A stretch of 64,000 nt of DNA from a bacterium. GTDB taxonomy: Bacteria; RBG-13-61-14; DATKZS01. The stretch covers positions 320,001 to 384,000 of the forward strand of contig CAXXFL010000001.1 in NCBI GenBank assembly GCA_963674965.2. Reading direction: 5' to 3'. The first letter of the stretch is position 1; every line of letters starts with the position of its first letter. The position numbers and the translations under genes are program-made. The notes under the pieces were generated by a model. It did not search any database and was not told where the DNA came from. It saw only the letters and a list, made by a program, of their open reading frames with translations. This document shows, piece by piece, positions 1 through 64,000 of the stretch.

Positions 1-13
1 GGCGCGGGCCGGG

Positions 14-1558
14 TCACTTGGCCTTGGCCTTTTTTTGCCTGGCCGCGGCCATTTTCTTTTTCGGGTTCGACTTGCCCTGGCCGGCGGGTCTTTTGCTCTC
101 GAGCAGGTCGATGAAAATCTCCACCACCTCGGGATCGAACTGGGTCCCGGAAAAGCGGTTGAGCTCCTCGATGGCGTCATCCTCGGACATGGCCTTCCGG
201 TAAGGACGGTCCGAGGTCATGGCGTCGTAGGAGTCGGCCACGGCAAGAATGCGCGCCCCCTTGGGGATGTTCTTGCCCTTGATGCCCTCGGGATAGCCCG
301 ACCCGTCGTACCATTCGTGGTGGTAAAGCACGAGGGGAACCACGCCCCGCAGAAAGTGGATCGACTCAAGTATCTGCTTGCCCATGACGCAGTGGTCCTT
401 GAACATCTCGTGTTCCTCGACCGTGATCTTCTCCGGCTTGTTGAGCGCCTCGAGGCGGATGCCGATCTTGCCGATGTCGTGGAGAAGGCCGGCCCATTCT
501 ATCTTCTCCGTTTCCTCGGGACTGAGGCCCATGGCCTCGGCGATCTCGACGGCGTACTCGGTGACCCGCCTCGAGTGGCCCGAGGTGTATTTGTCCTTGG
601 CCTCGAGCGTGCTCACCAGGCCCTGGATGGTGCCCCTGAACGTGCGCTGGAGGTTCTCGAAGAGACGAGCGTTCTCGATGGCCTGCGCGGCGCGGGAGGC
701 CAGGATGATGAGAAGCTTGCCCTGGCCCTCCGTGTAACGCTGGCTGCGGTTGAAGGAAAAAGCGTTGATCGCCCCGATGATATTGTCCCTTACCTTGAGG
801 GGAACCGACAGGAGCGAGACGTTGGCCTTGTTTTTGGGGACCGATTTAAAAAACCGCTTGGCCTTGGGCCCGGAAATCACGAGAAAGGGGTTGGACCTGA
901 ACCAGTCCAGGACCAGGTCAACGTCGGCCTCGCAGCCCGGACCCTCGTCTCTTCCGTCCTGGCAGAGGGTATGCGTGAGATAGGTGATGGGCTGGGAATC
1001 GTCGTCCCGCGGCTCGTCGATGAGAAGGCTCACGCAATCCGAGTCGAGCTCGGCCTGGGTGGTCTCGAGGATCATGTGCAGTATGGTGTCAAGGCTAAGG
1101 GTCGAGGTCATGGCCTCGCTCACGTTGTAAAGGCTCATCACCTCTTTCAAGCGGATGTTCTCCCGCTCGAGCTTTTGCTTCTCGAGGGCCCGCTTGATCA
1201 CCTGGAGCATCTCGTCCACCTTGAAGGGCTTTAACATGTAGTCGTAGGCGCCCTGCTTCATGGCCTGGATGGCCGTCTCCACGGTCCCGAAGCCGGTCAT
1301 GATGATGGTGATGATATTGTATCCGCGGGCGCCGATCTCGCGGAGCAGGTCGATGCCGCCCATGTTGGGCATCATAAGGTCGGTGATGACCAGGTCGTAA
1401 GGATTGCGCTCGAGTTCCGCCAGGGCCAGTTGTCCGTCGGACTCGACGGCCACCTTGAAGCCTTCCTCCGAGAGAAAGTCGGAAAGGATGTCCCGGATGA
1501 CCTTTTCGTCGTCCACGACCAGAATCCGGGGGCTGTCCTGACTGTAAATGTACTCCAT
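14..1558 (-). CDS. Response regulator with receiver, GAF and HD-GYP (c-di-GMP phosphodiesterase) domains
   Basis: Receiver motifs ILVVDDE / DLVITDLMMP / KPF; central GAF-like segment; HSRRV, LLHDIGKIG, HHEWYDGSGYP (HD-GYP). Confidence 0.92.
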   Translation of the reverse strand: MEYIYSQDSPRILVVDDEKVIRDILSDFLSEEGFKVAVESDGQLALAELERNPYDLVITDLMMPNMGGIDLLREIGARGYNIITIIMTGFGTVETAIQAMKQGAYDYMLKPFKVDEMLQVIKRALEKQKLERENIRLKEVMSLYNVSEAMTSTLSLDTILHMILETTQAELDSDCVSLLIDEPRDDDSQPITYLTHTLCQDGRDEGPGCEADVDLVLDWFRSNPFLVISGPKAKRFFKSVPKNKANVSLLSVPLKVRDNIIGAINAFSFNRSQRYTEGQGKLLIILASRAAQAIENARLFENLQRTFRGTIQGLVSTLEAKDKYTSGHSRRVTEYAVEIAEAMGLSPEETEKIEWAGLLHDIGKIGIRLEALNKPEKITVEEHEMFKDHCVMGKQILESIHFLRGVVPLVLYHHEWYDGSGYPEGIKGKNIPKGARILAVADSYDAMTSDRPYRKAMSEDDAIEELNRFSGTQFDPEVVEIFIDLLESKRPAGQGKSNPKKKMAAARQKKAKAK

Positions 1559-1572
1559 ACCGCTACCCGTCT

Positions 1573-1601
1573 ATATTAAAAAATTCATGCCAAATTGTCA
1601 A
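1573..1601 (-). promoter_or_regulatory. Putative sigma70 promoter of the HD-GYP regulator
   Basis: Minus strand TTGACA-17 nt-TAATAT just upstream of the ATG at 1558. Confidence 0.5.
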
Positions 1602-1916
1602 AGGCGTCAAGACCTCATTCTCAAACGCTTATTTCTCGAATTCCATTGTGAAACGCCATGGTCCGGCGATCGGCTTCTCGGTTGCGGTAAGAAAGCGAGG
1701 CGCTGGATTTTATCACCGAATCCCGGGAGGGACTTCTATGTTTCTATAATGACTCACCATCCTGCATATTTCAACCCCGGGGGCAGCAAAAAATATTTAC
1801 CAAAAGGTATGCGCGCCGCTTGGCGATAGCGCTCGTTATGCATAAAAACGTCCAACGCGGATCGGGCCGGATAAATCTCGCGCCGTCGGGCCGGGGCGCA
1901 AGGGGATATTTTTTTC

Positions 1917-1960
1917 TTGACAAAGGCCCCTCCGGATGATATGACTGACATATCAGTCAT
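1917..1960 (+). promoter_or_regulatory. Putative sigma70 promoter overlapped by a palindromic TetR-type operator
   Basis: TTGACA (1917-1922), 17 nt, TATGAC (1940-1945); perfect inverted repeat ATGACTGA-cata-TCAGTCAT at 1941-1960; TetR gene in the downstream operon. Confidence 0.65.
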
Positions 1961-2010
1961 TATTTGGCCGGGGCGGCCGACGACGAGAAAAGCCGCCGGG
2001 GAGGAAAAAA

Positions 2011-3288
2011 ATGATACCTGGAAAAATCGAATTCAAAAACTATAAACCAAGGCAAGACCACCCGGACTGGGACCGGGTCCACGCCCGGGCCGTGCAAAAA
2101 GCGGCGGAGGTCATGCCCCTCATTCACAAGGACTCCGACGACACCCTGGTGGACAAGGCGGCGGACAAGGTAAGGATCGCCAGGAGCCTGGCCGCGGCGA
2201 TGGACAATTTCCGGGTCAACCGGAGGCGCTGGCAAGAGGGAAACCACGCGCTCAGGCCGCTTTACTTCATCTGGACCATGCTCTACTCGTGCAATTTCCG
2301 CTGCGCTTATTGCGACGACCACCGGGGCAACCACTACTACGACCTCGAGGACAACCCCCTGTCCTTTGCCGACCGCTTGAGGGTTTTAAAGACCATGCGA
2401 ACGGGCACGAGCGCGGTGTACTTCTGCGGGGGCGAGCCCACCATGGTTTCCGACCTTCCCCTTTTCACGGACGCGGCCTTTCACATGGGCTACAAGCCGC
2501 TGATGATAAACACCAACGGTTTTCTCCTCCACGCCAACCTCAAGAAGCCCGAGTGGCGAAAGTGGCTGCGCCAGATGGACATAATAATCGTCAGCCTGGA
2601 CGGGTTGAGCGTTCCTCGCCTCCAGGAGCTTTGGGGGATCAAAAAGGTGGAGACGGTTTTCGAGAACCTTCTCATGCTTCGCGAGCTGCGCCGGGTGGTG
2701 GACTTCAAATTGGTGGTCAACACCGTGATCGGCCCGGACTCGGTTGACATGGCCTCGGAAGTTTTCGACTTCGTGGGCGACCTGGGCGACGTCTGGTTCG
2801 TGCCGGTGCCGGTGAACTATCACGGCCACGACCAGGACGGCTTCGCCTTCGAGCGCGACGTGATCCAGCGGGACGACTACAAGGAGCTGGCCGCCAAAAT
2901 CCTGGAGCGCAAGAAGAAGGGGCAACTGGTGATCGGCTCGTCGCGGATACTGGAAATGCTCCTTTCCGTGAAGCCCTACACCTGTCTGCCCACGCTCAGG
3001 CCTCACGTCGATCCCGACGGGAACGTGTCCTGGCCCTGCCGGGCGCCCAGGAACGTAAAGCCGGTTGGAGTCAACGTGCTCGATTTCAATCATCTTGACG
3101 CCGCGTGGGAGGCGGCCGACAAGCTGTTCACGGCCAGGGACTTCCACGGTCCCGGACCCAACCAGTGCGGCGACACCTGCGCCTGGATGCAAAATTACAC
3201 CACGGCCAGGTACCACGACTTTCTGACCGACCCTCTGCGCGCGGGCATGTTCTCCGAGATCAAGGAGTTCGCCTTTCGGAACAAGTGA
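2011..3288 (+). CDS. Radical SAM protein of unknown function
   Basis: CNFRCAYC (CxxxCxxC), GGEPT, INTNG, VSLDG; C-terminal Cys cluster (TCLP...WPC...QCGDTC) suggests an auxiliary Fe-S domain. Confidence 0.85.
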   Translation: MIPGKIEFKNYKPRQDHPDWDRVHARAVQKAAEVMPLIHKDSDDTLVDKAADKVRIARSLAAAMDNFRVNRRRWQEGNHALRPLYFIWTMLYSCNFRCAYCDDHRGNHYYDLEDNPLSFADRLRVLKTMRTGTSAVYFCGGEPTMVSDLPLFTDAAFHMGYKPLMINTNGFLLHANLKKPEWRKWLRQMDIIIVSLDGLSVPRLQELWGIKKVETVFENLLMLRELRRVVDFKLVVNTVIGPDSVDMASEVFDFVGDLGDVWFVPVPVNYHGHDQDGFAFERDVIQRDDYKELAAKILERKKKGQLVIGSSRILEMLLSVKPYTCLPTLRPHVDPDGNVSWPCRAPRNVKPVGVNVLDFNHLDAAWEAADKLFTARDFHGPGPNQCGDTCAWMQNYTTARYHDFLTDPLRAGMFSEIKEFAFRNK

Positions 3289-3325
3289 GGCCGGGCCGGG
3301 GGCAAAAGGAGGAAGGGAGAAAAAC

Positions 3326-3988
3326 ATGAAGAGGAAATCCGCGAAAGCCAGGCCCCGCTCCCTGGCCCGGGAACTACGGCGGGAACAGATACTCGAGGCC
3401 GCGAGAGGGGTCTTCGCCGAGAAGGGCTACCACAACGCCTCGGTAAGCGACGTGGTCGGGGCCTGCGGGGTCGCCCAGGGCACGTTCTATCTTTACTTCA
3501 AAAGCAAGCGCGAGGTCTTCGGGGCCCTGCTCCTCGAGTTTGCCGGCCTTATCCATTCGTCCTTTTTTATTCCGGGCGCGGACGAGGTGTCCACTCCGGC
3601 CGAGGTGGAAAAAAGGTTCAGCCGCGTGTGCAAAACGGCCCTGTCCATGCTGCGGGACAACGAGGACCTGGCCAGGATATTCCTTCTCGAGGCAGGGGCC
3701 AGGGACCCCGGCTTCGAAAAAGAGATTGGCGACTTTTACGACCGGCTCACGAGAGGGGCGGCCATGAACCTTAAACTGTGGATGGACAAGGGCCTCCTGA
3801 GGCGGGCCGATCCCCTGGTCATAGCCAACTGCGTGGTGGGCATGGTCGAGCGCCTGGCCCGGCAGCGGCTCTCGGGCAATTTGGAGGGCGACTTCGAGGC
3901 CATGGTCGAGGAGGTGGTCGCCTTCGAGCTTTACGGCATACTGAACAAAAGCGGCAAGGGCCGCCGACGGGAAAAGACCAATGAGTGA
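3326..3988 (+). CDS. TetR/AcrR family transcriptional regulator
   Basis: RREQILEAARGVFAEKGYHNASVSDVVGACGVAQGTFYLYFKSK helix-turn-helix. Confidence 0.92.
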   Translation: MKRKSAKARPRSLARELRREQILEAARGVFAEKGYHNASVSDVVGACGVAQGTFYLYFKSKREVFGALLLEFAGLIHSSFFIPGADEVSTPAEVEKRFSRVCKTALSMLRDNEDLARIFLLEAGARDPGFEKEIGDFYDRLTRGAAMNLKLWMDKGLLRRADPLVIANCVVGMVERLARQRLSGNLEGDFEAMVEEVVAFELYGILNKSGKGRRREKTNE

Positions 3989-4742
3989 GCCAATCGACGC
4001 CGCGGAAGGGAAGGGGGCTTATAAAGCGACGCTCGGCGAGCTTTTGGCCGAGGCCGCCGTGCTTATATCCATCGCGGTCCTGGTCTTTTTCTTTTGCAAG
4101 GATACCGGGGTCATGTCCATCGCGGTTGGCGTCTTCATCGCGGGCCGTTTTGTCTTTCTTTACCGGAGGGGCGACCTGGCCGTCTTTGTTCTCGGTTTCG
4201 TCGTGGGTGGAGGAAACGACCTCCTTTCCATGTACAAGGGCGTGTATTATTACACGCCGCCCACCATTCTTCCCGTGCCCATTCCGGTTTGGATGCTATT
4301 TTTCTGGGGTGAGGCCTTCCTTTTTTTCCGCCGTCTCATGCGCTATGGCCCCTTCATGGGGGAGGACAAGCCCCCGGAAAAACTGATTGACGCCCCGCTG
4401 GCGGCCGACGCGGTCATCGCCGTCGTTTACCGCTTCATCGTTTACCGATGGGCCTCGGAGCCCTTCCTGCCCGACGCCCTTTACGCGGCCATCCTGGTGG
4501 TGAGGCTGATACTTCTTCCGCCCAAGGCCCACGAGCGTTACGTCATGCTGGCCATACTCGCCCTTGGTCCCTTTTACGAGATACTGCTCATCAAGGGCGG
4601 CCTTTACGTGTATCAGAACGGGGTGGTATTGGGCATGCCCCTTTGGCTGGTCATCTATTGGGTCTTCATCTTCAGGTTCCTCAAGGCGATCATCGACAGG
4701 ATGGAGTACTTTCTTTCGCCGTCACGGTTCCCCTATTATTAA
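3981..4742 (+). CDS. Polytopic membrane protein with internal duplication (DUF2878-like)
   Basis: About 8 hydrophobic segments; two similar halves (KGVYYY...PIPVWMLFFW and KGGLYVY...GMPLWLVIYW); overlaps the TetR stop. Confidence 0.65.
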   Translation: MSEPIDAAEGKGAYKATLGELLAEAAVLISIAVLVFFFCKDTGVMSIAVGVFIAGRFVFLYRRGDLAVFVLGFVVGGGNDLLSMYKGVYYYTPPTILPVPIPVWMLFFWGEAFLFFRRLMRYGPFMGEDKPPEKLIDAPLAADAVIAVVYRFIVYRWASEPFLPDALYAAILVVRLILLPPKAHERYVMLAILALGPFYEILLIKGGLYVYQNGVVLGMPLWLVIYWVFIFRFLKAIIDRMEYFLSPSRFPYY

Positions 4743-5019
4743 TCGGCCTGGATTTCACGGGTCCCCGGCTTTGCTCTTTATGGGGGCGGCTCATTCTTTT
4801 GTTGAAAATCGGCTCGTTATTAACTAGAATCCTATAAGAGCGTCCTCGAGGCTGAAATTATTTAAGTGATTGAAAGTTATTGATTATGTAAATTTCGCGG
4901 AGCCGACTACGCGAGCGTCGCCGGGAAGGAACACTATATCCTTGCCGTCACTTATATTGACCGCTTGAGATCGGCCCCGAATGAATAATGGAGCCGCGCG
5001 GCGGCTTCGGGCGAAACGG

Positions 5020-8000
5020 ATGGCCACCAACAAAGAAAAATACATCGCCAAGGCGCAGAAGTTTCTGAAAAGGGGACAGATACCCAAGGCCATCGCCGAA
5101 TACCAGCGCGTCTGGGAAATAGACCCTCGCGACACCAGGGTTTGCATCAAGCTCGGCGACCTGCACCTTAAAAACAAGGACAGGACCAACTCGATCAAAT
5201 GCTATTTCGCCGCGGCCGAGGTCCTGACCAAGGACGGCTTCTACTCCAAGGCCGCCGCCTTGTATCACCAGATGATAAACATCGACGAGTCCAGGATCGA
5301 CCTGCAGAAGAAACTCGCCGAGACCTACTTCAAACTCGGGCTTAACGCCGAGGCCATCGAGAAGTACGAGATCATAGCGGCCAACTACGAGCGGGAGGGA
5401 AAGCTATCCGAGGCCATCGAGACCATCGAGATAATCTACGACCTCGACCCATACAACATCAAAAACGCCACCCGGCTGGCCGAGCTTTATTACAAAAGCG
5501 GCATGAAGGACGAGGGATACCTCGCCATCAGGACCGTAATCGACCAGTTCAAGAAAAAAGGCCGGATCGAGCAGGCCGTCAAGCTGATGGAAAAGGTGGC
5601 CAAGATCGATCCGGGCAACCACCAGAACCTCAAGGAACTGGCCGAGGCCTACCAGGAGCACGAGCATTGGGAGCAGGCCTACCAGGCCCTGGTGGCGGCG
5701 CTTAAAACGGGATCGAAGAACACGGAGACCCTCGAGCGCCTGGCCGAGATATCTCTCAAGTCGGGAAGGACGGACAAGTCCATCCAGGCCCTGCAAAAGC
5801 TCTACAGCGTTTACTCGAAGCGGCCCGAGGAAAAAAAGAAATACATGGCCGCCCTGGAGAAGCTCGAGACCCTGGTCCCCACCAACTTCGACTATAAAAA
5901 GGAACTGGCGGACGTCTACCTCGAGGAACAAAACTGGGAGGCGGCCTACCGCATCCTCACCAGGGTCCAGACCAAGTTCCCCGAGGACGAGCAGTACCTG
6001 GAAAAGCTGGCCCACGCCGCCATGCAGGTCAACCGGCCCCACAAGTCGGCCCAGTTCCTGAAAAAGCTCTCGGCCATTTACTTCCGCAAAGAAATGCCGG
6101 AGAAGGCGGAAGAGTGCCTGGAAAAGGTCATCGAGATATTCCCCGACGACCCCGAGGCCCTGGCCATTCTCGGCAAGAAGCCGGCCCCGGCCCCGGAGGA
6201 AGCCGGCCTCGAGCCAGCGGCCGTGGAGGAAGAACGCGAGACAAAGGCAAGGGGACCCATGCCGTCGCCCGAGCGTGAAGACGAGGCGGACGAATATTTC
6301 GAGGAAGAATATGAGGAAAGGCCTCGTCCTTCCTCCCGCCGCCGCGAGCCCGTCGAGGAAGAGTTCATCTACAAGGACGGGCGAAGGAGAAGAAGGGATT
6401 ATCCGCCCCCGCCCCGAAGGCGGGAATACGACTACGACGACGACTACGACGACTACGGCGAGCGGGACGATTACGGGCCTCCTCGCCGGGCCGAAAGATA
6501 TCCCCAGGCCCCAAGGTACCGGGCCAGGCCGGCCAGGACCGCGCCAGACGAGCCGGCTTACGGGCCAAGGCGGGAAGAGCCGGAGGGCGAGTTCGTCATT
6601 AAACCGACCGACTACGCCGAGGCGGTCGAGGTCATCGTCGATGAAGCGGCCATTGCCCCGCCGGAAAAACCGGAGCCCCTGGCCGAGCCCGCGGAAAAAG
6701 AGCCAGCGGGTCTTCCTCCTCAGGAGCCGCCGCTGGCCCTGGAAAAGCCGGCCGAGGAAGAAGACATAAAGGCCGAGCCGCTTTCTCCTCAGGCCCTCAT
6801 CAACCATCTTTCCCAGGCGCGGGTCTACCTGGCCTTCGCCAGGGACAACGGTCCTTTTGGCCAGATCATGATCGACGTGAACGGCCAGGGGAAGTCGATA
6901 TCCTCGTCTTCCTCCCTCGAGCGGGGACTTCTCGAGGCCGGGATCAACCGGCGGGCCATCGGCGACCTCGAGGACGCCATAAGCGAAATCCTCGAGCCCG
7001 AGGAAATCTCGTCCATCAAGGCCCTTCTCAAGAAACTCCTGGCATCCGAAAAGGGGACAAGCCTGTTCGAGAAACTCACCGAGGGAATGGCCGCGGCCAA
7101 AGCCGGGCTGGCGGAGGCCCAGACAACCGGGCCGCCCCTTCCCGAGACGTCCGAAGAGGCGGCCCCCCCGCCGGCCGAGACCACGCCCGCCCCTCAAACG
7201 GCCGAGGAGGGCGAGAGCTCGGCGGCTGGCGAGATGATACCCCAGGACAACGACCTGGACGATTTCTTCGACGACTTCCTGAACGCCTACCACGTGGAAC
7301 CGGAAAAAATCCAGCCCGCGCCTCTCGAGGCCAATGAGGAAAAAGAGGAAAAGCCCAAGGCGGAGGATTTCAGTTTTCCCGTCGAGGACGACATCGAGAG
7401 CTTTTTCGACGAGTTCCTCGAGTCCTACTCCGAGTCGAAAGTATCTCTTCCCCAGGAGCGCGACATCGACAAGTTCCTTTCCGACTTTTACGGAAAATAT
7501 AAGACCGGTTCCAACGGCGACGTCTCCGAGACAAGCAACCCCGGGATATCGACGGGAGAACTCTTGAAGGACGCGGCCAAAGCTGACGTCGAGGACAAGG
7601 AAATCGAGGCCTGGCTGGCCGAGGTCGAGAAAGAAATGGAAGCTGAGACCAGGGCCATGGAAAAACCCGGGGCGGCGGGCGCCGGCGCCCTTTCATCCGA
7701 GTCGCCAGTCCGCGAGTCGGCGGCTAATGAGGGGCCGGATGATGACGAGGATGACGACGACCCGGGCGACTCTTCCTGGCACGATGACTGGCCCGAGGAG
7801 GAGGGTCCCGAGGAGGACGTGGTAATTATCTACCCCGAGTCTTCCGCCTCCCCTCGAGCGCCGATCGAAGCGGAAGTCGGCGGCGACGAAACCGGCGACG
7901 CGGTCGAGGAAATCGAGGCCCTGCCCATCTCGAGCAAGGCCAGGGAGTCTCGCGAGCCAAAGTTCGACGACGAGGATATGGCGGTCGAGGTTATCGAGGT

Positions 8001-8712
8001 TATGGCCGGTCCCATCGAGGAGGAGGAGTTGATCTCGCCCGAGGACATCTTCACGGGGGGCGAGGTTTATGAAATCGAGTCGGAGGATTCCGAGCTTCCC
8101 GAGGATGAGATCGAGGTGGTGAGAAGGGCCGTGGCCCCGGGAGGGACGCCCAAATCCGTCTTTCCTCCCCTGGAGGTGGAAGAAGAGGAGATCGATTCCG
8201 ATGAGGAGAACGGCGAGGAAGATGACGATGACGACGACGACGAGGAAATCCTTCTCGATGAAAGCGACGATGAAGACGAGCCCGGGGGACCCGCCGCCGA
8301 GGACTGCCAAATCGAGCCGGAGGACGCCGAGATAATCGAGGAGGAAGAGGAGGAAAAAACGGCGGCTCGGACGGAACAAGAGGAGCGGAAGAAAGCCTCG
8401 CTCGCCCGGGAGGCGGCCTACGCCGACAAGGTGGACTTCGAGCTGGCCGGCGGCGATCATTCCCACGACGATGAGGAGGAAGCCGAGGCGGGCCCGGCCG
8501 CGGACGATGACGACTGGGACGACGAGGACGAGGAGGACGACCTCGAGGCGGTGGAAGACGCCATCGAGGATGAGATGGAGGCTGACGAGGGCAACGGGTC
8601 CGGCAAGGGCGAAGCCGCCTCTGATTACGCCTCGGACGTCAACTTCGAGTTCTCCGACGACTCCGACTACGAGGACGAAGACGAGATATCGGCCGCGGGC
8701 GTGAAGCGGTGA
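5020..8712 (+). CDS. Large TPR protein with long acidic disordered C-terminus (SgmX-like N-terminus)
   Basis: About 380 aa of TPR helices (KAIAEYQRVWEIDPRD, KLGDLHLK, KLAETYFKLG) followed by Arg/Tyr/Asp/Pro-rich and Asp/Glu-rich low-complexity regions; start placed at MATNKEKY. Confidence 0.8.
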   Translation: MATNKEKYIAKAQKFLKRGQIPKAIAEYQRVWEIDPRDTRVCIKLGDLHLKNKDRTNSIKCYFAAAEVLTKDGFYSKAAALYHQMINIDESRIDLQKKLAETYFKLGLNAEAIEKYEIIAANYEREGKLSEAIETIEIIYDLDPYNIKNATRLAELYYKSGMKDEGYLAIRTVIDQFKKKGRIEQAVKLMEKVAKIDPGNHQNLKELAEAYQEHEHWEQAYQALVAALKTGSKNTETLERLAEISLKSGRTDKSIQALQKLYSVYSKRPEEKKKYMAALEKLETLVPTNFDYKKELADVYLEEQNWEAAYRILTRVQTKFPEDEQYLEKLAHAAMQVNRPHKSAQFLKKLSAIYFRKEMPEKAEECLEKVIEIFPDDPEALAILGKKPAPAPEEAGLEPAAVEEERETKARGPMPSPEREDEADEYFEEEYEERPRPSSRRREPVEEEFIYKDGRRRRRDYPPPPRRREYDYDDDYDDYGERDDYGPPRRAERYPQAPRYRARPARTAPDEPAYGPRREEPEGEFVIKPTDYAEAVEVIVDEAAIAPPEKPEPLAEPAEKEPAGLPPQEPPLALEKPAEEEDIKAEPLSPQALINHLSQARVYLAFARDNGPFGQIMIDVNGQGKSISSSSSLERGLLEAGINRRAIGDLEDAISEILEPEEISSIKALLKKLLASEKGTSLFEKLTEGMAAAKAGLAEAQTTGPPLPETSEEAAPPPAETTPAPQTAEEGESSAAGEMIPQDNDLDDFFDDFLNAYHVEPEKIQPAPLEANEEKEEKPKAEDFSFPVEDDIESFFDEFLESYSESKVSLPQERDIDKFLSDFYGKYKTGSNGDVSETSNPGISTGELLKDAAKADVEDKEIEAWLAEVEKEMEAETRAMEKPGAAGAGALSSESPVRESAANEGPDDDEDDDDPGDSSWHDDWPEEEGPEEDVVIIYPESSASPRAPIEAEVGGDETGDAVEEIEALPISSKARESREPKFDDEDMAVEVIEVMAGPIEEEELISPEDIFTGGEVYEIESEDSELPEDEIEVVRRAVAPGGTPKSVFPPLEVEEEEIDSDEENGEEDDDDDDDEEILLDESDDEDEPGGPAAEDCQIEPEDAEIIEEEEEEKTAARTEQEERKKASLAREAAYADKVDFELAGGDHSHDDEEEAEAGPAADDDDWDDEDEEDDLEAVEDAIEDEMEADEGNGSGKGEAASDYASDVNFEFSDDSDYEDEDEISAAGVKR

Positions 8713-8735
8713 CGAGGGTGTTCCTTTAAAAATAA

Positions 8736-8765
8736 AGCGGCCCGGGGACTTTTCCTCGGGCCGCT
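8736..8765 (-). terminator. Intrinsic terminator between convergent genes
   Basis: Minus strand AGCGGCCCGAGGA-AAAG-TCCCCGGGCCGCT followed by TTATTTTT. Confidence 0.65.
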
Positions 8766-8784
8766 CGCTTTCCCGGTTTGACGG

Positions 8785-11400
8785 TTATTTTTTATACCCC
8801 GGTCCCGGCTTGATGACCAGTTCCTGGCCCACCCTAACGCCGTCCGACTCGAGTCCGTTCCATTCCTTGATCTCCTCGACGTGGACGTCGTGCTTCCTGG
8901 CTATGCCCCAGAGGGACTCGCCCTCCTTGACCACGTAGGTGATGGCCGGTCCGCGCTCGCCCTCTTCTTTAGCCGAGCTCGAGCCGCTTCCCGAGGACCC
9001 CTTGGGTTTGTTCGAGGAGGAGCCGCTCGAGCCGCTCGCCGAGTATCCCGGTCCCGGCTTGATGGTCAGCTCCTGGCCCGGCCGCACGCCGTCCGACTCG
9101 AGGTGGTTTAACGCCTTAATCTCATCGACGCGAACGTCGTGTTTCCTGGCAATGCCCCAAAGCGACTCGCCTTCCTTGACCGTGTATTTAATGGGCGCTC
9201 CCCTCCATCCTTCCTTTTTTTCGGTGGAGGGCTTGGGCGCGGGGGCCGCGGGCGCGGTGGAATTGGCCCCGGATGGACCGAAGGTTTTCACGCCCTTCTC
9301 CGGCGCGGCGGCCGCCTCGGTCTTGGGAGGAGCGGGGGCGGGGGCGGACTTGGCCGGCTGTTTGGGGGCCTTGTATTCCGGTCCCGGCTTGATGGTCAGT
9401 TCCTGTCCGGGCCTGAGTCCGTCGGACTCGAGCCCGTTCATCTTCCTTATGTCCTCCATGTGCGTGTCGTGGTCCCGGGCCACCTGCCACAGGTTGTCGC
9501 CGTCCTTGACCACGTAAATCACCTTGCCATTGCCGGCCGACCTGGTCGTGCCGTGGTTGGGGTTGCGGGGCACGGAAGGCTGGGTCCCACCCGAGTCCCG
9601 ATCGGGCGTAACGCTCCTTCTCGTTCCCTCTAGTATCTCCTTGGATGTTGGGGGCATGCCCTGAGGAGCGCTCTTGGGAACGTTGAGGGTCAGCTTCTGG
9701 CCCGGACGTATCGAGCAATTGGGATCGAGCTTGTTGTCCGCGATGATATGCTGGCTGGTGATGCCGTAATGGCGGGCGATGAAGTAACAGCGGTCGCCCT
9801 CCCGCACCGTGTAGTCCACTTTCCTCGAGTTCTTGATGGGAGTGAGCTTGTTCTTCTCGGCCGGCGTTACCTTTATGTCGGAGCTTACGTTCTTGATGAC
9901 CAGGCTGGTCCCGTAACGAAGGTCCTTGGGGTCGTCGATATCGTTCCACTTGAGGATGTCGTCGACCGAGACGCCCCACATGCGGGCGATCTCCCAGGGC
10001 GTGTCGCCGGCCTCGACCACGTAGACGCGGTCCTTCTTTCCATGCGGCACGGGAGCTTTCTTCTTGGGAGCGCCGCCAAGGTCCTGGTCGATCTTTTCGT
10101 AAACGTCATCCCTTGGTTCCCATTTTACGGGCTTGGGTTTCTTTCTCTCGTTATCGGGCGCCGGCATGGGCTTCTTTTTGCCGTCGAACTTGGCGTCGCC
10201 CCGGACCGGAATGGTAATGGTCTGTCCGGGATAAAGCCTCGAGCTTAGCCCCTGGTTCATGGCCAGGACCGAGTCGGTGCTGACCCCGTAACCCGCGGCG
10301 ATGGCCTGAAGTGTCTGCCCGCTTTCGACCTTGTGCCGCTTGAAGGCGAACTTCTGCTCGGGCGAGAGGGCGGCGTAGGCTTTTTTGAACTCCTTGGCCT
10401 TTCCATATGGCACCTTGACCTGGTATCTTCTTTGTCCCGGCGGGGTGCAGAACTGGAGTATCTCCGGGTTGAGGGCCAGGATATGTTTTTCCGTCGTTCC
10501 CGCGCAGTCGGCCACGACCTTCAGGTCTATGGCGTCCTCCACGGCGACCTTCGAGTATTTAATGGGCGGAAGGTACTCGACGTCCAGGAACCCGTACCTT
10601 TCCGGGTCCTGGCCGATGATGGCCGAGGCGATGATAAGAGGCAGATAATTTCTCGTCTCGGCCACGAGCTTCTTTTTATCGCAAAGGCACCAGTAGTCCG
10701 GGCAACCGGTGCTTTGCAGGCGGCGGGCCACCAGGGCCTCGCCCGTGTTGTAGGAGGCGGCGGCCAGGTGCCAGTCGCCGAACATGCCGTAGAGGTCGCT
10801 CAGGTAGTTAAGCGCGGCTTGAGTGCTCTTCTCCGGGTCGTAGCGCTCGTCCACCCAGTAATCTATGCGCAGGTTGTACCTGAGACCGGTGGAATGGATG
10901 AACTGCCAAAGCCCCTTGGCCCCGGCGTGACTCTTGGCCTTGGGCTGGAAGGCGCTCTCGATCATGCACAGGTAAAGGAGTTCCTCGGGCATGCCCCGCT
11001 GATGTACCTTGTCCAGGATCATGTCGCGGTAAAGGCCCGAGCGCTGGAGGCGGGTCTGCATGCCCCGCTTGCCCTTGGTGGTGTAATGTCGCAGATAGGA
11101 CTCGACGCTGGGAGTGAGGGGAAGAGGAAAGGGGCCGGAGCCGACCACCCAGTCGCTTTCGCCGCCGAGGAATATCTGGTCGCCCGGTGACGACAGCTCC
11201 CTTAAAACCTCGGGAAGGGGAAAGGACTTGTCCCATACGCGCACGTCCTCTTTAAGAGGAAATACGTACGATTCCTCCCATCTGTCCTCAACATCTTCCT
11301 CGTCGGGCATGCCCGAGCCGTTGTCGGTCCCGGCGAAAGAGATATTACATACAAATAGCGTCAGGATTGCAAAAAGCAATCCATTTATCCTGACTCTCAA
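8785..11400 (-). CDS. mltD: MltD-like lytic murein transglycosylase with six LysM domains
   Basis: Signal peptide; SLT motifs MIESAF, AKGLWQF, WHLAAASYNTGE, ETRNY; six YxVxxGD/ES-type LysM repeats; TTG start with GGAGG. Confidence 0.88.
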   Translation of the reverse strand: MRVRINGLLFAILTLFVCNISFAGTDNGSGMPDEEDVEDRWEESYVFPLKEDVRVWDKSFPLPEVLRELSSPGDQIFLGGESDWVVGSGPFPLPLTPSVESYLRHYTTKGKRGMQTRLQRSGLYRDMILDKVHQRGMPEELLYLCMIESAFQPKAKSHAGAKGLWQFIHSTGLRYNLRIDYWVDERYDPEKSTQAALNYLSDLYGMFGDWHLAAASYNTGEALVARRLQSTGCPDYWCLCDKKKLVAETRNYLPLIIASAIIGQDPERYGFLDVEYLPPIKYSKVAVEDAIDLKVVADCAGTTEKHILALNPEILQFCTPPGQRRYQVKVPYGKAKEFKKAYAALSPEQKFAFKRHKVESGQTLQAIAAGYGVSTDSVLAMNQGLSSRLYPGQTITIPVRGDAKFDGKKKPMPAPDNERKKPKPVKWEPRDDVYEKIDQDLGGAPKKKAPVPHGKKDRVYVVEAGDTPWEIARMWGVSVDDILKWNDIDDPKDLRYGTSLVIKNVSSDIKVTPAEKNKLTPIKNSRKVDYTVREGDRCYFIARHYGITSQHIIADNKLDPNCSIRPGQKLTLNVPKSAPQGMPPTSKEILEGTRRSVTPDRDSGGTQPSVPRNPNHGTTRSAGNGKVIYVVKDGDNLWQVARDHDTHMEDIRKMNGLESDGLRPGQELTIKPGPEYKAPKQPAKSAPAPAPPKTEAAAAPEKGVKTFGPSGANSTAPAAPAPKPSTEKKEGWRGAPIKYTVKEGESLWGIARKHDVRVDEIKALNHLESDGVRPGQELTIKPGPGYSASGSSGSSSNKPKGSSGSGSSSAKEEGERGPAITYVVKEGESLWGIARKHDVHVEEIKEWNGLESDGVRVGQELVIKPGPGYKK

Positions 11401-11876
11401 GGCCCGTCCTCCATAACTTTCGCGATGAGCCGCGTTCCTCAGCTTTTTCCAACTCGGGAACGAAGGCCGTATTCAATCTTGGGCCTCCCCGGGATAAGCC
11501 CGGAAAATTTAAAGATTTCACTGAAAATACTCATGCCTGTCAAATGACGGGCAATCTCCGTCGACGAATACTTAAGCGGCAAATAAAACAATAACGGTAA
11601 ACGCCCGTATTCCCAGCTATTTAATGCTAGCTCATTTATCCAGTACTGTCAATGTCGGCCGTTTTTAACCTCCGGCAAAAAAGCCCTTTCCCTCTCATTG
11701 TTATCTTTAGATGAAGATTCGTTCCCAAACGTTCCCCCATCGCCAAAAATTATGCCGAAAAAAAAACGCCTTCCAAAGGGAGGGAAAAAAAATCTTTCAA
11801 CCGCCAATGGAAGGCGCTTTTTGCCTTTTTATCCGGCACTTAAAACGGAAGCCGGGCGTTTATCATTGCCCTTGCC

Positions 11877-12875
11877 CTATTTTTCGACGATGGTTTCCTC
11901 GATCTTGACGCCGAAGTGTCTGCCCGCCTCCTCGGTAAAGGCCAGGACCCGGTCGCCGCTTTTTAGCTTGGTAATGGACACGGGCTCTCCGGTTGGACGG
12001 GTGAGCCGGATGGTCTCGGCGTTCTGCATGACCAGGGAGATGGGCTTTCCCTTATATTCGGCCTCGACCAGCATCATGGGCCTTTTCTCGACCTTGGCCC
12101 GACCCACGAAGCCGACCTCGGTCTTTCCCTTCTCGTTGACGATAAGGACGGGGTCGCCCACCTTGAGGTCGGCCAGGTAGGCCGTCTTTCCCTCGGGGAC
12201 CTTGGCGTAGGCGTGGACCGCCCCGGCGTTGACCCGGAAGGGGCGGGTGGCGCAATATGGGGTCTCGACGTTCTCCGCGTAGACCAGGAACATCCCTGAG
12301 GACGCGTTGCCCACCAGCATGCCCTGTCCCGGCGTCATGTTGGTGATGGTATCCACGCAGACGCGGTCGCCCATGCCCAGGGGCTTGACGTTTTTAACGG
12401 TGGCTTGGATGAGCTTCAAGCTCTCGCCCTTTTCGCGGACCACGGCGGCGGTCTTTTTGATCTCGGAGAGGTCCTCCGTGTCCAGCACCACGCCGTCCAC
12501 GCCCCGCTCCATTATCTGGAGGGCGATGCCCGCCTCCTCGGCGCTCCGCACCCAGGCGAGCAGCCCCTTCTTCCGCTTGGCGATAAGGTTCTCGAGGGGA
12601 ATGACCTTCCAGTCGCTGGGCTTCACGATTAAAAGCTTGTCCGAGGCCACTCGGGCGGCCTTTTCCTCGTCCCTGGCCGAGTCGATCTTGACCTCGATCA
12701 CGTCCTCCCCGAGACGGAGGTCCCCGTCGGCGGCCACCGTGGTTATAAGGCCAAGCTCCTTGACCTTGCCCGACTTGCCCTTGGGCAGGACCACCGCCTC
12801 GGCCCCGCTCTCGAGGGCCGTGGTTACGATCTTCTTCGCGTAGGGCCTTACGTTGACCCAAAACTTACCCGCCAT
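11877..12875 (-). CDS. 3-dehydroquinate synthase II (archaeal-type AroB')
   Basis: DWKVIPLENLIA, GMGDRVCVDT, RPFRVNAGAVHAY, QNAETIRL, GRHFG signature motifs. Confidence 0.93.
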   Translation of the reverse strand: MAGKFWVNVRPYAKKIVTTALESGAEAVVLPKGKSGKVKELGLITTVAADGDLRLGEDVIEVKIDSARDEEKAARVASDKLLIVKPSDWKVIPLENLIAKRKKGLLAWVRSAEEAGIALQIMERGVDGVVLDTEDLSEIKKTAAVVREKGESLKLIQATVKNVKPLGMGDRVCVDTITNMTPGQGMLVGNASSGMFLVYAENVETPYCATRPFRVNAGAVHAYAKVPEGKTAYLADLKVGDPVLIVNEKGKTEVGFVGRAKVEKRPMMLVEAEYKGKPISLVMQNAETIRLTRPTGEPVSITKLKSGDRVLAFTEEAGRHFGVKIEETIVEK

Positions 12876-12940
12876 TTGCGCCTCCAGCCGTTAAATCGTC
12901 GGGCGGCCCCCCCTCGGACGGCCGCGCCGGAAATGTTTTC

Positions 12941-13735
12941 TCAGGCCTTGAGTATGGCCATGGCCTCCTCGAGGCTCTTCTTCTCGTGCACGATGGCGCA
13001 GGCCGCGGCCACCAGTTTCCTCGGGTCCTTGTGCTGGAAGGCGTTCCTTCCCATGGAAAGACCCGCGGCCCCGGCCTTGACCGCTCCCTCCACCATCTTG
13101 AGGGTGTCCTCGTCGGAGAGCTTCGAGCCGCCCGCTATCACCACCGGGACCGGCGCGCCCTCGCACACCTCCCGGAAGCTATCGGGCGATCCCGTATAAG
13201 GCACCTTGACGATGTCCGCGCCAAGCTCCGCGCCCACCCGCGCCGCCAGCTTGACGTTCTCCACGTCCTTTTCGTCCGAGACCTTGGGACCGCGCGGATA
13301 GACCATGGCCAGGAGCGGCATGCCCCAGTAATGGGCCTTCTCCGCCACCTCGCCGAAGGCCTCGAGCATCTCGCCCTCGTTCTCGGCCCCGATGTTGACG
13401 TGAATGCTCACCGCGTCCGCGCCCAGGCGTATGGCCCTCTCCACCGAGCACACCAGCACCTTGCGGTTGGGGTCGGGGCAAAGGGAAGTGCTCCCGGAAA
13501 GGTGAACGATGAGACCGATGTCGCGGCCATAAGCGCGGTGGCCCTTGCCCACCATGCCGCCGTGCTCGACCACGGCGTTGGCGCCGCCCTCCGCCACCAT
13601 GTCCACCGCCTTGGGCAGGTCGATGAGACCCTTGATCGGTCCCACCGACACCCCGTGGTCCATGGGAACGATAACGGTCGTCTTCGAGGAACGGTTCATA
13701 ATCCTCTCCAGCCTGATTGACTTGCCAATAATCAT
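12941..13735 (-). CDS. 2-amino-3,7-dideoxy-D-threo-hept-6-ulosonate synthase (AroA', DhnA-type class I aldolase)
   Basis: [42 protein letters not shown]; adjacent to DHQ synthase II. Confidence 0.88.
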
Positions 13736-13834
13736 TTTTTTCCTCCCTTGATTCTATCGCGCGTCGGCGCGTGAAAGACTAAAATTTTCTCAGCGTCCGT
13801 TTGGTCATCTCGTCGGCGGCCCCGAGCCGCCCGG

Positions 13835-15187
13835 TCAGGTGATGATCTCCTCGACCGCCTCGAAAAGCGTCTCCAGGCCGAACCGGAAACCGTCCAGGGG
13901 TATCCGCTCGTCGTGGCCGTGGGCCAGGGTCTTGAAGCTCACGTCGGCGGGAAGACGAAGCGGCGAGAACCCATAGCACTTCATGCCCAGCTTCTTGTAA
14001 TGAGACGCGTCGGTAAAGCCCGTCACCAGGTTGGGCACCACCGCGGCCTCCGGGTCCTTTCTCAGGATGACCTTTTTAAAGGAGTCCATGATCGGGTCGT
14101 CCACCGGGGCGCTGGTGGGCGTCAGGTCGCTGATCACATCGATCTCGGCCTCCTCGCCGATAATCGCCCTGACCTCGGCCAGGAACTCCTCCCGGGAGGA
14201 ACCCGGCAGTATGCGGCCGTCCACCTCGAGGGTGGCCTCCGAGGGCATGACGTTGGTCTTCTCGCCCGCCCTTATCACCGTGGGGTTGGCCGTGTTGTGA
14301 AGCATGGCCGAGAAGGCCAGGGCCATGTCGCGGTCGGGCATGACCTTGTCCAGGAGCAGCCCCGAGAGCGACGGGTTGAGAAGGGCCTTGAAGACCATGC
14401 TTTTAGGAAACTTCATGTTGGCGCTCATGAGCTGGACGAACTTGACCACGGCCTCGGCGTTGTGCTGGGGCAGCCGCCTGGCGCCGAGCCTGGCCGCTAT
14501 CTCGGCGGCCTTTATCAGGGCGCCCCTCGGGTCGGGAATGGACCCGTGGCCGGGGTCGCCCTTGGTCTTGATCCGGAGCCAGCAGACGCCCTTTTCCGCC
14601 ACCTGGATCAGGTAGAAGCGCCTGCCGCCGATCTCCATCGAGAAACCGCCCACCTCGCCCACCGCGTACTCGGCCTTGATCTTGTCCGGATGGTTCTCGA
14701 CCATGAAGCGCGAGCCGAACTCGCCGCCGGCCTCCTCGTCGGAGACGCCCAGGAAGATAAGGTCCCGCTTGGGCTTTATGCCCGCCCGCTTCATGAGGAC
14801 CAGGCTCATGGCGCTCATGGTGACCATGTTCTTCATGTCCACGGTCCCGCGCCCGTAGAGGAAGCCGTCCTTCTCGACCGCCTCGAAGGGAGGCACGGTC
14901 CACTTGTCCGGCTCGACCTGGACCACGTCCAGGTGTCCGTTCAAAAGGAGGGGGGGCTTCTCTCCCGTTCCCCTCAAGCGGCAGACCACGTTGGACCGGT
15001 TCTCGGCCGAGTCGAAGGTCTCGGGCGACAGCCCCTCCCTGGCGAAGAGGTCGGCCAGGTACTGGATGGCCGGTTTCTCGTTTCCAGGCGGGTTCACGGT
15101 CTCGAATCGGATCAAGGTCTTAAACAGGTCGAGGGCCTCGGAATAGGTCTCGTCCCAGTTGACTTCTTTGTATAAAGGCATTTTCAA
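13835..15187 (-). CDS. M20 family metallopeptidase/amidohydrolase (ArgE/DapE/ACY1-like)
   Basis: NGHLDVV, YGRGTVDMK, DEEAGG, AEKG, HGHDER metal-binding motifs. Confidence 0.9.
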   Translation of the reverse strand: MKMPLYKEVNWDETYSEALDLFKTLIRFETVNPPGNEKPAIQYLADLFAREGLSPETFDSAENRSNVVCRLRGTGEKPPLLLNGHLDVVQVEPDKWTVPPFEAVEKDGFLYGRGTVDMKNMVTMSAMSLVLMKRAGIKPKRDLIFLGVSDEEAGGEFGSRFMVENHPDKIKAEYAVGEVGGFSMEIGGRRFYLIQVAEKGVCWLRIKTKGDPGHGSIPDPRGALIKAAEIAARLGARRLPQHNAEAVVKFVQLMSANMKFPKSMVFKALLNPSLSGLLLDKVMPDRDMALAFSAMLHNTANPTVIRAGEKTNVMPSEATLEVDGRILPGSSREEFLAEVRAIIGEEAEIDVISDLTPTSAPVDDPIMDSFKKVILRKDPEAAVVPNLVTGFTDASHYKKLGMKCYGFSPLRLPADVSFKTLAHGHDERIPLDGFRFGLETLFEAVEEIIT

Positions 15188-15436
15188 ACCCCCAACGGCG
15201 ATGAGGGACTTGCGTCCCCCTCCGTCCGGACAAGAGCGGGCCTTGCCCGAGGCGGCGACGATCTTTATCTATATCAGGTTTATCGGCCCCGCTCAATTTT
15301 ACTTTTTTCCTCCCCCTGTTGACTCACGCGGGCAAGCCGTCCTAGGATTTATACAACGCGGCCGTCGCGTTTTCGTTACTCCATAGCCGCGTCCCGCCGG
15401 CGGCCGGACGCCACGAGGATTTTGAATCGGTGAGTC

Positions 15437-16429
15437 ATGAATAAAAAGTTCATTCCCTTGATCGCCATCTTGGCGGGAGGCATCGCCTTTGCCGCGTGGT
15501 ATTTTCTCGCGGGAAGCGGGAACGGCGCGAAAACGACCTTCAACGGCGTGCTCGAGGCCGTGGACGTCGACGTGCGGACGGAGGTCGGCGGCGTGGTCAT
15601 GTCCTTCTTTCCCCGGGAGGGCGACGAGATAAACGCGGGCGACCCCATTTGCGCGCTGGACACGGAGAAGCTCGAGATTCAGCTCCGGGGCGGGCGGGCC
15701 GAGCTGGCGGCCCAGCGGGCGATGCTCGAGGCCATGGAAAAGGGCGCTCGCGGCCAGGAGCTCGAGCAGGTGCGGCTGGCGCTCGATCAAGCCCGGATAC
15801 AAAAGGAGCAGGCGGAAAAGGACTACGGCCGGCTGGACCGCCTTTATAACGGAAAGCACGTTTCGGAGCGGGAAAAGGAGACGGCCAAGATGGCCATGGA
15901 CCTGGCGGGCGACCAGGAGAGGCGGGCCCGCGAGCAGCTCAGCCTGGCCGAGGAGGGGGCCAGGGAGGAGGAGATCAAGGCGCAGCGCGCCGTTGTTGAC
16001 GCGGTCCAGGCCAAGGTCGACTATTACGCGGCCCAGCTCGAGGACGCCACCGTCACCAGCCCGATAACGGGACGGCTGATCGAGCGCTACCTCGAGCCGG
16101 GTGAGCTGGCCACTCCCGGCGGCCTGGTGGCCACGGTGAGCGACTACTCGACTCTCGAGGTCAAGGTCTACGTGCCCGAGGACCGGGTGGGCGCGATCGA
16201 GCTGGGGAGGAAGGCCCTGGTCTATCTCGATTCTTTTCCGGGCGAGCCCATGGCCGGCAAGGTCACCCACAAGTCGCGCCAGGCCGAGTTCACTCCCAAG
16301 AACGTGCAGACCAAGGAGGAGCGGACCACCCTGGTCTACGAGGTGACGGTCACGGTGGAAAACCCCGGGGAACTTTCAACGGCCGGGCTGCCGGCGGACG
16401 TTGACTTTAACGTCGCCCCCTCCAACTGA
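15437..16429 (+). CDS. HlyD family membrane fusion protein (YbhG-like)
   Basis: N-terminal TM, lipoyl-like halves, long coiled hairpin, AEFTPKNVQT motif. Confidence 0.88.
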   Translation: MNKKFIPLIAILAGGIAFAAWYFLAGSGNGAKTTFNGVLEAVDVDVRTEVGGVVMSFFPREGDEINAGDPICALDTEKLEIQLRGGRAELAAQRAMLEAMEKGARGQELEQVRLALDQARIQKEQAEKDYGRLDRLYNGKHVSEREKETAKMAMDLAGDQERRAREQLSLAEEGAREEEIKAQRAVVDAVQAKVDYYAAQLEDATVTSPITGRLIERYLEPGELATPGGLVATVSDYSTLEVKVYVPEDRVGAIELGRKALVYLDSFPGEPMAGKVTHKSRQAEFTPKNVQTKEERTTLVYEVTVTVENPGELSTAGLPADVDFNVAPSN

Positions 16430-16454
16430 CCGCGGCGACGGACGACGTGACGCC

Positions 16455-17399
16455 ATGAACGACAAGCGCCGGGAGGACGGACCGGCCATCAAGGTAAAAG
16501 GGCTTCGCAAGGAGTTCGGTCCCTACGTGGCCGTTAAGAGCATCGACCTCGAGGTCGAAAAGGGAGAGATTTTCGGGTTCCTCGGACCCAACGGCGCGGG
16601 CAAGTCCACCACCATCCGCATGCTTTGCGGGCTGCTTCGGCCCACGGCCGGGGAGGGGACCGTGGCCGGCTACGACGTCCTGGCCGAGTCGGAGAAGATC
16701 AAGCGGGTCATCGGCTATATGAGCCAGCACTTTGGCCTTTACCAGGACCTTACGGTGGAGGAAAACGTCGAGTTCTACTCGGGCATCTACCTGGGCAAGA
16801 AGTCCATCGAGGTCCAGGAAAAGGTCATCGCCGAGCTGGGGCTCGAGAAATACAGGAAGTTCCTGGCCGGCAACCTCTCGGGCGGATGGAAACAGAGGCT
16901 GGCCCTGGCCTGCGCCATCTCCCACTCGCCCAGGATACTTTTCCTCGACGAGCCCACGGCGGGCATCGATCCCACCAGCCGCCGCGTGCTGTGGGACTTC
17001 CTCTACGAAAAGGCCGACCAGGGCGTCACCCTCTTCGTCACCACCCACTACATGGACGAGGCCGAGCACTGCCACCGGCTCGGGTTCATCATGGACGGGA
17101 CCCTTACCGCCTGCGCCACCCCCCATGACATCAAGACCGGGCAGATGCACGGAGAGGTCATAACCCTCCGGGCTGACGACAACACGGCCGCCTACGCCGC
17201 GCTCAAGGACTCGCCCGACCTCCTGGACGCCAACGTGTACGGCGACTCGATCCACCTGGTGGCGAAGTCCGCGGCCGAGGCTATCGGGCGGGTTTCCGCG
17301 GCCCTCGGGTCGGCCGGGATCGAGGTACTCGAGATCAAGCGTACCGAGCCGACCATCGAGGACGTCTTCGTGGCCCTGAGCAAGGAGGCCATCTCTTGA
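16455..17399 (+). CDS. ABC exporter ATP-binding protein (YbhF-like)
   Basis: GPNGAGKS, LSGGWKQR, FLDEPT, TTHYM. Confidence 0.92.
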   Translation: MNDKRREDGPAIKVKGLRKEFGPYVAVKSIDLEVEKGEIFGFLGPNGAGKSTTIRMLCGLLRPTAGEGTVAGYDVLAESEKIKRVIGYMSQHFGLYQDLTVEENVEFYSGIYLGKKSIEVQEKVIAELGLEKYRKFLAGNLSGGWKQRLALACAISHSPRILFLDEPTAGIDPTSRRVLWDFLYEKADQGVTLFVTTHYMDEAEHCHRLGFIMDGTLTACATPHDIKTGQMHGEVITLRADDNTAAYAALKDSPDLLDANVYGDSIHLVAKSAAEAIGRVSAALGSAGIEVLEIKRTEPTIEDVFVALSKEAIS

Positions 17400-18523
17400 A
17401 CCGGATTTATTTCCTCGCCCGAAAGGAGTTCATCCAGCTGGCGAGGGACTGGCGCACGCTCACTCTGGCCCTGGTGCTTCCGGTTTTCGTGCTGCTTCTT
17501 TTCGGGGTCGCCATCTCCCTGGACGTGAAGGACGTGAAGATGGCGGTGGTGGACCGCGACGGGTCGAGGACCTCCCGCGATCTGACCCTCGAGTTCTCGG
17601 GCTCGGGTTACTTCAAGACCGCCCCGGTCGGGATGGACGAGGCCAAACTCATGCTCGAGGACGGAAGCGCCATGGTGGCCCTGATCATTCCTCCCCATTT
17701 CGAGCGCGACGTGGCGCGCGGCTCTTCCCCCGCGGTCCAGATTCTGGTGGACGGGTCCAACGCCAACACCGGAAACATCGCCCTGGGCTACGCCAACGGC
17801 ATCATGGCCGGCTACGCCTTCGACCTGGCCGTCCAGCCTATCCAGGCGGCGGGCCTCATGCCCGAGGCCGGCATGCCTCCCATCAAGCTCGAGCCCCGGG
17901 CCCGGTTCAACCCCGCCCTCTCCTCGACCACCTTCTTCGTGCCCGGACTAGTGGCACTTATCATGATGATCACCGTGGTCGTGCTCAGCGCCCTTTCCAT
18001 CGTCAAGGAAAAAGAGCTGGGCACGCTCGAGACCCTCATGGTCTCGCCCCTGGCCAGGTACCAGTTCATCCTGGGCAAGCTCGCGCCCTACTTCGTCCTG
18101 GGCTACGCCGACCTCTTCCTCATCCTGGGAGCGGGCAGGATTTTCTTCGGCATGCCCTTTCGGGGAAGCCTCGTCACCCTCACCGTTCTGTCGGGCTTCT
18201 TCATCCTGGGAGGACTCGGACTGGGGCTGTTCATCTCGACCGCGGCCAACACCCAGCAGACCGCCTGGATGATATCCCTTCTCGTGACGCTCCTGCCCTC
18301 GATCATCCTCTCCGGCTTCGTCTTCCCCATCAGGATCATGCCCGTCTGGCTCCGGGCCGTGACCTACCTGTTCCCCGTCCGCTACTACCTCACCATCGTG
18401 CGGGGAATAGCGCTCAAAGGCTCGGGGGTCGCGGACCTGAAAATCGAGATACTCGCCCTCCTCGCCATCGGGTCCCTCTTCCTCGTCTCCTCGATAATAC
18501 GATTTCATAAGAGGGTGGTCTGA
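17396..18523 (+). CDS. ABC-2 type exporter permease (YbhS/YbhR-like)
   Basis: ARKEFIQLARD, VDGS, KEKELGTLETLMVSP, six TM segments; TTG start overlapping the upstream stop. Confidence 0.9.
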   Translation: MNRIYFLARKEFIQLARDWRTLTLALVLPVFVLLLFGVAISLDVKDVKMAVVDRDGSRTSRDLTLEFSGSGYFKTAPVGMDEAKLMLEDGSAMVALIIPPHFERDVARGSSPAVQILVDGSNANTGNIALGYANGIMAGYAFDLAVQPIQAAGLMPEAGMPPIKLEPRARFNPALSSTTFFVPGLVALIMMITVVVLSALSIVKEKELGTLETLMVSPLARYQFILGKLAPYFVLGYADLFLILGAGRIFFGMPFRGSLVTLTVLSGFFILGGLGLGLFISTAANTQQTAWMISLLVTLLPSIILSGFVFPIRIMPVWLRAVTYLFPVRYYLTIVRGIALKGSGVADLKIEILALLAIGSLFLVSSIIRFHKRVV

Positions 18524-18677
18524 AAAGCCCTATCCGCGCCACTCCTGATCCGAGTCAGGCCCCGGCGACGTGAAAGGACGGGGCGACCAAGCCCCCCGCG
18601 CCCGATCATAGGAATCGTCTTGCCGTAAATTCCGCGACGTCCAAAGCCGGACGTCTGTATTTCCCATTGACGCGCCC

Positions 18678-18717
18678 TTGATACGGCGTTGACGGACAAG
18701 ATACAATCCCTCATAAT
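18678..18717 (+). promoter_or_regulatory. Putative sigma70 promoter(s)
   Basis: TTGACG-17-CATAAT (18689-18717) and TTGATA-18-TACAAT (18678-18707) upstream of the ATG at 18745. Confidence 0.4.
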
Positions 18718-18744
18718 AATGAAACGTTACGCTTAAACGACGCC

Positions 18745-21700
18745 ATGGAAAAAGAAAAGAAAAACCCGAAAAACGAATCGAATGAAAATGGGACGCCCTT
18801 GGTTTCCGATGAAGCCGAGTCCGGGAAGAACTTGGAAGCCGAGGATCCCATCCAGATTGGCGGGGGAAATGAAGTTGACCATGACCCGACCGAGCCCGAC
18901 TCCGCTTTTGCGCGACTGGGTTTTTTCGGGTGGTCCCTATTCGTTTTCGCCGTTTTGCTGGACTCGGTTTCAATGTATTTCCAGAATTACGACTCGGCGC
19001 ATTTTTTCCTGAACCTCGAGTCCATAATGCTAGGGGCCCGGCCCGCCGAGATTTACTGGGTGATACTTGCCATAGGCGTCCTGTCCCTTTTAATCTGGGC
19101 CAGGCTGGCCATGGCTTCTTTGCGCAAGGCGTCCGACGGCCCCCGCCTTTTCGCCGCGCTGCTCGGGTTGCCCGCCGTCTTCGCCGGCTTCAAGGTCCTC
19201 GAGTACGCGATCTTCAAGGCCATGGAGAGTCCCGGCATATTCGAGATCGGTGGGGAGAGGATTTCCATTTGCCTGGCCGCGTCGCTTTTAGCCGCCCTGG
19301 CCCTGTCGTCCTTTATCTCGACGTCCGCCGCTTCCGGACCGGATATCAAGGCGGCAAAGCGGATGGCCCGGCTGGTAAAAATTTTCTTCTTCAGTATTTT
19401 TGCCGGCGGCCTTTTCCTCGTCCTTAAAAACGCCGGCCTGGTACTACTGGCGGCCCCTGTCGTCGGCTATGGTCTTCGGGCGGCTTTCAACCTGTGGGTT
19501 TTTCTCCGCGTTATAAGGTGGCTCGGACGGCGGGCGGAGGCGGGCGCGGCCATAAGAAGGCCCTCTCCTCCCAGCCCGGCGGCGGCTTTTTTCACTGGCA
19601 TCCCCGCCCTGTGCCTTACCGCTCTTTGCTTCCTGGTACCCGGACCGACCCAGCACCTGGACGCGGTCGAGCCCCCGGCCGCGGTGATCGACGGGTTGCC
19701 GGTGGTCCCCAGCCGCTTCGAGGAGCGGGACGGGGCGATGGTTTTATCCTCGACGCGCCTCAGCGTGGTGGTCCATGAGGACCCCTTCAGCTTCGCGGTC
19801 AAGGACGAGCGCAACCGGGTGCTTTTCCGAACATACGACGAGGCGGACGCCGGTCCCCATTACCGGGGCCTGGCCCTTAACCACGAGTACCGGGCTTTTC
19901 GCGAGATACCCTTCTCGCGGGAAGGCGAGCTTCTCAAGTCCCGCGTAAGGGTCGGCTCGAGTCCTTTCCTGAAGGCCGATGACATGAGGCTCAGCGCCAA
20001 CCGACTGGTGGCGACGGGAAAGATCGGCATCCAGCCGGTGGTGGTGAACTTCTCCTTTCCCGACGAGGACGTATTGAAGGTCACGGCGGAGGCGGGAGGG
20101 GGATCGCCATTTCGGTCCTACAACTCCTCAATGGCCTTCTACATGGGACGGGAGGAAAAAATCTTCGGCCTGGGAGGAGGCCTCTCGGCGCCGCTCGAGA
20201 AAGGCAAGAGATACGACCTGACCCTCGAGCCGCCGGGCGGCGGGCCGCCGGAGTCGCCGGGTCTTTTATCCAAATGGAGCGGGGGCAGGGCGGAGGTTTT
20301 CCTGGGCAAGGGAACGGGACGGCTTATCGTGCCCTTCCTGTATTTCTCCCGCGGCGTCGGCCTTTTCATCGGGGAGGGCAAAGACCCGGCCGTCGAGCTG
20401 GCCCTCGAGAAGCAAGACGCCTTTCGCGTCGCCGGGGAGGGGCCGCTGACCTTGTACATTGTCTCGGGCCAGGGAGCGGAGGAGGTTTCGGCCAGGTTCG
20501 CCCGTCTTGCACCCTCCCGACCCGAGACGCCGGCCTTCGCCCTGGACCCGTGGGCGCGGGTGGCTGGAGACTCGGGCGAAAAGGTCAGGCGCCTGGCCGA
20601 CAGTCCCTCCCTTGCCGAGGCGGGAGTCAAAGGCGTGATAGTTACCCGAGTCGAGGAGGACGGCCGTATGCCGATTATCGGCGACCTCGCTCCCGACCTT
20701 ATCGAGGCGGCGGCCGAGGCTTCCGGCGCGGGACTGAAACTCTTTTTTGAGGACGGACTCTGGATCGGCCGGGAGGATGACGATTATGAAGCCGCGGCGC
20801 GGAGCGGTTTTCTGGCCGCCAATCGGACGGGCCTTCCTTATCACGCGATCGGCCGCTCGGGTTTTATCTGCCTTCTCGATCTTACCAACCCCAAGGCGCG
20901 GGGCTGGATAGCCCAGCGCTGGAGGAGCACGCGGCCCGATAAGAGGGAGAGCAAAGGACCGGCGCCGGGATTCATCGGCGCGGTCCTGGACCGTACGGCC
21001 TTGCCTCCCCCCTCGAGCGTCTTCCATAACGGGAAGTCCGGCCTGGCCATGCGGGACTCGTATACCGCCCTTTACGCCGAGGCCGTCAGGTCCGTCCTGG
21101 GCGATGACGCCGTGCTTATCACGGGGGCCGGCTACTCCGGCGTCGAGAGGTTCGTCAACCTGGCCGCCGGCGAGGACTCGATACGTACTTCCCGGGCCTT
21201 CGACTGGAAAATGAACATGACCATGGCGGGTTCGCCCTTCTTGCTGGGCCCCTATAGCTCGGCCGACCTGGTCGGGTCCTGCCTGTTGCCGCCCGGCTTC
21301 GAGAAGTGGGAGGAGGAATCGGCCCCGAGGCTCGAGCTGCAAAAATGGACCGGACTGCGCTCGAGGCTGTTTCCTTATCTTTTCACCCTCGCGAAAAGGG
21401 CCGGGGAAAAGGGAACGCCCGCCGCCGTAAACCCCGCGGCCAAGTGGCCGGGCGAGAACGCCTGGGACAGGTATCGGGGCCACTATATGCTTGGCGAGTC
21501 TCTTCTGGCGGTCGAGCCGGGCCTCGTCAAAACCGACGTGGTCCCTTTTAGAAGAGCGGTCAATTTCCCGCCCGGCCGCTGGATGAAGCTCGATTCCCTC
21601 GAGATTTTCGAGGGCGGATACAGGGACGTCGAGTACCGGGATAAGAAGTCTCCCCTTTTGTTCCTCCATGAGGGGCGCCTGCTGCCGGTCCACGAGGAGG

Positions 21701-22041
21701 ACGGCCGGCCCGCGGCCGAGACGGGGACCGATACAAGGACGTCATCCGATATCACGGTCCACTGGATTTACGGCCAGCCGGGGTCGTTGGAGCTCTTTGA
21801 CGGCGCCCAGATATCGGCCCGCGTGGCGGGCGAGTCGATCCTTTTCCGCGTCGAGTCGGGAGATGCACGCCAATACTCCTGGAAAGCGTTCGACTGTCCG
21901 CCCCCCCTGGCGGTCTATGCGGGGGGAGCGCGCCTGGACGGGACCATGTATTCCTACCAGGAGCGGGCCCGGGTGTTGAAGATTTACGGGTCGCCCGGCC
22001 CTCCCGTGGACCTCGAGGTGGTCTCGAGTCTGGCCGAGTAA
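18745..22041 (+). CDS. Multi-TM membrane domain fused to a divergent glycoside hydrolase family 31-like domain
   Basis: About 6-7 TM segments in the first 300 aa; then EKIFGLGG, VPFLYFSRG, LLDLTNPKARGW, LRSRLFPYLFT, YMLGESLL, FPPGRW, all typical of GH31 (YicI-like) scaffolds. Confidence 0.68.
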   Translation: MEKEKKNPKNESNENGTPLVSDEAESGKNLEAEDPIQIGGGNEVDHDPTEPDSAFARLGFFGWSLFVFAVLLDSVSMYFQNYDSAHFFLNLESIMLGARPAEIYWVILAIGVLSLLIWARLAMASLRKASDGPRLFAALLGLPAVFAGFKVLEYAIFKAMESPGIFEIGGERISICLAASLLAALALSSFISTSAASGPDIKAAKRMARLVKIFFFSIFAGGLFLVLKNAGLVLLAAPVVGYGLRAAFNLWVFLRVIRWLGRRAEAGAAIRRPSPPSPAAAFFTGIPALCLTALCFLVPGPTQHLDAVEPPAAVIDGLPVVPSRFEERDGAMVLSSTRLSVVVHEDPFSFAVKDERNRVLFRTYDEADAGPHYRGLALNHEYRAFREIPFSREGELLKSRVRVGSSPFLKADDMRLSANRLVATGKIGIQPVVVNFSFPDEDVLKVTAEAGGGSPFRSYNSSMAFYMGREEKIFGLGGGLSAPLEKGKRYDLTLEPPGGGPPESPGLLSKWSGGRAEVFLGKGTGRLIVPFLYFSRGVGLFIGEGKDPAVELALEKQDAFRVAGEGPLTLYIVSGQGAEEVSARFARLAPSRPETPAFALDPWARVAGDSGEKVRRLADSPSLAEAGVKGVIVTRVEEDGRMPIIGDLAPDLIEAAAEASGAGLKLFFEDGLWIGREDDDYEAAARSGFLAANRTGLPYHAIGRSGFICLLDLTNPKARGWIAQRWRSTRPDKRESKGPAPGFIGAVLDRTALPPPSSVFHNGKSGLAMRDSYTALYAEAVRSVLGDDAVLITGAGYSGVERFVNLAAGEDSIRTSRAFDWKMNMTMAGSPFLLGPYSSADLVGSCLLPPGFEKWEEESAPRLELQKWTGLRSRLFPYLFTLAKRAGEKGTPAAVNPAAKWPGENAWDRYRGHYMLGESLLAVEPGLVKTDVVPFRRAVNFPPGRWMKLDSLEIFEGGYRDVEYRDKKSPLLFLHEGRLLPVHEEDGRPAAETGTDTRTSSDITVHWIYGQPGSLELFDGAQISARVAGESILFRVESGDARQYSWKAFDCPPPLAVYAGGARLDGTMYSYQERARVLKIYGSPGPPVDLEVVSSLAE

Positions 22042-22057
22042 TTTACCGCCGGTCCTT

Positions 22058-23083
22058 CTAGAATTTCACGATCACCTTCATCGCCTTCCCGCTCCGCATG
22101 GCGTCGATGCCCTCATGGATGCGGTCGAGGGTAGTAAGGTGCGTGATCAGGTGGTCCACCTTGAGCACGCCAGACTCGAGCACCTTGAGGGCGTCGGGAA
22201 AGGTGTGGCGGGCGATGTACGAGCCCATTACGGTCAGCTCGTTTCGCGTTATGTCGTTCTGGCGTATCTCGGCGAGCGCGTTCTGGTTCTGGCCGAAGAG
22301 CATGATCCGTCCTCCCCTGGCGGCCAGAGATATAGCCTGGCGAAAGAGGGAACCCACCGCGTCGATAACCACGTCGGCCCCGCTCCCGGTTTCCTCGAGC
22401 ACCGCGGCCTCGAGGTCCTCCACCCCCGGGTTCACCACCCTGGTGGCGCCGCTTTTTTTGGCGAACTTGCGCCTGAAGGCCTGGGGCTCGCTGAGAATGA
22501 CGGGACGGCACCCGGCGGCCCGGGCCAGGCCGGTGAAGTACTGGCCGATGGGACCGCCCCCCAGCACCAGGCAGGACTCGCCCGGATAAAGCCCGAGCTT
22601 TCTGACCGCGTTGTTCACGCAGGAGAGGGGCTCGGCGAAGACGGCCGTCTCGGGCGGCAGGCCGGGGTCGTAAGGATAACACTGGTTGGCGGGCGCGACG
22701 TTGAAGGGCGCGAACCCTCCGTCGATGAAGATGCCCAGGGTGGTCATCTCCGAGCACATGTTGTGCTTGCCCGTCAGGCAGGCCTGGCAATGGCCGCAGG
22801 TGACGTTCGGGTCCACGGCCACCTTGTCGCCGGGCTCGAGACCGTGGGCGTCCGGGCCCGTCTCGATAACCTCGCCCACGTACTCGTGCCCGAGCACCGC
22901 CCCCACCGCGGCTGGATGCCCCGGCGGCACGGCCAGGATATGCACGTCCGTGCCGCATACCGAGGCGGCCTCAACCTTGATCAGGACCTGGTCGGGCTTC
23001 CCGATCTCGGGAACGGGAACCTTCTTTAACGCCAGCCTTCCGTCTCCCTCGAAAACGGCGGCCATCATTGTTTTGTTTTTCAT
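22058..23083 (-). CDS. Zn-dependent alcohol dehydrogenase (threonine/sorbitol dehydrogenase-like)
   Basis: CGTDVH, GHEYVG, CGHCQAC...C structural Zn site, GGGPIG. Confidence 0.9.
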   Translation of the reverse strand: MKNKTMMAAVFEGDGRLALKKVPVPEIGKPDQVLIKVEAASVCGTDVHILAVPPGHPAAVGAVLGHEYVGEVIETGPDAHGLEPGDKVAVDPNVTCGHCQACLTGKHNMCSEMTTLGIFIDGGFAPFNVAPANQCYPYDPGLPPETAVFAEPLSCVNNAVRKLGLYPGESCLVLGGGPIGQYFTGLARAAGCRPVILSEPQAFRRKFAKKSGATRVVNPGVEDLEAAVLEETGSGADVVIDAVGSLFRQAISLAARGGRIMLFGQNQNALAEIRQNDITRNELTVMGSYIARHTFPDALKVLESGVLKVDHLITHLTTLDRIHEGIDAMRSGKAMKVIVKF

Positions 23084-23579
23084 CTTCCAATCCTCCAGCG
23101 CAAAGCATAGCCAAAAGCGGTGGGCCAGGCAAGCGGGAAAAAGCGCGCGAGGGAGAGGCCGCCTTGCCGAGTGGGAACGCGAGGTTTAACTTGCTTGGAT
23201 TACACGGGATTAGGCGAAAAGCCAAAGGCGTTATTTACGATCCAACCGCCCGGGCCAACCCATTATTATCGCGGCGGGAGATCGGCGCGCCGGGGACCAT
23301 CTACCATAACGCGACTATCCCGCCCCGCGGCGATCTGTCGGGGAAGGGAAGGTATTGCCCACGGATCGATTATGCACCGGCGGTGACGATAGAAGGGTAT
23401 TGACGGGACAAGGGGGAAATAGGAAGTCCTTTTGCCTTGTTGACATCCAGCCCGCGGCTTCGCCGCCCACGCAATATGCGTGGGGGACCCTGATTAAAAA
23501 CCTGTGGGTGGCGCGGATAGCTATCCGGGCCATCCGCGCGGGCCACCATCGCGCCTCCCAAATGCACCGTGCCCCGCAT

Positions 23580-23614
23580 AAAAAAATCCCCGGGAGGGTC
23601 GCTCCCGGGGATTT
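23580..23614 (-). terminator. Intrinsic terminator of the porin gene
   Basis: Minus strand AAATCCCCGGGA-GCGACCC-TCCCGGGGATTT followed by further T residues. Confidence 0.75.
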
Positions 23615-23649
23615 GTGGTCAGCTTCGCGTATAAGACGCGCGGCCGGTT

Positions 23650-24861
23650 TTACTGCCAGACCTGCACCTGGATAAGGAGCATGTCGTTGTCAAGGCTCTG
23701 GAATTTTCCGCCAACGTTATTAGCGGCCATGTTGATGTCGCTTCCCTCTTCACCCGCGAAGATGTAGTTGATCGAGGCCTCGGCGCACTCGTTGATGCGG
23801 TAGTTCGCGCCCAGGGTGATCCAGTCGAGAGCGTCGTAATTGTTGACGCTGCCGGCCTCGTTGAGGGTGTTGGGGTCGAAGTACTCGTAGCGGGCGGCGA
23901 TCTCGAGGGAGTCGATGATCCAGTAGCCAGCGGTTACCTGGTAGCCCATCCACTCGAGGTCCTCGATTTTGTTGCCCGCGGCGTTCAGGGTGTAATCCGA
24001 GGCGGTCATCTGCATGTAATCGGCGTTGATCTCGAACCTTTCCATGGCGTAGCCCAAGGTCACGACAAAACCGGAAGCGTTGTACTGCTCGGTCCCCGTG
24101 CCGGAGGTGTCGCCCACCAGGCCGGGCATAAGGTCTTCCTGCCATCCTTCCTGGAGCCAGGTGAACTCGACGTTCATGCCTTCCATGGGGAAGACCTTTA
24201 TTCCGGCCATCCAGGACTTCTCGAGGTCCACGTCCAGGTTGGGCTGGCCGCCGGCGAAGCCGTTAAAGTAAGCGAAGTCGATCTGGACCATGTCCATGGG
24301 CTTGATGGCTATGTCGAAGCCGGTGGCCTGCCATCCGAGTCCAAGGGGCATGTAGGCGTTTCCGCCCTGGTTGGGCAGCACGTTCATGAGGGGGAGCATG
24401 ATAAGGTCCCAGTCATTGGTCTCCCTCTGCTGGTAGGTGGACACGGGCAGGTTGAAGGTACCGACGTCCACGGTGGTCATGGGTATGAGGTCGGCGATGG
24501 ATATCTTGGCCTGGCGCACGCCCACGGTGCCCATCTCGCCGGGATTGCTCATCCACATCATCGAGGTGGCCGGGCCGGCCTGAAGCTCGATCAAATAGGA
24601 AACGTTCTCGCCCACGGTGCCGACAATGTCCAGCTCGACCGTGGGGGTCGAGAACTGCTCGATGCCCTTGCCGTCAAGGCCCCAGGCCTGTCCGGCCGTT
24701 CCCGCGCCAACCGACGCCTCGTCCTCGGGCATGTACATGTAAGCCCACTTGATCTTGCCGCCGAGCTGAATGGTGCCCATCGAGGTCTCGACCTGCGAAA
24801 GCGCCACGCCCGGGACCACCATCGCCGCTATCATCAAAAATACCAGCCAACTTTTTTTCAT
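23650..24861 (-). CDS. Outer-membrane beta-barrel porin (OprO/OprP-like)
   Basis: Signal peptide MKKSWLVFLM...ALS; amphipathic beta strands, AARYEYFDP, ITLGANY, C-terminal LIQVQVWQ; strong AAGGAGG RBS. Confidence 0.72.
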   Translation of the reverse strand: MKKSWLVFLMIAAMVVPGVALSQVETSMGTIQLGGKIKWAYMYMPEDEASVGAGTAGQAWGLDGKGIEQFSTPTVELDIVGTVGENVSYLIELQAGPATSMMWMSNPGEMGTVGVRQAKISIADLIPMTTVDVGTFNLPVSTYQQRETNDWDLIMLPLMNVLPNQGGNAYMPLGLGWQATGFDIAIKPMDMVQIDFAYFNGFAGGQPNLDVDLEKSWMAGIKVFPMEGMNVEFTWLQEGWQEDLMPGLVGDTSGTGTEQYNASGFVVTLGYAMERFEINADYMQMTASDYTLNAAGNKIEDLEWMGYQVTAGYWIIDSLEIAARYEYFDPNTLNEAGSVNNYDALDWITLGANYRINECAEASINYIFAGEEGSDINMAANNVGGKFQSLDNDMLLIQVQVWQ

Positions 24862-25786
24862 TTCCTCTGCCTCCTTAATCGTCAATGTCTTTCTTTTCCG
24901 AATTGCTCTTAGATTCCCAATTAAATATTTTACTTTTTCAGCCGGCTGCCCGGCCCTTTTACCGCTTCTTATATAACCTGTAAGCCGTTTCAAGCAACCT
25001 TGCCCGAAAACGACGAATTTTTAAGCGCCTGTTCCTTTAAGCCCCCTTCCGCCGGAGTCGTCCGGCCGCTCGCGCCAACTTTTCCCGGATTGGAGTACGC
25101 TAGTTGATTTTTACGACAAGCCGCGTCGGCTGTGACCGTATTATGACGCGTTGCCTGGAAAACCAACCGGGCCCCCGGAGTCGCGAATAATAGGTATTTA
25201 CCTCCTTTCGCGGAACTCTTCGGCGATATTTCCTTTTACCTTTTGTAGCGTTACCACTTTCCTTTTACGCCAATGGCCGAAAATTTCGTCCATTCCCCCT
25301 GGCGGCTCGTTTAGCCTAGATAAACGAATAGCTCCCGATGAAAGCTATCATCAATGGAGCCAAATATGAAACCGGGTCCAATCTTTCCATAATCACTTAG
25401 GAGCTTTTGGGCCGTCACTTAGTTGTTAAAAACCGTTCACCTCATTATGAGCGCCAAACATTAGTTCAGGATTAAAACTACATTAATTTTTTCTAATCCC
25501 ATCCTAACTCCGATTTAACGGGATTATAACCCATCAGGCGAAGGGAATCAAGTTTTTCAAGGCTTATTGTTAAATTTTATTCCCGCCGCCCGAACTCTTG
25601 GTCCAGGTCGGACAAAAATCAAATCTCCTTGCCGCGAGATATTTCAAATCCATGAAGGGCAAAGGCAAGGACCGCTTTCTCGATCACGTTCAAGCGCGGG
25701 TGGCGTCAGTCTCCGTTCCACTTCGCCTTGGCGGCCGGCGTCAAATTGTAATATCATTGAAGCTCGTCATTGGACGGACGCTGGAA

Positions 25787-27406
25787 TTGAAAAGAGCGGG
25801 ACAGATACTGAGGTCCGCCGGGCTGATCGGGGGAGCGACCCTTTTCAGCCGGGTCTTCGGCCTCATAAGGGACATGGTCATGACCCACGCCTTCGGGGCG
25901 GGCGTGGTGGCCGAGGCCTTTTACGTGGCCTTCATGATCCCGAACCTTCTTCGCCGCCTGGTGGGGGAGGGCTCCTTGACGGTGGCCTTTATCTCGGTGT
26001 TCACCAAGCTTCGTTCCGAGGGGGGGGAGGAGGAGGCCAGACTGTTCGTCCGGAGCTTCTGGACCCTGATGACCGTCGTCCTGGCGGTCCTGACCCTTAT
26101 AGGCATGGCCCTGTCCCGCTTCATCGTGACCCTCTTTACCAACCCGGCCTTCCGGGCCGAGCCCGAGAAATTCGAGTTGGCCGTCACCCTCACGCGCCAG
26201 ATGTTCCCTTACCTTTTCCTTATCGGGCTGGTGGCCCTGTCCATGGGCATACTCAACTCTTACAAGCGCTTTTTCGCCTCGTCCTTCCACCCCGTGCTCC
26301 TCAACTTCGCCTGGATAGCCGCGGTCCTTATACTGCGCGGAAGGCTCAAGGACCCCGGCCTTATACTGGTTATCGGAGTGCTGGCGGGAGGACTTCTCCA
26401 GCTCGCTCTCCAGTTCCCCTTTTTATGGAAAGAGGGCATCAGCGTCCTGCCCCGCTTCAATTTGGGTCACCCCGCCATCTGGCGGGTCGGCAAGCTCATG
26501 ATACCCTCGACCTTCGCCGTGGGCATAGTGCAGATCAACACCATGATCGCCACCTATTTCGTCACGGCCTTCGACGGCGGCAGGTCTCATCTTTTTTACA
26601 GCAGCCGCCTTACCGAGTTCCCCTACGCCATCTTCAGCCTGGCCATCGCCACGGCCGTGCTTCCGGTCCTTTCCGAGCACGCGGGGAAAAAGGACGTGGG
26701 CGCGCTCATGGACGTGCTCGTTTACGGCCTAAGGCTCACGGCGATCGTGACCGTGCCCGCCTCGATCGGTCTGGCGCTGGTGGGCCGGCCGCTCATCCAC
26801 GTCATCTTCGAGCACGGCGAGTTCACCGCCGCCGACACGGGCGGTACCTCGATCATGCTGGCCATGGCCTGCATCGGACTTTGGGCCGTGGCCGGACACC
26901 GGCTGGTGGTCCAGGCCTACTACGCCGTCGAGGACATGAAGACACCGCTGTGGAGCGCGGCCCTGGCCATGGCCATCAACGCCGCCTGCTGCTTCGCCTT
27001 CAACCGCTTTACCGGCCTGGGCGAGGCGGGCGTGCCCCTGGCCTTGTCCCTGGCCACGATGGCCAACTTTTTCGCGCTCTGGTTCCTGCTTCCCGCCAAG
27101 GTGGGAAAAATCGACGGCAAGGCCCTTATCAAGACGACGGCCTTGTCCATCCTGGCCTCCCTGCCCATGGCCGCCCTGGTCTGGATGGCCAACGGCCTGG
27201 ACATGTGGGACCGGCCGGACATGAGGGCCGTGAAGACGGCGGCGCTGGGCCTCGAGGTCATGGCGGGAGCGGTCCTATTCGTAATCATGGCGAGGCTTCT
27301 GGGCCTTGGCGAGGTTAACGATATCGTCGACGCGGCGGCGCGAAGGTTTGGTCTTAAGAAAAAACAAGTAATCCAGGCTAGTGAGGATAAAGACAATGAA
27401 GGTTAA
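25787..27406 (+). CDS. murJ: Lipid II flippase MurJ (MviN)
   Basis: ATLFSRVFGLIRD, AFMIPNLLRRLVGEG, FPYL, RLTEFP; multiple TMs; start placed at TTG 25787 (uncertain). Confidence 0.93.
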   Translation: MKRAGQILRSAGLIGGATLFSRVFGLIRDMVMTHAFGAGVVAEAFYVAFMIPNLLRRLVGEGSLTVAFISVFTKLRSEGGEEEARLFVRSFWTLMTVVLAVLTLIGMALSRFIVTLFTNPAFRAEPEKFELAVTLTRQMFPYLFLIGLVALSMGILNSYKRFFASSFHPVLLNFAWIAAVLILRGRLKDPGLILVIGVLAGGLLQLALQFPFLWKEGISVLPRFNLGHPAIWRVGKLMIPSTFAVGIVQINTMIATYFVTAFDGGRSHLFYSSRLTEFPYAIFSLAIATAVLPVLSEHAGKKDVGALMDVLVYGLRLTAIVTVPASIGLALVGRPLIHVIFEHGEFTAADTGGTSIMLAMACIGLWAVAGHRLVVQAYYAVEDMKTPLWSAALAMAINAACCFAFNRFTGLGEAGVPLALSLATMANFFALWFLLPAKVGKIDGKALIKTTALSILASLPMAALVWMANGLDMWDRPDMRAVKTAALGLEVMAGAVLFVIMARLLGLGEVNDIVDAAARRFGLKKKQVIQASEDKDNEG

Positions 27407-27950
27407 GAAAAAAGTCTACATGGCCCGCTTTAAGACCGATTGGGGCGAGGCGGGAATAGGCTGGACCGACGACGGCATATGCCGCCTGACCCTTCCCTCG
27501 CGGGACGGGCGCGACGTCCTCGCCGAGATCGCCGAGAGCTTTCCCGGCGCCGGGTCGGGAAACCCCGCCGAGGTGGGCGACGTGGTGGGAGAAGTGCGGG
27601 ATTATTTCTCCGGCAAGGCCCCGGCCCTCAGGTTCGAGGTGGACCTTGCCTGGGCCACGCCGTTTCAGAGGTCCGTGTACATGGCCCTGCGCTCGATCCC
27701 CTACGGCCAGACCCGAAGCTACGGCCAGATAGCGGCGTCCCTGGGCAAAGCCGGCGCGGCCAGGGCGGTGGGAGCGGCCAACGCGGCCAACCGAGTCCCC
27801 CTCATCATCCCCTGCCATCGGGTGATATGCGCGGACAAGAGCCTGGGTGGGTTCTCCGGCCCCGGCGGCCCGTCCTTTAAAAAAAAGCTCATCGAGCTCG
27901 AAACCCGTACGAGAAGCCGGATCGCCAAGCAGGTTTTCTGTATTTTTTAG
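27396..27950 (+). CDS. ogt: Methylated-DNA--protein-cysteine methyltransferase
   Basis: TPFQ, IPYGQTRSY, ARAVG, IIPCHRVI active-site motif. Confidence 0.92.
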   Translation: MKVKKKVYMARFKTDWGEAGIGWTDDGICRLTLPSRDGRDVLAEIAESFPGAGSGNPAEVGDVVGEVRDYFSGKAPALRFEVDLAWATPFQRSVYMALRSIPYGQTRSYGQIAASLGKAGAARAVGAANAANRVPLIIPCHRVICADKSLGGFSGPGGPSFKKKLIELETRTRSRIAKQVFCIF

Positions 27951-28005
27951 CCCCCGCCTTGTAACCGTCGGCCGCGATGATTATCCTAATAAAAGGAGGT
28001 TATGC

Positions 28006-28206
28006 ATGGCGATAATTCAATACCATTGCATGTCCTGCGGGACTAACTTCGAGGATTTTCGAAACATCCATGAAAAAGACCAGTTAGGCAAATGCGTCGC
28101 CTGCGGATCGGACCGGGTGAAAAAGCTCGAGGAATGCGCGTCCGAGTGCGGCTGCGGCTGCGGCTGCGACGAGCCGGGAGCGCATATGAGAGGTCATAAA
28201 CATTAA
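28006..28206 (+). CDS. FmdB-family zinc ribbon protein with Cys/His-rich tail
   Basis: AAGGAGG RBS; YHCMSCG...KCVACGS; tail CASECGCGCGC...HMRGHKH. Confidence 0.78.
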   Translation: MAIIQYHCMSCGTNFEDFRNIHEKDQLGKCVACGSDRVKKLEECASECGCGCGCDEPGAHMRGHKH

Positions 28207-28246
28207 ATAATATGGAATGTTAAGCGTTATTAAAAGGAGAAGGGAA

Positions 28247-28444
28247 ATGCCAATATACGAATATCTTTGCACCTCCTGCGGACACATGTTCGAGGACGTA
28301 AGGCCGGCCAGCCAGGCGGACGACCCGGAGGAATGCCCGAAATGCGGCAAGAAAAAAACCGAGCGCCTTATGTCGGCTTTCGCCACTTGTGGGGGCGGCC
28401 CGGGCGGCTCTTCCAGCAGTTGCGGGTCTGGCGGCTTCTCTTGA
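28247..28444 (+). CDS. FmdB-family zinc ribbon protein, possible selenoprotein (would extend to 28453)
   Basis: AAGGAG RBS; MPIYEYLCTSCG...CPKCG...SAF; ends SCGSGGFS-TGA followed by a SECIS-like hairpin. Confidence 0.88.
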   Translation: MPIYEYLCTSCGHMFEDVRPASQADDPEECPKCGKKKTERLMSAFATCGGGPGGSSSSCGSGGFS

Positions 28445-28550
28445 GGCCCCTGACGCGGACCGTGCGTCCGTCGGGAAAAATTTAGCGGGTGGTGAAGGTC
28501 CATCCGCTAAAACGCTCTTTATTACTCGCCGCGAATTTCCTTGATATAGG

Positions 28551-29033
28551 TCATGGCAGATTGTCCAGATCGGTACTCACGCCCGAGAGGCTGGTTTTTT
28601 TAAGTTCCTCCCGCGAGGCCAGTATTTCGAGGGAGGATATCCGGGGAATGTTCCTTATCCGACCTATCGCCTCGGCCACGGTTTTTTCGTCCATGCCATG
28701 GACCATGATGTACACGCACCAGGGGTAGCCGTCCGGGTGAGACCTGTGATAACAGTGGCTCACGGCCTCGATGGCCGCCGCGGCTTCACCCGCCGCCTCG
28801 AGGCCGGCCTCGTCGGTCCGGGCGATAACCATGGCGTTGTGCTCGTAGCCCATGGGCTGGTGGCGGACCGAGGCCGAGAAGCGCCTTACCTTGTTCTCGC
28901 TTATGAGGCGCGAGATACGGGACAATACCTCCTCGACGGTGATCCCGAGCTTCCCCGCCAGGGCGTTGAAAGGCTCGGCCTCAATCTCGAGGCCCTTGGC
29001 CGCCGCGTCGATGAATTCCCTGTCCGTTACCAT
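28551..29033 (-). CDS. ahbB: Siroheme decarboxylase beta subunit (Lrp/AsnC-like)
   Basis: EPFNALAGKLG, VRRFSASVRHQPMGY..NAM, VSHCYHR, YIMVHG, ELKKTS; at the end of the ahb cluster. Confidence 0.85.
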   Translation of the reverse strand: MVTDREFIDAAAKGLEIEAEPFNALAGKLGITVEEVLSRISRLISENKVRRFSASVRHQPMGYEHNAMVIARTDEAGLEAAGEAAAAIEAVSHCYHRSHPDGYPWCVYIMVHGMDEKTVAEAIGRIRNIPRISSLEILASREELKKTSLSGVSTDLDNLP

Positions 29034-29095
29034 GCCGGCTGTTTCCTCTTTCTAGAGCCTCTTGTATAAGTCCCGCTTTGGAGTGCGGCGGCTCG

Positions 29096-30543
29096 TGTAC
29101 AGACCGGAGACATGCTTCACAAGTGTTCGGGCACATAGGTAACATATTTCCTCGCTTGCTCGCGCTCCTGCTATTGACCTATTTTTCCTCGACCTAAGTT
29201 TATCTATGCATCGATCACGTGGCCAGTCAAGGGCGGCGCAGCCGTCCCGCAGGGATTTACCCTTGACGGGCCTCGTGGAGATGCTATCGTCCTCATGGTC
29301 GAGAAAACCTTTTATCACGTTTGCCTCCAGCTATGGTCTCGCAGATCGACGACCATGATCCGTTGGCGGCAGTAATAAACCTCGATCACGCCGTCCACTT
29401 GTGTATTTCGCAAGCCGACCTTTTCACCAACGAAGGCCCGCCCCACTGGATAAAACTCGCCTTTGATTCTAACCGCCCCGCCCGGGTTCACCTTGCAAGT
29501 CGGCCAATCATCCCGATACCAGACTTCGGGCAGAGTCTCGGGATAGGCAAAGGGGCTCATCGCGTAACGGCTGGCCGGCGTGTTCATGTCCAGGGCCTCG
29601 TGGGGACGTTCATGGTTATAGCAGTCGCGAAAACGGTCGAAGGCTTTCTGACAGTCGTTCAGGTCGCCGAAGTTGCGTCCCCTTATCGCCTCCTCCTTAA
29701 GGGTCCGGTTGAACCGCTCGTTCTTGCCCTGGGTCTGGGGATGAAAGGGACGGCCGTGGCTGATGCCGACGCCGAGCCTGATCAGCCAGGCGCTCATGTA
29801 GTTGTAACGCGAGTTCGGCGCGCAGAAGCTCGATCCGTTGTCGGTAAGTATGCGGCTGGGCAGGCCGTAGCGCATGAAGACCGGCGCCAGGCTTGCCCGC
29901 ACGGTGTCCGCCCGTTCGTTGGAGCAGGCGGTGACCGTCAACGCGAACCTGGAGTGGTCGTCCACCACGGTGAGAGGGTGACAGGAACCGGCCGCCGTCG
30001 GAAAATGTCCCTTGAAATCCATCTGCCACAACTGGTTGGGAGCCTCTCGTTCGAAACGCTTCATGGGACCGCGAGCCTTGCGCTGGGCGTCCCGCAGCCT
30101 GCCGTTGCGGTCGAGGATCGCCGTGATCGTGCTCGGCCTTGGCACTTCGTCGTGACCAAGATCGATCAGCCGCCGCTCGATTTTGCGCCCTCCCCAGGTC
30201 GGATGCTCGTCGCGAACCGAAAGCACCAACTGCTCGACCTCCGGGCAAACACGCTGGGGAGATCGCCTGGGACGGCGGGACCTGTCACATGCCCAGTCCT
30301 CTTCACCGCTTTGCCCACGGCTGATCCACTTGTAGCCGGTGCGGCGACTGATACCGAATCGACGGCATAACTCGCTTATGTTGGAACCTGGCTGCATCGC
30401 TAAATAAACAAAATCCTTCCTCTGAGACACTTCGGTAACCTCATTCCATGGCATCTTTCTTCTCCTGTATTGACATACAGAAGAATGTACCAACTGTTAC
30501 CCATGTCTCCGAACACCTGTTACCCATGTCTCCGGTCTGTACA
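29096..30543 (-). mobile_element. IS481-family insertion sequence (1448 bp)
   Basis: Terminal inverted repeats TGTACAGACCGGAGACATG / CATGTCTCCGGTCTGTACA; subterminal repeat CTGTTACCCATGTCTCCG x2; 4-bp flanking direct repeat CTCG (29092-29095, 30544-30547). Confidence 0.92.
29315..30454 (-). CDS. IS481-family DDE transposase
   Basis: MPWNEV start, HTH ISELCRRFGISRRTGYKW, WQMDFKG, DDHSR, LTDNG, PQTQGKNERFNRTLK; frame intact. Confidence 0.93.
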   Translation of the reverse strand: MPWNEVTEVSQRKDFVYLAMQPGSNISELCRRFGISRRTGYKWISRGQSGEEDWACDRSRRPRRSPQRVCPEVEQLVLSVRDEHPTWGGRKIERRLIDLGHDEVPRPSTITAILDRNGRLRDAQRKARGPMKRFEREAPNQLWQMDFKGHFPTAAGSCHPLTVVDDHSRFALTVTACSNERADTVRASLAPVFMRYGLPSRILTDNGSSFCAPNSRYNYMSAWLIRLGVGISHGRPFHPQTQGKNERFNRTLKEEAIRGRNFGDLNDCQKAFDRFRDCYNHERPHEALDMNTPASRYAMSPFAYPETLPEVWYRDDWPTCKVNPGGAVRIKGEFYPVGRAFVGEKVGLRNTQVDGVIEVYYCRQRIMVVDLRDHSWRQT

Positions 30544-30699
30544 CTCGACGCCGCTTTTCTTCCGAGCGGCTTGACGCGAGGCAAGCGGTTTTATTGTGAG
30601 GCCTTGTCAAGCCAAGGCCATAGAAAGCGGTCTCAAGCGACCGCACTCCAAAGTGGCTATGCCGCCAAAAAAAAATGGCTTTTACAAGAAGCTCTCCGC

Positions 30700-31167
30700 T
30701 TAAACCTCGAACTTGACCCCGAGCTTAAAGGATTTTCCCTTGGGCAGGACCCGAACGTCCTGGAGCCCGGCCCGCTCGGTCACCCGCTCGAGCACGGCCG
30801 TACGGGCCTCCTCGTTTTCCGCGATCACCGTGAACCAGAGGTTCCACTCGTGCTCGCGAAGATAGGCGTGCGTGATCTCCGGATAATCCGCCATTATATC
30901 ACGGGCGTCCTCGACCCGCTCCGGCGGAAGCTTGGCCGCCACCAGGGTACCGCTCATGCCCCAGGCCGGATAATTCACGATCGGGCCAAGACGCCGCACC
31001 ACGCCCAGGTCCCACATCCGACGGATACGGGCGATGACCTCGTCCTCGGTCAGCCCGAACTTCCCGCCCAGCGCCTGAAAAGGACGGGGGACAAGCGGGA
31101 CCTCGAGCTGTATCTCGTTAAGTATCTCACGGTCGAGGTCGTCGAGTTTGTCGCCGCTTTGAATCAC
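30700..31167 (-). CDS. ahbA: Siroheme decarboxylase alpha subunit
   Basis: LDDLDREILNEIQ, PRPF, VRRLG, STLVAA-like GTLVAAK, ITHAYLREHEWNLWFT, FKLGVKF. Confidence 0.88.
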   Translation of the reverse strand: MIQSGDKLDDLDREILNEIQLEVPLVPRPFQALGGKFGLTEDEVIARIRRMWDLGVVRRLGPIVNYPAWGMSGTLVAAKLPPERVEDARDIMADYPEITHAYLREHEWNLWFTVIAENEEARTAVLERVTERAGLQDVRVLPKGKSFKLGVKFEV

Positions 31168-31182
31168 CTCGCCTCCTTTTTC

Positions 31183-32253
31183 TTACGTTCCGCCGCCGTG
31201 GGCGCAAAAGGGCTCGGCCGCCAGGTCGTCGCCCGTGACCGCGTAGGCCCTTGCCCGGCAGCCCCCGCAAACCCGGATGTAACCGCAGGCGCCGCAGGCG
31301 CCCTTGTAGCTTTTAAAGTCGCGCAGTTTGGCGAAAAGCTCCGAGCGCTCCCAGATTTCCCTGAAAGAAGCCTCCTTCACGCTCCCGGCCTTGACCGGGT
31401 AATAGCCGCAAGGAAAAACGTCGCCCTTGTAGCTTACGAACACGAAACCAACGCCCGCCAGGCACCCCCTGGTCCGCGCGTTAAGGCCGAAGTGCTCGAC
31501 GTCCACCGGGATGCCGTCCGCCTTGGCCCGCTGCCGTAGTATCCTGTAGTACTGGGGCGCGCAGGTGGGCTTGATCTCCATCTTCTCGTCGCGGTTTTTC
31601 TCGTAGATATAATTGAGGACCCGCTCATAGTCCTCGGTCCCGATCAGTTCCTGGTCGCCCTCGCCGCCCCTGCCGGTGGGCACGAGCATGAAAACGTGCC
31701 AGGCGTCGGCCTCGATCTTTTTGATGAGATTGAAAACGTTTTCCAGGTCGTGAAGGTTCCTTCTCGTGAGGGAGGTGTTGATCTGGACCTTGATTCCCGC
31801 CTCCTTCAGAATCCTCACGCCGCGAAGGCTTGACTCGAAGGCCCCCGGCTGGCGGCGGAAGTCGTCGTGAACCGCGGCCGCCGAGCCGTCCAGACTGATC
31901 GAGCAGGTCTTGACGCCGGACTCGAGAAGCCTCTTGGCGACGCTCTCGTCCACCATGGTGCCGTTGGTGGACACGGCGGCGCGAAGTCCAAGGCCGGTCA
32001 CGAGGGAGGCTATATCGAAGAGGTCCTCCCTCATGAGCGGCTCGCCTCCCGTGAGGATGACGATGGGCGAGGCAAAGGAGGCCACGTTCTCGAAGAGGGT
32101 CTTATACTCGGCCATGGTCATCTCGCCCTCGGGGGCGGAGGCGCCGGCGGTTGCCCGGCAGTGCACGCAGCCCAGGTTGCAGCGCCTGGTCAGCTCGACG
32201 GCCATCACGCGGGGAACAAAGCCCGCCTCGCCATGTTCCTTTCCCGGATGCAT
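31183..32253 (-). CDS. ahbD: AdoMet-dependent heme synthase (radical SAM/SPASM)
   Basis: ELTRRCNLGCVHCRA, FMLVPTGRG, KPTCAPQYYRI, RGCLAG, CGGCRARA. Confidence 0.88.
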   Translation of the reverse strand: MHPGKEHGEAGFVPRVMAVELTRRCNLGCVHCRATAGASAPEGEMTMAEYKTLFENVASFASPIVILTGGEPLMREDLFDIASLVTGLGLRAAVSTNGTMVDESVAKRLLESGVKTCSISLDGSAAAVHDDFRRQPGAFESSLRGVRILKEAGIKVQINTSLTRRNLHDLENVFNLIKKIEADAWHVFMLVPTGRGGEGDQELIGTEDYERVLNYIYEKNRDEKMEIKPTCAPQYYRILRQRAKADGIPVDVEHFGLNARTRGCLAGVGFVFVSYKGDVFPCGYYPVKAGSVKEASFREIWERSELFAKLRDFKSYKGACGACGYIRVCGGCRARAYAVTGDDLAAEPFCAHGGGT

Positions 32254-33239
32254 CAGTCTTTCAGGTATCCTTTTTCCACCGCCTCGGCGGCGTAGTAGGT
32301 AATGATGAGGTCGGCGCCCGCTCGTTTTATCGAGGTCAGGGTCTCGCGTACCATGGCCGCCTCGTCCACCAGGGCGGCCATGGCCGCGTTCTTGATCAGG
32401 CTGTACTCGCCGGAAACGGAATACGCCGCCAGGGGCAGATGAAAATTTTCTCGGACGGCCCGGATGATATCGAGGTAGGAAAGGGCGGGCTTGACCATAA
32501 GGATATCGGCGCCCTCGAGCACGTCCAACTCGACCTCCCTCATGGCCTCCCGGGCGTTGGGCGGGTCCATCTGGTAGGTCTTGCGCGTGCCCTTGAAGTG
32601 GCTCGAGCCGGCCGCGTCCCGGAAGGGCCCGTAAAAGGATGACGCGTACTTGGCGGCGTAGCTCATGATGGCCACGTCCCGGTAGCCCTCATGGTCCAGG
32701 GCCTTTCTTATGGCGCCCACCCTGCCGTCCATCATGTCGGAGGGGGCCACCATGTCCGCCCCCGCCTCGGCGTAGGTAACGGCTATGGCCGAGAGCAGCT
32801 CGAGGGTGGGGTCGTTGTCCACGTCGTCGCCGGACTTGGTGAGTATCCCGCAGTGGCCCGAGTCGGTGTACTCGCAGCAGCAAAGGTCGCAGATGACGCA
32901 AAGCTCGGGGACTTCCCTTTTAATGGCCTTGACCGCCCTCTGGATAAGGCCGTCGCAATCACAAGCCTCCGAGCACATGGGGTCCTTGTTGCCGGTCACT
33001 CCGAAAAGCAGGACCGCGGGTATCCCGAGGTCCCGAACGTTCCGGCATTCCTGGACCAGCAAATCGATGGACAGCCGGTCCTGGCCGGGCATGGACTGGA
33101 TCGGCTCGCGGACCCCCGCGCCCTCCACCGCGAAGAAGGGCATGATCAGGTCCTGGGGCAGGACCCGGGTTTCCCGGACCATCCTTCTTATGGTCTCGGT
33201 CCTTCTCAGTCTTCTCATCCTGACGTCGGGAAATCCCAT
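32253..33239 (-). CDS. hemB: Porphobilinogen synthase
   Basis: RMRRLR, DLCCCEYTDSGHCG, APSDMMDGR, YAAKYASSFYGPFRDAA, MVKPA, YSVSGEY. Confidence 0.96.
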   Translation of the reverse strand: MGFPDVRMRRLRRTETIRRMVRETRVLPQDLIMPFFAVEGAGVREPIQSMPGQDRLSIDLLVQECRNVRDLGIPAVLLFGVTGNKDPMCSEACDCDGLIQRAVKAIKREVPELCVICDLCCCEYTDSGHCGILTKSGDDVDNDPTLELLSAIAVTYAEAGADMVAPSDMMDGRVGAIRKALDHEGYRDVAIMSYAAKYASSFYGPFRDAAGSSHFKGTRKTYQMDPPNAREAMREVELDVLEGADILMVKPALSYLDIIRAVRENFHLPLAAYSVSGEYSLIKNAAMAALVDEAAMVRETLTSIKRAGADLIITYYAAEAVEKGYLKD

Positions 33240-33259
33240 CTTGCTCTCCCTTTTTCGGA

Positions 33260-34438
33260 CTAGTAGGCCTGGCCCGATATCTCCTCCTCCGTGAGGTAGC
33301 AGGCGGGGTCCTCGGCCCAAAGGTCGCCGTACTTGGCCTCGGCCCGGGCCCGGAAGCCTCCGCGGCAGACCTCGAGGAACCGGCACCGGCCGCACTTGCC
33401 CGTCACCAGTTCCTCACGCCGGCGGAGGTCCGCCAAAAAGGAGTTGTCCGGGTCGGTCCATATCTCCTCGAAAGAATTTTTCCGAACGTTCCCGAGGACC
33501 TTGTCGCGCCAGAACTGGTCGGGCGACACGTCGCCGTTCCAGGACACGCAGGAGATGCCCTGGCCCGTGCTCTTGGCCTTGTTGGCCATGATCATCTCCC
33601 GGACCCTGTCGGCCAGCTCGGGCCTGTTCTTCACGCACCACATCCATAAATAAGGCCCGTCGGCGTGGTTGTCCACCGTCAGGACCTCCTTGTCCAGGCC
33701 GGCCTCATGGATGGACAAGGTCCGCTCGATAATAACGTCCATGGTCTCGCGCGTCTGCTCGTGGGTCAGGTCCGCCTCCATGATCTCCGAGCCCCGGCCG
33801 GTATAGACCAGGTGATAGAAGCACACGCGGGGGACTTCCAGTTCGACCAGCAGATCGAGCAGGGCGGGGACTTCCTTATAGTTGTGCTTGGTCAGGGTGA
33901 CGCGAAGACCCGTCCTTATTCCCTCGGCCTGGCAGTGCCCGATGCCCTCGAGAGCCTTTTTCCAGCAGCCCTTGACGCGGCGGAACTTGTCGTGTGTGTC
34001 CTCCATGCCGTCCAGGCTGACCCCCACGTAGCCCATGTTGCAGGTCTTGAGTTCCCGGGCCACCTCCCGCGTGATGAGCGCCCCGTTGGTGGAAAGGGTG
34101 GTCCGCATGCCCCGCTCCTTGGCGCGCCGCATAAGGTCGAACACGTCCTCCCTCATGAGGGGCTCGCCCCCCGAGAAGAGCATCACCGGACAGCCGAAGT
34201 CGGCGCACGAGTCGATCATGGCCATGGCCTCCCCGGTGGAGAGGACGTCGGGGTCCTCCTCCGAGGTGGCGTGGGCGTAGCAGTGGACGCACTTGAGATT
34301 GCAGCGCCGGACGCAGTTATAGACCACGATGGGCCGGTTGAAGGAGGATGGCGTGCGGCGGCCATGTCCCCTCGATCCGTACCTCAGCTCGTCGGAGGGC
34401 TCCTCCTTGTCCACCAAAAGCTTGCTGATCCCAATCAT
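33260..34438 (-). CDS. ahbC: Fe-coproporphyrin synthase (radical SAM, NirJ1-like)
   Basis: MIGISKL, CNLKCVHCY, RVCFYHLVYTGRG, VLTVDNHADG, PDQFW, GGFRARAE, EDPACYL. Confidence 0.9.
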   Translation of the reverse strand: MIGISKLLVDKEEPSDELRYGSRGHGRRTPSSFNRPIVVYNCVRRCNLKCVHCYAHATSEEDPDVLSTGEAMAMIDSCADFGCPVMLFSGGEPLMREDVFDLMRRAKERGMRTTLSTNGALITREVARELKTCNMGYVGVSLDGMEDTHDKFRRVKGCWKKALEGIGHCQAEGIRTGLRVTLTKHNYKEVPALLDLLVELEVPRVCFYHLVYTGRGSEIMEADLTHEQTRETMDVIIERTLSIHEAGLDKEVLTVDNHADGPYLWMWCVKNRPELADRVREMIMANKAKSTGQGISCVSWNGDVSPDQFWRDKVLGNVRKNSFEEIWTDPDNSFLADLRRREELVTGKCGRCRFLEVCRGGFRARAEAKYGDLWAEDPACYLTEEEISGQAY

Positions 34439-35922
34439 GGGCCCTTCCTCGTTTTGCCGACGTAATCGACTATGGCCTTCACCAGGCCGGGTATGGTGTG
34501 CTCCTCAGCCTCGACGGCCGCCTCGAGCCCGTGCTCGCGGAGGGTGGCCGACGTGATCGGGCCGATGCACCCGACCTTGCAGCCCTCGGGCAGACGCGCC
34601 CGCTTCAGGAAATGGTCCACCGTCGAGCTCGAGGTGAAAAGGGCCAGGTCCACGTCGGCCGGAACGTCGATCGCGTCCTCGGCCCCGACCGTCCGGTAGG
34701 CGGGGGCCACGGTCACCTCGGCGCCCCGGGCGGTCAGGCCCTCGGGAAGTATCTCCCGGGCCTCGAGGGCGCGGGGCATAAGCACCCGCTTTCCCGCCAT
34801 GTCCCCGGGAAACATCTCGAGCAGGGACTCGGCCACGAAGCGGGGAGGGATGAGGTCGCTGTTTATCCGGTAGGCCAGAAGCTCCTTGGCCGTCCTCGGC
34901 CCGATGCAGGCGGTGGTCAACCCCGCCAGCGCCCTGGCGTCCAGCCCCAGTTCGGAAAGGCGCCTGAAGAAGGCGGTCACGCCGTTGACGCTGGTGAAGA
35001 CGAGGTAGTCGTAATCCGCCAACGAGCGGATGGCCGCGTCAAGCTCCGAGTATTCGGCCAGCCCCTGAATCTCGATGGCGGGTAAACTGACCACGGCGGC
35101 CCCCAAATCCTCGAGCGCCTCGCGCAGCTCGGCCGACTGGGCGCGGGGCCGGGTGATGAGTATCTTCACGCCGAAAAGGGGGCGGGTCTCGTACCACCTC
35201 AGCTTGTCCGCGTACTTTACAACCTCGCCCACGATGATGATCGCCGGGGGCTTGAGGTCCGCTTCCTTTGCGGCCTGGGCGATGGTCTCGATGGTGCCCG
35301 TCACCACCCGCTGCTCGGGCAGGGTCCCTTTATGCACCAGGGCGACCGGCGTGTCGGGCGGGCGTCCCGACTCGAGAAGGGCCTTGACCACGTTGGGAAG
35401 GTTCTTGATGCCCATGTAGTAAACGAGGGTGTCCGCCTCGAAAGCCGGAATCTCGAGGCCATCCTTGTCGCCCCGCCTGTGCCCGGTGATCAGCGCCAGG
35501 CTGGCCGAGGCGTCCCGATGGGTCACGGGTATGCCCGCGTAAGCCGCCGCCGCCACCCCGGCGGTCACGCCGGGCACGACCTGGAAGGGGACCCCCGCCT
35601 CGGCGCAGGCCTCCGCCTCCTCGCCCCCCCGCCCGAAAACGTAAGGGTCGCCGCCCTTGAGACGAAGCACGTCAACGCCCGTCTTGGCCTTTTCCACGAT
35701 GAGGCGGATGGTCTCGTCCTGGGTCACGTAATGGGTCCCGCCCTCTTTGCCCACGAAGATTTTCTCCGCCTCGGCGGGAAATGTCTCCCTGATCCTGGGG
35801 TCCACCAGTTGGTCGAAAAGGATAAGCCGGGCCCTCCCGATCAGGTCGCGCGCCCGGACCGTAAGCAGCCCCGGGTCGCCGGGACCCGAGCCCACCAGGT
35901 ACACCGTGCCAAAGCCGTTCAT
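34435..35922 (-). CDS. cobA: Fused uroporphyrinogen-III C-methyltransferase / uroporphyrinogen-III synthase (CobA-HemD)
   Basis: VYLVGSGPGDPGLLT, RLKGGDPYVFGRGGEE, then ILITRP, FTSVNGV, CIGPRT, FTSSSTV. Confidence 0.93.
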   Translation of the reverse strand: MNGFGTVYLVGSGPGDPGLLTVRARDLIGRARLILFDQLVDPRIRETFPAEAEKIFVGKEGGTHYVTQDETIRLIVEKAKTGVDVLRLKGGDPYVFGRGGEEAEACAEAGVPFQVVPGVTAGVAAAAYAGIPVTHRDASASLALITGHRRGDKDGLEIPAFEADTLVYYMGIKNLPNVVKALLESGRPPDTPVALVHKGTLPEQRVVTGTIETIAQAAKEADLKPPAIIIVGEVVKYADKLRWYETRPLFGVKILITRPRAQSAELREALEDLGAAVVSLPAIEIQGLAEYSELDAAIRSLADYDYLVFTSVNGVTAFFRRLSELGLDARALAGLTTACIGPRTAKELLAYRINSDLIPPRFVAESLLEMFPGDMAGKRVLMPRALEAREILPEGLTARGAEVTVAPAYRTVGAEDAIDVPADVDLALFTSSSTVDHFLKRARLPEGCKVGCIGPITSATLREHGLEAAVEAEEHTIPGLVKAIVDYVGKTRKGP

Positions 35923-36890
35923 TCGCGGGCCTCCTCGAGGACGTCCCTCGCCCCCTGGGAAAGAAGCATGTCCGCCAGTTCCCTGCCCAGTTCCATCGCC
36001 TTTTCCGCCGGGCCTTTGACCTCGGCCCGGACCACCCTGGCGCCGCTCGGCAGACCCACGGCCCCGGAAAGTATCAGGTCGTCTCCCGAGACCCGGCCCA
36101 TGAAACCGGCCGGCACGCGGCACCCGGCGCCAAGGGCCGACATGGCTTTCCGCTCGGCCGTTGTCTCGGCGCGCGACCCGGCGTGGTCGAGAACCGAGGC
36201 CATGTCCCTGGCCTCGCCCTCGCTTCGGCTCTCGACGGCCAGGGCGCCCTGTCCGGCCGCGGGTGGGAACCTGTCCGGCGGCAGGAGGAAGAGAGCGTGA
36301 TCGCCCAGGTCCACCTCGAGCCGTTTGAGCCCGGCCTCGGCCACCACGATGGCGTCGTAGTCGCCCTCCCCCAGCTTGCGGACCCGCGTGTCCAGGTTGC
36401 CCCGAAGCGGCTGGAACTCGAGCCTGGGAAAGGCGTTCTTGAGAAGGGCCATGCGGCGAAGGCTCGAGGTGCCCACCACCAGCCCCTCCTCGAGTTGGGA
36501 AAGAAAATCCAGGCCGCCGCCGCTTACGCCCAGTCTTTTGGCCGCGTCATCTCTCAGGATGAAGGCGTCCGAGATGGAGGCCCGCTCGGTCACGGCCGCC
36601 AGGGCCAATCCCTCGGGCAAAGAGGTGGGAAGGTCCTTCAAGCTGTGGACCGCCAGGTCGATGCGGCCCTCGAGGAGCGCCCGGTCAAGCTCGGCCGTGA
36701 ATATGCCCTCCCTACCGAAGGCCCCCGGGGAAAGGTCGTGACGGGCGTCGCCCTCCGTCTTGATGATTTCCACCTCGAAGGCCGCCTCGGGCCACCGGGC
36801 CGATAAATCGTCCCTCACCCGGCGCGCCTGCCAAAGCGCCAGCTTGCTCCCTCTCGTTCCTATAACGACTTTTTTCAATCCCTTTTCCAC
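35919..36890 (-). CDS. hemC: Hydroxymethylbilane synthase
   Basis: IGTRGSKLALWQ, AVHSLKDLP, GTSSLRR, LRGNLDTR, PAAGQGAL. Confidence 0.95.
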   Translation of the reverse strand: MEKGLKKVVIGTRGSKLALWQARRVRDDLSARWPEAAFEVEIIKTEGDARHDLSPGAFGREGIFTAELDRALLEGRIDLAVHSLKDLPTSLPEGLALAAVTERASISDAFILRDDAAKRLGVSGGGLDFLSQLEEGLVVGTSSLRRMALLKNAFPRLEFQPLRGNLDTRVRKLGEGDYDAIVVAEAGLKRLEVDLGDHALFLLPPDRFPPAAGQGALAVESRSEGEARDMASVLDHAGSRAETTAERKAMSALGAGCRVPAGFMGRVSGDDLILSGAVGLPSGARVVRAEVKGPAEKAMELGRELADMLLSQGARDVLEEARE

Positions 36891-37134
36891 CGCCGATTAA
36901 TAATCGAGAAAGTCCTCTCGCGGGCTCGAGATATAATTATAACATCCTTGTCCCGATTAGATTAAATCCGAGCGGGGCGATGGCGTTATACATCGAGGAA
37001 GGCGGGACGGACGGTTTTGGGAAAACCGCCCGGGGCCGGCAAGGCCTGATAGGTGGATGGGCAAGACGGCCCGAGGCCGGTGGAAAGATGGGTTACGCCT
37101 GAGGTCTCACGCCTGAGCGCAATGTGGTTTACCT

Positions 37135-38337
37135 CCTAAATCCACCGCCCAAAAAACACAAAACCTCGTTGGTTCCGTAAACACGGGTTATAATGGTGGT
37201 TGTCCAATCCCAAACCATCGCCAACGAGATGAAACGCTTATGGCACAAGGCATCCTTCCTTTCCGCTACGCACAAGACAAGGCAAAAGAACATGGCATGA
37301 CGGCGCTCGCCGGCCTCGGCGTTTTTCTTGACCTCGTCCGCCGCTCGGACTTTTTCAAACACATCGTCCGCCATCTTGACGAGCGGCCCGGAGGCCTGGG
37401 ATTCACGGACCGACAGATGCTCGACGCCTTGGTTCTGCTCAACCTCGCGGGCGGCGATTGCGTTGATGACGTCGCGTTGCTGGAGAAGGACGGCGGGCTT
37501 TGCCGGTTGTATAGAAAGGCCGAGGCGGATGGTTTTTTCGGGCCGAGAGCGGCGGGGCCTTGCCGGCGAGGCCAAGCGGCGGGCGGACAAAACGTGAATG
37601 GGCCGAGGTCCGCTTCATTCCCCACGGGATCAGCCACGAGAAGCATGGCCGCGAATACCGCTACCTGGCTATTCGCGAGCCGCTCCGGCAACCGGCGCTT
37701 CCGGGAATGGAGAACCAGTTGAAACTCCCTTTGCCCACCATGGACTTTGAAGGAGAAACCTATAAGGTCAGAGCGCTGGTGACCAACATATATTGGGAAG
37801 GCGACGCGCTGATTTAATGGAACAACCCGCGCCGCGGCAAGAGCGAGCACGCCCATTGCCATCATCAAGAACGATCAGGCCGGGGGACGGATGCCCTCCG
37901 GTGAGTTCGGTGAGAACGCCGCCTGGTGAATGATCGCGGTCATGGCCTACAACTTTTTCATCATGATCAAACGCCTGGCCTTGGGCGAAGGCTGGATCAG
38001 ACGCGGAATGAAGTCGGTCAGGTCCCATTTTATAAACCTGCCGGCCCGCGTCACGAGCGGGGCGCGGCGGCCCAGGTCCGGCTCTGCCAGGGCCATCCCT
38101 CGCCCGAGGCCTTGATCCGGGCGCGCGCCATGATCGCCGCCTTAGCTTCGGCCTGAAAAGGGCGCGTTAGGAAAACATCCGGGTTTTCAGCGCCGCCTCC
38201 GCGTCTATAATGCAAAAATCATCAGTCTCCTGGGTCCCCGTAAGAAAAAAGCGCCCCTGAAAAGAAACCATATCATTTAAAATTACTACCGGAAGATGGA
38301 AGTCTACGCTTGTCAATAAGTTGGCGGTGGATTTAGG
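37135..38337 (+). mobile_element. Decayed IS1380-family element (1203 bp)
   Basis: Perfect 15-bp terminal inverted repeats CCTAAATCCACCGCC (37135-37149) / GGCGGTGGATTTAGG (38323-38337) around transposase fragments; no clear target duplication. Confidence 0.8.
37240..38156 (+). pseudogene. IS1380-family transposase pseudogene
   Basis: Fragments in different frames: MAQGILPF...MTALAGL...LNLAGGDCVDD; EWAEV...YRYLAIRE...LVTN; RGKSEHAH; MPSGEFGENAAW*; MAYN...FINLPARV. Frameshifts, in-frame stops and an apparent internal deletion. Confidence 0.78.
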
Positions 38338-38414
38338 CTTTTCATTTGCATTTGCCCCCCTGGCCGATAAAATAAACCCTTGCTCCCGATCATGTCAGAG
38401 TAAAGGTAATTAAT

Positions 38415-39800
38415 ATGAAGTACTTTTTCGATCCCGAAACGGTGGCCCTGATCGGGGCCTCCGGCACGCCCCTTCGGCCCGGCAACTCGCTTTTCCAGAA
38501 CCTGGATTTCTGCTTTGGCGACAAGTTTTTTCCCGTCAACCCCAAGACGGAAAAGATCGGGGAGAGGACGTGTTATCCCTCCATCCTGGACGCGCCGGGA
38601 AAGGTGGACGTGGCCATCATCTTCATCCCCGCCAAGTTTGCTCCCCTGGCCCTCGAGCAATGCGCCCAAAAAGGGATCAAGCGCGTTATCATCGAGTCCG
38701 GCGGCTTCGCCGAGGTGGGCCAAGAGGGCGCGGCCCTGACCGAGCGCTGCCGGTCCATGGCCCGGGAGGCGGGCATAAGGCTGTGGGGACCCAACTGCAT
38801 GGGCTCGATCAACGTGCCGGCCAACAAGGTCTTGTCCTTCCTCATGCCCATGGCTTGGCGGGGAAGGTTCAAGCCGGGCAAGGTTTCCCTCGTGGTCCAA
38901 AGCGGCATGCTCAGCGCCGGCTTCCTCCTCCAGATACTCTCGAGGACCCCCTTCGGCCTGGCCAAGATAGCCTCCATCGGCAACAAGATCGACGTGGACG
39001 AGACCGACCTCCTCGAGTACCTGCTGGACGACCCCGACACCGGGGTCATCGCCATGTACGTGGAGAGCCTCGAGAGGGGACGCCGTTTCTTCGAGTTGGC
39101 CCGGGCCGCGAAAAAGCCCATCGTGGCGCTGAAGGGAGGCCGGACCTCCTTCGGCGCCAAGGCGGCCTCGTCCCATACCGCCGCCATGGCGCAGGACGAC
39201 GCCGTGCTCGACGCGGCCTTCCGGCAAGCGGGGGTGGTCCGGGCCAAGGGCATGAACGAGTTAATGGACGTGGCCAGGTGCCTGGGCGTCAACGAGACGT
39301 CTCCCCGCCCTCGCGCCCGGGTGGCGGTGATCACCTTCTCGGGAGGAGCGGGAGTGGTGGCCTCGGACGACGTTTCCGACTGGGGCCTCGAGCTGGCCCG
39401 GTTCTCGGAGGATACCCTCTCGAGGATCAAGCGCGTGTATCCGGACTGGATGGACCCGGACAATCCCGCGGACCTTTATCCGGCCATCGAGAAGAACGGA
39501 CCCAAGCGGGCCTTCGGCGCGACCCTCGCGGCGGTCATGGAGGACCCCGGAGTGGACGCCGTCTACGCCCACCTCTTCGCGCCCATGGCCGACCTTCCCC
39601 TTTACGACTACGACAAGATGGCCGAGTTGGTGAAAAGGCATAAAAAGCCCCTGGTGGTCTGGATTCTCGGGTTCGCCTCCAGTGGCGACAAGATGCGCGC
39701 CGAACTCGAAAAACGCGGCATTGCCGTGGTGGACGACATAGCCGACGGCGTCAGGATACTGGCGGCTATTTCCACGCGGTCACCCGCCCGGCGCGCGTAG
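38415..39800 (+). CDS. Acyl-CoA synthetase (NDP-forming) alpha-subunit-like CoA-binding protein
   Basis: VALIGAS, PVNP, SGGFAEVG, WGPNCMG, QSG, IGNKIDV, SHTAAMA phospho-His motif; no ATP-grasp domain. Confidence 0.85.
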   Translation: MKYFFDPETVALIGASGTPLRPGNSLFQNLDFCFGDKFFPVNPKTEKIGERTCYPSILDAPGKVDVAIIFIPAKFAPLALEQCAQKGIKRVIIESGGFAEVGQEGAALTERCRSMAREAGIRLWGPNCMGSINVPANKVLSFLMPMAWRGRFKPGKVSLVVQSGMLSAGFLLQILSRTPFGLAKIASIGNKIDVDETDLLEYLLDDPDTGVIAMYVESLERGRRFFELARAAKKPIVALKGGRTSFGAKAASSHTAAMAQDDAVLDAAFRQAGVVRAKGMNELMDVARCLGVNETSPRPRARVAVITFSGGAGVVASDDVSDWGLELARFSEDTLSRIKRVYPDWMDPDNPADLYPAIEKNGPKRAFGATLAAVMEDPGVDAVYAHLFAPMADLPLYDYDKMAELVKRHKKPLVVWILGFASSGDKMRAELEKRGIAVVDDIADGVRILAAISTRSPARRA

Positions 39801-40000
39801 CGCCGGTCCGGCGGTGGGCACGGACGGGGCGCGGCATCGCCGCCCACGCCTTTTGGGTGGGAAACCCTGGTTTACGACCAGGATGGAGGCGTGGACGCCC
39901 GGCATTCTTCATGAGTGTAAATCCCTCGGCCAATATATGATGAGTTGGCCATTCCGGCGAATCGATTTTCCCCGGGAGCGCGATGTGGTATTTTTTAAGT

Positions 40001-40741
40001 ATGCTCACTTTCGTAATTCCTCATAAGGACCGTCACGCTCACCTTGACGTCTGCCTTGGCTCGCTGGCGGCTCAGAGGGTGAGGCCGGCTCGAGTCGCGC
40101 TTTGCGATTACAGCGTCGATCGGGGGGCCACCGAGGCCTTGTTAAAGAAATGGGGCGGGAAAATCGAGCTACGGGTCCTTTACGGCGAGGCTCCCCGATA
40201 TCAGCTCAACCCGGCCCGCAACATGGGCCGCCGGGTCGTCAAGACGCCCTTGATGGGGGTGCTCGACGCGGACATATCGCTTGGACCCGAACTGGTGGCG
40301 AGGATTGTCGAAACCTTCCGGGGCGAGAGCGGCGAGCCGAGGCGGCTGATTTTGGGCGCGACCAGGATGGACCTGGATGAGTCAGGCCAGGCGCGGATGA
40401 ACGCCTGGACTCGCGAGTTGGTTTTAGGCAGCCTCCAGGTTTTTCGCGTCGAGGACTTCGACGCGGTGGGCGGCTACAACCCCTTCATGGAGGGATGGGG
40501 CGCCGACGACACGGACTTCGTGGTTCGCCTCGAGGCCGCCGGCTGCGAGAAGCTGATCCTTGACGATGAGTACGTCCATCAGTGGCACCCCCGCCGAGAC
40601 GACCCGGTCCGGGAGCGCCGGAACATCGAGATAGCGCGAGACTCATTTTTCGACGCCGGGTCCGGCCGGTGGCTGCGGCGCTCCGCCGGGCGGGGCTTCA
40701 TCGCCCGAGCCTTGAGAAAGGCGAGAGGGAAATCGCGTTGA
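40001..40741 (+). CDS. GT-A fold glycosyltransferase (GT2 / GT7-C-like)
   Basis: FVIPHKDR, ARNMG, LDAD (DxD), VGGYNPFMEGWGADDTDF, HQWH. Confidence 0.85.
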   Translation: MLTFVIPHKDRHAHLDVCLGSLAAQRVRPARVALCDYSVDRGATEALLKKWGGKIELRVLYGEAPRYQLNPARNMGRRVVKTPLMGVLDADISLGPELVARIVETFRGESGEPRRLILGATRMDLDESGQARMNAWTRELVLGSLQVFRVEDFDAVGGYNPFMEGWGADDTDFVVRLEAAGCEKLILDDEYVHQWHPRRDDPVRERRNIEIARDSFFDAGSGRWLRRSAGRGFIARALRKARGKSR

Positions 40742-41913
40742 CTCCTCCCAACGTCCTCCTCATTACCCTCGACGCGGTCAGGCCCGACCGCCTGCGCCTG
40801 CACGGCGGCCCGGTCGAGACGCCCAACTTGGAGCGCCTGGCAAAAAGCGGCGTCGCCTTTTCCGACGCCTGGGCCCAGGGTCCGGTGACCTGGATTTCCC
40901 ACGCCTCCGTCTTCACCGGACTTTGGCCCCTCCACCACGGGTTGACCGACGTCAACGCCATGCTCGATCCCGGCCTCCCGACCCTGGCCGAGCTTCTGGC
41001 CCGCGCCGGATACGAGACGGCGGGCTGGCCGGCCACGGCCACGGCGGGATCGGGTCTGGGCTTTGGCCGGGGTTTCGACTTGTTCGAGGAGAACTACATC
41101 GAGAGCTTCGGCGATTGGGCGGGGCATTTTTTCCAGCGTCCTCCGGATGAGCCCTTCGCCTTCGTCGACTTCGAGGACAATATCCGGAGATGGTCGAGTT
41201 GGAAGAAGAATTGTAAAGGTCCCTGGTTCGCCTGGCTTCACTACTTCGACTGCCACCACATGACGGGCCCGGTCTGGCGGGACCGCCATCCCCCGGCCGA
41301 GCTGATGGACAGGTATTATCCGCGCGGCTTCAAAAGGAGTTGGCGCAAGGCCTGGGAGAAGCACGGGACGGGAGTGGGCTCGAAGAAAACGGGGCCCCGG
41401 CTTCAGTTTTACGACGCCAAGATAGCCTGGTTCGATCACTGGCTGGGCCGGATGATTGATGAGCTTGACCTTTCCCGTGACCTGGCGGTCGTATTCAGCG
41501 ACCACGGGGAGGACCTCTCGGGTCCCTTCCCCGACCATGACGACTGCACGGAGGGAGAGCTCAGGGTGGTGATGGTCATGGGGGGCGGCCCGCCCTCGGG
41601 ACGCCCAAGCTGGAAGGAGGCCCTGACGCCACGAGGAATCTCGGACGCTGGAACGGTCGGCTCACCCGCCCGGCTTATCGACCTGGCGCCCACCGTTTAC
41701 CAGGCCGCCACGGGTGAAGTCTATCCGGTCCGGCTGGACGGGATCAGTCTTTTCGAGCCCGACCCATACCCGAGGATGGTCCTGGCCATGAACGGCTATT
41801 GCCGCAAGAACAAAGGCAAGGCGGCCTATTTCTCGAGGGGCCGTCACTGCCCCCGGAAGGACCCGGAGGGAGACAAGGTACGGGCGGCCCTCGAGGGTCT
41901 CGGTTATCTTTAG
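40738..41913 (+). CDS. Sulfatase-like hydrolase/transferase (alkaline phosphatase superfamily)
   Basis: NVLLITLDAVRPD, TPNLERLA, TWISHASVFTG, WLHYFDCH, FSDHGE, LIDLAPT, LEGLGYL; TTG start overlapping the GT stop. Confidence 0.83.
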   Translation: MTPPNVLLITLDAVRPDRLRLHGGPVETPNLERLAKSGVAFSDAWAQGPVTWISHASVFTGLWPLHHGLTDVNAMLDPGLPTLAELLARAGYETAGWPATATAGSGLGFGRGFDLFEENYIESFGDWAGHFFQRPPDEPFAFVDFEDNIRRWSSWKKNCKGPWFAWLHYFDCHHMTGPVWRDRHPPAELMDRYYPRGFKRSWRKAWEKHGTGVGSKKTGPRLQFYDAKIAWFDHWLGRMIDELDLSRDLAVVFSDHGEDLSGPFPDHDDCTEGELRVVMVMGGGPPSGRPSWKEALTPRGISDAGTVGSPARLIDLAPTVYQAATGEVYPVRLDGISLFEPDPYPRMVLAMNGYCRKNKGKAAYFSRGRHCPRKDPEGDKVRAALEGLGYL

Positions 41914-41921
41914 GAGACGGC

Positions 41922-42740
41922 ATGGATGGAGGCCAAAATAAGTATTCCGCCCGGGAGCTTGCCTTGGCCGTCGAGACGGGCGCGACCGAGGGGATCAAGC
42001 TCTGGCGCGCCTGGGACCGGGTCGAGGTGATCGAGGAGGACGGCTACGTGATGACCCTCTCCGACGTGGCCTTTCCCATGTTCAACTGCGTTTTCAAGTG
42101 CGATCTTGGCCGCGAGCCGGCTGAGGCCGACGGGAAGATCGAGCGAATAAAGTCGATGGCGTCGGCTCGAGGCGTTCCCATGGCCTGGTGGATGGGCCCG
42201 TCCGCGTCTCCCGAGGACCTGTCCGAGCGGCTTATCGCTCGGGGCTTCACGGTCGCGCCGGGCCCGGCCGGGATGGCCATGGACCTTTGCCTTATCGAGG
42301 AGCGCGGCGCGCCGCCGCCGGGCGTTCTGATCCGTGAGGTCGAAAGCCCGTCCGACCTCCGGACCTGGTGCGATATCATGCTGCCCGTTTTCGCTTTCCC
42401 TTCTCCCACCTGGCGCGCCTGGCGGGAGCTGATGGCGGCGCAGGGCCACGGACCTGGAAGCAGAGTGAGGCATTACCTGGCGGAGCTGAACGGGCGTCCC
42501 GCGGCCACCTCGTCGGTCATTCTAAGCGGGGAGTTGGCCATGCTGGCGAACGTGGCCACCCTGCCGAAGGCGAGAAAAAGGGGCATCGCCGGGGCCATGA
42601 CCGCCAAGGCGCTTCATGACGCGAGACGCGAGGGGTCCCGCGTGGGCGCTCTCTTCGCCACCAACGCGGGCTACCCGCTTTACTCGAGGATGGGTTTCGA
42701 GGAATTCTTTAAAGTCCGGATACACGTTTGGTGGGAATAG
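41922..42740 (+). CDS. GNAT family N-acetyltransferase
   Basis: NVATLPKARKRGIA acetyl-CoA motif, GYPLYSRMGF; AGGAG RBS. Confidence 0.85.
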   Translation: MDGGQNKYSARELALAVETGATEGIKLWRAWDRVEVIEEDGYVMTLSDVAFPMFNCVFKCDLGREPAEADGKIERIKSMASARGVPMAWWMGPSASPEDLSERLIARGFTVAPGPAGMAMDLCLIEERGAPPPGVLIREVESPSDLRTWCDIMLPVFAFPSPTWRAWRELMAAQGHGPGSRVRHYLAELNGRPAATSSVILSGELAMLANVATLPKARKRGIAGAMTAKALHDARREGSRVGALFATNAGYPLYSRMGFEEFFKVRIHVWWE

Positions 42741-42764
42741 GCATACAGCGGGCCGTCGTGCCAA

Positions 42765-43649
42765 TCACGTAAGCTGGCAGAGTTTCAGCACGTCCTTTTT
42801 CCAATGCGCCTTGCCCCGCCTTTCCAGGCAAGCCTCGATGAACATCCTCTCTTCCTCCTCGGTAAAGGACCGGTTCTTGAGATAATGCCGGATGCAATGG
42901 GCGGTGCGCTTGGGACCGGGCACGCGCCAGGGAAAGCTTTGGTCGAAGTCGAGGAAATAGAACTCGTAGCTCCCGCCGTTCTCGGCCACCATGGTGTTCT
43001 TGTCGGTGTCCTCGGTGTAGACCCCGAGGTCGTGAAGGCGCACCAGGTTATCCAGGAGATCGAGAAGGAATTTTTCGCGCTCCCAGGCGGGAGCGTTCTT
43101 GAAGCGCTCCTGATACTCGTGGAAGTCGACGACGCTCGCGGGAAGCTTCTCGATGAACAGGACCGCGGTCCGGGGAAACCCCAATACCGATTCCTTGAGC
43201 AGGGCCACGGGACGCGTGACCTTGATTCCGTTCTCCTCCAAATAGGCCAGGGTGGCGAAGTTGCGCTCGGCCTCGGTGAAGAAGAACCATCCCTCGATGG
43301 CCCTGAGCGCGTGGGAATACCTGTAAAACTTGGCCAGCACCTGCCGGCCCGAGCCGTCTTGGATGGGATAATCGGCCAATAATTTCCTGCGGTCGACGCC
43401 GGACAGGACGCTCTTGACTTCCTCGGTTTCCTTTAACGCGTCCCAGGCTTTGACGATCTCGATGGTCCTTTCCACCAGGTCGTCGGAGGGAGGAGCCATG
43501 ACCTCTCTTTTGGTAAGGCCGCCGAGCCTGGAGTAGAGGACAACGGGATTTCGGCGATAATAGCCGAACTTGTCCGCGAATACTCTCCACCTCGAGGCGA
43601 TGGACCTGGTATTTTCGCCCTTTTCATTCATGACTACGGATATCCCCAC
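42765..43649 (-). CDS. Kdo/WaaP/InaA-like lipopolysaccharide kinase-fold protein
   Basis: LAKFY, EAERNF, GIKVTRPVAL, LHDLGVYTEDTDKN, YFLDFD. Confidence 0.65.
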   Translation of the reverse strand: MGISVVMNEKGENTRSIASRWRVFADKFGYYRRNPVVLYSRLGGLTKREVMAPPSDDLVERTIEIVKAWDALKETEEVKSVLSGVDRRKLLADYPIQDGSGRQVLAKFYRYSHALRAIEGWFFFTEAERNFATLAYLEENGIKVTRPVALLKESVLGFPRTAVLFIEKLPASVVDFHEYQERFKNAPAWEREKFLLDLLDNLVRLHDLGVYTEDTDKNTMVAENGGSYEFYFLDFDQSFPWRVPGPKRTAHCIRHYLKNRSFTEEEERMFIEACLERRGKAHWKKDVLKLCQLT

Positions 43650-43743
43650 TTTATCCGAATTTATTTACGAACGTACCCTGTACGTATATTATATAATAAT
43701 TGGCGTTTATTTAAAACTTCCGGGCTTTTCGCTCGCGGATAAA

Positions 43744-44751
43744 TTATCGGGAAGGCCGGGGAGGGGCGGGTTTTCGGCAGGCGGCGCTCATGCGTTTTTG
43801 CCACTTGGGCTTTCCCCTGAAAACCAGGTAGGCCTTGATATAGAGGGCGACGTCGCTCTGATTGAAGTCGGGGCCGTTGAGCATGACCTTGACGTTCTGG
43901 GCCGACCTCCTGAAATTGGGGGTCCGCCAGGGGAAGGCGAAGTCGAAATCGAGGAAATAAAACTTCCAGCCGTCCTTTAAATTCTCGATCATGGCGTTCT
44001 TCTCGAGGTCGTGCGTGTAGAAGCCATGGCGGTGAAGGGCCGCCGCGGCGTGGGCCAGGGCGATGATAAAGGTCCTCCTTTCCTCCTCGCCGAGTTGGCC
44101 GAGCCAGTTAACGTAGGCCTGGTAATCCAGGACCGCTCCTCCCAGCTCCTCCATGAAAAGGACCGCCCGGACCGGCGCGCCAAGCCGCGACTCCACGAGC
44201 AGGGCGACCGGCACGGTCACGTTAAAGCCCTTGTCCTTGAGGTAGAGAAGGTTGATGAAGTTTCTTTCCGGCTCGAGGCGGAGCAGATATTTCTCGACGC
44301 CCCGATATATCTCCTTGCCGGAAAAGTCGTAGTACTTGGCCAGGCATTTGCCGCGGCCGGTCTCGAGACGGGCGGCGGAGATGATTTTCCTTTTATACGT
44401 CGCCTCGATCTCTTCCCTTACCTCCCCGCGCCCCCGCTCCTTGTCCCAGACGGAGACCAACTCGAGGACTTGATCCAGCCCGTACTCGGGGTTGATAAGG
44501 ATTCTCCTTTTATATTTCGAGCCGGGAGGGGAAGGAGCCTTGACATGGGCGTGGGACCGGAAGTGTCTCGTTTTTTCCAGGAACAGCCCCAGGCCGGTCC
44601 TCGGCTCGCCTCCGCCTTGACGCGGGGGTAAAGAATCGCGAGTCGCCAGGATAATATCGAGATTGCCGCCCATGGACTCGACCCATCGCAGGTCCGGCCG
44701 GCCCATGGTTTTTTCGTCGTGCCTTGCCATGCTCATCGACGCCGGCGCCAC
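43744..44751 (-). CDS. Kdo/WaaP/InaA-like kinase-fold protein (paralog of 42765-43649); start uncertain
   Basis: LAKYY, EPERNF, GFNVTVPVAL, LHRHGFYTHDLEKN, YFLDFDFAFPWR. Confidence 0.65.
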   Translation of the reverse strand: MAPASMSMARHDEKTMGRPDLRWVESMGGNLDIILATRDSLPPRQGGGEPRTGLGLFLEKTRHFRSHAHVKAPSPPGSKYKRRILINPEYGLDQVLELVSVWDKERGRGEVREEIEATYKRKIISAARLETGRGKCLAKYYDFSGKEIYRGVEKYLLRLEPERNFINLLYLKDKGFNVTVPVALLVESRLGAPVRAVLFMEELGGAVLDYQAYVNWLGQLGEEERRTFIIALAHAAAALHRHGFYTHDLEKNAMIENLKDGWKFYFLDFDFAFPWRTPNFRRSAQNVKVMLNGPDFNQSDVALYIKAYLVFRGKPKWQKRMSAACRKPAPPRPSR

Positions 44752-44760
44752 GCTCGCGGG

Positions 44761-46578
44761 CTAGCGGACTCCCCTGGCCTCGAGCGCCCTTATCTCGGCG
44801 GCCCATTTCTCGCGCTCCTCCTCCCCCACCTCCGGGTCGGGAAGAAGCGAGCGGCGCGTGCAGTTGACGAGCGCCTGCAGGGTCTGGTAGCGGCGGGTCA
44901 AGGCTATGGCCGGCGGCAGGTGGTCGCGGATAATGTCCCCTATTACGTCCACCCCCAGCTTTTCGCCCTTGATGATCGAGTGGGCCTTGAGCTCCGAGCG
45001 AAGGGACGCGAAGTTGGCGGCCGACGTGCCCCCGATCATCTCGTCGAGCCTGGTCAGTTCCTCGTCGGTGGGCGGGTGGTCCATTACCGACTCGACCGTC
45101 CAGCGCAGGAACTCTTTTCTGTCGTCGCCCTCCGCGTCGAGTATGGGAATGATCAGGTCTCCCACCCTGCCCGGCCGCCGGATGTCGGGGGAAAGGAGCT
45201 GAATCCTGGCGGTCATCAAAAGCCAGATCACCCGGCCGCGAAGCTTGGGGTCGCTCATCATGGCCTGGATTTTTCCGGTCAGCCTTCTTTCCGTCGAGTG
45301 CGTCTCCGGTCCCACCCCTCCGAACTGGGTGTCGGCCTCATCCACGAAGATAAGCACCTTGGCCAGGGCGTCGAGCACGCGCCGGAGCCGCTCGAAGATG
45401 ACGTCGGTCTGGCCGAACCACTGGCTCCGGATGTTCTTGAGGACCAGTACCACCATGTCCAACTCGCTGGCCACGGCCTCGAAGACGAAGGTCTTGCCGC
45501 CGCCGATGGGGCCGCACACGGCCGCGCCGGGCAGGGCCTCGGCTCCCGCGGCCTTGAAGCGGGGTATCAACTCGGCGCCCAGGAACTCCTTGAGCCTGGA
45601 GAAGCCCACCACGTCGTCCAGGCAATGGCCGGGCTTTTTGAACTCGACTATGTCCTCGCCGAGCTGGCTTTGAATGTGCTCCTCCACCTTGTCCACCACG
45701 TCGGCCAGGGTCAGGTCGCGGCCCTCGTGGATGGCCCCCTTCAAGAGTTGGTTCAGCGCGTGGATCGTGAGACCCGCCGTGAATCGGGCCAGGTCGTTCT
45801 TGTCCCCCCACAGCCTCAGCTTGCGAGTCGAGGACCGGCGGCCGTCGAACCATTCGATGAACTCGAGCCGCTCCTCCTCGTCCGGCGCCGGAACGCTTAC
45901 CTCGATGACCTGGGGAAGACGGGACACCCGGTGGTTGATGAGGCTGCGCGACTCCGAGAAAAGGACCACCGCGTCGCCCCCGTCCATGAAGCCGGGGTCG
46001 GAGAACCAGTCCCGGCAGACGCTCACGCGGTGGCGGTCGGCGTCGGACAGGCTCACTATCTCTCCCTCCGGTATGACCATGTCAGCCGCCTCGATGAGGA
46101 TGATGAGGTCCTCGCTCAAAAGGGGCCGGTCGCCCAGGCGCGCTCGGGAGCAAAGGCACATCTGGCGGAGTATCTCGAGGGCAACGGTCGGGTTGCCCAC
46201 CGCGGACTTGAGGTTGGCGTCAAAGGCCTGGTTCATGGTCTCGAGCTTGGCCCGGGCCTTGTTCGAGGCCAGCATGATCTCGACGGCCAGGGCGTTGTAG
46301 TCCATGCCGCTGCGCCATTTCAGCCAGGCCTCCCTCACCTTCTCCCGGTCCTTGTCGTCGATGAAGCGGATGGGCCCGTTCAGCTCGTAGACGATGAGTA
46401 TCTTGTTCTTGACCGCCCACTGGCCGGTGAGGAAATCCACCAGGGGCGCGTAGCCGGAGTCCGGGCCCGGCTGCCGGAAAAGGTCGTGTATGTTTCCGGT
46501 CATGACGATGACCCTGGACTGTCCCGAGTTGAGGACCCTGCCGGAGATTTTCAGAAACTCGTAATCGGGCGCGCTCAT
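44761..46578 (-). CDS. Classical-clade AAA+ ATPase with degenerate N-terminal AAA-like domain (SpoVK/Ycf46/Vps4 family)
   Basis: DDVVG, Walker A GPIGGGKT, pore loop RSQWFGQ, Walker B IFVDEAD, SRH/Arg finger DIRRPGR; N-terminal half has GNIHD, ILIEAAD, PAPDEEER but no Walker A. Confidence 0.85.
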   Translation of the reverse strand: MSAPDYEFLKISGRVLNSGQSRVIVMTGNIHDLFRQPGPDSGYAPLVDFLTGQWAVKNKILIVYELNGPIRFIDDKDREKVREAWLKWRSGMDYNALAVEIMLASNKARAKLETMNQAFDANLKSAVGNPTVALEILRQMCLCSRARLGDRPLLSEDLIILIEAADMVIPEGEIVSLSDADRHRVSVCRDWFSDPGFMDGGDAVVLFSESRSLINHRVSRLPQVIEVSVPAPDEEERLEFIEWFDGRRSSTRKLRLWGDKNDLARFTAGLTIHALNQLLKGAIHEGRDLTLADVVDKVEEHIQSQLGEDIVEFKKPGHCLDDVVGFSRLKEFLGAELIPRFKAAGAEALPGAAVCGPIGGGKTFVFEAVASELDMVVLVLKNIRSQWFGQTDVIFERLRRVLDALAKVLIFVDEADTQFGGVGPETHSTERRLTGKIQAMMSDPKLRGRVIWLLMTARIQLLSPDIRRPGRVGDLIIPILDAEGDDRKEFLRWTVESVMDHPPTDEELTRLDEMIGGTSAANFASLRSELKAHSIIKGEKLGVDVIGDIIRDHLPPAIALTRRYQTLQALVNCTRRSLLPDPEVGEEEREKWAAEIRALEARGVR

Positions 46579-47525
46579 GCCAGCACTCCTTGTCCTTTTC
46601 CTTCCTCGAGCTGTTTCCAGAAGACGGCCGACCCCTCGGGCGGCTGGAGGTTGCGGGCGTCGAAGGTCGACTCCCTAATTTCCTCGCGCTGCTTGACGAA
46701 GGTATCGAAGTTCCTCGGCTCGTCGGGACGGTAAACGGGGGCGCACCGGTCGTAGACCACCGTGGCCCCGGGCGGCTCCTCGAGCCCGGCTCCTTTCCAG
46801 TCCCAGTACTGGCTAAGGCCTACCACCCTGTCTCCCACGAAAATGGCCTCGTTAAGCTCGTGGGTGACGATGAGGACCGTGTAGGGGGGCGGCTCGTTTC
46901 TCGACCTGGCCTCGAGGTTCTCCGCGTAGAGGTTGAGGAGCAGGCGCTGGAGTTCCTCGCGGGTCGCCTCGTCCAGGGCCCCGAAGGGCTCGTCCAGAAG
47001 AAGTATCTCGGGCTTCATGATCAGCGCCTGGGCCACCGCCACCCTTTGACGCATGCCGCCCGACATCTGGGCCGGATAAAGGTCCACCGCGTCGGCCAGC
47101 TTCAGCTTCTCCAGAAAACTCGTGGCCGCGGCCAGGTGCTCCCTTCTAAGCCCGCGCCATTTCGAGAAGCCCAAAAGACGCCCCGCGACGCTGGTCTGAT
47201 CCAGCTTCAGCCCGAAGGCCACGTTTTGCCTGGCCGTGAGAAAGGGAAAAAGGGAGTACTGCTGGTACACGATGCCCCGGTCGCGTCCTGGCCCCCTGAC
47301 CGCCAGGGCCCTTTCGCTCCCCGCCTCTTTGACCTTGACGCTACCCTCACAAGGCGGGTGGGTGCCCACGATGGCGCGAAGGAGGGTCGATTTGCCGCAG
47401 CCGCTGGGACCGACCAAGGACACGATCTCGCCCCTGATTATCTGAAGGTTCACGTCGTAAAGGACCCGCTTGGGCCCGAACCAGTGGGAAACGCCGCGGC
47501 ACTCGAGGACCAGGTCGCGGTCCAT
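46575..47525 (-). CDS. ABC transporter ATP-binding protein (NitT/TauT type)
   Basis: GPSGCGKS, DRGIVYQQYSLFPFLT, MSGGMRQR, LLDEPFGALD, VTHE. Confidence 0.92.
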   Translation of the reverse strand: MDRDLVLECRGVSHWFGPKRVLYDVNLQIIRGEIVSLVGPSGCGKSTLLRAIVGTHPPCEGSVKVKEAGSERALAVRGPGRDRGIVYQQYSLFPFLTARQNVAFGLKLDQTSVAGRLLGFSKWRGLRREHLAAATSFLEKLKLADAVDLYPAQMSGGMRQRVAVAQALIMKPEILLLDEPFGALDEATREELQRLLLNLYAENLEARSRNEPPPYTVLIVTHELNEAIFVGDRVVGLSQYWDWKGAGLEEPPGATVVYDRCAPVYRPDEPRNFDTFVKQREEIRESTFDARNLQPPEGSAVFWKQLEEGKGQGVLA

Positions 47526-47528
47526 GGC

Positions 47529-48335
47529 TCACCTTCCCTCCGGCGAGAACCAGGGGCAAAGCGCCCTTTGCGTCCTTCTCGTCAGGTAGTCCATGGAGAA
47601 GCCGAAGGCCGCCAGCAGGGCGAGGTAGGGGTAGACCACCTCCATGTTCAAAAGCTTGGACTGGAGCCGGATGCGGTAGCCGAAGCCCACGTCGCCCACC
47701 ACCATCTCGGCCGCGATAAGATAGACCATGGCCGGCCCTATTTGCAGGCGGGCCGCGTCGATGATCTTGGGCAGGATGGCGGGAAAGATGACGTTCCAGA
47801 TCAGCTCGGGCTGGGACGCGCCCAGGGTATGGGCCTTGTATAAAAGCTCGTCGGGCACCTCCTTGACGGCCAGGTAGACCGACTGGGACAGGGTGGGCAG
47901 GACCCCGAACACGATCATGGCCACGTACATTTCCGTGTCGGTTCCCACCATGACGAAGAACACGGCCAGGGCCGCCGTGGGAGGGACCTTGGCCAGGAGC
48001 GACATGGGAGGCACCAGGAAGGACTCGAAGGTCGCGTAGCACCCCATCAGGAGTCCCAGGACCACGGCCAGGACCACGCCGATGGAAAGGCCCAGGAAGA
48101 GCCGGATGGCCGTGGCCTTCGAGTCCTCGATCACCCAGCGCTCGCCGCTCCTGGAGTTGGCTAGGACCGCCTTTTTCACGCCCCCGCCCATCTGCTTCCA
48201 AGTGGGTATGGTGGTGTCGTCCGGGTTTTTCACGTGCTGTCTGTAAGATAGCATGGTGTAGAGACCAAGGAGCGCGACCACGGAAAGGGCGCTGAGCAAA
48301 AGGGCGGCGTTCCTGGAGATGGGTTGTCGGATCAT
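47529..48335 (-). CDS. ABC transporter permease (NitT/TauT type)
   Basis: About 6 TMs, KVPPTA, EAA-loop KAHTLGAS, YLIAAE, GFGYRI. Confidence 0.9.
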   Translation of the reverse strand: MIRQPISRNAALLLSALSVVALLGLYTMLSYRQHVKNPDDTTIPTWKQMGGGVKKAVLANSRSGERWVIEDSKATAIRLFLGLSIGVVLAVVLGLLMGCYATFESFLVPPMSLLAKVPPTAALAVFFVMVGTDTEMYVAMIVFGVLPTLSQSVYLAVKEVPDELLYKAHTLGASQPELIWNVIFPAILPKIIDAARLQIGPAMVYLIAAEMVVGDVGFGYRIRLQSKLLNMEVVYPYLALLAAFGFSMDYLTRRTQRALCPWFSPEGR

Positions 48336-48354
48336 ATGATTTTCCCATGGATAC

Positions 48355-48387
48355 GGGGCGGACGCGACGACCGCCGCGCCTCGCCCC
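48355..48387 (-). other. GC-rich intergenic hairpin between solute-binding protein and permease genes
   Basis: Minus strand GGGGCGAGGCGCGGCGGTCGTCGCGTCCGCCCC folds on itself; no U-tract; a position typical of mRNA-stabilising stems. Confidence 0.45.
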
Positions 48388-48415
48388 TTATTAGTACGTT
48401 AACGATCGGCCGGGC

Positions 48416-49501
48416 TTACTTGCTCGCGGCCTGGTAGGCCTTGACGTAAGCCGGGTCGAGCCTGAAGTTGGCGTCGGCGGCCGCGGCCTTGTCGCCGTAG
48501 CCGACCTTGGGGGCCTTGTCCACGATCTCGTGGTCCACGCAGAACTTGACGACCTTTTCCATGATCCCCTTGGTGGCGTCGTCGGTGAGGACCTTGGTCC
48601 CCTCCTCGGGGGTCGAGTAGAAGCGGGTCTGCTCGACCACCTTCTTCATGGCCTCGAGGTCTAGGTGGGAGAACTTCTCGCCCAGGGCCACGAGGGTCTC
48701 GTCCCGCGTCTTCTCGTCCTTCATCCTCTGGTTGACCTGGTAGAAGGCGTCGATCACGGCGTGGGCGAACTTGTCGCCGCCGGGCTTATCAAGCGACTCC
48801 TGGGACATGACCACCATGTCGATGATCTCGCCGGGTATCTTGGTCGAGTCGAAAAGGACCTTGGCGTCCTTTCTTTTATTCAGGGTCTCGAGCACGAACG
48901 GGTTCCACACCACGATGGCCTCGTAGCCCTCGTGTCCCTGCTGCATGGCCAGGGCGGCCGCGCCCGGGTCCATGTTGGTGAACTTGTAGTCGGCCTCCTT
49001 CTCGCCCAGAAGCTCGAGGTTCCGAACGAAGCAGTACTCGGAGACCGTCTTGGCCAGGCCGTAGACGGGCTTGCCTTTTAGCTGCTTCACGTCGGTCACG
49101 CCGCCGGCCACGATGAGGGCGTCGGCCCCGAAGCTGGTCGAGGTGGGCAGGATGCCGACCGACTTGATGGTCAGGCTGGGGTTTAAAGCGTCCATGTTGG
49201 TGATGCACACGGCGTCCACGTTGCCCGAGCCGTACATCTGGAGGCACGGGTCGTACTCGGCCTCCTTAAGCTCGACGTCCACGCCCCACTTCTTTTCCAC
49301 CGGGCCGAGCTTTCCCTTCTTGCCGTCGATGATCCCGTACTCGTGGGCCACGCCAAAGGCGCTCCATGACGGGTACTCGCTCCAGGCCAAAGAGAAAGTG
49401 GGAACGTCCTCAGCCTCGGCCGTGCCCGCTATCCATACCATCGGGCTGATCGCCAAAACAACCAGGGCGATCCCCAACGCATTCTTCCTTAAGTTTTTCA
49501 T
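48416..49501 (-). CDS. Periplasmic solute-binding protein (SsuA/THI5/NMT1-like)
   Basis: Signal peptide ending AEA; AWSEYPSW, TNMDAL, STSFGADA, VVWNP, FDSTKIPGEIIDMVV. Confidence 0.85.
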   Translation of the reverse strand: MKNLRKNALGIALVVLAISPMVWIAGTAEAEDVPTFSLAWSEYPSWSAFGVAHEYGIIDGKKGKLGPVEKKWGVDVELKEAEYDPCLQMYGSGNVDAVCITNMDALNPSLTIKSVGILPTSTSFGADALIVAGGVTDVKQLKGKPVYGLAKTVSEYCFVRNLELLGEKEADYKFTNMDPGAAALAMQQGHEGYEAIVVWNPFVLETLNKRKDAKVLFDSTKIPGEIIDMVVMSQESLDKPGGDKFAHAVIDAFYQVNQRMKDEKTRDETLVALGEKFSHLDLEAMKKVVEQTRFYSTPEEGTKVLTDDATKGIMEKVVKFCVDHEIVDKAPKVGYGDKAAAADANFRLDPAYVKAYQAASK

Positions 49502-49544
49502 CTCTTCCCTCCTCTCGGTTGAATATAAGTCTACTTCTTGTCCC

Positions 49545-50372
49545 TTACTCGGGCAGGGATTCCTTCTTGTCCGAGGCGGGCGCGGCCTTGGCCGCCGCGT
49601 CGGTCTCTCCCGCCAGTCCCACCAGGGCGTCGAACTCGGAGGTCGAGGCCGAGGTCCTGGCGTACTCGAGGAACTCCGCCTCCTGGACCTTGGCGTCCGT
49701 GCCCGCCAGCTCCTTGGATATCCTGGCCTCGGCCTTGACCTCCTGCCGAAGCTCGCGCATCCTTTGAAGCTCCTTTTCCGCGCCGTCCTCCGCGATGCCC
49801 GCGAAGGCGTCGGCGATCTCCTTCTCCTGCTTGGCCGTGATCATGTCCGCCACCGCGTCGTGGGCCTCGGCCTTGATATTGTCTATGTCGCGAGCCAGGC
49901 TCTGGAGCTGGACCTTGTGCTCGCCTATCCTTTTTCCGTACTCGGCCACGTCCCGCTCGAGCTCGTCGATCCGGGCCTGCTTCTCGGCCAGGGTCGAGCT
50001 GAAGTCGTTATAGGCGGCCAGGCACTTCATGTAATCCTCGTTGGTCTGGATTTCCTCCTTGGATTTTCCCTCGCCCTGAAGGCGGGCCACCTCCTGCTTG
50101 GCCTTGGCCAGGGCCCCGGCCCGAAGGCGCTCGAGCTTCTCGACCTCCTCGGTCAGCCCCTTGACCTTGGCGATCTTGTTCTCCTGCTGGGCAATAAGAC
50201 CCGCCACCGCCTGCTTGTACTGCTGGATGCGGGCGGTCTTGTCGCGTATGACCTCGTCGTACTTGGCCCGCATCACGTGGGGGTTGGTATCCAGGGTGCG
50301 CCTGGCCGCGTCTATCTGGCCGGTCATCAGATACCCCAGCGCCTTAAACCATCTTCCCAAGGCTCCAAACAT
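49545..50372 (-). CDS. PspA/IM30 (Vipp1, ESCRT-III-like) family protein
   Basis: N-terminal amphipathic helix MFGALGRWFKALGYL, NP turn, then IRDKTARIQQYKQAVAGLIAQQ...ALAKA long coiled-coil hairpin; entirely helical; AAGGAGG RBS. Confidence 0.72.
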   Translation of the reverse strand: MFGALGRWFKALGYLMTGQIDAARRTLDTNPHVMRAKYDEVIRDKTARIQQYKQAVAGLIAQQENKIAKVKGLTEEVEKLERLRAGALAKAKQEVARLQGEGKSKEEIQTNEDYMKCLAAYNDFSSTLAEKQARIDELERDVAEYGKRIGEHKVQLQSLARDIDNIKAEAHDAVADMITAKQEKEIADAFAGIAEDGAEKELQRMRELRQEVKAEARISKELAGTDAKVQEAEFLEYARTSASTSEFDALVGLAGETDAAAKAAPASDKKESLPE

Positions 50373-50452
50373 GGCCCATAGTCCTCCTTTATCTTTATCG
50401 CTTACGTCTTAAAAAATAACTCCCCCCGCCTCGAGGGCCTCGCGGCGGGCTT

Positions 50453-51247
50453 CTATAGCTCCCTGGTTCCCAGTTCCTCGTCCAGGCGCTTCATCCTTTC
50501 CGCCACCGACCTGGCCACCTCGAGGCCCCGGTCGAGCTCCTCGCGGACGCGGGCCAGCTCCGACGCCTGGGAGTCGCTTCCCGCGGTCACGCTCTGGATG
50601 CCCGCCAGGATTTTCCCGAGCTGCTTGATGCTCTCTCCCACGTCGGCGATGATCCGCTCCCTCTGCTGGAGAATCGGTTGTTGCGCGTCCCTGGTGGCCA
50701 TGGTCCTGGCCGTGTTCCAGAGCTGGAGCGTCTTCTCGAGGGACTTGACGCAGCTTCCGAAAAGCTCCTCCACCCGGGAGTTAATGCCCATGGCGGTGAA
50801 GGAATCGACCCCCGCGGACCAGTCCCGGCTCGAGTCGAAGGCCTTGGTCAGGGCCCGAAGATCACGCAGGCTCCACTCGGTGCGGGGGTCCCCGTCGGCC
50901 GCCAGCCGCCGGTCCAGGTCGTCGAGGGCCCGCTCGCGCTCGGCCTGAGCCTCGGCCTCGAGCTCGTGGACCACCTTCTTGCCCAGGTCCTCCTTGCTCA
51001 CGAAAAAGCGCGTGGCCGTTACGCCAACGGCCGCCAGTATGGCCGCGACGCCGGCGAACATGGCCGGTCCCGAGTTCAGGTCGAAGGTCCAAAGGGCCAG
51101 GAGGTCCGTGATTCCCGCCAGGGCCGGGACCAGCGTCCAGGGACTGGCGAAGAGCCTCATGAGCATCTTGCGCCGGAAGGTCGTCCGGTCCAGCGCCTTC
51201 TTCGACACGGCCCCCGCCGCGAGTATGTCCTTGTCTTTGCCCATCAC
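50453..51247 (-). CDS. Two-TM membrane protein with cytoplasmic coiled-coil domain
   Basis: Two hydrophobic segments (about aa 33-55 and 62-83) followed by about 180 aa of heptad-rich helix; directly upstream of the PspA-like gene. Confidence 0.75.
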   Translation of the reverse strand: MMGKDKDILAAGAVSKKALDRTTFRRKMLMRLFASPWTLVPALAGITDLLALWTFDLNSGPAMFAGVAAILAAVGVTATRFFVSKEDLGKKVVHELEAEAQAERERALDDLDRRLAADGDPRTEWSLRDLRALTKAFDSSRDWSAGVDSFTAMGINSRVEELFGSCVKSLEKTLQLWNTARTMATRDAQQPILQQRERIIADVGESIKQLGKILAGIQSVTAGSDSQASELARVREELDRGLEVARSVAERMKRLDEELGTREL

Positions 51248-51351
51248 TGAATTATAGCCGACAATTCTCCATCCGGCAGTCGGCTTCGAAAAAGACCGAT
51301 CGTCTTACAATACTCCGACGGCCTCTTTTTGTCTGGCCATCGCGTCATTTT

Positions 51352-51547
51352 TCCCCCGCCAGGGGGATGACATGAATAGCCGTAGGCTTCCAGCCTACGG
51401 GAAAGCGTCCGAATTATCCGCGGCCCTGAAGGGGCCGGACCAAAAAACTTCTCGACAAGTTCGCCCCTTCCAGGGGCGCGTAACTTTGGGGCAAGCCTTC
51501 CGTAGGCCAACGGCCTACGGCTATTCATGTCAACCCCCTCCGGGGGA
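51352..51547. repeat. REP/MITE-like nested palindromic element (196 bp)
   Basis: Ends TCCCCCGCCAGGGGGATGACATGAATAGCCGTAGGC and GCCTACGGCTATTCATGTCAACCCCCTCCGGGGGA are near-perfect inverted repeats; internal hairpins CCGTAGGC..GCCTACGG x2 and GCCC(C)T..AGGGGC x2. Confidence 0.8.
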
Positions 51548-51632
51548 CGGCGGCGGCGACAATGATATAAATCTTGCCATCTCCTCGGCGCGACGTAAAT
51601 GCCAACGCGCCTCAAATCAGCCGACCCTAGCC

Positions 51633-53204
51633 CTAGTACGCGGGCTGCTTGAGCTCGAAGGACACCGACTGGTGGGCGCCGTTGCCGCCCCTGGGCTTGG
51701 CCGCCTCGGCCCTTACCCGGTTGGGGTCCACTCCCGCCGACAAAAGGTAATTGAGGGCCTCCTGGGCCCTCTCCCGGGCCAGCGCCAGGTTGGCGTCGGC
51801 GTCTCCCTCGCTCCGGGCGTGGCCCACCACCAGCAGGTAGTATTGCGGCCACGACTCGAGCTTCCGAGCCAGGTTGTCCATGTCCCGCCGGCTCTGGACG
51901 TTAATGCGGGCCGTTCCCCTGGCGAAGCTGATGGGCTCGATCCGAAGGCTGCCCACCGGCGACAGCTTGTTCCATTCGGCCTCGGAAAGGGGCCTCACCG
52001 CCGCCGAGGTACGGACCTCGTCCAGGTCGTCCGAGTTAAGGCCCAGCCCGTCGATCACGTCTACCTTCTTGGCGGGATGGAAGTTGGCCGCCTGAAGGCT
52101 TCTCAATACGCCGTCGTAAAAAATCGTGTTCGCCTTGCCGCCCAGCGGGTCCTGGCTCATGGCCCCGGTCTTGATAAGGACGTCGGTGATGTTGGCGATG
52201 ATATCCTCGATATGCTGGGCCTGGCCGGCCTGGTGCAGGCCGAAGTAGGCGTAGTTCTCGAGGGTGTTCTTCCACTCGATCCCCTCGACCAGCTTCCTCG
52301 CCTGCTCGTCGGTAAGGGACTCGGACCCGGTGGCCTTGGCGTCGCTTTTGACCAGGGCCTCCATGCCCCCGGTCTTGTGCTCGCTCGAGTAGGCCGAGCG
52401 GAAGTAGGCCTCGACAACGGCCCGGACCAGGTCGGGGTTGTCGCGCAGAAATGTCCTTTCCGCCACCAGCACGTCAACGATGTAGCCCTTCAGCTTGCCC
52501 GAGTCCAGAAGCAAATGGGCCCCGTCGTACTCGAGGGCCCTCGAGACGTAGGGCTCCCACATCACGTAGGCCCTTTTCGAGTTCACGTCCGAGGAGGTCA
52601 TCTTCTTGAAAACGTCGCCCGCCCCGTCGGCCTCCTCCCACCACTTGTCCGGCAGACTGGGAAGGTTGAAGTGGGCTATCACCGTCCGGGCCAAAAACTC
52701 GCTGGGCGAGTTGGGCGTGAGCACGATCCTGGCCTCGGGGTCGTCCAGGTCCTGGACGCTGGCCACGGCGTCCTTAAAGGCCACGATGGCGTCGGCGCCC
52801 TTGGTCTCGTCTATGACCATGACGATGGTGGCGGGAAACTTGCCGATCTTTTCGCCCGAGGTCAAGAAGGAGTCGATGGTAAAGACGGCCATCTGGATTT
52901 TCCTGGAGGCCAGTGCCTTCATGCGGGACTCGTAGTCAGCCGCGTCGTCCTCCACCACCAGCTTGACGCCCTGGGCCTTGAGGTCGTTCCTCATGGCGTC
53001 GCTTCGCAGCACGCAGTAGCCCGAGAAGGAGTCGGCCGCCAGGACGATCTCGTTCTTGTACTGGCTCGAGGAACTGGTCTCGTCGGTCAACTCTCCCCTC
53101 AGCCTCGGCAGGATAAGAAACTTGGTGGCCACGGCCAGGGCGGCCAGGATCACGATCCAAACCGCCGCCGCCGCCAGTATGCCCTTGACGCTTTTTCCGG
53201 CCAT
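51633..53204 (-). CDS. Membrane-anchored SsuA/THI5-like solute-binding protein fused to an OmpA-like C-terminal domain
   Basis: N-terminal TM; DSFSGY, DETKGADAIV, MWEPYVS, YIVDVLV; C-terminal ISFARG...VVGHAR...ANLALARERA...GVDPNRV. Confidence 0.8.
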   Translation of the reverse strand: MAGKSVKGILAAAAVWIVILAALAVATKFLILPRLRGELTDETSSSSQYKNEIVLAADSFSGYCVLRSDAMRNDLKAQGVKLVVEDDAADYESRMKALASRKIQMAVFTIDSFLTSGEKIGKFPATIVMVIDETKGADAIVAFKDAVASVQDLDDPEARIVLTPNSPSEFLARTVIAHFNLPSLPDKWWEEADGAGDVFKKMTSSDVNSKRAYVMWEPYVSRALEYDGAHLLLDSGKLKGYIVDVLVAERTFLRDNPDLVRAVVEAYFRSAYSSEHKTGGMEALVKSDAKATGSESLTDEQARKLVEGIEWKNTLENYAYFGLHQAGQAQHIEDIIANITDVLIKTGAMSQDPLGGKANTIFYDGVLRSLQAANFHPAKKVDVIDGLGLNSDDLDEVRTSAAVRPLSEAEWNKLSPVGSLRIEPISFARGTARINVQSRRDMDNLARKLESWPQYYLLVVGHARSEGDADANLALARERAQEALNYLLSAGVDPNRVRAEAAKPRGGNGAHQSVSFELKQPAY

Positions 53205-53207
53205 GCC

Positions 53208-54206
53208 TCAGCTCCTCTCTTTTGGGCCGGCCTTGCTCTTTTTCCTTCTCGAGCCTACGGTCCTGGCCGCCGCGTAGACCCCGGCGAAGGCGAACAGTTG
53301 GGCATAGGAGAACATGCCGCCCAGGCATCCCTGGCCCGACCTTTTCGATCCGGAGTTTTGGGGCGGAGTCTTCCGGGCCGTATCGGCGGGGGGCGTCTCC
53401 TTTGAAGGCGGAGTTTCCGGCGGAGGCTCGGTCACGGGCTGGGGCTTGGGCGGCTTCTCGCCGATGGGATGGTTGCCGCTTTCGGTCAGGGCCTCGACCA
53501 TGGCCATGGCCATCTCGTCTGGTATTCCCTCGAGGGCGGAGAAGGCGTCCTCACTCGCCGCGTCGCTTCCAGTGCCGGCCACCTCGGCGAAGACCTCGGC
53601 CACCGCCTTTTTGAGGGAGGCCGGGTCGTCGGCGCGCCTGTAGGAGTTGACCTTGGTGGCCAGGGTATGGTTGCCGGCCATGGCCACGCCGATCACGTCC
53701 ACCGTGACGCCCCGGGCCATGACCTCGGGCGTGTATTCCTCGACCAGCCTGGTGTCCTCGGCCTCCCCGTCCGTCACGATGAGGAGGCGGTAGGAACCGT
53801 AGCCGTACTGCTTGTTCCTTTGCTCGAGCAGCTTGTCGGCGCCCTTCTTGATATACGCTCCAAGAGGGGTGCCGCCGCCGGGCAGGGGCTCGTTGATGGC
53901 GCGCTCGAGCTCCGCGTCGTGGCGGGGCCCCAGCTCGTAGGCCCAGTCGTTCTCGAGGTTCCTGGCGCTGAACACCAGAAGTCCCACGTTGACGTCGGGG
54001 GGAACGGTTTTCAGCACCTCGCGCAGGGCCGTCTTGGCCGCGTCCATTTTCTTGATCTTGGTCCCCCGCATGGTCCCGTCCATGGAACCCGAGGAATCCA
54101 GCACGATGACGACGTTGTCGGCGGCCAGGTCGTCGCCCGCTCCCGCTCCGCCGGCGGAAAGAGCCAGGGCCATAATGGCCGCCAGTATCAATCCGTTTCT
54201 TTTCAT
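53208..54206 (-). CDS. Secreted VWA-domain protein with Pro-rich linker and C-terminal Gly-Cys/TM/basic tail
   Basis: Signal peptide; MIDAS IVLDSSGSM, GGGTPLG, IVTDGE, VDVIG; PKPQPVTEPPPETPP linker; GQGCLGG + hydrophobic + RRKKSK. Confidence 0.85.
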   Translation of the reverse strand: MKRNGLILAAIMALALSAGGAGAGDDLAADNVVIVLDSSGSMDGTMRGTKIKKMDAAKTALREVLKTVPPDVNVGLLVFSARNLENDWAYELGPRHDAELERAINEPLPGGGTPLGAYIKKGADKLLEQRNKQYGYGSYRLLIVTDGEAEDTRLVEEYTPEVMARGVTVDVIGVAMAGNHTLATKVNSYRRADDPASLKKAVAEVFAEVAGTGSDAASEDAFSALEGIPDEMAMAMVEALTESGNHPIGEKPPKPQPVTEPPPETPPSKETPPADTARKTPPQNSGSKRSGQGCLGGMFSYAQLFAFAGVYAAARTVGSRRKKSKAGPKERS

Positions 54207-54225
54207 GGCCCCATCCCCCCTTGAA

Positions 54226-56067
54226 TTAAAAGTCGAAGTCGCTCGAGGAGGCGGCCTCGGCCGTCACCCGGAGAAGGCGGAACTCGACGCGCATGTTCTG
54301 CTTGGCCTCCTCCATGCTTCTGGGCTTGGCGATGAAGGGCTCCCGAATGCCCGCGCCCACGGCCTGTATCTGGCTCTTGTCCAGCCGTACGCCCTTTTTG
54401 CCCGCGTATTGGATGACCGAGTCCCTGACCGCCTCGGCCCTCTCGCGGGAGAGGTTGAGGGCGGCCTGCATGGTCTGGCGCGGGTTGACGCCCGCGGCGC
54501 CGTCGAACTCGCCCGCCTGTATCAACTCGACTATCTTGCCCGTGTCCTTGAGGTCGAGCGGCCTTCCCTTGAAGGAATACGAGTAGTTGCCCGAGCTTCC
54601 CGAGCGCTTGAGGACGCCCTTTTCCATGCCGGCGTTGACCAGGTCCAGGAGGGTCTTGGTGGGGTCCGAGTGTCCGCGGATGACGATGACGGCGTTTCCG
54701 TAGCGGTTGGCGGTCTCGACCACCCTCTGGTACTCGACTCCGTACTGGACGTCGCTGAACTCGTTCTGGTTGGGCTCGAAGTTGATGGTGAAGCTGACGA
54801 TGGTCCGGTCGTCCAGTCCCCCTCCGCTCTCGAGGGCCTCGATCTCCTTAAGGACCGCCTCGGCCCGGAAACGGTCTCCCTGCTCGACCTTGGTCTTGGT
54901 CAGGTAGCCGGTGAAGGCGGTCGAGTTATAGTCGAAATCGGGCTTGAAGAAGCCGCTTCTCACCGAGGCGTAGCCCCTGCCCGCGGCGAGGTCGAGGGCC
55001 GATTTCTGAAAGGCGTCGAATCCGGAGAGGTTGTTCTTCTGGGTGAAGAAGGCCACGTTGCCGGGGTAGCCCACCAGGGTGCAGTCCGCCAGAAGCCCGT
55101 GGGCGTCCTCCTCGAGGGTCGGTATGGTCTCCTGCCCGTAAATGTCCTGGGTCATCTTGAGGAGGGCCATGTACTCCTTGCTTCCCTTGGCCTCGTAGGC
55201 CTTCTTCAGATCGACAACCTCCTCGCTGGCCTTGAAGTAGCCGGCCACGAACTTCGAGACCAGGTCGCGGTTGGCGTCGAAAAAGTCCTTGCGGCAGGCG
55301 TACACGTCCGCTATCGAGCGCGACATCTCGGCCGTCGAGACCAGTACCCTGGCCCCCTTGACCGTGCCCTCCGCGCCGGTGCCCGCGTTCTGGAGACCGC
55401 CGGTCAGGCCGATCATGTCGGGGCTGATCACGAAGCAGGCGTCCAGGTCGTCGTTCTTCCTGAACATCTCGGCCGGCGACTTGGCGGTGCCGGTCAGGTC
55501 CTCGGCCCAGACCACGGTCACGTCGTCCCAACTCAGGCGCGCGGTCTTAAGTACGTCGTCGAACATGCCCACGTGGGGCCCGCCCTGCTGGAGGACCACT
55601 TTTTTGCCCTTCAGGTCGGCGATGGTCTTCACGCTTTTGCGGGCCACCATGTGGTCGCCGGCGGACCAGGTCATCTGCATGATAATCACGGGCTTGGTGC
55701 GGGCGTCGCTTCCGATAACCTCGCTGGCCATGCCCATCATGCGGAAGGTCCCCCTTAAAAAGGGCGTCTCGCCGGACATGTAATTCTTCACCTGTCCCAC
55801 GAAGTCGTCGCCCGCCACCAGCTTTAAGTTGAGGCCGAGATTCTGGTAGATGCTTCCCGGCTTGGTGGCAAGGCCCCCGTTGGCGTAAAAGGTCACCATG
55901 TCGCCGCCCCAGGTGATATAGGGCACGGTCAAGGGCGAGGTTTTAGTGACGTTTCCGACCTTGACCGGTCCGACCAGGTCCTTGAAGCTTTGCTCTCCCG
56001 CGGCCCGGGCGGTAAAGACCGCCGCGAAAGCCAGGATCGAGGCGGCCAACCTTATTTTCAATCTCAT
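54226..56067 (-). CDS. Large secreted SsuA/THI5-like solute-binding protein fused to an OmpA-like domain
   Basis: Signal peptide MRLKIRLAAS...ARA; PYITWGGD, TWSAGD, ADLKGKKV, IADVYA; C-terminal INFEPNQ...IRGHSD...LSRERAEAVR...NMRVEF; GGAGG RBS. Confidence 0.8.
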   Translation of the reverse strand: MRLKIRLAASILAFAAVFTARAAGEQSFKDLVGPVKVGNVTKTSPLTVPYITWGGDMVTFYANGGLATKPGSIYQNLGLNLKLVAGDDFVGQVKNYMSGETPFLRGTFRMMGMASEVIGSDARTKPVIIMQMTWSAGDHMVARKSVKTIADLKGKKVVLQQGGPHVGMFDDVLKTARLSWDDVTVVWAEDLTGTAKSPAEMFRKNDDLDACFVISPDMIGLTGGLQNAGTGAEGTVKGARVLVSTAEMSRSIADVYACRKDFFDANRDLVSKFVAGYFKASEEVVDLKKAYEAKGSKEYMALLKMTQDIYGQETIPTLEEDAHGLLADCTLVGYPGNVAFFTQKNNLSGFDAFQKSALDLAAGRGYASVRSGFFKPDFDYNSTAFTGYLTKTKVEQGDRFRAEAVLKEIEALESGGGLDDRTIVSFTINFEPNQNEFSDVQYGVEYQRVVETANRYGNAVIVIRGHSDPTKTLLDLVNAGMEKGVLKRSGSSGNYSYSFKGRPLDLKDTGKIVELIQAGEFDGAAGVNPRQTMQAALNLSRERAEAVRDSVIQYAGKKGVRLDKSQIQAVGAGIREPFIAKPRSMEEAKQNMRVEFRLLRVTAEAASSSDFDF

Positions 56068-56287
56068 TATAATCCTCCCTCCGCTGTATGATCGATTCGA
56101 TACTTCCCCGTGAGGCATAACTATCCCATTATGGCTTTAATTTAAGGATTTTATACAACGGCGCGGCCTTGGCGTCAAGGTTTCGCCTTTATTCATAAAT
56201 GATGGCGGACCCGATAATTGCCGCTCCTCTTTTTATTTTTGCTTTCCCCGGGTCTTTGAATGAAAATGGTTTCGCGTCGGCGTTGAA

Positions 56288-57682
56288 ATGGATTTACTTC
56301 TTTATACCTCCGTGGACCCGTTCAGTTATCAGATCATACCGGACCTGGGTCTCATGTACGTGGCGGCGGCGGCTCGCGGCTCGGGCTTCGGCGTCGCGAT
56401 CAAGGACTGCCGCAAGGAGGGCTGGGACGCGAGACGGGCGGGTGACCACGCGGGCCGGGAGAAGCCTCTGGTGGTGGGCGTCAAGAGCTACTCGAACGAG
56501 GCCTCGCGTACCTCGGAGATGGCGGCCGAGATCAGGCGGTCCCTGCCCGGGGCGGTCATCATCATGGGCGGTCCTTATCCGTCCATGGACCCGGCGGACG
56601 TTCTGGCCCGTTCTCCGGAGGTTGATTACGCCTTTATGGGGGAGGCGGAAAAGAGCCTTCCCCTTTTTATGGAGTGGGTCAAGGCGGGCCGGGCGGGCGA
56701 GCCCCCCTCCAGCGTGGCCGGCGTGGCCTACAGAAAAGACGGGCGGACGGTCGTCCGTCCACCCGAGTTCCACCGGGACCTCGAGGACCTTCCCCTCCCG
56801 GCCTGGGACCTGATGCCTCCCGAGAAGTACCCGGACGAGGCGGCGGGCATATTCACGCCCGGCTTTCCGGCCGCCCCCATGATGCTCTCGAGGGGATGCC
56901 CCTTCCAGTGCGCCTATTGCGGCGGTCGCTACGTCATGGGTCCCCGCATCAGGTACCGGCCGGCGGCAAGCGTCATCCGGGAGATCGACCTTTTACAAAA
57001 AGAGCACGGCGTCAAGTCGGTCACCTTCGTGGACGACGGCTTCACCACCTCGAGGGAGAGGGCGATCGAGCTGTTCCAGGCCCTGGCCGGGCGCGAGCGA
57101 AAGATCGGCTTCACCTTTCCCAACGGGGTGCGGGCCGACAGCCTGGACCCGGAGATGGTGAGGCTGATGGAAAAGGCCGGCTGCTATTCCCTGGCCCTGG
57201 GGATCGAAAGCGGCTCGGACGAGACCTTGAAGCGGATGAGGAAGCGGCAGACCGTGGAGGGGGTCAGAAAGACGGTCGAGATGATAAGACGCGAGTCGTC
57301 CATACGGGTGACGGGGTTCTTCATTCTCGGCTACCCCGGCGAGAGCCTGGCCGACGTGCGGGAAACCATCAGGTTCGCCGCCGGACTGCCCATCCATCAC
57401 GCCCACTTCTGTCTTTTCATTCCCGTGCCGGGGACCCCCGTCCACGAGGAGTTGCTCGAGAAAGGCTGGATATCGGACCGCTACTGCGACCCCGAGGACC
57501 TGACCATCGACCGGGCCGGGACCGAGCTTCCCGGCCTTCCCACCCGGAAGCTCCTGCGTCTCCACCAATACGCCTACCTGCGTTTCTACTCGTCCCCCTG
57601 GCGGGCGCTGAACCTGGTCCTCCAGCTTCACGGCGGCGGCCATTTCAAGGTCATCCTTCGAAGGTTCTTAAAGCTGTTCTGA
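56288..57682 (+). CDS. B12-binding-domain radical SAM protein
   Basis: DLGLMYVAA, IMGGPYP, GEAE, LPLPAWDL, SRGCPFQCAYC, FVDD, LGIESG, FILGYPGE, PVPGT. Confidence 0.9.
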   Translation: MDLLLYTSVDPFSYQIIPDLGLMYVAAAARGSGFGVAIKDCRKEGWDARRAGDHAGREKPLVVGVKSYSNEASRTSEMAAEIRRSLPGAVIIMGGPYPSMDPADVLARSPEVDYAFMGEAEKSLPLFMEWVKAGRAGEPPSSVAGVAYRKDGRTVVRPPEFHRDLEDLPLPAWDLMPPEKYPDEAAGIFTPGFPAAPMMLSRGCPFQCAYCGGRYVMGPRIRYRPAASVIREIDLLQKEHGVKSVTFVDDGFTTSRERAIELFQALAGRERKIGFTFPNGVRADSLDPEMVRLMEKAGCYSLALGIESGSDETLKRMRKRQTVEGVRKTVEMIRRESSIRVTGFFILGYPGESLADVRETIRFAAGLPIHHAHFCLFIPVPGTPVHEELLEKGWISDRYCDPEDLTIDRAGTELPGLPTRKLLRLHQYAYLRFYSSPWRALNLVLQLHGGGHFKVILRRFLKLF

Positions 57683-57709
57683 AAAGAGAGCGCCAAGGCC
57701 CCCGCCCGA

Positions 57710-58696
57710 TTATTCCCGATCTTTTTCGCCCACGACTTTGGAGACGACCGGCTCGGCCAGCATCCCGGCCAGTATCCGGTTGGCCCTTTCATTCGGATGG
57801 AAATCGGACTGGCTCACCACCAGGTCCGAGGCGCCGGTCTGCTGGAACTCGGCAAGCGGATCGACCCAGGTGACGCCCATTTTATCCAGCGCCTGGTGGA
57901 GGCGGCCCCTTTCCTCGGCGAAAAGGTCCTCATCGTCGAGAAAAGGATAGGATACGGCCACGAGGGGAGTCCCGGCCTCGCGGCAGGTGGAGACGACTTT
58001 ATCGAGGTCGCCGATAAACGTCGGCCAGTACTCGCCGTCCGGGTCGTACATCTCGGACACGTGGAGGAAGAAGAGGCGGTTGATCTCCCTGGCCAGCGGC
58101 CCCGCCATGAGCGGCTTTAAAAAGGAGACCTTCGCCCACCGGGAGTTCTTCCAGGCCTCGATCTTTTCCGAGCGAGGAACGAAAGGCTCGCGCTCGGGGT
58201 CGTTTATCTCGGTTATAACCAGGACGACGAGGTCGGGACGAAGGGAAAGAACGCGCGGCTTGAGGACGATGAGGTAGTCCTTCATATTGTAGCCGCGGAC
58301 CCCGGCGTTGATGACCTCCCATTTTTCGTCCGGATGTTTTTGGGCGAGGACACGGCCCAAAATAACGGGTATGGTCGAGTCCTCCTCCACCCCCTGGCCG
58401 AAAACCACCGAGTCGCCCAGGACGACCACGCGGCGGGCGCCCGCCTTCTCGCGTGAAATCTCGGCCCCCCTGTAACCGAGGGAGTCGATCCGTACAGAGA
58501 CGCCGTTCAACGCGCCCTCCATGCCCGGCGCGTGCTCATGGGCCAGCCCGGGCATGGACCCGGGCCGGTAGAACCCGGGAGTATCGGGAACGCCCGCCGT
58601 TGGCCCGCTTATCGACGCGAGGTAAATAATAAAGGCCGCGGCGAGGGCGGCGGTGAAAACAAGGGCGGCAAACGTGATTTTACGGCTTCTTTTCAT
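57710..58696 (-). CDS. Membrane-anchored SGNH/GDSL hydrolase
   Basis: N-terminal TM; LGDSVVFG, NAGVRGY, IND, DFHPN catalytic blocks. Confidence 0.85.
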   Translation of the reverse strand: MKRSRKITFAALVFTAALAAAFIIYLASISGPTAGVPDTPGFYRPGSMPGLAHEHAPGMEGALNGVSVRIDSLGYRGAEISREKAGARRVVVLGDSVVFGQGVEEDSTIPVILGRVLAQKHPDEKWEVINAGVRGYNMKDYLIVLKPRVLSLRPDLVVLVITEINDPEREPFVPRSEKIEAWKNSRWAKVSFLKPLMAGPLAREINRLFFLHVSEMYDPDGEYWPTFIGDLDKVVSTCREAGTPLVAVSYPFLDDEDLFAEERGRLHQALDKMGVTWVDPLAEFQQTGASDLVVSQSDFHPNERANRILAGMLAEPVVSKVVGEKDRE

Positions 58697-58871
58697 CTTC
58701 GGTTGGTTGTATACCAGCCGCCAAAGGCCAGGTCAAGAATTGGTACTTTTTTTTAAAAACATTCGCCCGCCGACGGAACGAGTCTCCAGACGCCTCCGTT
58801 CCTGGAGCGGCGCCGCGCGTTGGAGGTGGAGGGGGGCTTGGTGTTATCATCATCGCTGAAAGGAGTGACGC

Positions 58872-60461
58872 GTGTTTTCGAGGAATTCCAGCGACGAGGA
58901 GATAGCGGCCCGGATTCCGGCCACCATGGGGACTCAGCATCCGGACAACTCGAAGGTGGTCCCCTTTGGCGACGACCTGATACCGGCGGGAACCAGCAGG
59001 AAGGTCCCCTTTAACCTCGAGCCGCTCGAGGTCCACTACAACTTTTCCGAGTTGGGGATCGACGAGGTAATGATCGACTTCGAGGGCAAGGTCGGCCATC
59101 CCGCTCCCCTGGCCTCGATCGTCGAGTTCGACCCGGACTTTTACGAGCGCAACCCGATCGGCTCGGACGTTTTCGTCACGCCCCGCGTTCCCAACCCGGC
59201 CAAGTCGGGAGCGGACCCCATCTTCGAGCAGAGCCTGGGGCCCTTCCTCAACTCCCTGGTGGTGAACCTCCACCGCCGGGGTTGGAAGGGGCAGCCGATT
59301 CGGGAGTTCGTTCTTCCCCAGGTCTCGGGCGGCGAGATGGTGGCCCGCATCGAGAGGCGTCTGCTCGATCATTACGAGCGCTACAAGTCCGAGTACCATG
59401 AGGACTTCCCCGATAAAGATTTTCCCTTCTCGGGAGATTTTTTCGTCTGGGGCGTTCCTCTCATCGAGGAGGTCGAGATACTTTCGGACCCGCGCCGGGT
59501 CTGGGACGAGCTGGTTCAAAAGCGCAAGGAGTACACGGGCAAGGACACCTATTTTATCCGGACCTTCGACGCCAGGAGCGATCCCGCCCTGCAGGCGGGC
59601 ATGGTAAGCGCGATCCTTTCCATTTCCCTTTGCGTCTCGCGGGGCATGCAGTACGAGAAGGAAAAAGGGATAAGGGTCCTTCACATCCTGGGGGCGGGGT
59701 CGGCTCCTTTCCGGGGCGGGGCCATGCCCTTCGACGCGGACAAATTCCTCGAGACCTACCCGGGCATAAGCACTTTGACCCTGCAATCGGCCTTCCGCTA
59801 CGACTGGCCCCAGTCGGTGGTCCGGGACGAGGCTCGGGACCTGCGCTGCAAGATAAGGGAGCGCTGGCTGAAAAGACGCGAACTGGTAAGGGTGTTCGGC
59901 GAGGAGGAGGCGGAACTCCTGACGAGGGTCATGGCGGCTTTCAAGAACGGGTATGCGCGGTCGGTAAGCGAGTTGGCCCAGCCGGCGCTGGAGGTCGCCT
60001 CCCGCGTCCCCTCTCACCGCGACCGGACCAAGTTCAAAGGGACCGGGGGCTACGGCCGCGACGTGATGGGGACCAGGTTCCCCCGAGCGATAAAGTACAC
60101 CTCGTCCTTTACCAGCCTGGGCGTTCCCCCCGGGCTCCTGGGCCTGGGCGCGCTAAAGGACCTGGACGAGGAATCGATCAAGGCGGCCGAGCGGGCCAAT
60201 TCCATGATCCGGTACTGGGTGGGCAGGTCTCTTCTTCTTCTCAACGAGGACAACCTCGCCCGGCTGCACAAGAAGTACAAGATACCGGGCGTTCTGGAGG
60301 ACGTGGAGGCGGCCAAGAGCTGGGCCGAGGTCCTTGCCCGCGAGACGAGCCACCGCAACCATCACGCCCTGACCTCGGAAATCCTGGACCGGATGCTCTC
60401 CGGCCGCGACTACGTCCGGCCCCTTCTCGAGGCCGCCGAGGAGAGGCGCTACCTGGGCTGA
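58872..60461 (+). CDS. ppcA: Archaeal-type phosphoenolpyruvate carboxylase
   Basis: IPATMGTQHPDN, DFEGK, TPRVPNP, ARSDPAL, ILGAGSAPFRG, QSAFRYD, PRAI..SLGVPP; about 530 aa. Confidence 0.87.
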   Translation: MFSRNSSDEEIAARIPATMGTQHPDNSKVVPFGDDLIPAGTSRKVPFNLEPLEVHYNFSELGIDEVMIDFEGKVGHPAPLASIVEFDPDFYERNPIGSDVFVTPRVPNPAKSGADPIFEQSLGPFLNSLVVNLHRRGWKGQPIREFVLPQVSGGEMVARIERRLLDHYERYKSEYHEDFPDKDFPFSGDFFVWGVPLIEEVEILSDPRRVWDELVQKRKEYTGKDTYFIRTFDARSDPALQAGMVSAILSISLCVSRGMQYEKEKGIRVLHILGAGSAPFRGGAMPFDADKFLETYPGISTLTLQSAFRYDWPQSVVRDEARDLRCKIRERWLKRRELVRVFGEEEAELLTRVMAAFKNGYARSVSELAQPALEVASRVPSHRDRTKFKGTGGYGRDVMGTRFPRAIKYTSSFTSLGVPPGLLGLGALKDLDEESIKAAERANSMIRYWVGRSLLLLNEDNLARLHKKYKIPGVLEDVEAAKSWAEVLARETSHRNHHALTSEILDRMLSGRDYVRPLLEAAEERRYLG

Positions 60462-60496
60462 GCGTTCCCGATTTTAATCGGCCGCAAGGCGGTCCT

Positions 60497-61867
60497 TCAA
60501 GTGACCTCCGCGATGGAGTCGAGGGTGACGCTCATGATCTTGTCCAGCTCTTCGTCGGAAACGCAAAGGGGGGGCATGATAATGACCACGTCGCCGAGGG
60601 GCCTTATAATAAGGCCTTTTTCGCGGGCGGCCAGGATGACTTTCCTTCCCATCATGAGGGACGCGTCGTAAGGGGCGCGGGTCTTTTTATCCTGGACAAG
60701 CTCGATCCCCATCATGAGGCCTGCCCGCCTGGTCTGGCCCACGCTCTCGAGGGCCGAGATTTTCTCGAGCCATGCTCCCGCCGTCCTGGCCCTTTTTCTC
60801 ACGTTATCGACGATCTTGTTTTTCTCGAAAAGATCGAGTGACGCGAGAGACGCGGCGCAGGCGAGCTGGTTGGCGGTGTAGGAATGTCCGTGGAAAAAGG
60901 TGTTCGTGGAATGGGTCTCGCCCCGGAAGGCGTCGAAGACCTTCTCGGTGGCCATGGTGGCGGCGATGGGCAGGTATCCGCCGGACAGGCCCTTGCCCAC
61001 GGCCATAAGGTCCGGCGTTACGCCTTCCCCGTCGCAGGCGAACATGTGGCCGGTCCTGCCGAAGCCCGCGGCCACCTCGTCGGCCACCATCAGGACGTCG
61101 TGCTTGTCGCATAAATCTCTGACGGCCTTCACGTAGCCGCCGGGCTGGGTCACCATGCCGGCGGCCCCCTGCACCACCGGCTCGATCACCACCGCCGCCA
61201 CTCTTTCTTGCTTCTCGGCGAGTATCTCCTCGAGCGCGCCTGTGCAGCCCGAGCCGTTCCGGCATTCCCCGGCTCGATCGGGCAGCGGGCAGCGGTAGCA
61301 ATAGGGCGCGGGCGCGACGGCGGTCCGAAACAGGAGGTCCCGGTAGGTGGCGTGGAAAAGGTCCATTCCGCCCACGCTCACCGAGCCGATGGTGTCGCCA
61401 TGGTAGGCGTTCGAGAGCTTGACGAAAAAGGCGGCCTCATGGCGGGGCGGGTCCACCTGCCGCCAGTACTGGTAGGCCATCTTTATGGCTATCTCCATGG
61501 CCGTGGACCCGTCGTCCGAGAAGAAGACCCTGGTCAGCCCCCTCGGTGAGATATCCACCAGCCTCTCGGCCAGCTCGATCCCGGGGGGATGGCTCTGGCC
61601 CAGGTAGGTCGAGTGGGAAATCCGATCGAGTTGCGCCTTGACCGCGTCGTCGATCTCCTTCCTGCGATGGCCGTGGACGTTGAGCCACAATGAGCTTACG
61701 CCGTCAATATACTTCTTGCCGTCGGCGTCGAAAAGGTATACGCCCTCCCCCGCGACGATGACGGGGAAATCCTCCTTGTCCCACAGGTTGTGCTGGGTAA
61801 AGGGGTGCCATAAGACGGCCCGGTCCCGTTCCCGCCAGGCGGCGGAGCCTTCATTACTCGCGGCCAT
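60497..61867 (-). CDS. bioA: Adenosylmethionine-8-amino-7-oxononanoate transaminase
   Basis: LWHPFTQ, DGVSSLW, SDDGSTAME, YHGDT, DEVAAGFGRTG, GKGLSGGY, HGHSYT, IRPLG. Confidence 0.94.
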   Translation of the reverse strand: MAASNEGSAAWRERDRAVLWHPFTQHNLWDKEDFPVIVAGEGVYLFDADGKKYIDGVSSLWLNVHGHRRKEIDDAVKAQLDRISHSTYLGQSHPPGIELAERLVDISPRGLTRVFFSDDGSTAMEIAIKMAYQYWRQVDPPRHEAAFFVKLSNAYHGDTIGSVSVGGMDLFHATYRDLLFRTAVAPAPYCYRCPLPDRAGECRNGSGCTGALEEILAEKQERVAAVVIEPVVQGAAGMVTQPGGYVKAVRDLCDKHDVLMVADEVAAGFGRTGHMFACDGEGVTPDLMAVGKGLSGGYLPIAATMATEKVFDAFRGETHSTNTFFHGHSYTANQLACAASLASLDLFEKNKIVDNVRKRARTAGAWLEKISALESVGQTRRAGLMMGIELVQDKKTRAPYDASLMMGRKVILAAREKGLIIRPLGDVVIIMPPLCVSDEELDKIMSVTLDSIAEVT

Positions 61868-63023
61868 TCAATACCTCGCTCAAAGCCTCGATCAGTTCGT
61901 TCACCTGTTTTTCCGTATGAAGGGCGGAGAAGGTCATCCTCAAGCGGGACGACCCCGCGGGCACGGTGGGCGGTCTTATTCCCTGCACGTAAATGCCCTT
62001 CTCGAGCAAGGACTCGCAGGCCCGCATGGTGAGGACCGGGTCGCCGATTATGGCGGGCACGATGGCCGCTCGGGAACCTCCCGTGGGTATGCCCATGACG
62101 TCCATGGCCGACCTGACCCGCTCGGCGCCGGCCAGGGCCTTCTCCCGCCGCCAGGGTTCCTCGCGGACCAGGCGCAGGGCCTCTAGGGCCGTCGCCGCCA
62201 TGAGGGGCGAGGGACCGGTGGTAAAGATGAAGGTCCGGGACCGGTTCACCAGGTAGTCCGTGAGCCGGGCCGATCCGCAAAGGAAGGCCCCCGACCCGCC
62301 CAGGGCCTTGCCCAGGGTACCCATCAAGACGTCAACCTCGCCGCCGCCGACGCCGAAGTACTCGAGTCCTCCCTTGCCTTCCGCGCCCAAAACGCCCGTG
62401 GCGTGGGCGTCGTCCACCACCAGGGCCGCGCCGTGTTTTCTCGAGACCTCGAGAATCTCGGGCAAGGGAGCCAGGTCTCCCTCCATGCTGAAAAGGCTCT
62501 CGGTGACGACTATCTTTCTCGCGTCCTTGCCCACCTTGGCCAGGCGCTTGTCCAGGTGCTCGGGATCGCAGTGGTTGTAGATTTCCGTCCTCGCCCCGGC
62601 CAGGCGGCAACCGTCGATGACCGAGGCGTGGTTGAGAGCGTCGGAAAAAACCACGTCCCCCTTGCCGGCCAGGGTCGGTATTATGCCGAGGTTGGCGTGA
62701 TAGCCGGAGGTGTAGACCAGGGCCGCCTCGGTCCCCTTGAAACGAGCCAACTCCCGCTCGAGGTCGCAAAGCACGCGGAGGTTGCCGGCGATGAGGCGGG
62801 AAGAGCCCGAGCCCGTTCCCCACCGGAGAGCCGCCGCCCGGGCCGCGTTGGCCAGCCTAGGGTCGGAGGCCAGGCCCAGGTAGTCGTTCGAGCAGAAGTT
62901 GACCACCTTTTGGCCGTCCAACTCGATCACCGCCCCCTGCGGGGTCTCCATCTCCCGCAGCTTACGAAGGAGCCCTTGCTCCTCGATCTTCCTTAACTCC
63001 TCATCCAGCCAGTCCAGGCTCAT
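61854..63023 (-). CDS. bioF: 8-amino-7-oxononanoate synthase
   Basis: FCSNDYLGL, GSGSSRL, DALNHASVIDG, FSMEGD, DDAHATG, GTLGKA, IRPPTVP. Confidence 0.94.
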   Translation of the reverse strand: MSLDWLDEELRKIEEQGLLRKLREMETPQGAVIELDGQKVVNFCSNDYLGLASDPRLANAARAAALRWGTGSGSSRLIAGNLRVLCDLERELARFKGTEAALVYTSGYHANLGIIPTLAGKGDVVFSDALNHASVIDGCRLAGARTEIYNHCDPEHLDKRLAKVGKDARKIVVTESLFSMEGDLAPLPEILEVSRKHGAALVVDDAHATGVLGAEGKGGLEYFGVGGGEVDVLMGTLGKALGGSGAFLCGSARLTDYLVNRSRTFIFTTGPSPLMAATALEALRLVREEPWRREKALAGAERVRSAMDVMGIPTGGSRAAIVPAIIGDPVLTMRACESLLEKGIYVQGIRPPTVPAGSSRLRMTFSALHTEKQVNELIEALSEVLNGRE

Positions 63024-64000
63024 AACGCGCCGGGCTCCATTCCCAGGTCTTCTATCATTTGCAGGTCCTCCTTGGGGTCTCGACCGGAGGTCGTAAGGTA
63101 ATTGCCTATCATCAGGCCGTTGGCCCCGGCCTCGAAGACCAGGGCCTGAAGGTCGCGAAGGTTCACTTCCCTGCCCCCGCAAATGATGATCCTGGCCCTG
63201 GGCGAGACCAGGCGGAGCATGGCTATGGTAAGGAGGGCCTCGAGGGGTACAATACCCGGGGCCTTCTTCGCCATGGGCGTGCCGGGGATGGGGTTAAGGA
63301 AGTTCACCGGTATCGAGGCGACCTCGAGGTCCCTCAGTAAAAGGGCCAGCTCGACGCGCTCCTCGAAGCTCTCTCCAAGGCCGAATATGCCGCCCGAGCA
63401 GGTTTTGATTCCCTTTTCCCCGGCCGCCCGGACCGCCTGAACGTCCTCCTCGTAATCGTGGGTCGTACAGATTTGGGGGAAAAACGACCGGGAGGTCTCG
63501 AGGTTGTGATGATATCGGGAGAGACCAGCGTCGATCCATTTATCGAGCGTCTCGGGGGAGACCATTCCGGGGGAGACGCACGGGTTGATCCCTATTTTCC
63601 TTATGCCCTCGATGGCCCTGGCCACCTGGTCGATCTCGTGGGCGGCGGTAATACCTTTTCCGGAGGTCACGATCGAGAACTCGCTCGCGCCGTTTTCCCG
63701 CGCGCTTTTGGCGGCCTCGATCAATTCCTCGGCCGGGAGGAGTGGATGCGTCTTTACCCCGGTTTTATGGGCGGACGACTGGGCGCAAAAAGCGCAGTCC
63801 TCCGAGCAAAGGCCAGACTTGGCGTTCACGATCGAGCAAAGCATGACCTTGTTGCCGGAAAGGTTTCGCCGCATAAGGGAGGTCAGGGGAAGCAGGGAGA
63901 AGGCGTCGCGGCCCTTAATTTTTCCGAGCGCAAGGGCTACCTCCCGCGCTATTCCGTCCGATCCGGGCACAAGATTGGCGGCCAAGTCGTGAAAGCGGGA
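63020..64000 (-). CDS. bioB: Biotin synthase (5' end probably beyond the window)
   Basis: NAKSGLCSEDCAFCAQS, YHHNLETS, CSGGIFGLGE, IPVNFL, GGRE, GNYLTT; frame open to the window edge. Confidence 0.93.
   Translation of the reverse strand, partial: SRFHDLAANLVPGSDGIAREVALALGKIKGRDAFSLLPLTSLMRRNLSGNKVMLCSIVNAKSGLCSEDCAFCAQSSAHKTGVKTHPLLPAEELIEAAKSARENGASEFSIVTSGKGITAAHEIDQVARAIEGIRKIGINPCVSPGMVSPETLDKWIDAGLSRYHHNLETSRSFFPQICTTHDYEEDVQAVRAAGEKGIKTCSGGIFGLGESFEERVELALLLRDLEVASIPVNFLNPIPGTPMAKKAPGIVPLEALLTIAMLRLVSPRARIIICGGREVNLRDLQALVFEAGANGLMIGNYLTTSGRDPKEDLQMIEDLGMEPGAL

Follow-up and report, generated by a model that had tools for sequence, protein, structure and literature searches.

The window, by which we mean the whole stretch of 64,000 nucleotides that was analysed, contains a cluster of nine genes (g1-g9), all co-oriented on the minus strand between positions 44761 and 56118. 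The cluster has the following features:

g1, 54226..56067 (longest ORF to 56118), minus strand: secreted protein with an NMT1-type solute-binding domain and a C-terminal OmpA-like domain
g2, 53208..54206, minus strand: periplasmic VWA protein with a MIDAS motif, a Pro-rich linker, a C-terminal membrane anchor and a basic tail
g3, 51633..53204, minus strand: N-terminally membrane-anchored protein with a solute-binding protein (SBP)-like domain and an OmpA-like peptidoglycan-binding domain
Inverted repeat, 51354..51546, no strand: in the spacer between g3 and g4; 47-nt arms, 81% complementary, with 99 nt between the arms
g4, 50453..51247, minus strand: protein with a probable membrane hairpin and a helical domain; no Pfam family
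g5, 49545..50372, minus strand: divergent PspA/Vipp1 protein (bacterial ESCRT-III superfamily)
g6, 48416..49501, minus strand: free periplasmic SBP of the NitT/TauT (SsuA/TauA-like) type
g7, 47529..48335, minus strand: ABC importer permease, TauC/SsuC-like
g8, 46575..47525, minus strand: ABC ATPase with a C-terminal extension of about 75 residues; its stop overlaps the start of g9 by 4 bp
g9, 44761..46578, minus strand: classical AAA+ ATPase with a Cdc48/p97-like C-terminal half

An initial annotation had described nine co-oriented genes, and all nine minus-strand ORFs are indeed present where it placed them and carry the domains that it named. From g1 to g9, the intergenic distances calculated from the coordinates are 19, 3, 385, 80, 43, 80, 3 and -4 bp. 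The description as tightly spaced or overlapping thus applies to most junctions, including the 4-bp overlap reported for g8 and g9, but fails at the g3-g4 junction. The spacer of 385 bp is unusually long, compared with a median of 85 bp in other loci. It holds the inverted repeat, which matches no Rfam family and whose 19-nt core has two sites in the window, both in the repeat. As had been claimed, no pspB, pspC, pspF, Lia or catabolic gene was detected inside the cluster with Pfam and NCBIfam. Long plus-strand ORFs over the cluster DNA lack domain evidence and are read as antisense shadows in DNA with a GC content of 62-64%. A co-oriented Kdo/WaaP-like kinase gene, absent from the initial annotation, begins 9 bp past g9, and no counterpart was found in any of the 80 related loci described below.

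Hydrophobic N-terminal segments are found in g1, g2, g3 and g6. For g1, the start at 56067 corresponds to Met18 of the longest ORF and yields a signal-peptide-like N-terminus; it is likely to be the true start. The NMT1 domain of g1 scores 30.2 bits in Pfam and its OmpA domain only weakly (19.1 bits, cut-off 27.2), while residues 552-614 are covered by YiaD/OmpA-type NCBIfam matches. Its median identity in other loci is 68% (42 loci). In g3, the OmpA domain scores 45.1 bits, the NMT1 match is slightly below the cut-off (20.2 bits), TIGR03427 is matched at 8e-12 (NCBIfam) and the hydrophobic segment comprises residues 8-26. The VWA domain of g2 scores 49.2 bits in Pfam; among 43 orthologues, the DxSxS (MIDAS) motif is found in 42 and the C-terminal hydrophobic segment in 40.

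Genes g6-g8 code for the components of an ABC importer. For g6, NCBIfam returned TIGR03427 (2e-48, 165 bits against a cut-off of 333.9) and the SsuA family (2e-16), and a taurine-binding protein was the sole match in a sequence search of the PDB (E=0.0025). The three SBP-like domains of the cluster (g1, g3, g6) can barely be aligned to one another. The permease g7 matches BPD_transp_1 (Pfam, 57.1 bits) and TauC (NCBIfam, 7e-23), and the ATPase g8 matches ABC_tran with 110 bits (Pfam). The cluster corresponds to no characterised transporter operon: all NCBIfam matches are below the equivalog cut-offs, and no experimental work on any cluster member was found in the literature.

For g5, the window protein itself matches Pfam PspA_IM30 with E=0.0016 and 18.5 bits (gathering cut-off 33.9). 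Of 25 family members in one set, 14 matched this model at E<=0.01, as did 12 of 60 in another; the best value was 3.4e-7. When a profile from 60 diverse members was searched against the PDB, Vipp1/PspA chains came first (E=2.2e-8), with query positions 132-250 aligned to positions 98-213 of Vipp1. A profile built from close relatives alone retrieved no PspA or Vipp1 from the PDB, and hhalign comparisons to the single E. coli PspA sequence were negative (probabilities 0.5% and 1.7%). The AF2 model has a moderate pLDDT of 68.6 and a helix order that fits alpha0 to alpha5. Its best Foldseek match is Vipp1 (6zvr, E=6.6e-3) and several Vipp1 entries are within the top 20, with nothing at E<=0.001. 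Profile and model thus support g5 as a divergent member of the PspA/Vipp1 superfamily with a remote relationship, and to this extent the PspA/ESCRT-III-like call made for the product of 49545-50372 stands, but the protein remains below the Pfam cut-off. The N-terminal 15-mer has the character of an amphipathic helix (hydrophobic moment 0.47, mean hydrophobicity 0.39). At the C-terminus, a conserved EFDxLxGL helix is followed by a variable linker and a terminal LPE. All 35 sequences compared, which come from loci with and without the other seven genes, preserve EF..L.GL and the terminal LPE without variation, unlike the linker between them.

The C-terminal half of g9 is predicted to be an active Cdc48/p97-like module with intact motors and pore loop. 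Pfam AAA is matched at residues 354-473 (52.6 bits), the best solved relatives are VAT/p97/Cdc48 chains (about 2e-23), and in NCBIfam the CDC48 model (E=9e-19) is preferred to the CdvC model (E=1e-8). Among 35 sequences, no variation was seen in Walker A (G356..G359.G361-K362), Walker B (D413-E414), the pore loop WFG (W387..G389) or RRPGR (R467-R468-P-G-R471). The N-terminal half is probably a degenerate, dead AAA domain, as suggested by its hhalign match to the C-terminal half (probability 52.6%, E=1.4e-4) and a weak Atlas lead. Pfam detected neither an MIT domain nor a recognisable substrate-binding N-domain.

The protein g4 occurs in every complete nine-gene locus (median identity 40%). The AF2 model (pLDDT 83.1) has two helices at 35-54 and 59-82 and then five long ones, which makes a two-helix membrane hairpin with a subsequent all-helical domain of about 180 residues probable; this domain is probably cytoplasmic. 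No significant fold or sequence match was obtained in the PDB, and for this protein, which the initial annotation had called coiled-coil, no relation to PspA/g5, Snf7, ESCRT-III or any solved fold could be detected.

To describe the distribution of the cluster we compared 80 related loci, all from metagenome-assembled genomes (MAGs). All nine genes are present in the same order and on the same strand in 34 of these, and a further 19 are collinear but cut by contig ends. In 24 loci, g5 and g9 are found alone, side by side. Among the 46 loci with enough flanking sequence on both sides there are 33 full nine-gene loci, 10 such dyads and 3 incomplete loci; the genes therefore do co-occur in other genomes. 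Nine-gene loci carry labels from at least 10 phylum-level groups, but these labels depend on binning and are uncertain because every carrier found is a MAG. In the 13 of the 24 dyad loci that were examined, g5 and g9 were the only families common to at least seven loci. As the pair also occurs alone, the cluster consists of a two-gene PspA-like/AAA+ core that in many lineages lies within a module of seven periplasmic and transport genes. In the nine-gene form, g5 is located between g4 and g6 and thus within the transport genes, and the g8-g9 distance has a median of -4 bp (32 loci). Gene content, domain assignments, conserved order and this split into core and accessory genes are direct observations.

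We give roughly even chances to the reading that this is a conserved envelope operon around the g5/g9 core, in which a membrane polymer remodelled by an ATPase is linked to wall-tethered capture and to import. The protein-protein contacts, the substrate and the physiological role are what we infer. With its amphipathic N-terminal helix, g5 would bind the cytoplasmic face of the inner membrane and polymerise there. The hairpin protein g4 would probably nucleate or anchor this polymer; a role as polymer receptor is a guess from its position and topology. The conserved tail of g5, with its EFDxLxGL helix, flexible linker and terminal LPE, is a candidate handle that a g9 hexamer would grip, so that upon ATP hydrolysis g5 would be threaded and the polymer disassembled or remodelled. 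This would be the job of Vps4 on ESCRT-III, performed by an independently recruited ATPase. The seven accessory genes would act across the same membrane. The solute-binding domains of g1 (free in the periplasm) and g3 (anchored in the inner membrane) would be held on the peptidoglycan via their OmpA-like domains and, with the membrane-tethered VWA/MIDAS protein g2, might trap a ligand at the wall, supplying or gating the g6-g8 importer. In this way, stabilisation or remodelling of the membrane would be tied locally to transport or envelope sensing; the importer might, for instance, bring in a protective solute when the cell is under osmotic or envelope stress.

It is unlikely, yet worth serious consideration, that the locus is centred on transport and serves to import a single class of solute, such as osmoprotectants, organosulfonate-like or nitrogen compounds, or substrates that perturb the membrane, with the help of extra wall-tethered capture proteins. 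Transport would then be risky or stress-induced, and g5/g9 would only protect the membrane, with no mechanical coupling. This accords with the complete and ordinary type I importer set formed by g6-g8 and with the 24 loci in which the PspA/AAA+ pair exists without a transporter. A recurrent link between SBPs and ESCRT, seen also in the ProX solute-binding protein of archaeal ESCRT loci presented by Makarova et al. 2024, could likewise be physiological and not mechanical. However, invariant gene order, the position of g5 within the transport genes and the translational overlap of g8 and g9 exceed what co-regulation needs. A plain importer would also not usually come with a VWA protein and three SBP domains that differ strongly from one another, two of which carry an OmpA fusion, and no metabolic gene is conserved alongside the cluster in the related loci. 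We regard it as quite unlikely that g9 acts on a client other than the g5 polymer, which it would extract or unfold (g2 with its tail anchor, g4 or a subunit of the transporter, for instance). There, g5 would be an adaptor or inhibitor of g9, as E. coli PspA is for the AAA+ protein PspF, a case for which binding and regulation are described as established (PMC7619361). The Cdc48/p97-like rather than Vps4-like character of g9, which lacks an MIT domain, and the conserved C-terminal anchor of g2 with its basic cytoplasmic tail would fit such a role. Yet g5 and g9 stay adjacent in the 24 dyad loci, where g2 and g4 are absent, so the client must be available without these two. In addition, the invariant g5 tail is equally conserved in dyad and nine-gene loci, and Pfam detected no DNA-binding or sigma-54 interaction module in g9.

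An anti-phage or conflict system, with envelope sensing followed by membrane remodelling or abortive membrane damage, is very improbable in our view. The family is patchily distributed, and dyads are intermingled with nine-gene loci on the g9 tree. Horizontal spread would be compatible with an identity of about 70% between g5 proteins of different phyla; g4 also weakly matches the ZorA tail (E=5.7e-4 in PADLOC, E=0.002 in NCBIfam). PADLOC, however, returned generic P-loop and coiled-coil matches for the cluster and no system-specific defence match. The window neighbours are ordinary (a B12-radical SAM enzyme, Kdo-type kinases, aminotransferases, a sulfatase and a glycosyltransferase), and neither Pfam nor NCBIfam revealed a nuclease, protease or toxin-like effector in the cluster. 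That unrelated operons lie side by side by chance has a practically negligible probability. The 385-bp gap does split the cluster in the window, where promoter and terminator scans were uninformative, but the cluster recurs with unchanged order in 34 loci of many phyla; together with the 19 collinear fragments, this refutes chance adjacency for practical purposes.

When compared to known systems, the cluster shares the set of SBP, permease and ATPase (g6-g8) with NitT/TauT importers (SsuABC, TauABC and the urea-carboxylase-linked TIGR03427). It differs from these in adding two SBP domains fused to OmpA-like domains and in lacking conserved genes for sulfonate or urea catabolism. With the Psp (pspF-pspABCDE) and Lia (liaIHGFSR) systems it has in common a PspA-family effector, small membrane proteins and the inner membrane as the expected site. 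Unlike these, it has no PspB, PspC, PspF, LiaI/F or two-component genes, its AAA+ partner is of the classical unfoldase type and not a sigma-54 activator, and g5 is too divergent to be linked by hhalign to the single E. coli PspA sequence. In mycobacteria, the PspA homologue is likewise encoded beside a small membrane protein, its partner PspM (Rv2743c). By language-model similarity, an Rv2743c-family cluster ranks 27th for g4 (score 0.89), a likeness to be taken as a lead only, as the score is below the tool's lead threshold of 0.9 and no alignment-based support was found.

As in ESCRT-III/Vps4 (CdvB/CdvC) of archaea and eukaryotes, a protein of the ESCRT-III superfamily, for g5 a predicted membrane-binding polymer subunit, is encoded beside a classical AAA+ protein with an aromatic pore loop. 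The conserved C-terminal peptide of g5, past its flexible linker, is located where MIM motifs sit in ESCRT-III. In contrast to Vps4, g9 has no MIT domain, is nearer to Cdc48/p97 and has a second, degenerate AAA half, while g5 falls on the PspA/Vipp1 rather than the Snf7 side of the superfamily. Passages in two reviews (PMC7619361, PMC10936438) state that ESCRT-III/Vps4-type pairs are absent from bacteria.

The closest precedent is computational. The initial annotation had allowed for a mention in a comparative-genomic survey, and such a mention exists: Ravi et al. 2024 (mSystems, PMC11237479) list an association of PspA, AAA+, ABC ATPase, permease and PBPB-OmpA in section 18 and Table S3, with OGG56892.1 from Candidatus Handelsmanbacteria as an example. 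Compared by description, the shared domain-level parts are PspA, the ABC ATPase, the permease, a PBPB+OmpA protein with signal peptide, an AAA+ protein in which the N-terminal classical AAA domain is inactive and the C-terminal one active, and a membrane-anchored helical protein. The order in their Table S3 (PspA, PBPB-OmpA, permease, ABC ATPase, TM-Snf7, AAA) differs from that in the window. The passages on these operons describe one PBPB-OmpA protein and no VWA protein, whereas the window has two SBP-OmpA proteins, one free SBP and one VWA protein, and the Snf7 relation of their TM-'Snf7' protein was not detected for g4. From in silico evidence, these passages propose that solute transport is linked to an ATP-dependent remodelling of membranes and that OmpA binds peptidoglycan, which is the same qualitative reading as ours, reached from other examples.

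On the minus strand of the window, between 44761 and 56118, nine co-oriented ORFs follow one another, numbered here from g1 to g9 as they are transcribed. ORF calling, Pfam and NCBIfam agree with the set of domains recognized in the initial annotation. The nine genes and their nearest neighbours are as follows (SBP, solute-binding protein).

54226-56118, minus strand: g1, 630 aa, putative SBP-OmpA protein
53208-54206, minus strand: g2, 332 aa, VWA protein
51633-53204, minus strand: g3, 523 aa, membrane-anchored SBP-OmpA protein
50453-51247, minus strand: g4, 264 aa, probable membrane hairpin protein
49545-50372, minus strand: g5, 275 aa, PspA-like protein
48416-49501, minus strand: g6, 361 aa, SBP
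47529-48335, minus strand: g7, 268 aa, permease
46575-47525, minus strand: g8, 316 aa, ABC ATPase
44761-46578, minus strand: g9, 605 aa, AAA+ ATPase
43744-44751, minus strand: Kdo/WaaP-like kinase, a tenth co-oriented gene that starts 9 bp past the g9 stop
42765-43649, minus strand: second Kdo/WaaP-like kinase, downstream of g9 and after the first kinase
56288-57682, plus strand: B12-binding radical SAM gene, divergent, upstream of g1

From g1 to g9, the intergenic spacers are 19, 3, 385, 80, 43, 80, 3 and -4 bp. The earlier description of the genes as tightly spaced holds for most junctions (-4 to 80 bp) and fails only for the 385-bp spacer between g3 and g4. The start that had been proposed for g1, at 56067, corresponds to Met18 of the longest ORF and yields a signal-peptide-like N-terminus, so that it can stand. 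Besides g1, hydrophobic N-terminal segments occur in g2, g3 and g6, and they are absent from g5, g8 and g9.

The g3-g4 spacer (51248-51632), which is 385 bp long here compared with a median of 85 bp in other loci, contains an inverted repeat at 51354-51546, with arms of 47 nt that are 81% complementary and have 99 nt between them. This repeat is unique within the window and matched no Rfam family; perhaps it is a hairpin with a regulatory role or a small element that has been inserted there. An Rfam scan of the region 43000-57000 returned no credible RNA, and neither the promoter scan (2 against a shuffle mean of 2.0) nor the terminator scan (17 against a mean of 13.8) rose above shuffled sequence. 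A terminator-like hairpin followed by a T-run is seen at 50423-50437 (minus strand) in the g4-g5 spacer, which is perhaps meaningless, given the overall outcome of the scan. Beyond the radical SAM gene lie a GDSL lipase-like gene and two aminotransferase genes, while GNAT, sulfatase and glycosyltransferase genes are found on the opposite flank.

In order to place the cluster among related ones, one genome per species was scanned with a g5 alignment, which provided 80 loci, all of them from MAG or metagenome records, and these were searched by tblastn with all nine proteins and the kinase at 43744-44751. Co-occurrence in other genomes had been named as a check on the cluster, and all nine genes are found in the same order and on the same strand in 34 of the 80 loci. 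Another 19 are collinear with this order but cut by a contig end. In 24 loci, g5 and g9 occur alone and directly adjacent, an arrangement that we refer to as the dyad. Three further loci have good flanks but lack one or more genes (L023 is without g6, L034 without g9, L037 without g7-g9). Counting only those 46 loci whose flanks reach 5.8 kb or more upstream and 6.3 kb or more downstream, we find 33 full clusters, 10 dyads and 3 incomplete ones. Median identity to the proteins of the window is lowest for g4 (40%) and highest for g1 and g5 (68% each), and the 4-bp overlap between g8 and g9 is the median state in the related loci (n=32). With these synteny counts, a chance adjacency of unrelated operons is next to impossible and can be regarded as excluded for practical purposes. 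For the kinase at 43744-44751, no counterpart beside the cluster was detected by tblastn in the 80 loci, and it was therefore left out of the system; neither kinase is conserved beside the cluster in these loci, and the two may be co-transcribed with it in the window's genome only.

The 34 full loci are labelled as Verrucomicrobiota (20), Thermodesulfobacteriota (3) and Planctomycetota (2), with three unassigned and one each from Acidobacteriota, Sumerlaeota, Hydrogenedentota, Pseudomonadota, CSSED10-310 and a 'Bathyarchaeota' bin. The last of these (L017, labelled Candidatus Bathyarchaeia archaeon) carries a full nine-gene cluster, the g9 of which groups with Nitrospiraceae sequences on the g9 tree, and a bin labelled as the actinobacterial family Bifidobacteriaceae (L020) contributes a 2.7-kb fragment. 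Both labels could result from a binning error or from gene transfer. On a long contig from an uncultured member of the Verrucomicrobiae (L079), each cluster gene is matched in two to four separate tblastn pieces, which suggests frameshifts, either from assembly errors or in a decaying copy.

The g5 family is large, with at least 1529 homologues at E<=0.001 among 8000 candidates scored and 583 family clusters at E<=0.001 in a HMMER scan of 1.84 billion representatives. The 119 homologues listed, excluding the window's own, are 68-78% identical and have source labels from many phyla. So much identity across phylum labels is unusual in a protein made mostly of coiled coils; it points either to strong constraint along the whole length or to recent horizontal spread.

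It is accepted that PspA and Vipp1 are bacterial members of ESCRT-III. The relationship of g5 to them is distant: against the Pfam family PspA_IM30 (PF04012), g5 scores 18.5 bits (E=0.0016), under the gathering cut-off of 33.9. At E<=0.01, this family is matched by 14 of the 25 close relatives and by 12 of the 60 more diverse members examined (best 3.4e-7), and it is annotated (precomputed) in 4 of the 120 close homologues listed. Comparison of g5 alone (phmmer) or of a narrower profile with the PDB retrieved coiled-coil noise and no PspA or Vipp1, and hhalign of the family against a single E. coli PspA sequence gave no signal. When a profile of 60 diverse members, drawn from the 583 clusters, was used, however, Vipp1/PspA chains ranked first (6zvr_B, E=2.2e-8, query residues 132-250 on Vipp1 98-213), followed by 8qbr, 8qbv, 8qbw, 8qhx and 7o3w. 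The family fold runs from alpha0 through a long alpha1/alpha2-3 hairpin to alpha4 and alpha5. The AF2 model (pLDDT 68.6) consists of helices at 3-16, 31-100, 112-170, 179-193 and 197-222, and its top Foldseek match is again Vipp1 (6zvr, E=6.6e-3, probability 0.98, TM 0.25-0.29), with more Vipp1 entries among the top 20 and no match reaching E<=0.001. We conclude that g5 represents a distinct, very conserved subfamily within the PspA/Vipp1 superfamily; the original assignment to PspA is upheld, for a divergent member, by the match of the profile to the solved structures.

Both ends of g5 have features of their own. The N-terminal 15-mer is amphipathic (hydrophobic moment 0.47, mean hydrophobicity 0.39), as would be expected for a membrane-binding alpha0. 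At the C-terminus, an invariant EF..L.GL helix is followed by a variable low-complexity linker and then by a terminal LPE, which is invariant in 35 of 35 sequences, with dyad and nine-gene loci both represented.

At least 2345 homologues of g9 were found at E<=1e-20 among the candidates scored; the 120 that were listed are all generically named and all originate from MAGs or metagenomes. The only Pfam match in g9 is the classical AAA family (PF00004) at residues 354-473, the C-terminal half resembles VAT/p97/Cdc48 chains (E about 2e-23), and among NCBIfam models that of CDC48 (9e-19) scores better than that of CdvC/Vps4 (1e-8). Invariant in 35 sequences are G356, G359, G361 and K362, D413 and E414, W387 and G389 (WFG), and R467, R468 and R471 (RRPGR), which we take to be Walker A, Walker B, the aromatic pore loop 1 and the arginines of the second region of homology, respectively. 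Judged by these residues, g9 is a putatively motor-competent classical AAA+ protein of the Cdc48/p97-like kind.

The N-terminal 325 residues of g9 have no match in Pfam. Aligned by hhalign, the N-terminal half pairs with the C-terminal half over 198 columns (probability 52.6%, E=1.4e-4), with LIILIEAAD opposite VLIFVDEAD, and in the Atlas its nearest named cluster is AAA (score 0.90), a name carried by 40% of the cluster members. Among the invariant columns of this half in 35 sequences there is no GK[ST] and no P-loop lysine. With moderate confidence only, we consider it a predicted inactive AAA domain, in agreement with the 'inactive AAA + AAA' architecture of Ravi et al. An identification of g9 as Vps4/CdvC, which would consist of an N-terminal MIT domain and a single AAA module, was rejected: Pfam found no MIT domain in g9, its N-terminal half aligns to the AAA half, and the CDC48 model scores higher.

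For the dyads, ORFs of 100 aa or more were compared among those 13 of the 24 loci whose flanks are long. Apart from g5 and g9 with their antisense shadows, no family is common to at least 7 of these 13 loci. A g9 tree was computed with 61 rows, namely the window and 60 loci with a g9 ORF of more than 580 aa (loci lacking an ORF of that length were omitted, and truncated nine-gene loci were counted as nine-gene). Dyad and nine-gene contexts are interspersed on this tree; parsimony requires 9 changes of context, a number as low as this was reached by none of 500 label shuffles, and strongly supported branches force at least 3 changes. From the dyad comparison and the interspersed tree it follows that the stable core is the two-gene PspA-like/AAA+ module, while the other seven genes form an accessory module that appears to have been acquired, lost or moved elsewhere en bloc on several occasions. 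In our sample, the core is commonest in Verrucomicrobiota, Planctomycetota and Hydrogenedentota.

In some loci of Acidobacteriota, Planctomycetota and Hydrogenedentota, the dyad has in its vicinity a gene for a giant protein, DUF3686-DUF7902-AAA, which is about 1500-1900 aa long (L061:14175-19832, L068:1388-6844, L069:16217-20743, and also in L067). In one of these loci, it is accompanied by a 671-aa Band_7/SPFH protein (L068:6854-8869). A link between PspA and SPFH proteins is known.

In its AF2 model (pLDDT 83.1), the accessory protein g4 shows a pair of probable membrane helices, at 35-54 and 59-82, and after these five long helices. From the basic residues before the first helix we infer that both ends are cytoplasmic. 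Ravi et al. describe a 'TM+Snf7' protein, but an identity of g4 with Snf7/ESCRT-III was not supported: Snf7 is absent among the best 25 of 68 Pfam families at E<=1 (35 members), hhalign against the g5 family gave probabilities of 0.5% and 2.3%, there is no ESCRT-III among the 50 Foldseek matches listed (the best is IncA, E=0.12), and a profile search of the PDB returned nothing below E=0.06. Pfam, NCBIfam and PADLOC provided nothing usable for g4. In the Atlas, the Rv2743c/PspM family appears as a language-model look-alike (score 0.89), which we mention as a lead only.

The remaining accessory genes code for periplasmic and transport proteins. A VWA domain (49.2 bits) is found in g2. Of 43 orthologues, 42 keep the DxSxS MIDAS motif and 40 end in a hydrophobic anchor with a basic tail, from which we predict that the VWA domain lies in the periplasm and is held at the inner membrane. 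The product of g3 combines a membrane anchor, an SBP-like domain and a clear OmpA domain (PF00691, 45.1 bits against a cut-off of 27.2). In g1, an NMT1-type SBP domain is followed by a weak C-terminal OmpA match (PF00691, 19.1 bits against the cut-off of 27.2), where the OmpA-type models YiaD and TssL cover residues 552-614. A free SBP (g6, SsuA/TauA/TIGR03427-like), a TauC/SsuC-like permease (g7) and an ABC_tran ATPase (g8) make up a standard NitT/TauT-type set for a type I importer. The SBP domains of g1, g3 and g6 can barely be aligned with one another (best local E values 1e-4, 4e-6 and 1.0) and each is kept across phyla; they are three distinct old components and not recent duplicates. 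As all NCBIfam equivalog matches of g6-g8 are below their cut-offs, no substrate is assigned; the sole PDB sequence match of g6 is to a taurine-binding protein (E=0.0025). An extension of about 75 residues, located past the nucleotide-binding domain of g8 and just before the overlapped start of g9, has no family match.

The initial annotation had interpreted the cluster as a multi-component envelope machine, and this view is borne out in part. Its functional linkage is supported by synteny and its PspA component is upheld; the parts, their conservation, their order and the division into core and accessory genes are observed in the loci, and we infer all contacts, the substrate and the physiological role. 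We propose that g5 would polymerise on the inner membrane, where it is probably recruited by g4, and that hexamers of g9 would engage the LPE-tipped tail of g5 and so recycle or remodel the polymer. An interface prediction for full g9 with g5 residues 222-275 (35-row alignments, no controls) gave 0.23 against a mark of 0.32 and counts neither for nor against binding. This cycle would function like that of Vps4 and ESCRT-III, but with a Cdc48-like ATPase that was independently recruited. In the nine-gene form, the polymer cycle would be coupled to wall-tethered ligand capture by g1 and g3, perhaps organised by the VWA protein g2, and the captured ligand would be imported through g6 to g8. Taken as a whole, a mechanism in which g9 remodels the g5 polymer, coupled in the nine-gene form to capture and import, seems to us about evenly poised between right and wrong. 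It is possible, though rather doubtful, that many bacterial phyla run a true ESCRT-III/Vps4-style assembly-disassembly cycle, with a PspA-type polymer and a dedicated Cdc48-derived unfoldase reading the LPE-tipped tail, and that the nine-gene form is mechanically wired to a peptidoglycan-tethered ABC import complex, as a trans-envelope device that reshapes the inner membrane, or makes it bud, wherever ligand is captured.

Other explanations start from the same parts. The system could be centred on the transporter, with the PspA/AAA+ pair merely protecting the membrane, which we consider unlikely. It is quite unlikely that the g9 ATPase acts on another client, with g5 as an adaptor. A defence system, which had been among the roles initially suggested, is very improbable: no system-specific model of PADLOC-DB 2.0 was matched, and the matches are generic only (the ZorA tail coiled coil with 16.6 bits, coiled coils of JetC/LmuB, and P-loops of mad3/AriA/IetA). 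A Zorya-like system was rejected. A classical Psp or Lia system was dismissed as well, there being no pspB, pspC or pspF and no liaI, F, S or R among the nine proteins and the flanking genes tested. Neither does the cluster represent a MoxR-VWA pair such as RavA-ViaA or the Bat operon, because g9 matches PF00004 only and not AAA_3 or AAA_5, and the VWA domain of g2 is expected on the periplasmic side.

The question of how PspA/Vipp1 polymers are dismantled is a live one, and here a PspA-type gene adjoins a gene for a classical AAA+ protein that is predicted to be motor-competent. The conserved C-terminal tail of g5 makes the question of polymer disassembly directly testable in vitro. The nine-gene form has two rare features, SBP domains fused to putative peptidoglycan anchors and an ABC ATPase gene that is translationally overlapped with an AAA+ gene. 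Together they suggest that membrane remodelling may be linked to transport at the wall. The system is widespread and strongly conserved, and it provides a direct experimental way into the possible disassembly of bacterial ESCRT-III polymers.

In a full-text search of a limited literature collection, no experiments on a bacterial pair or cluster of this type came to light, and systems of this kind were previously known only in silico. The initial annotation had allowed for a mention in genomic surveys, and the combination is in fact already on record in Ravi et al. 2024 (PMC11237479). In the passages of that survey available to us, bacterial PspA is reported to co-occur sometimes with a protein of two AAA+ domains, the N-terminal one being inactive, and ATP-dependent membrane remodelling tied to solute transport is proposed. 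According to the available parts of two reviews, a Vps4-like ATPase 'appears absent in bacteria' (PMC7619361) and the Vps4-like partner of ESCRT-III is lacking there (PMC10936438); an ESCRT-III/Vps4-style cycle of the kind proposed here, if true, would contradict these statements. For one type of ESCRT locus in archaea, the latter review also mentions, in the part available, a solute-binding protein, ProX, which is a parallel to the SBP genes described here. Compared with the available passages of Ravi et al., the features added by our analysis are the fixed order of nine genes, the VWA protein, the g8/g9 overlap, a second SBP-OmpA protein together with a separate free SBP, the C-terminal tail motif, and the repeated switching between the dyad and the nine-gene form.
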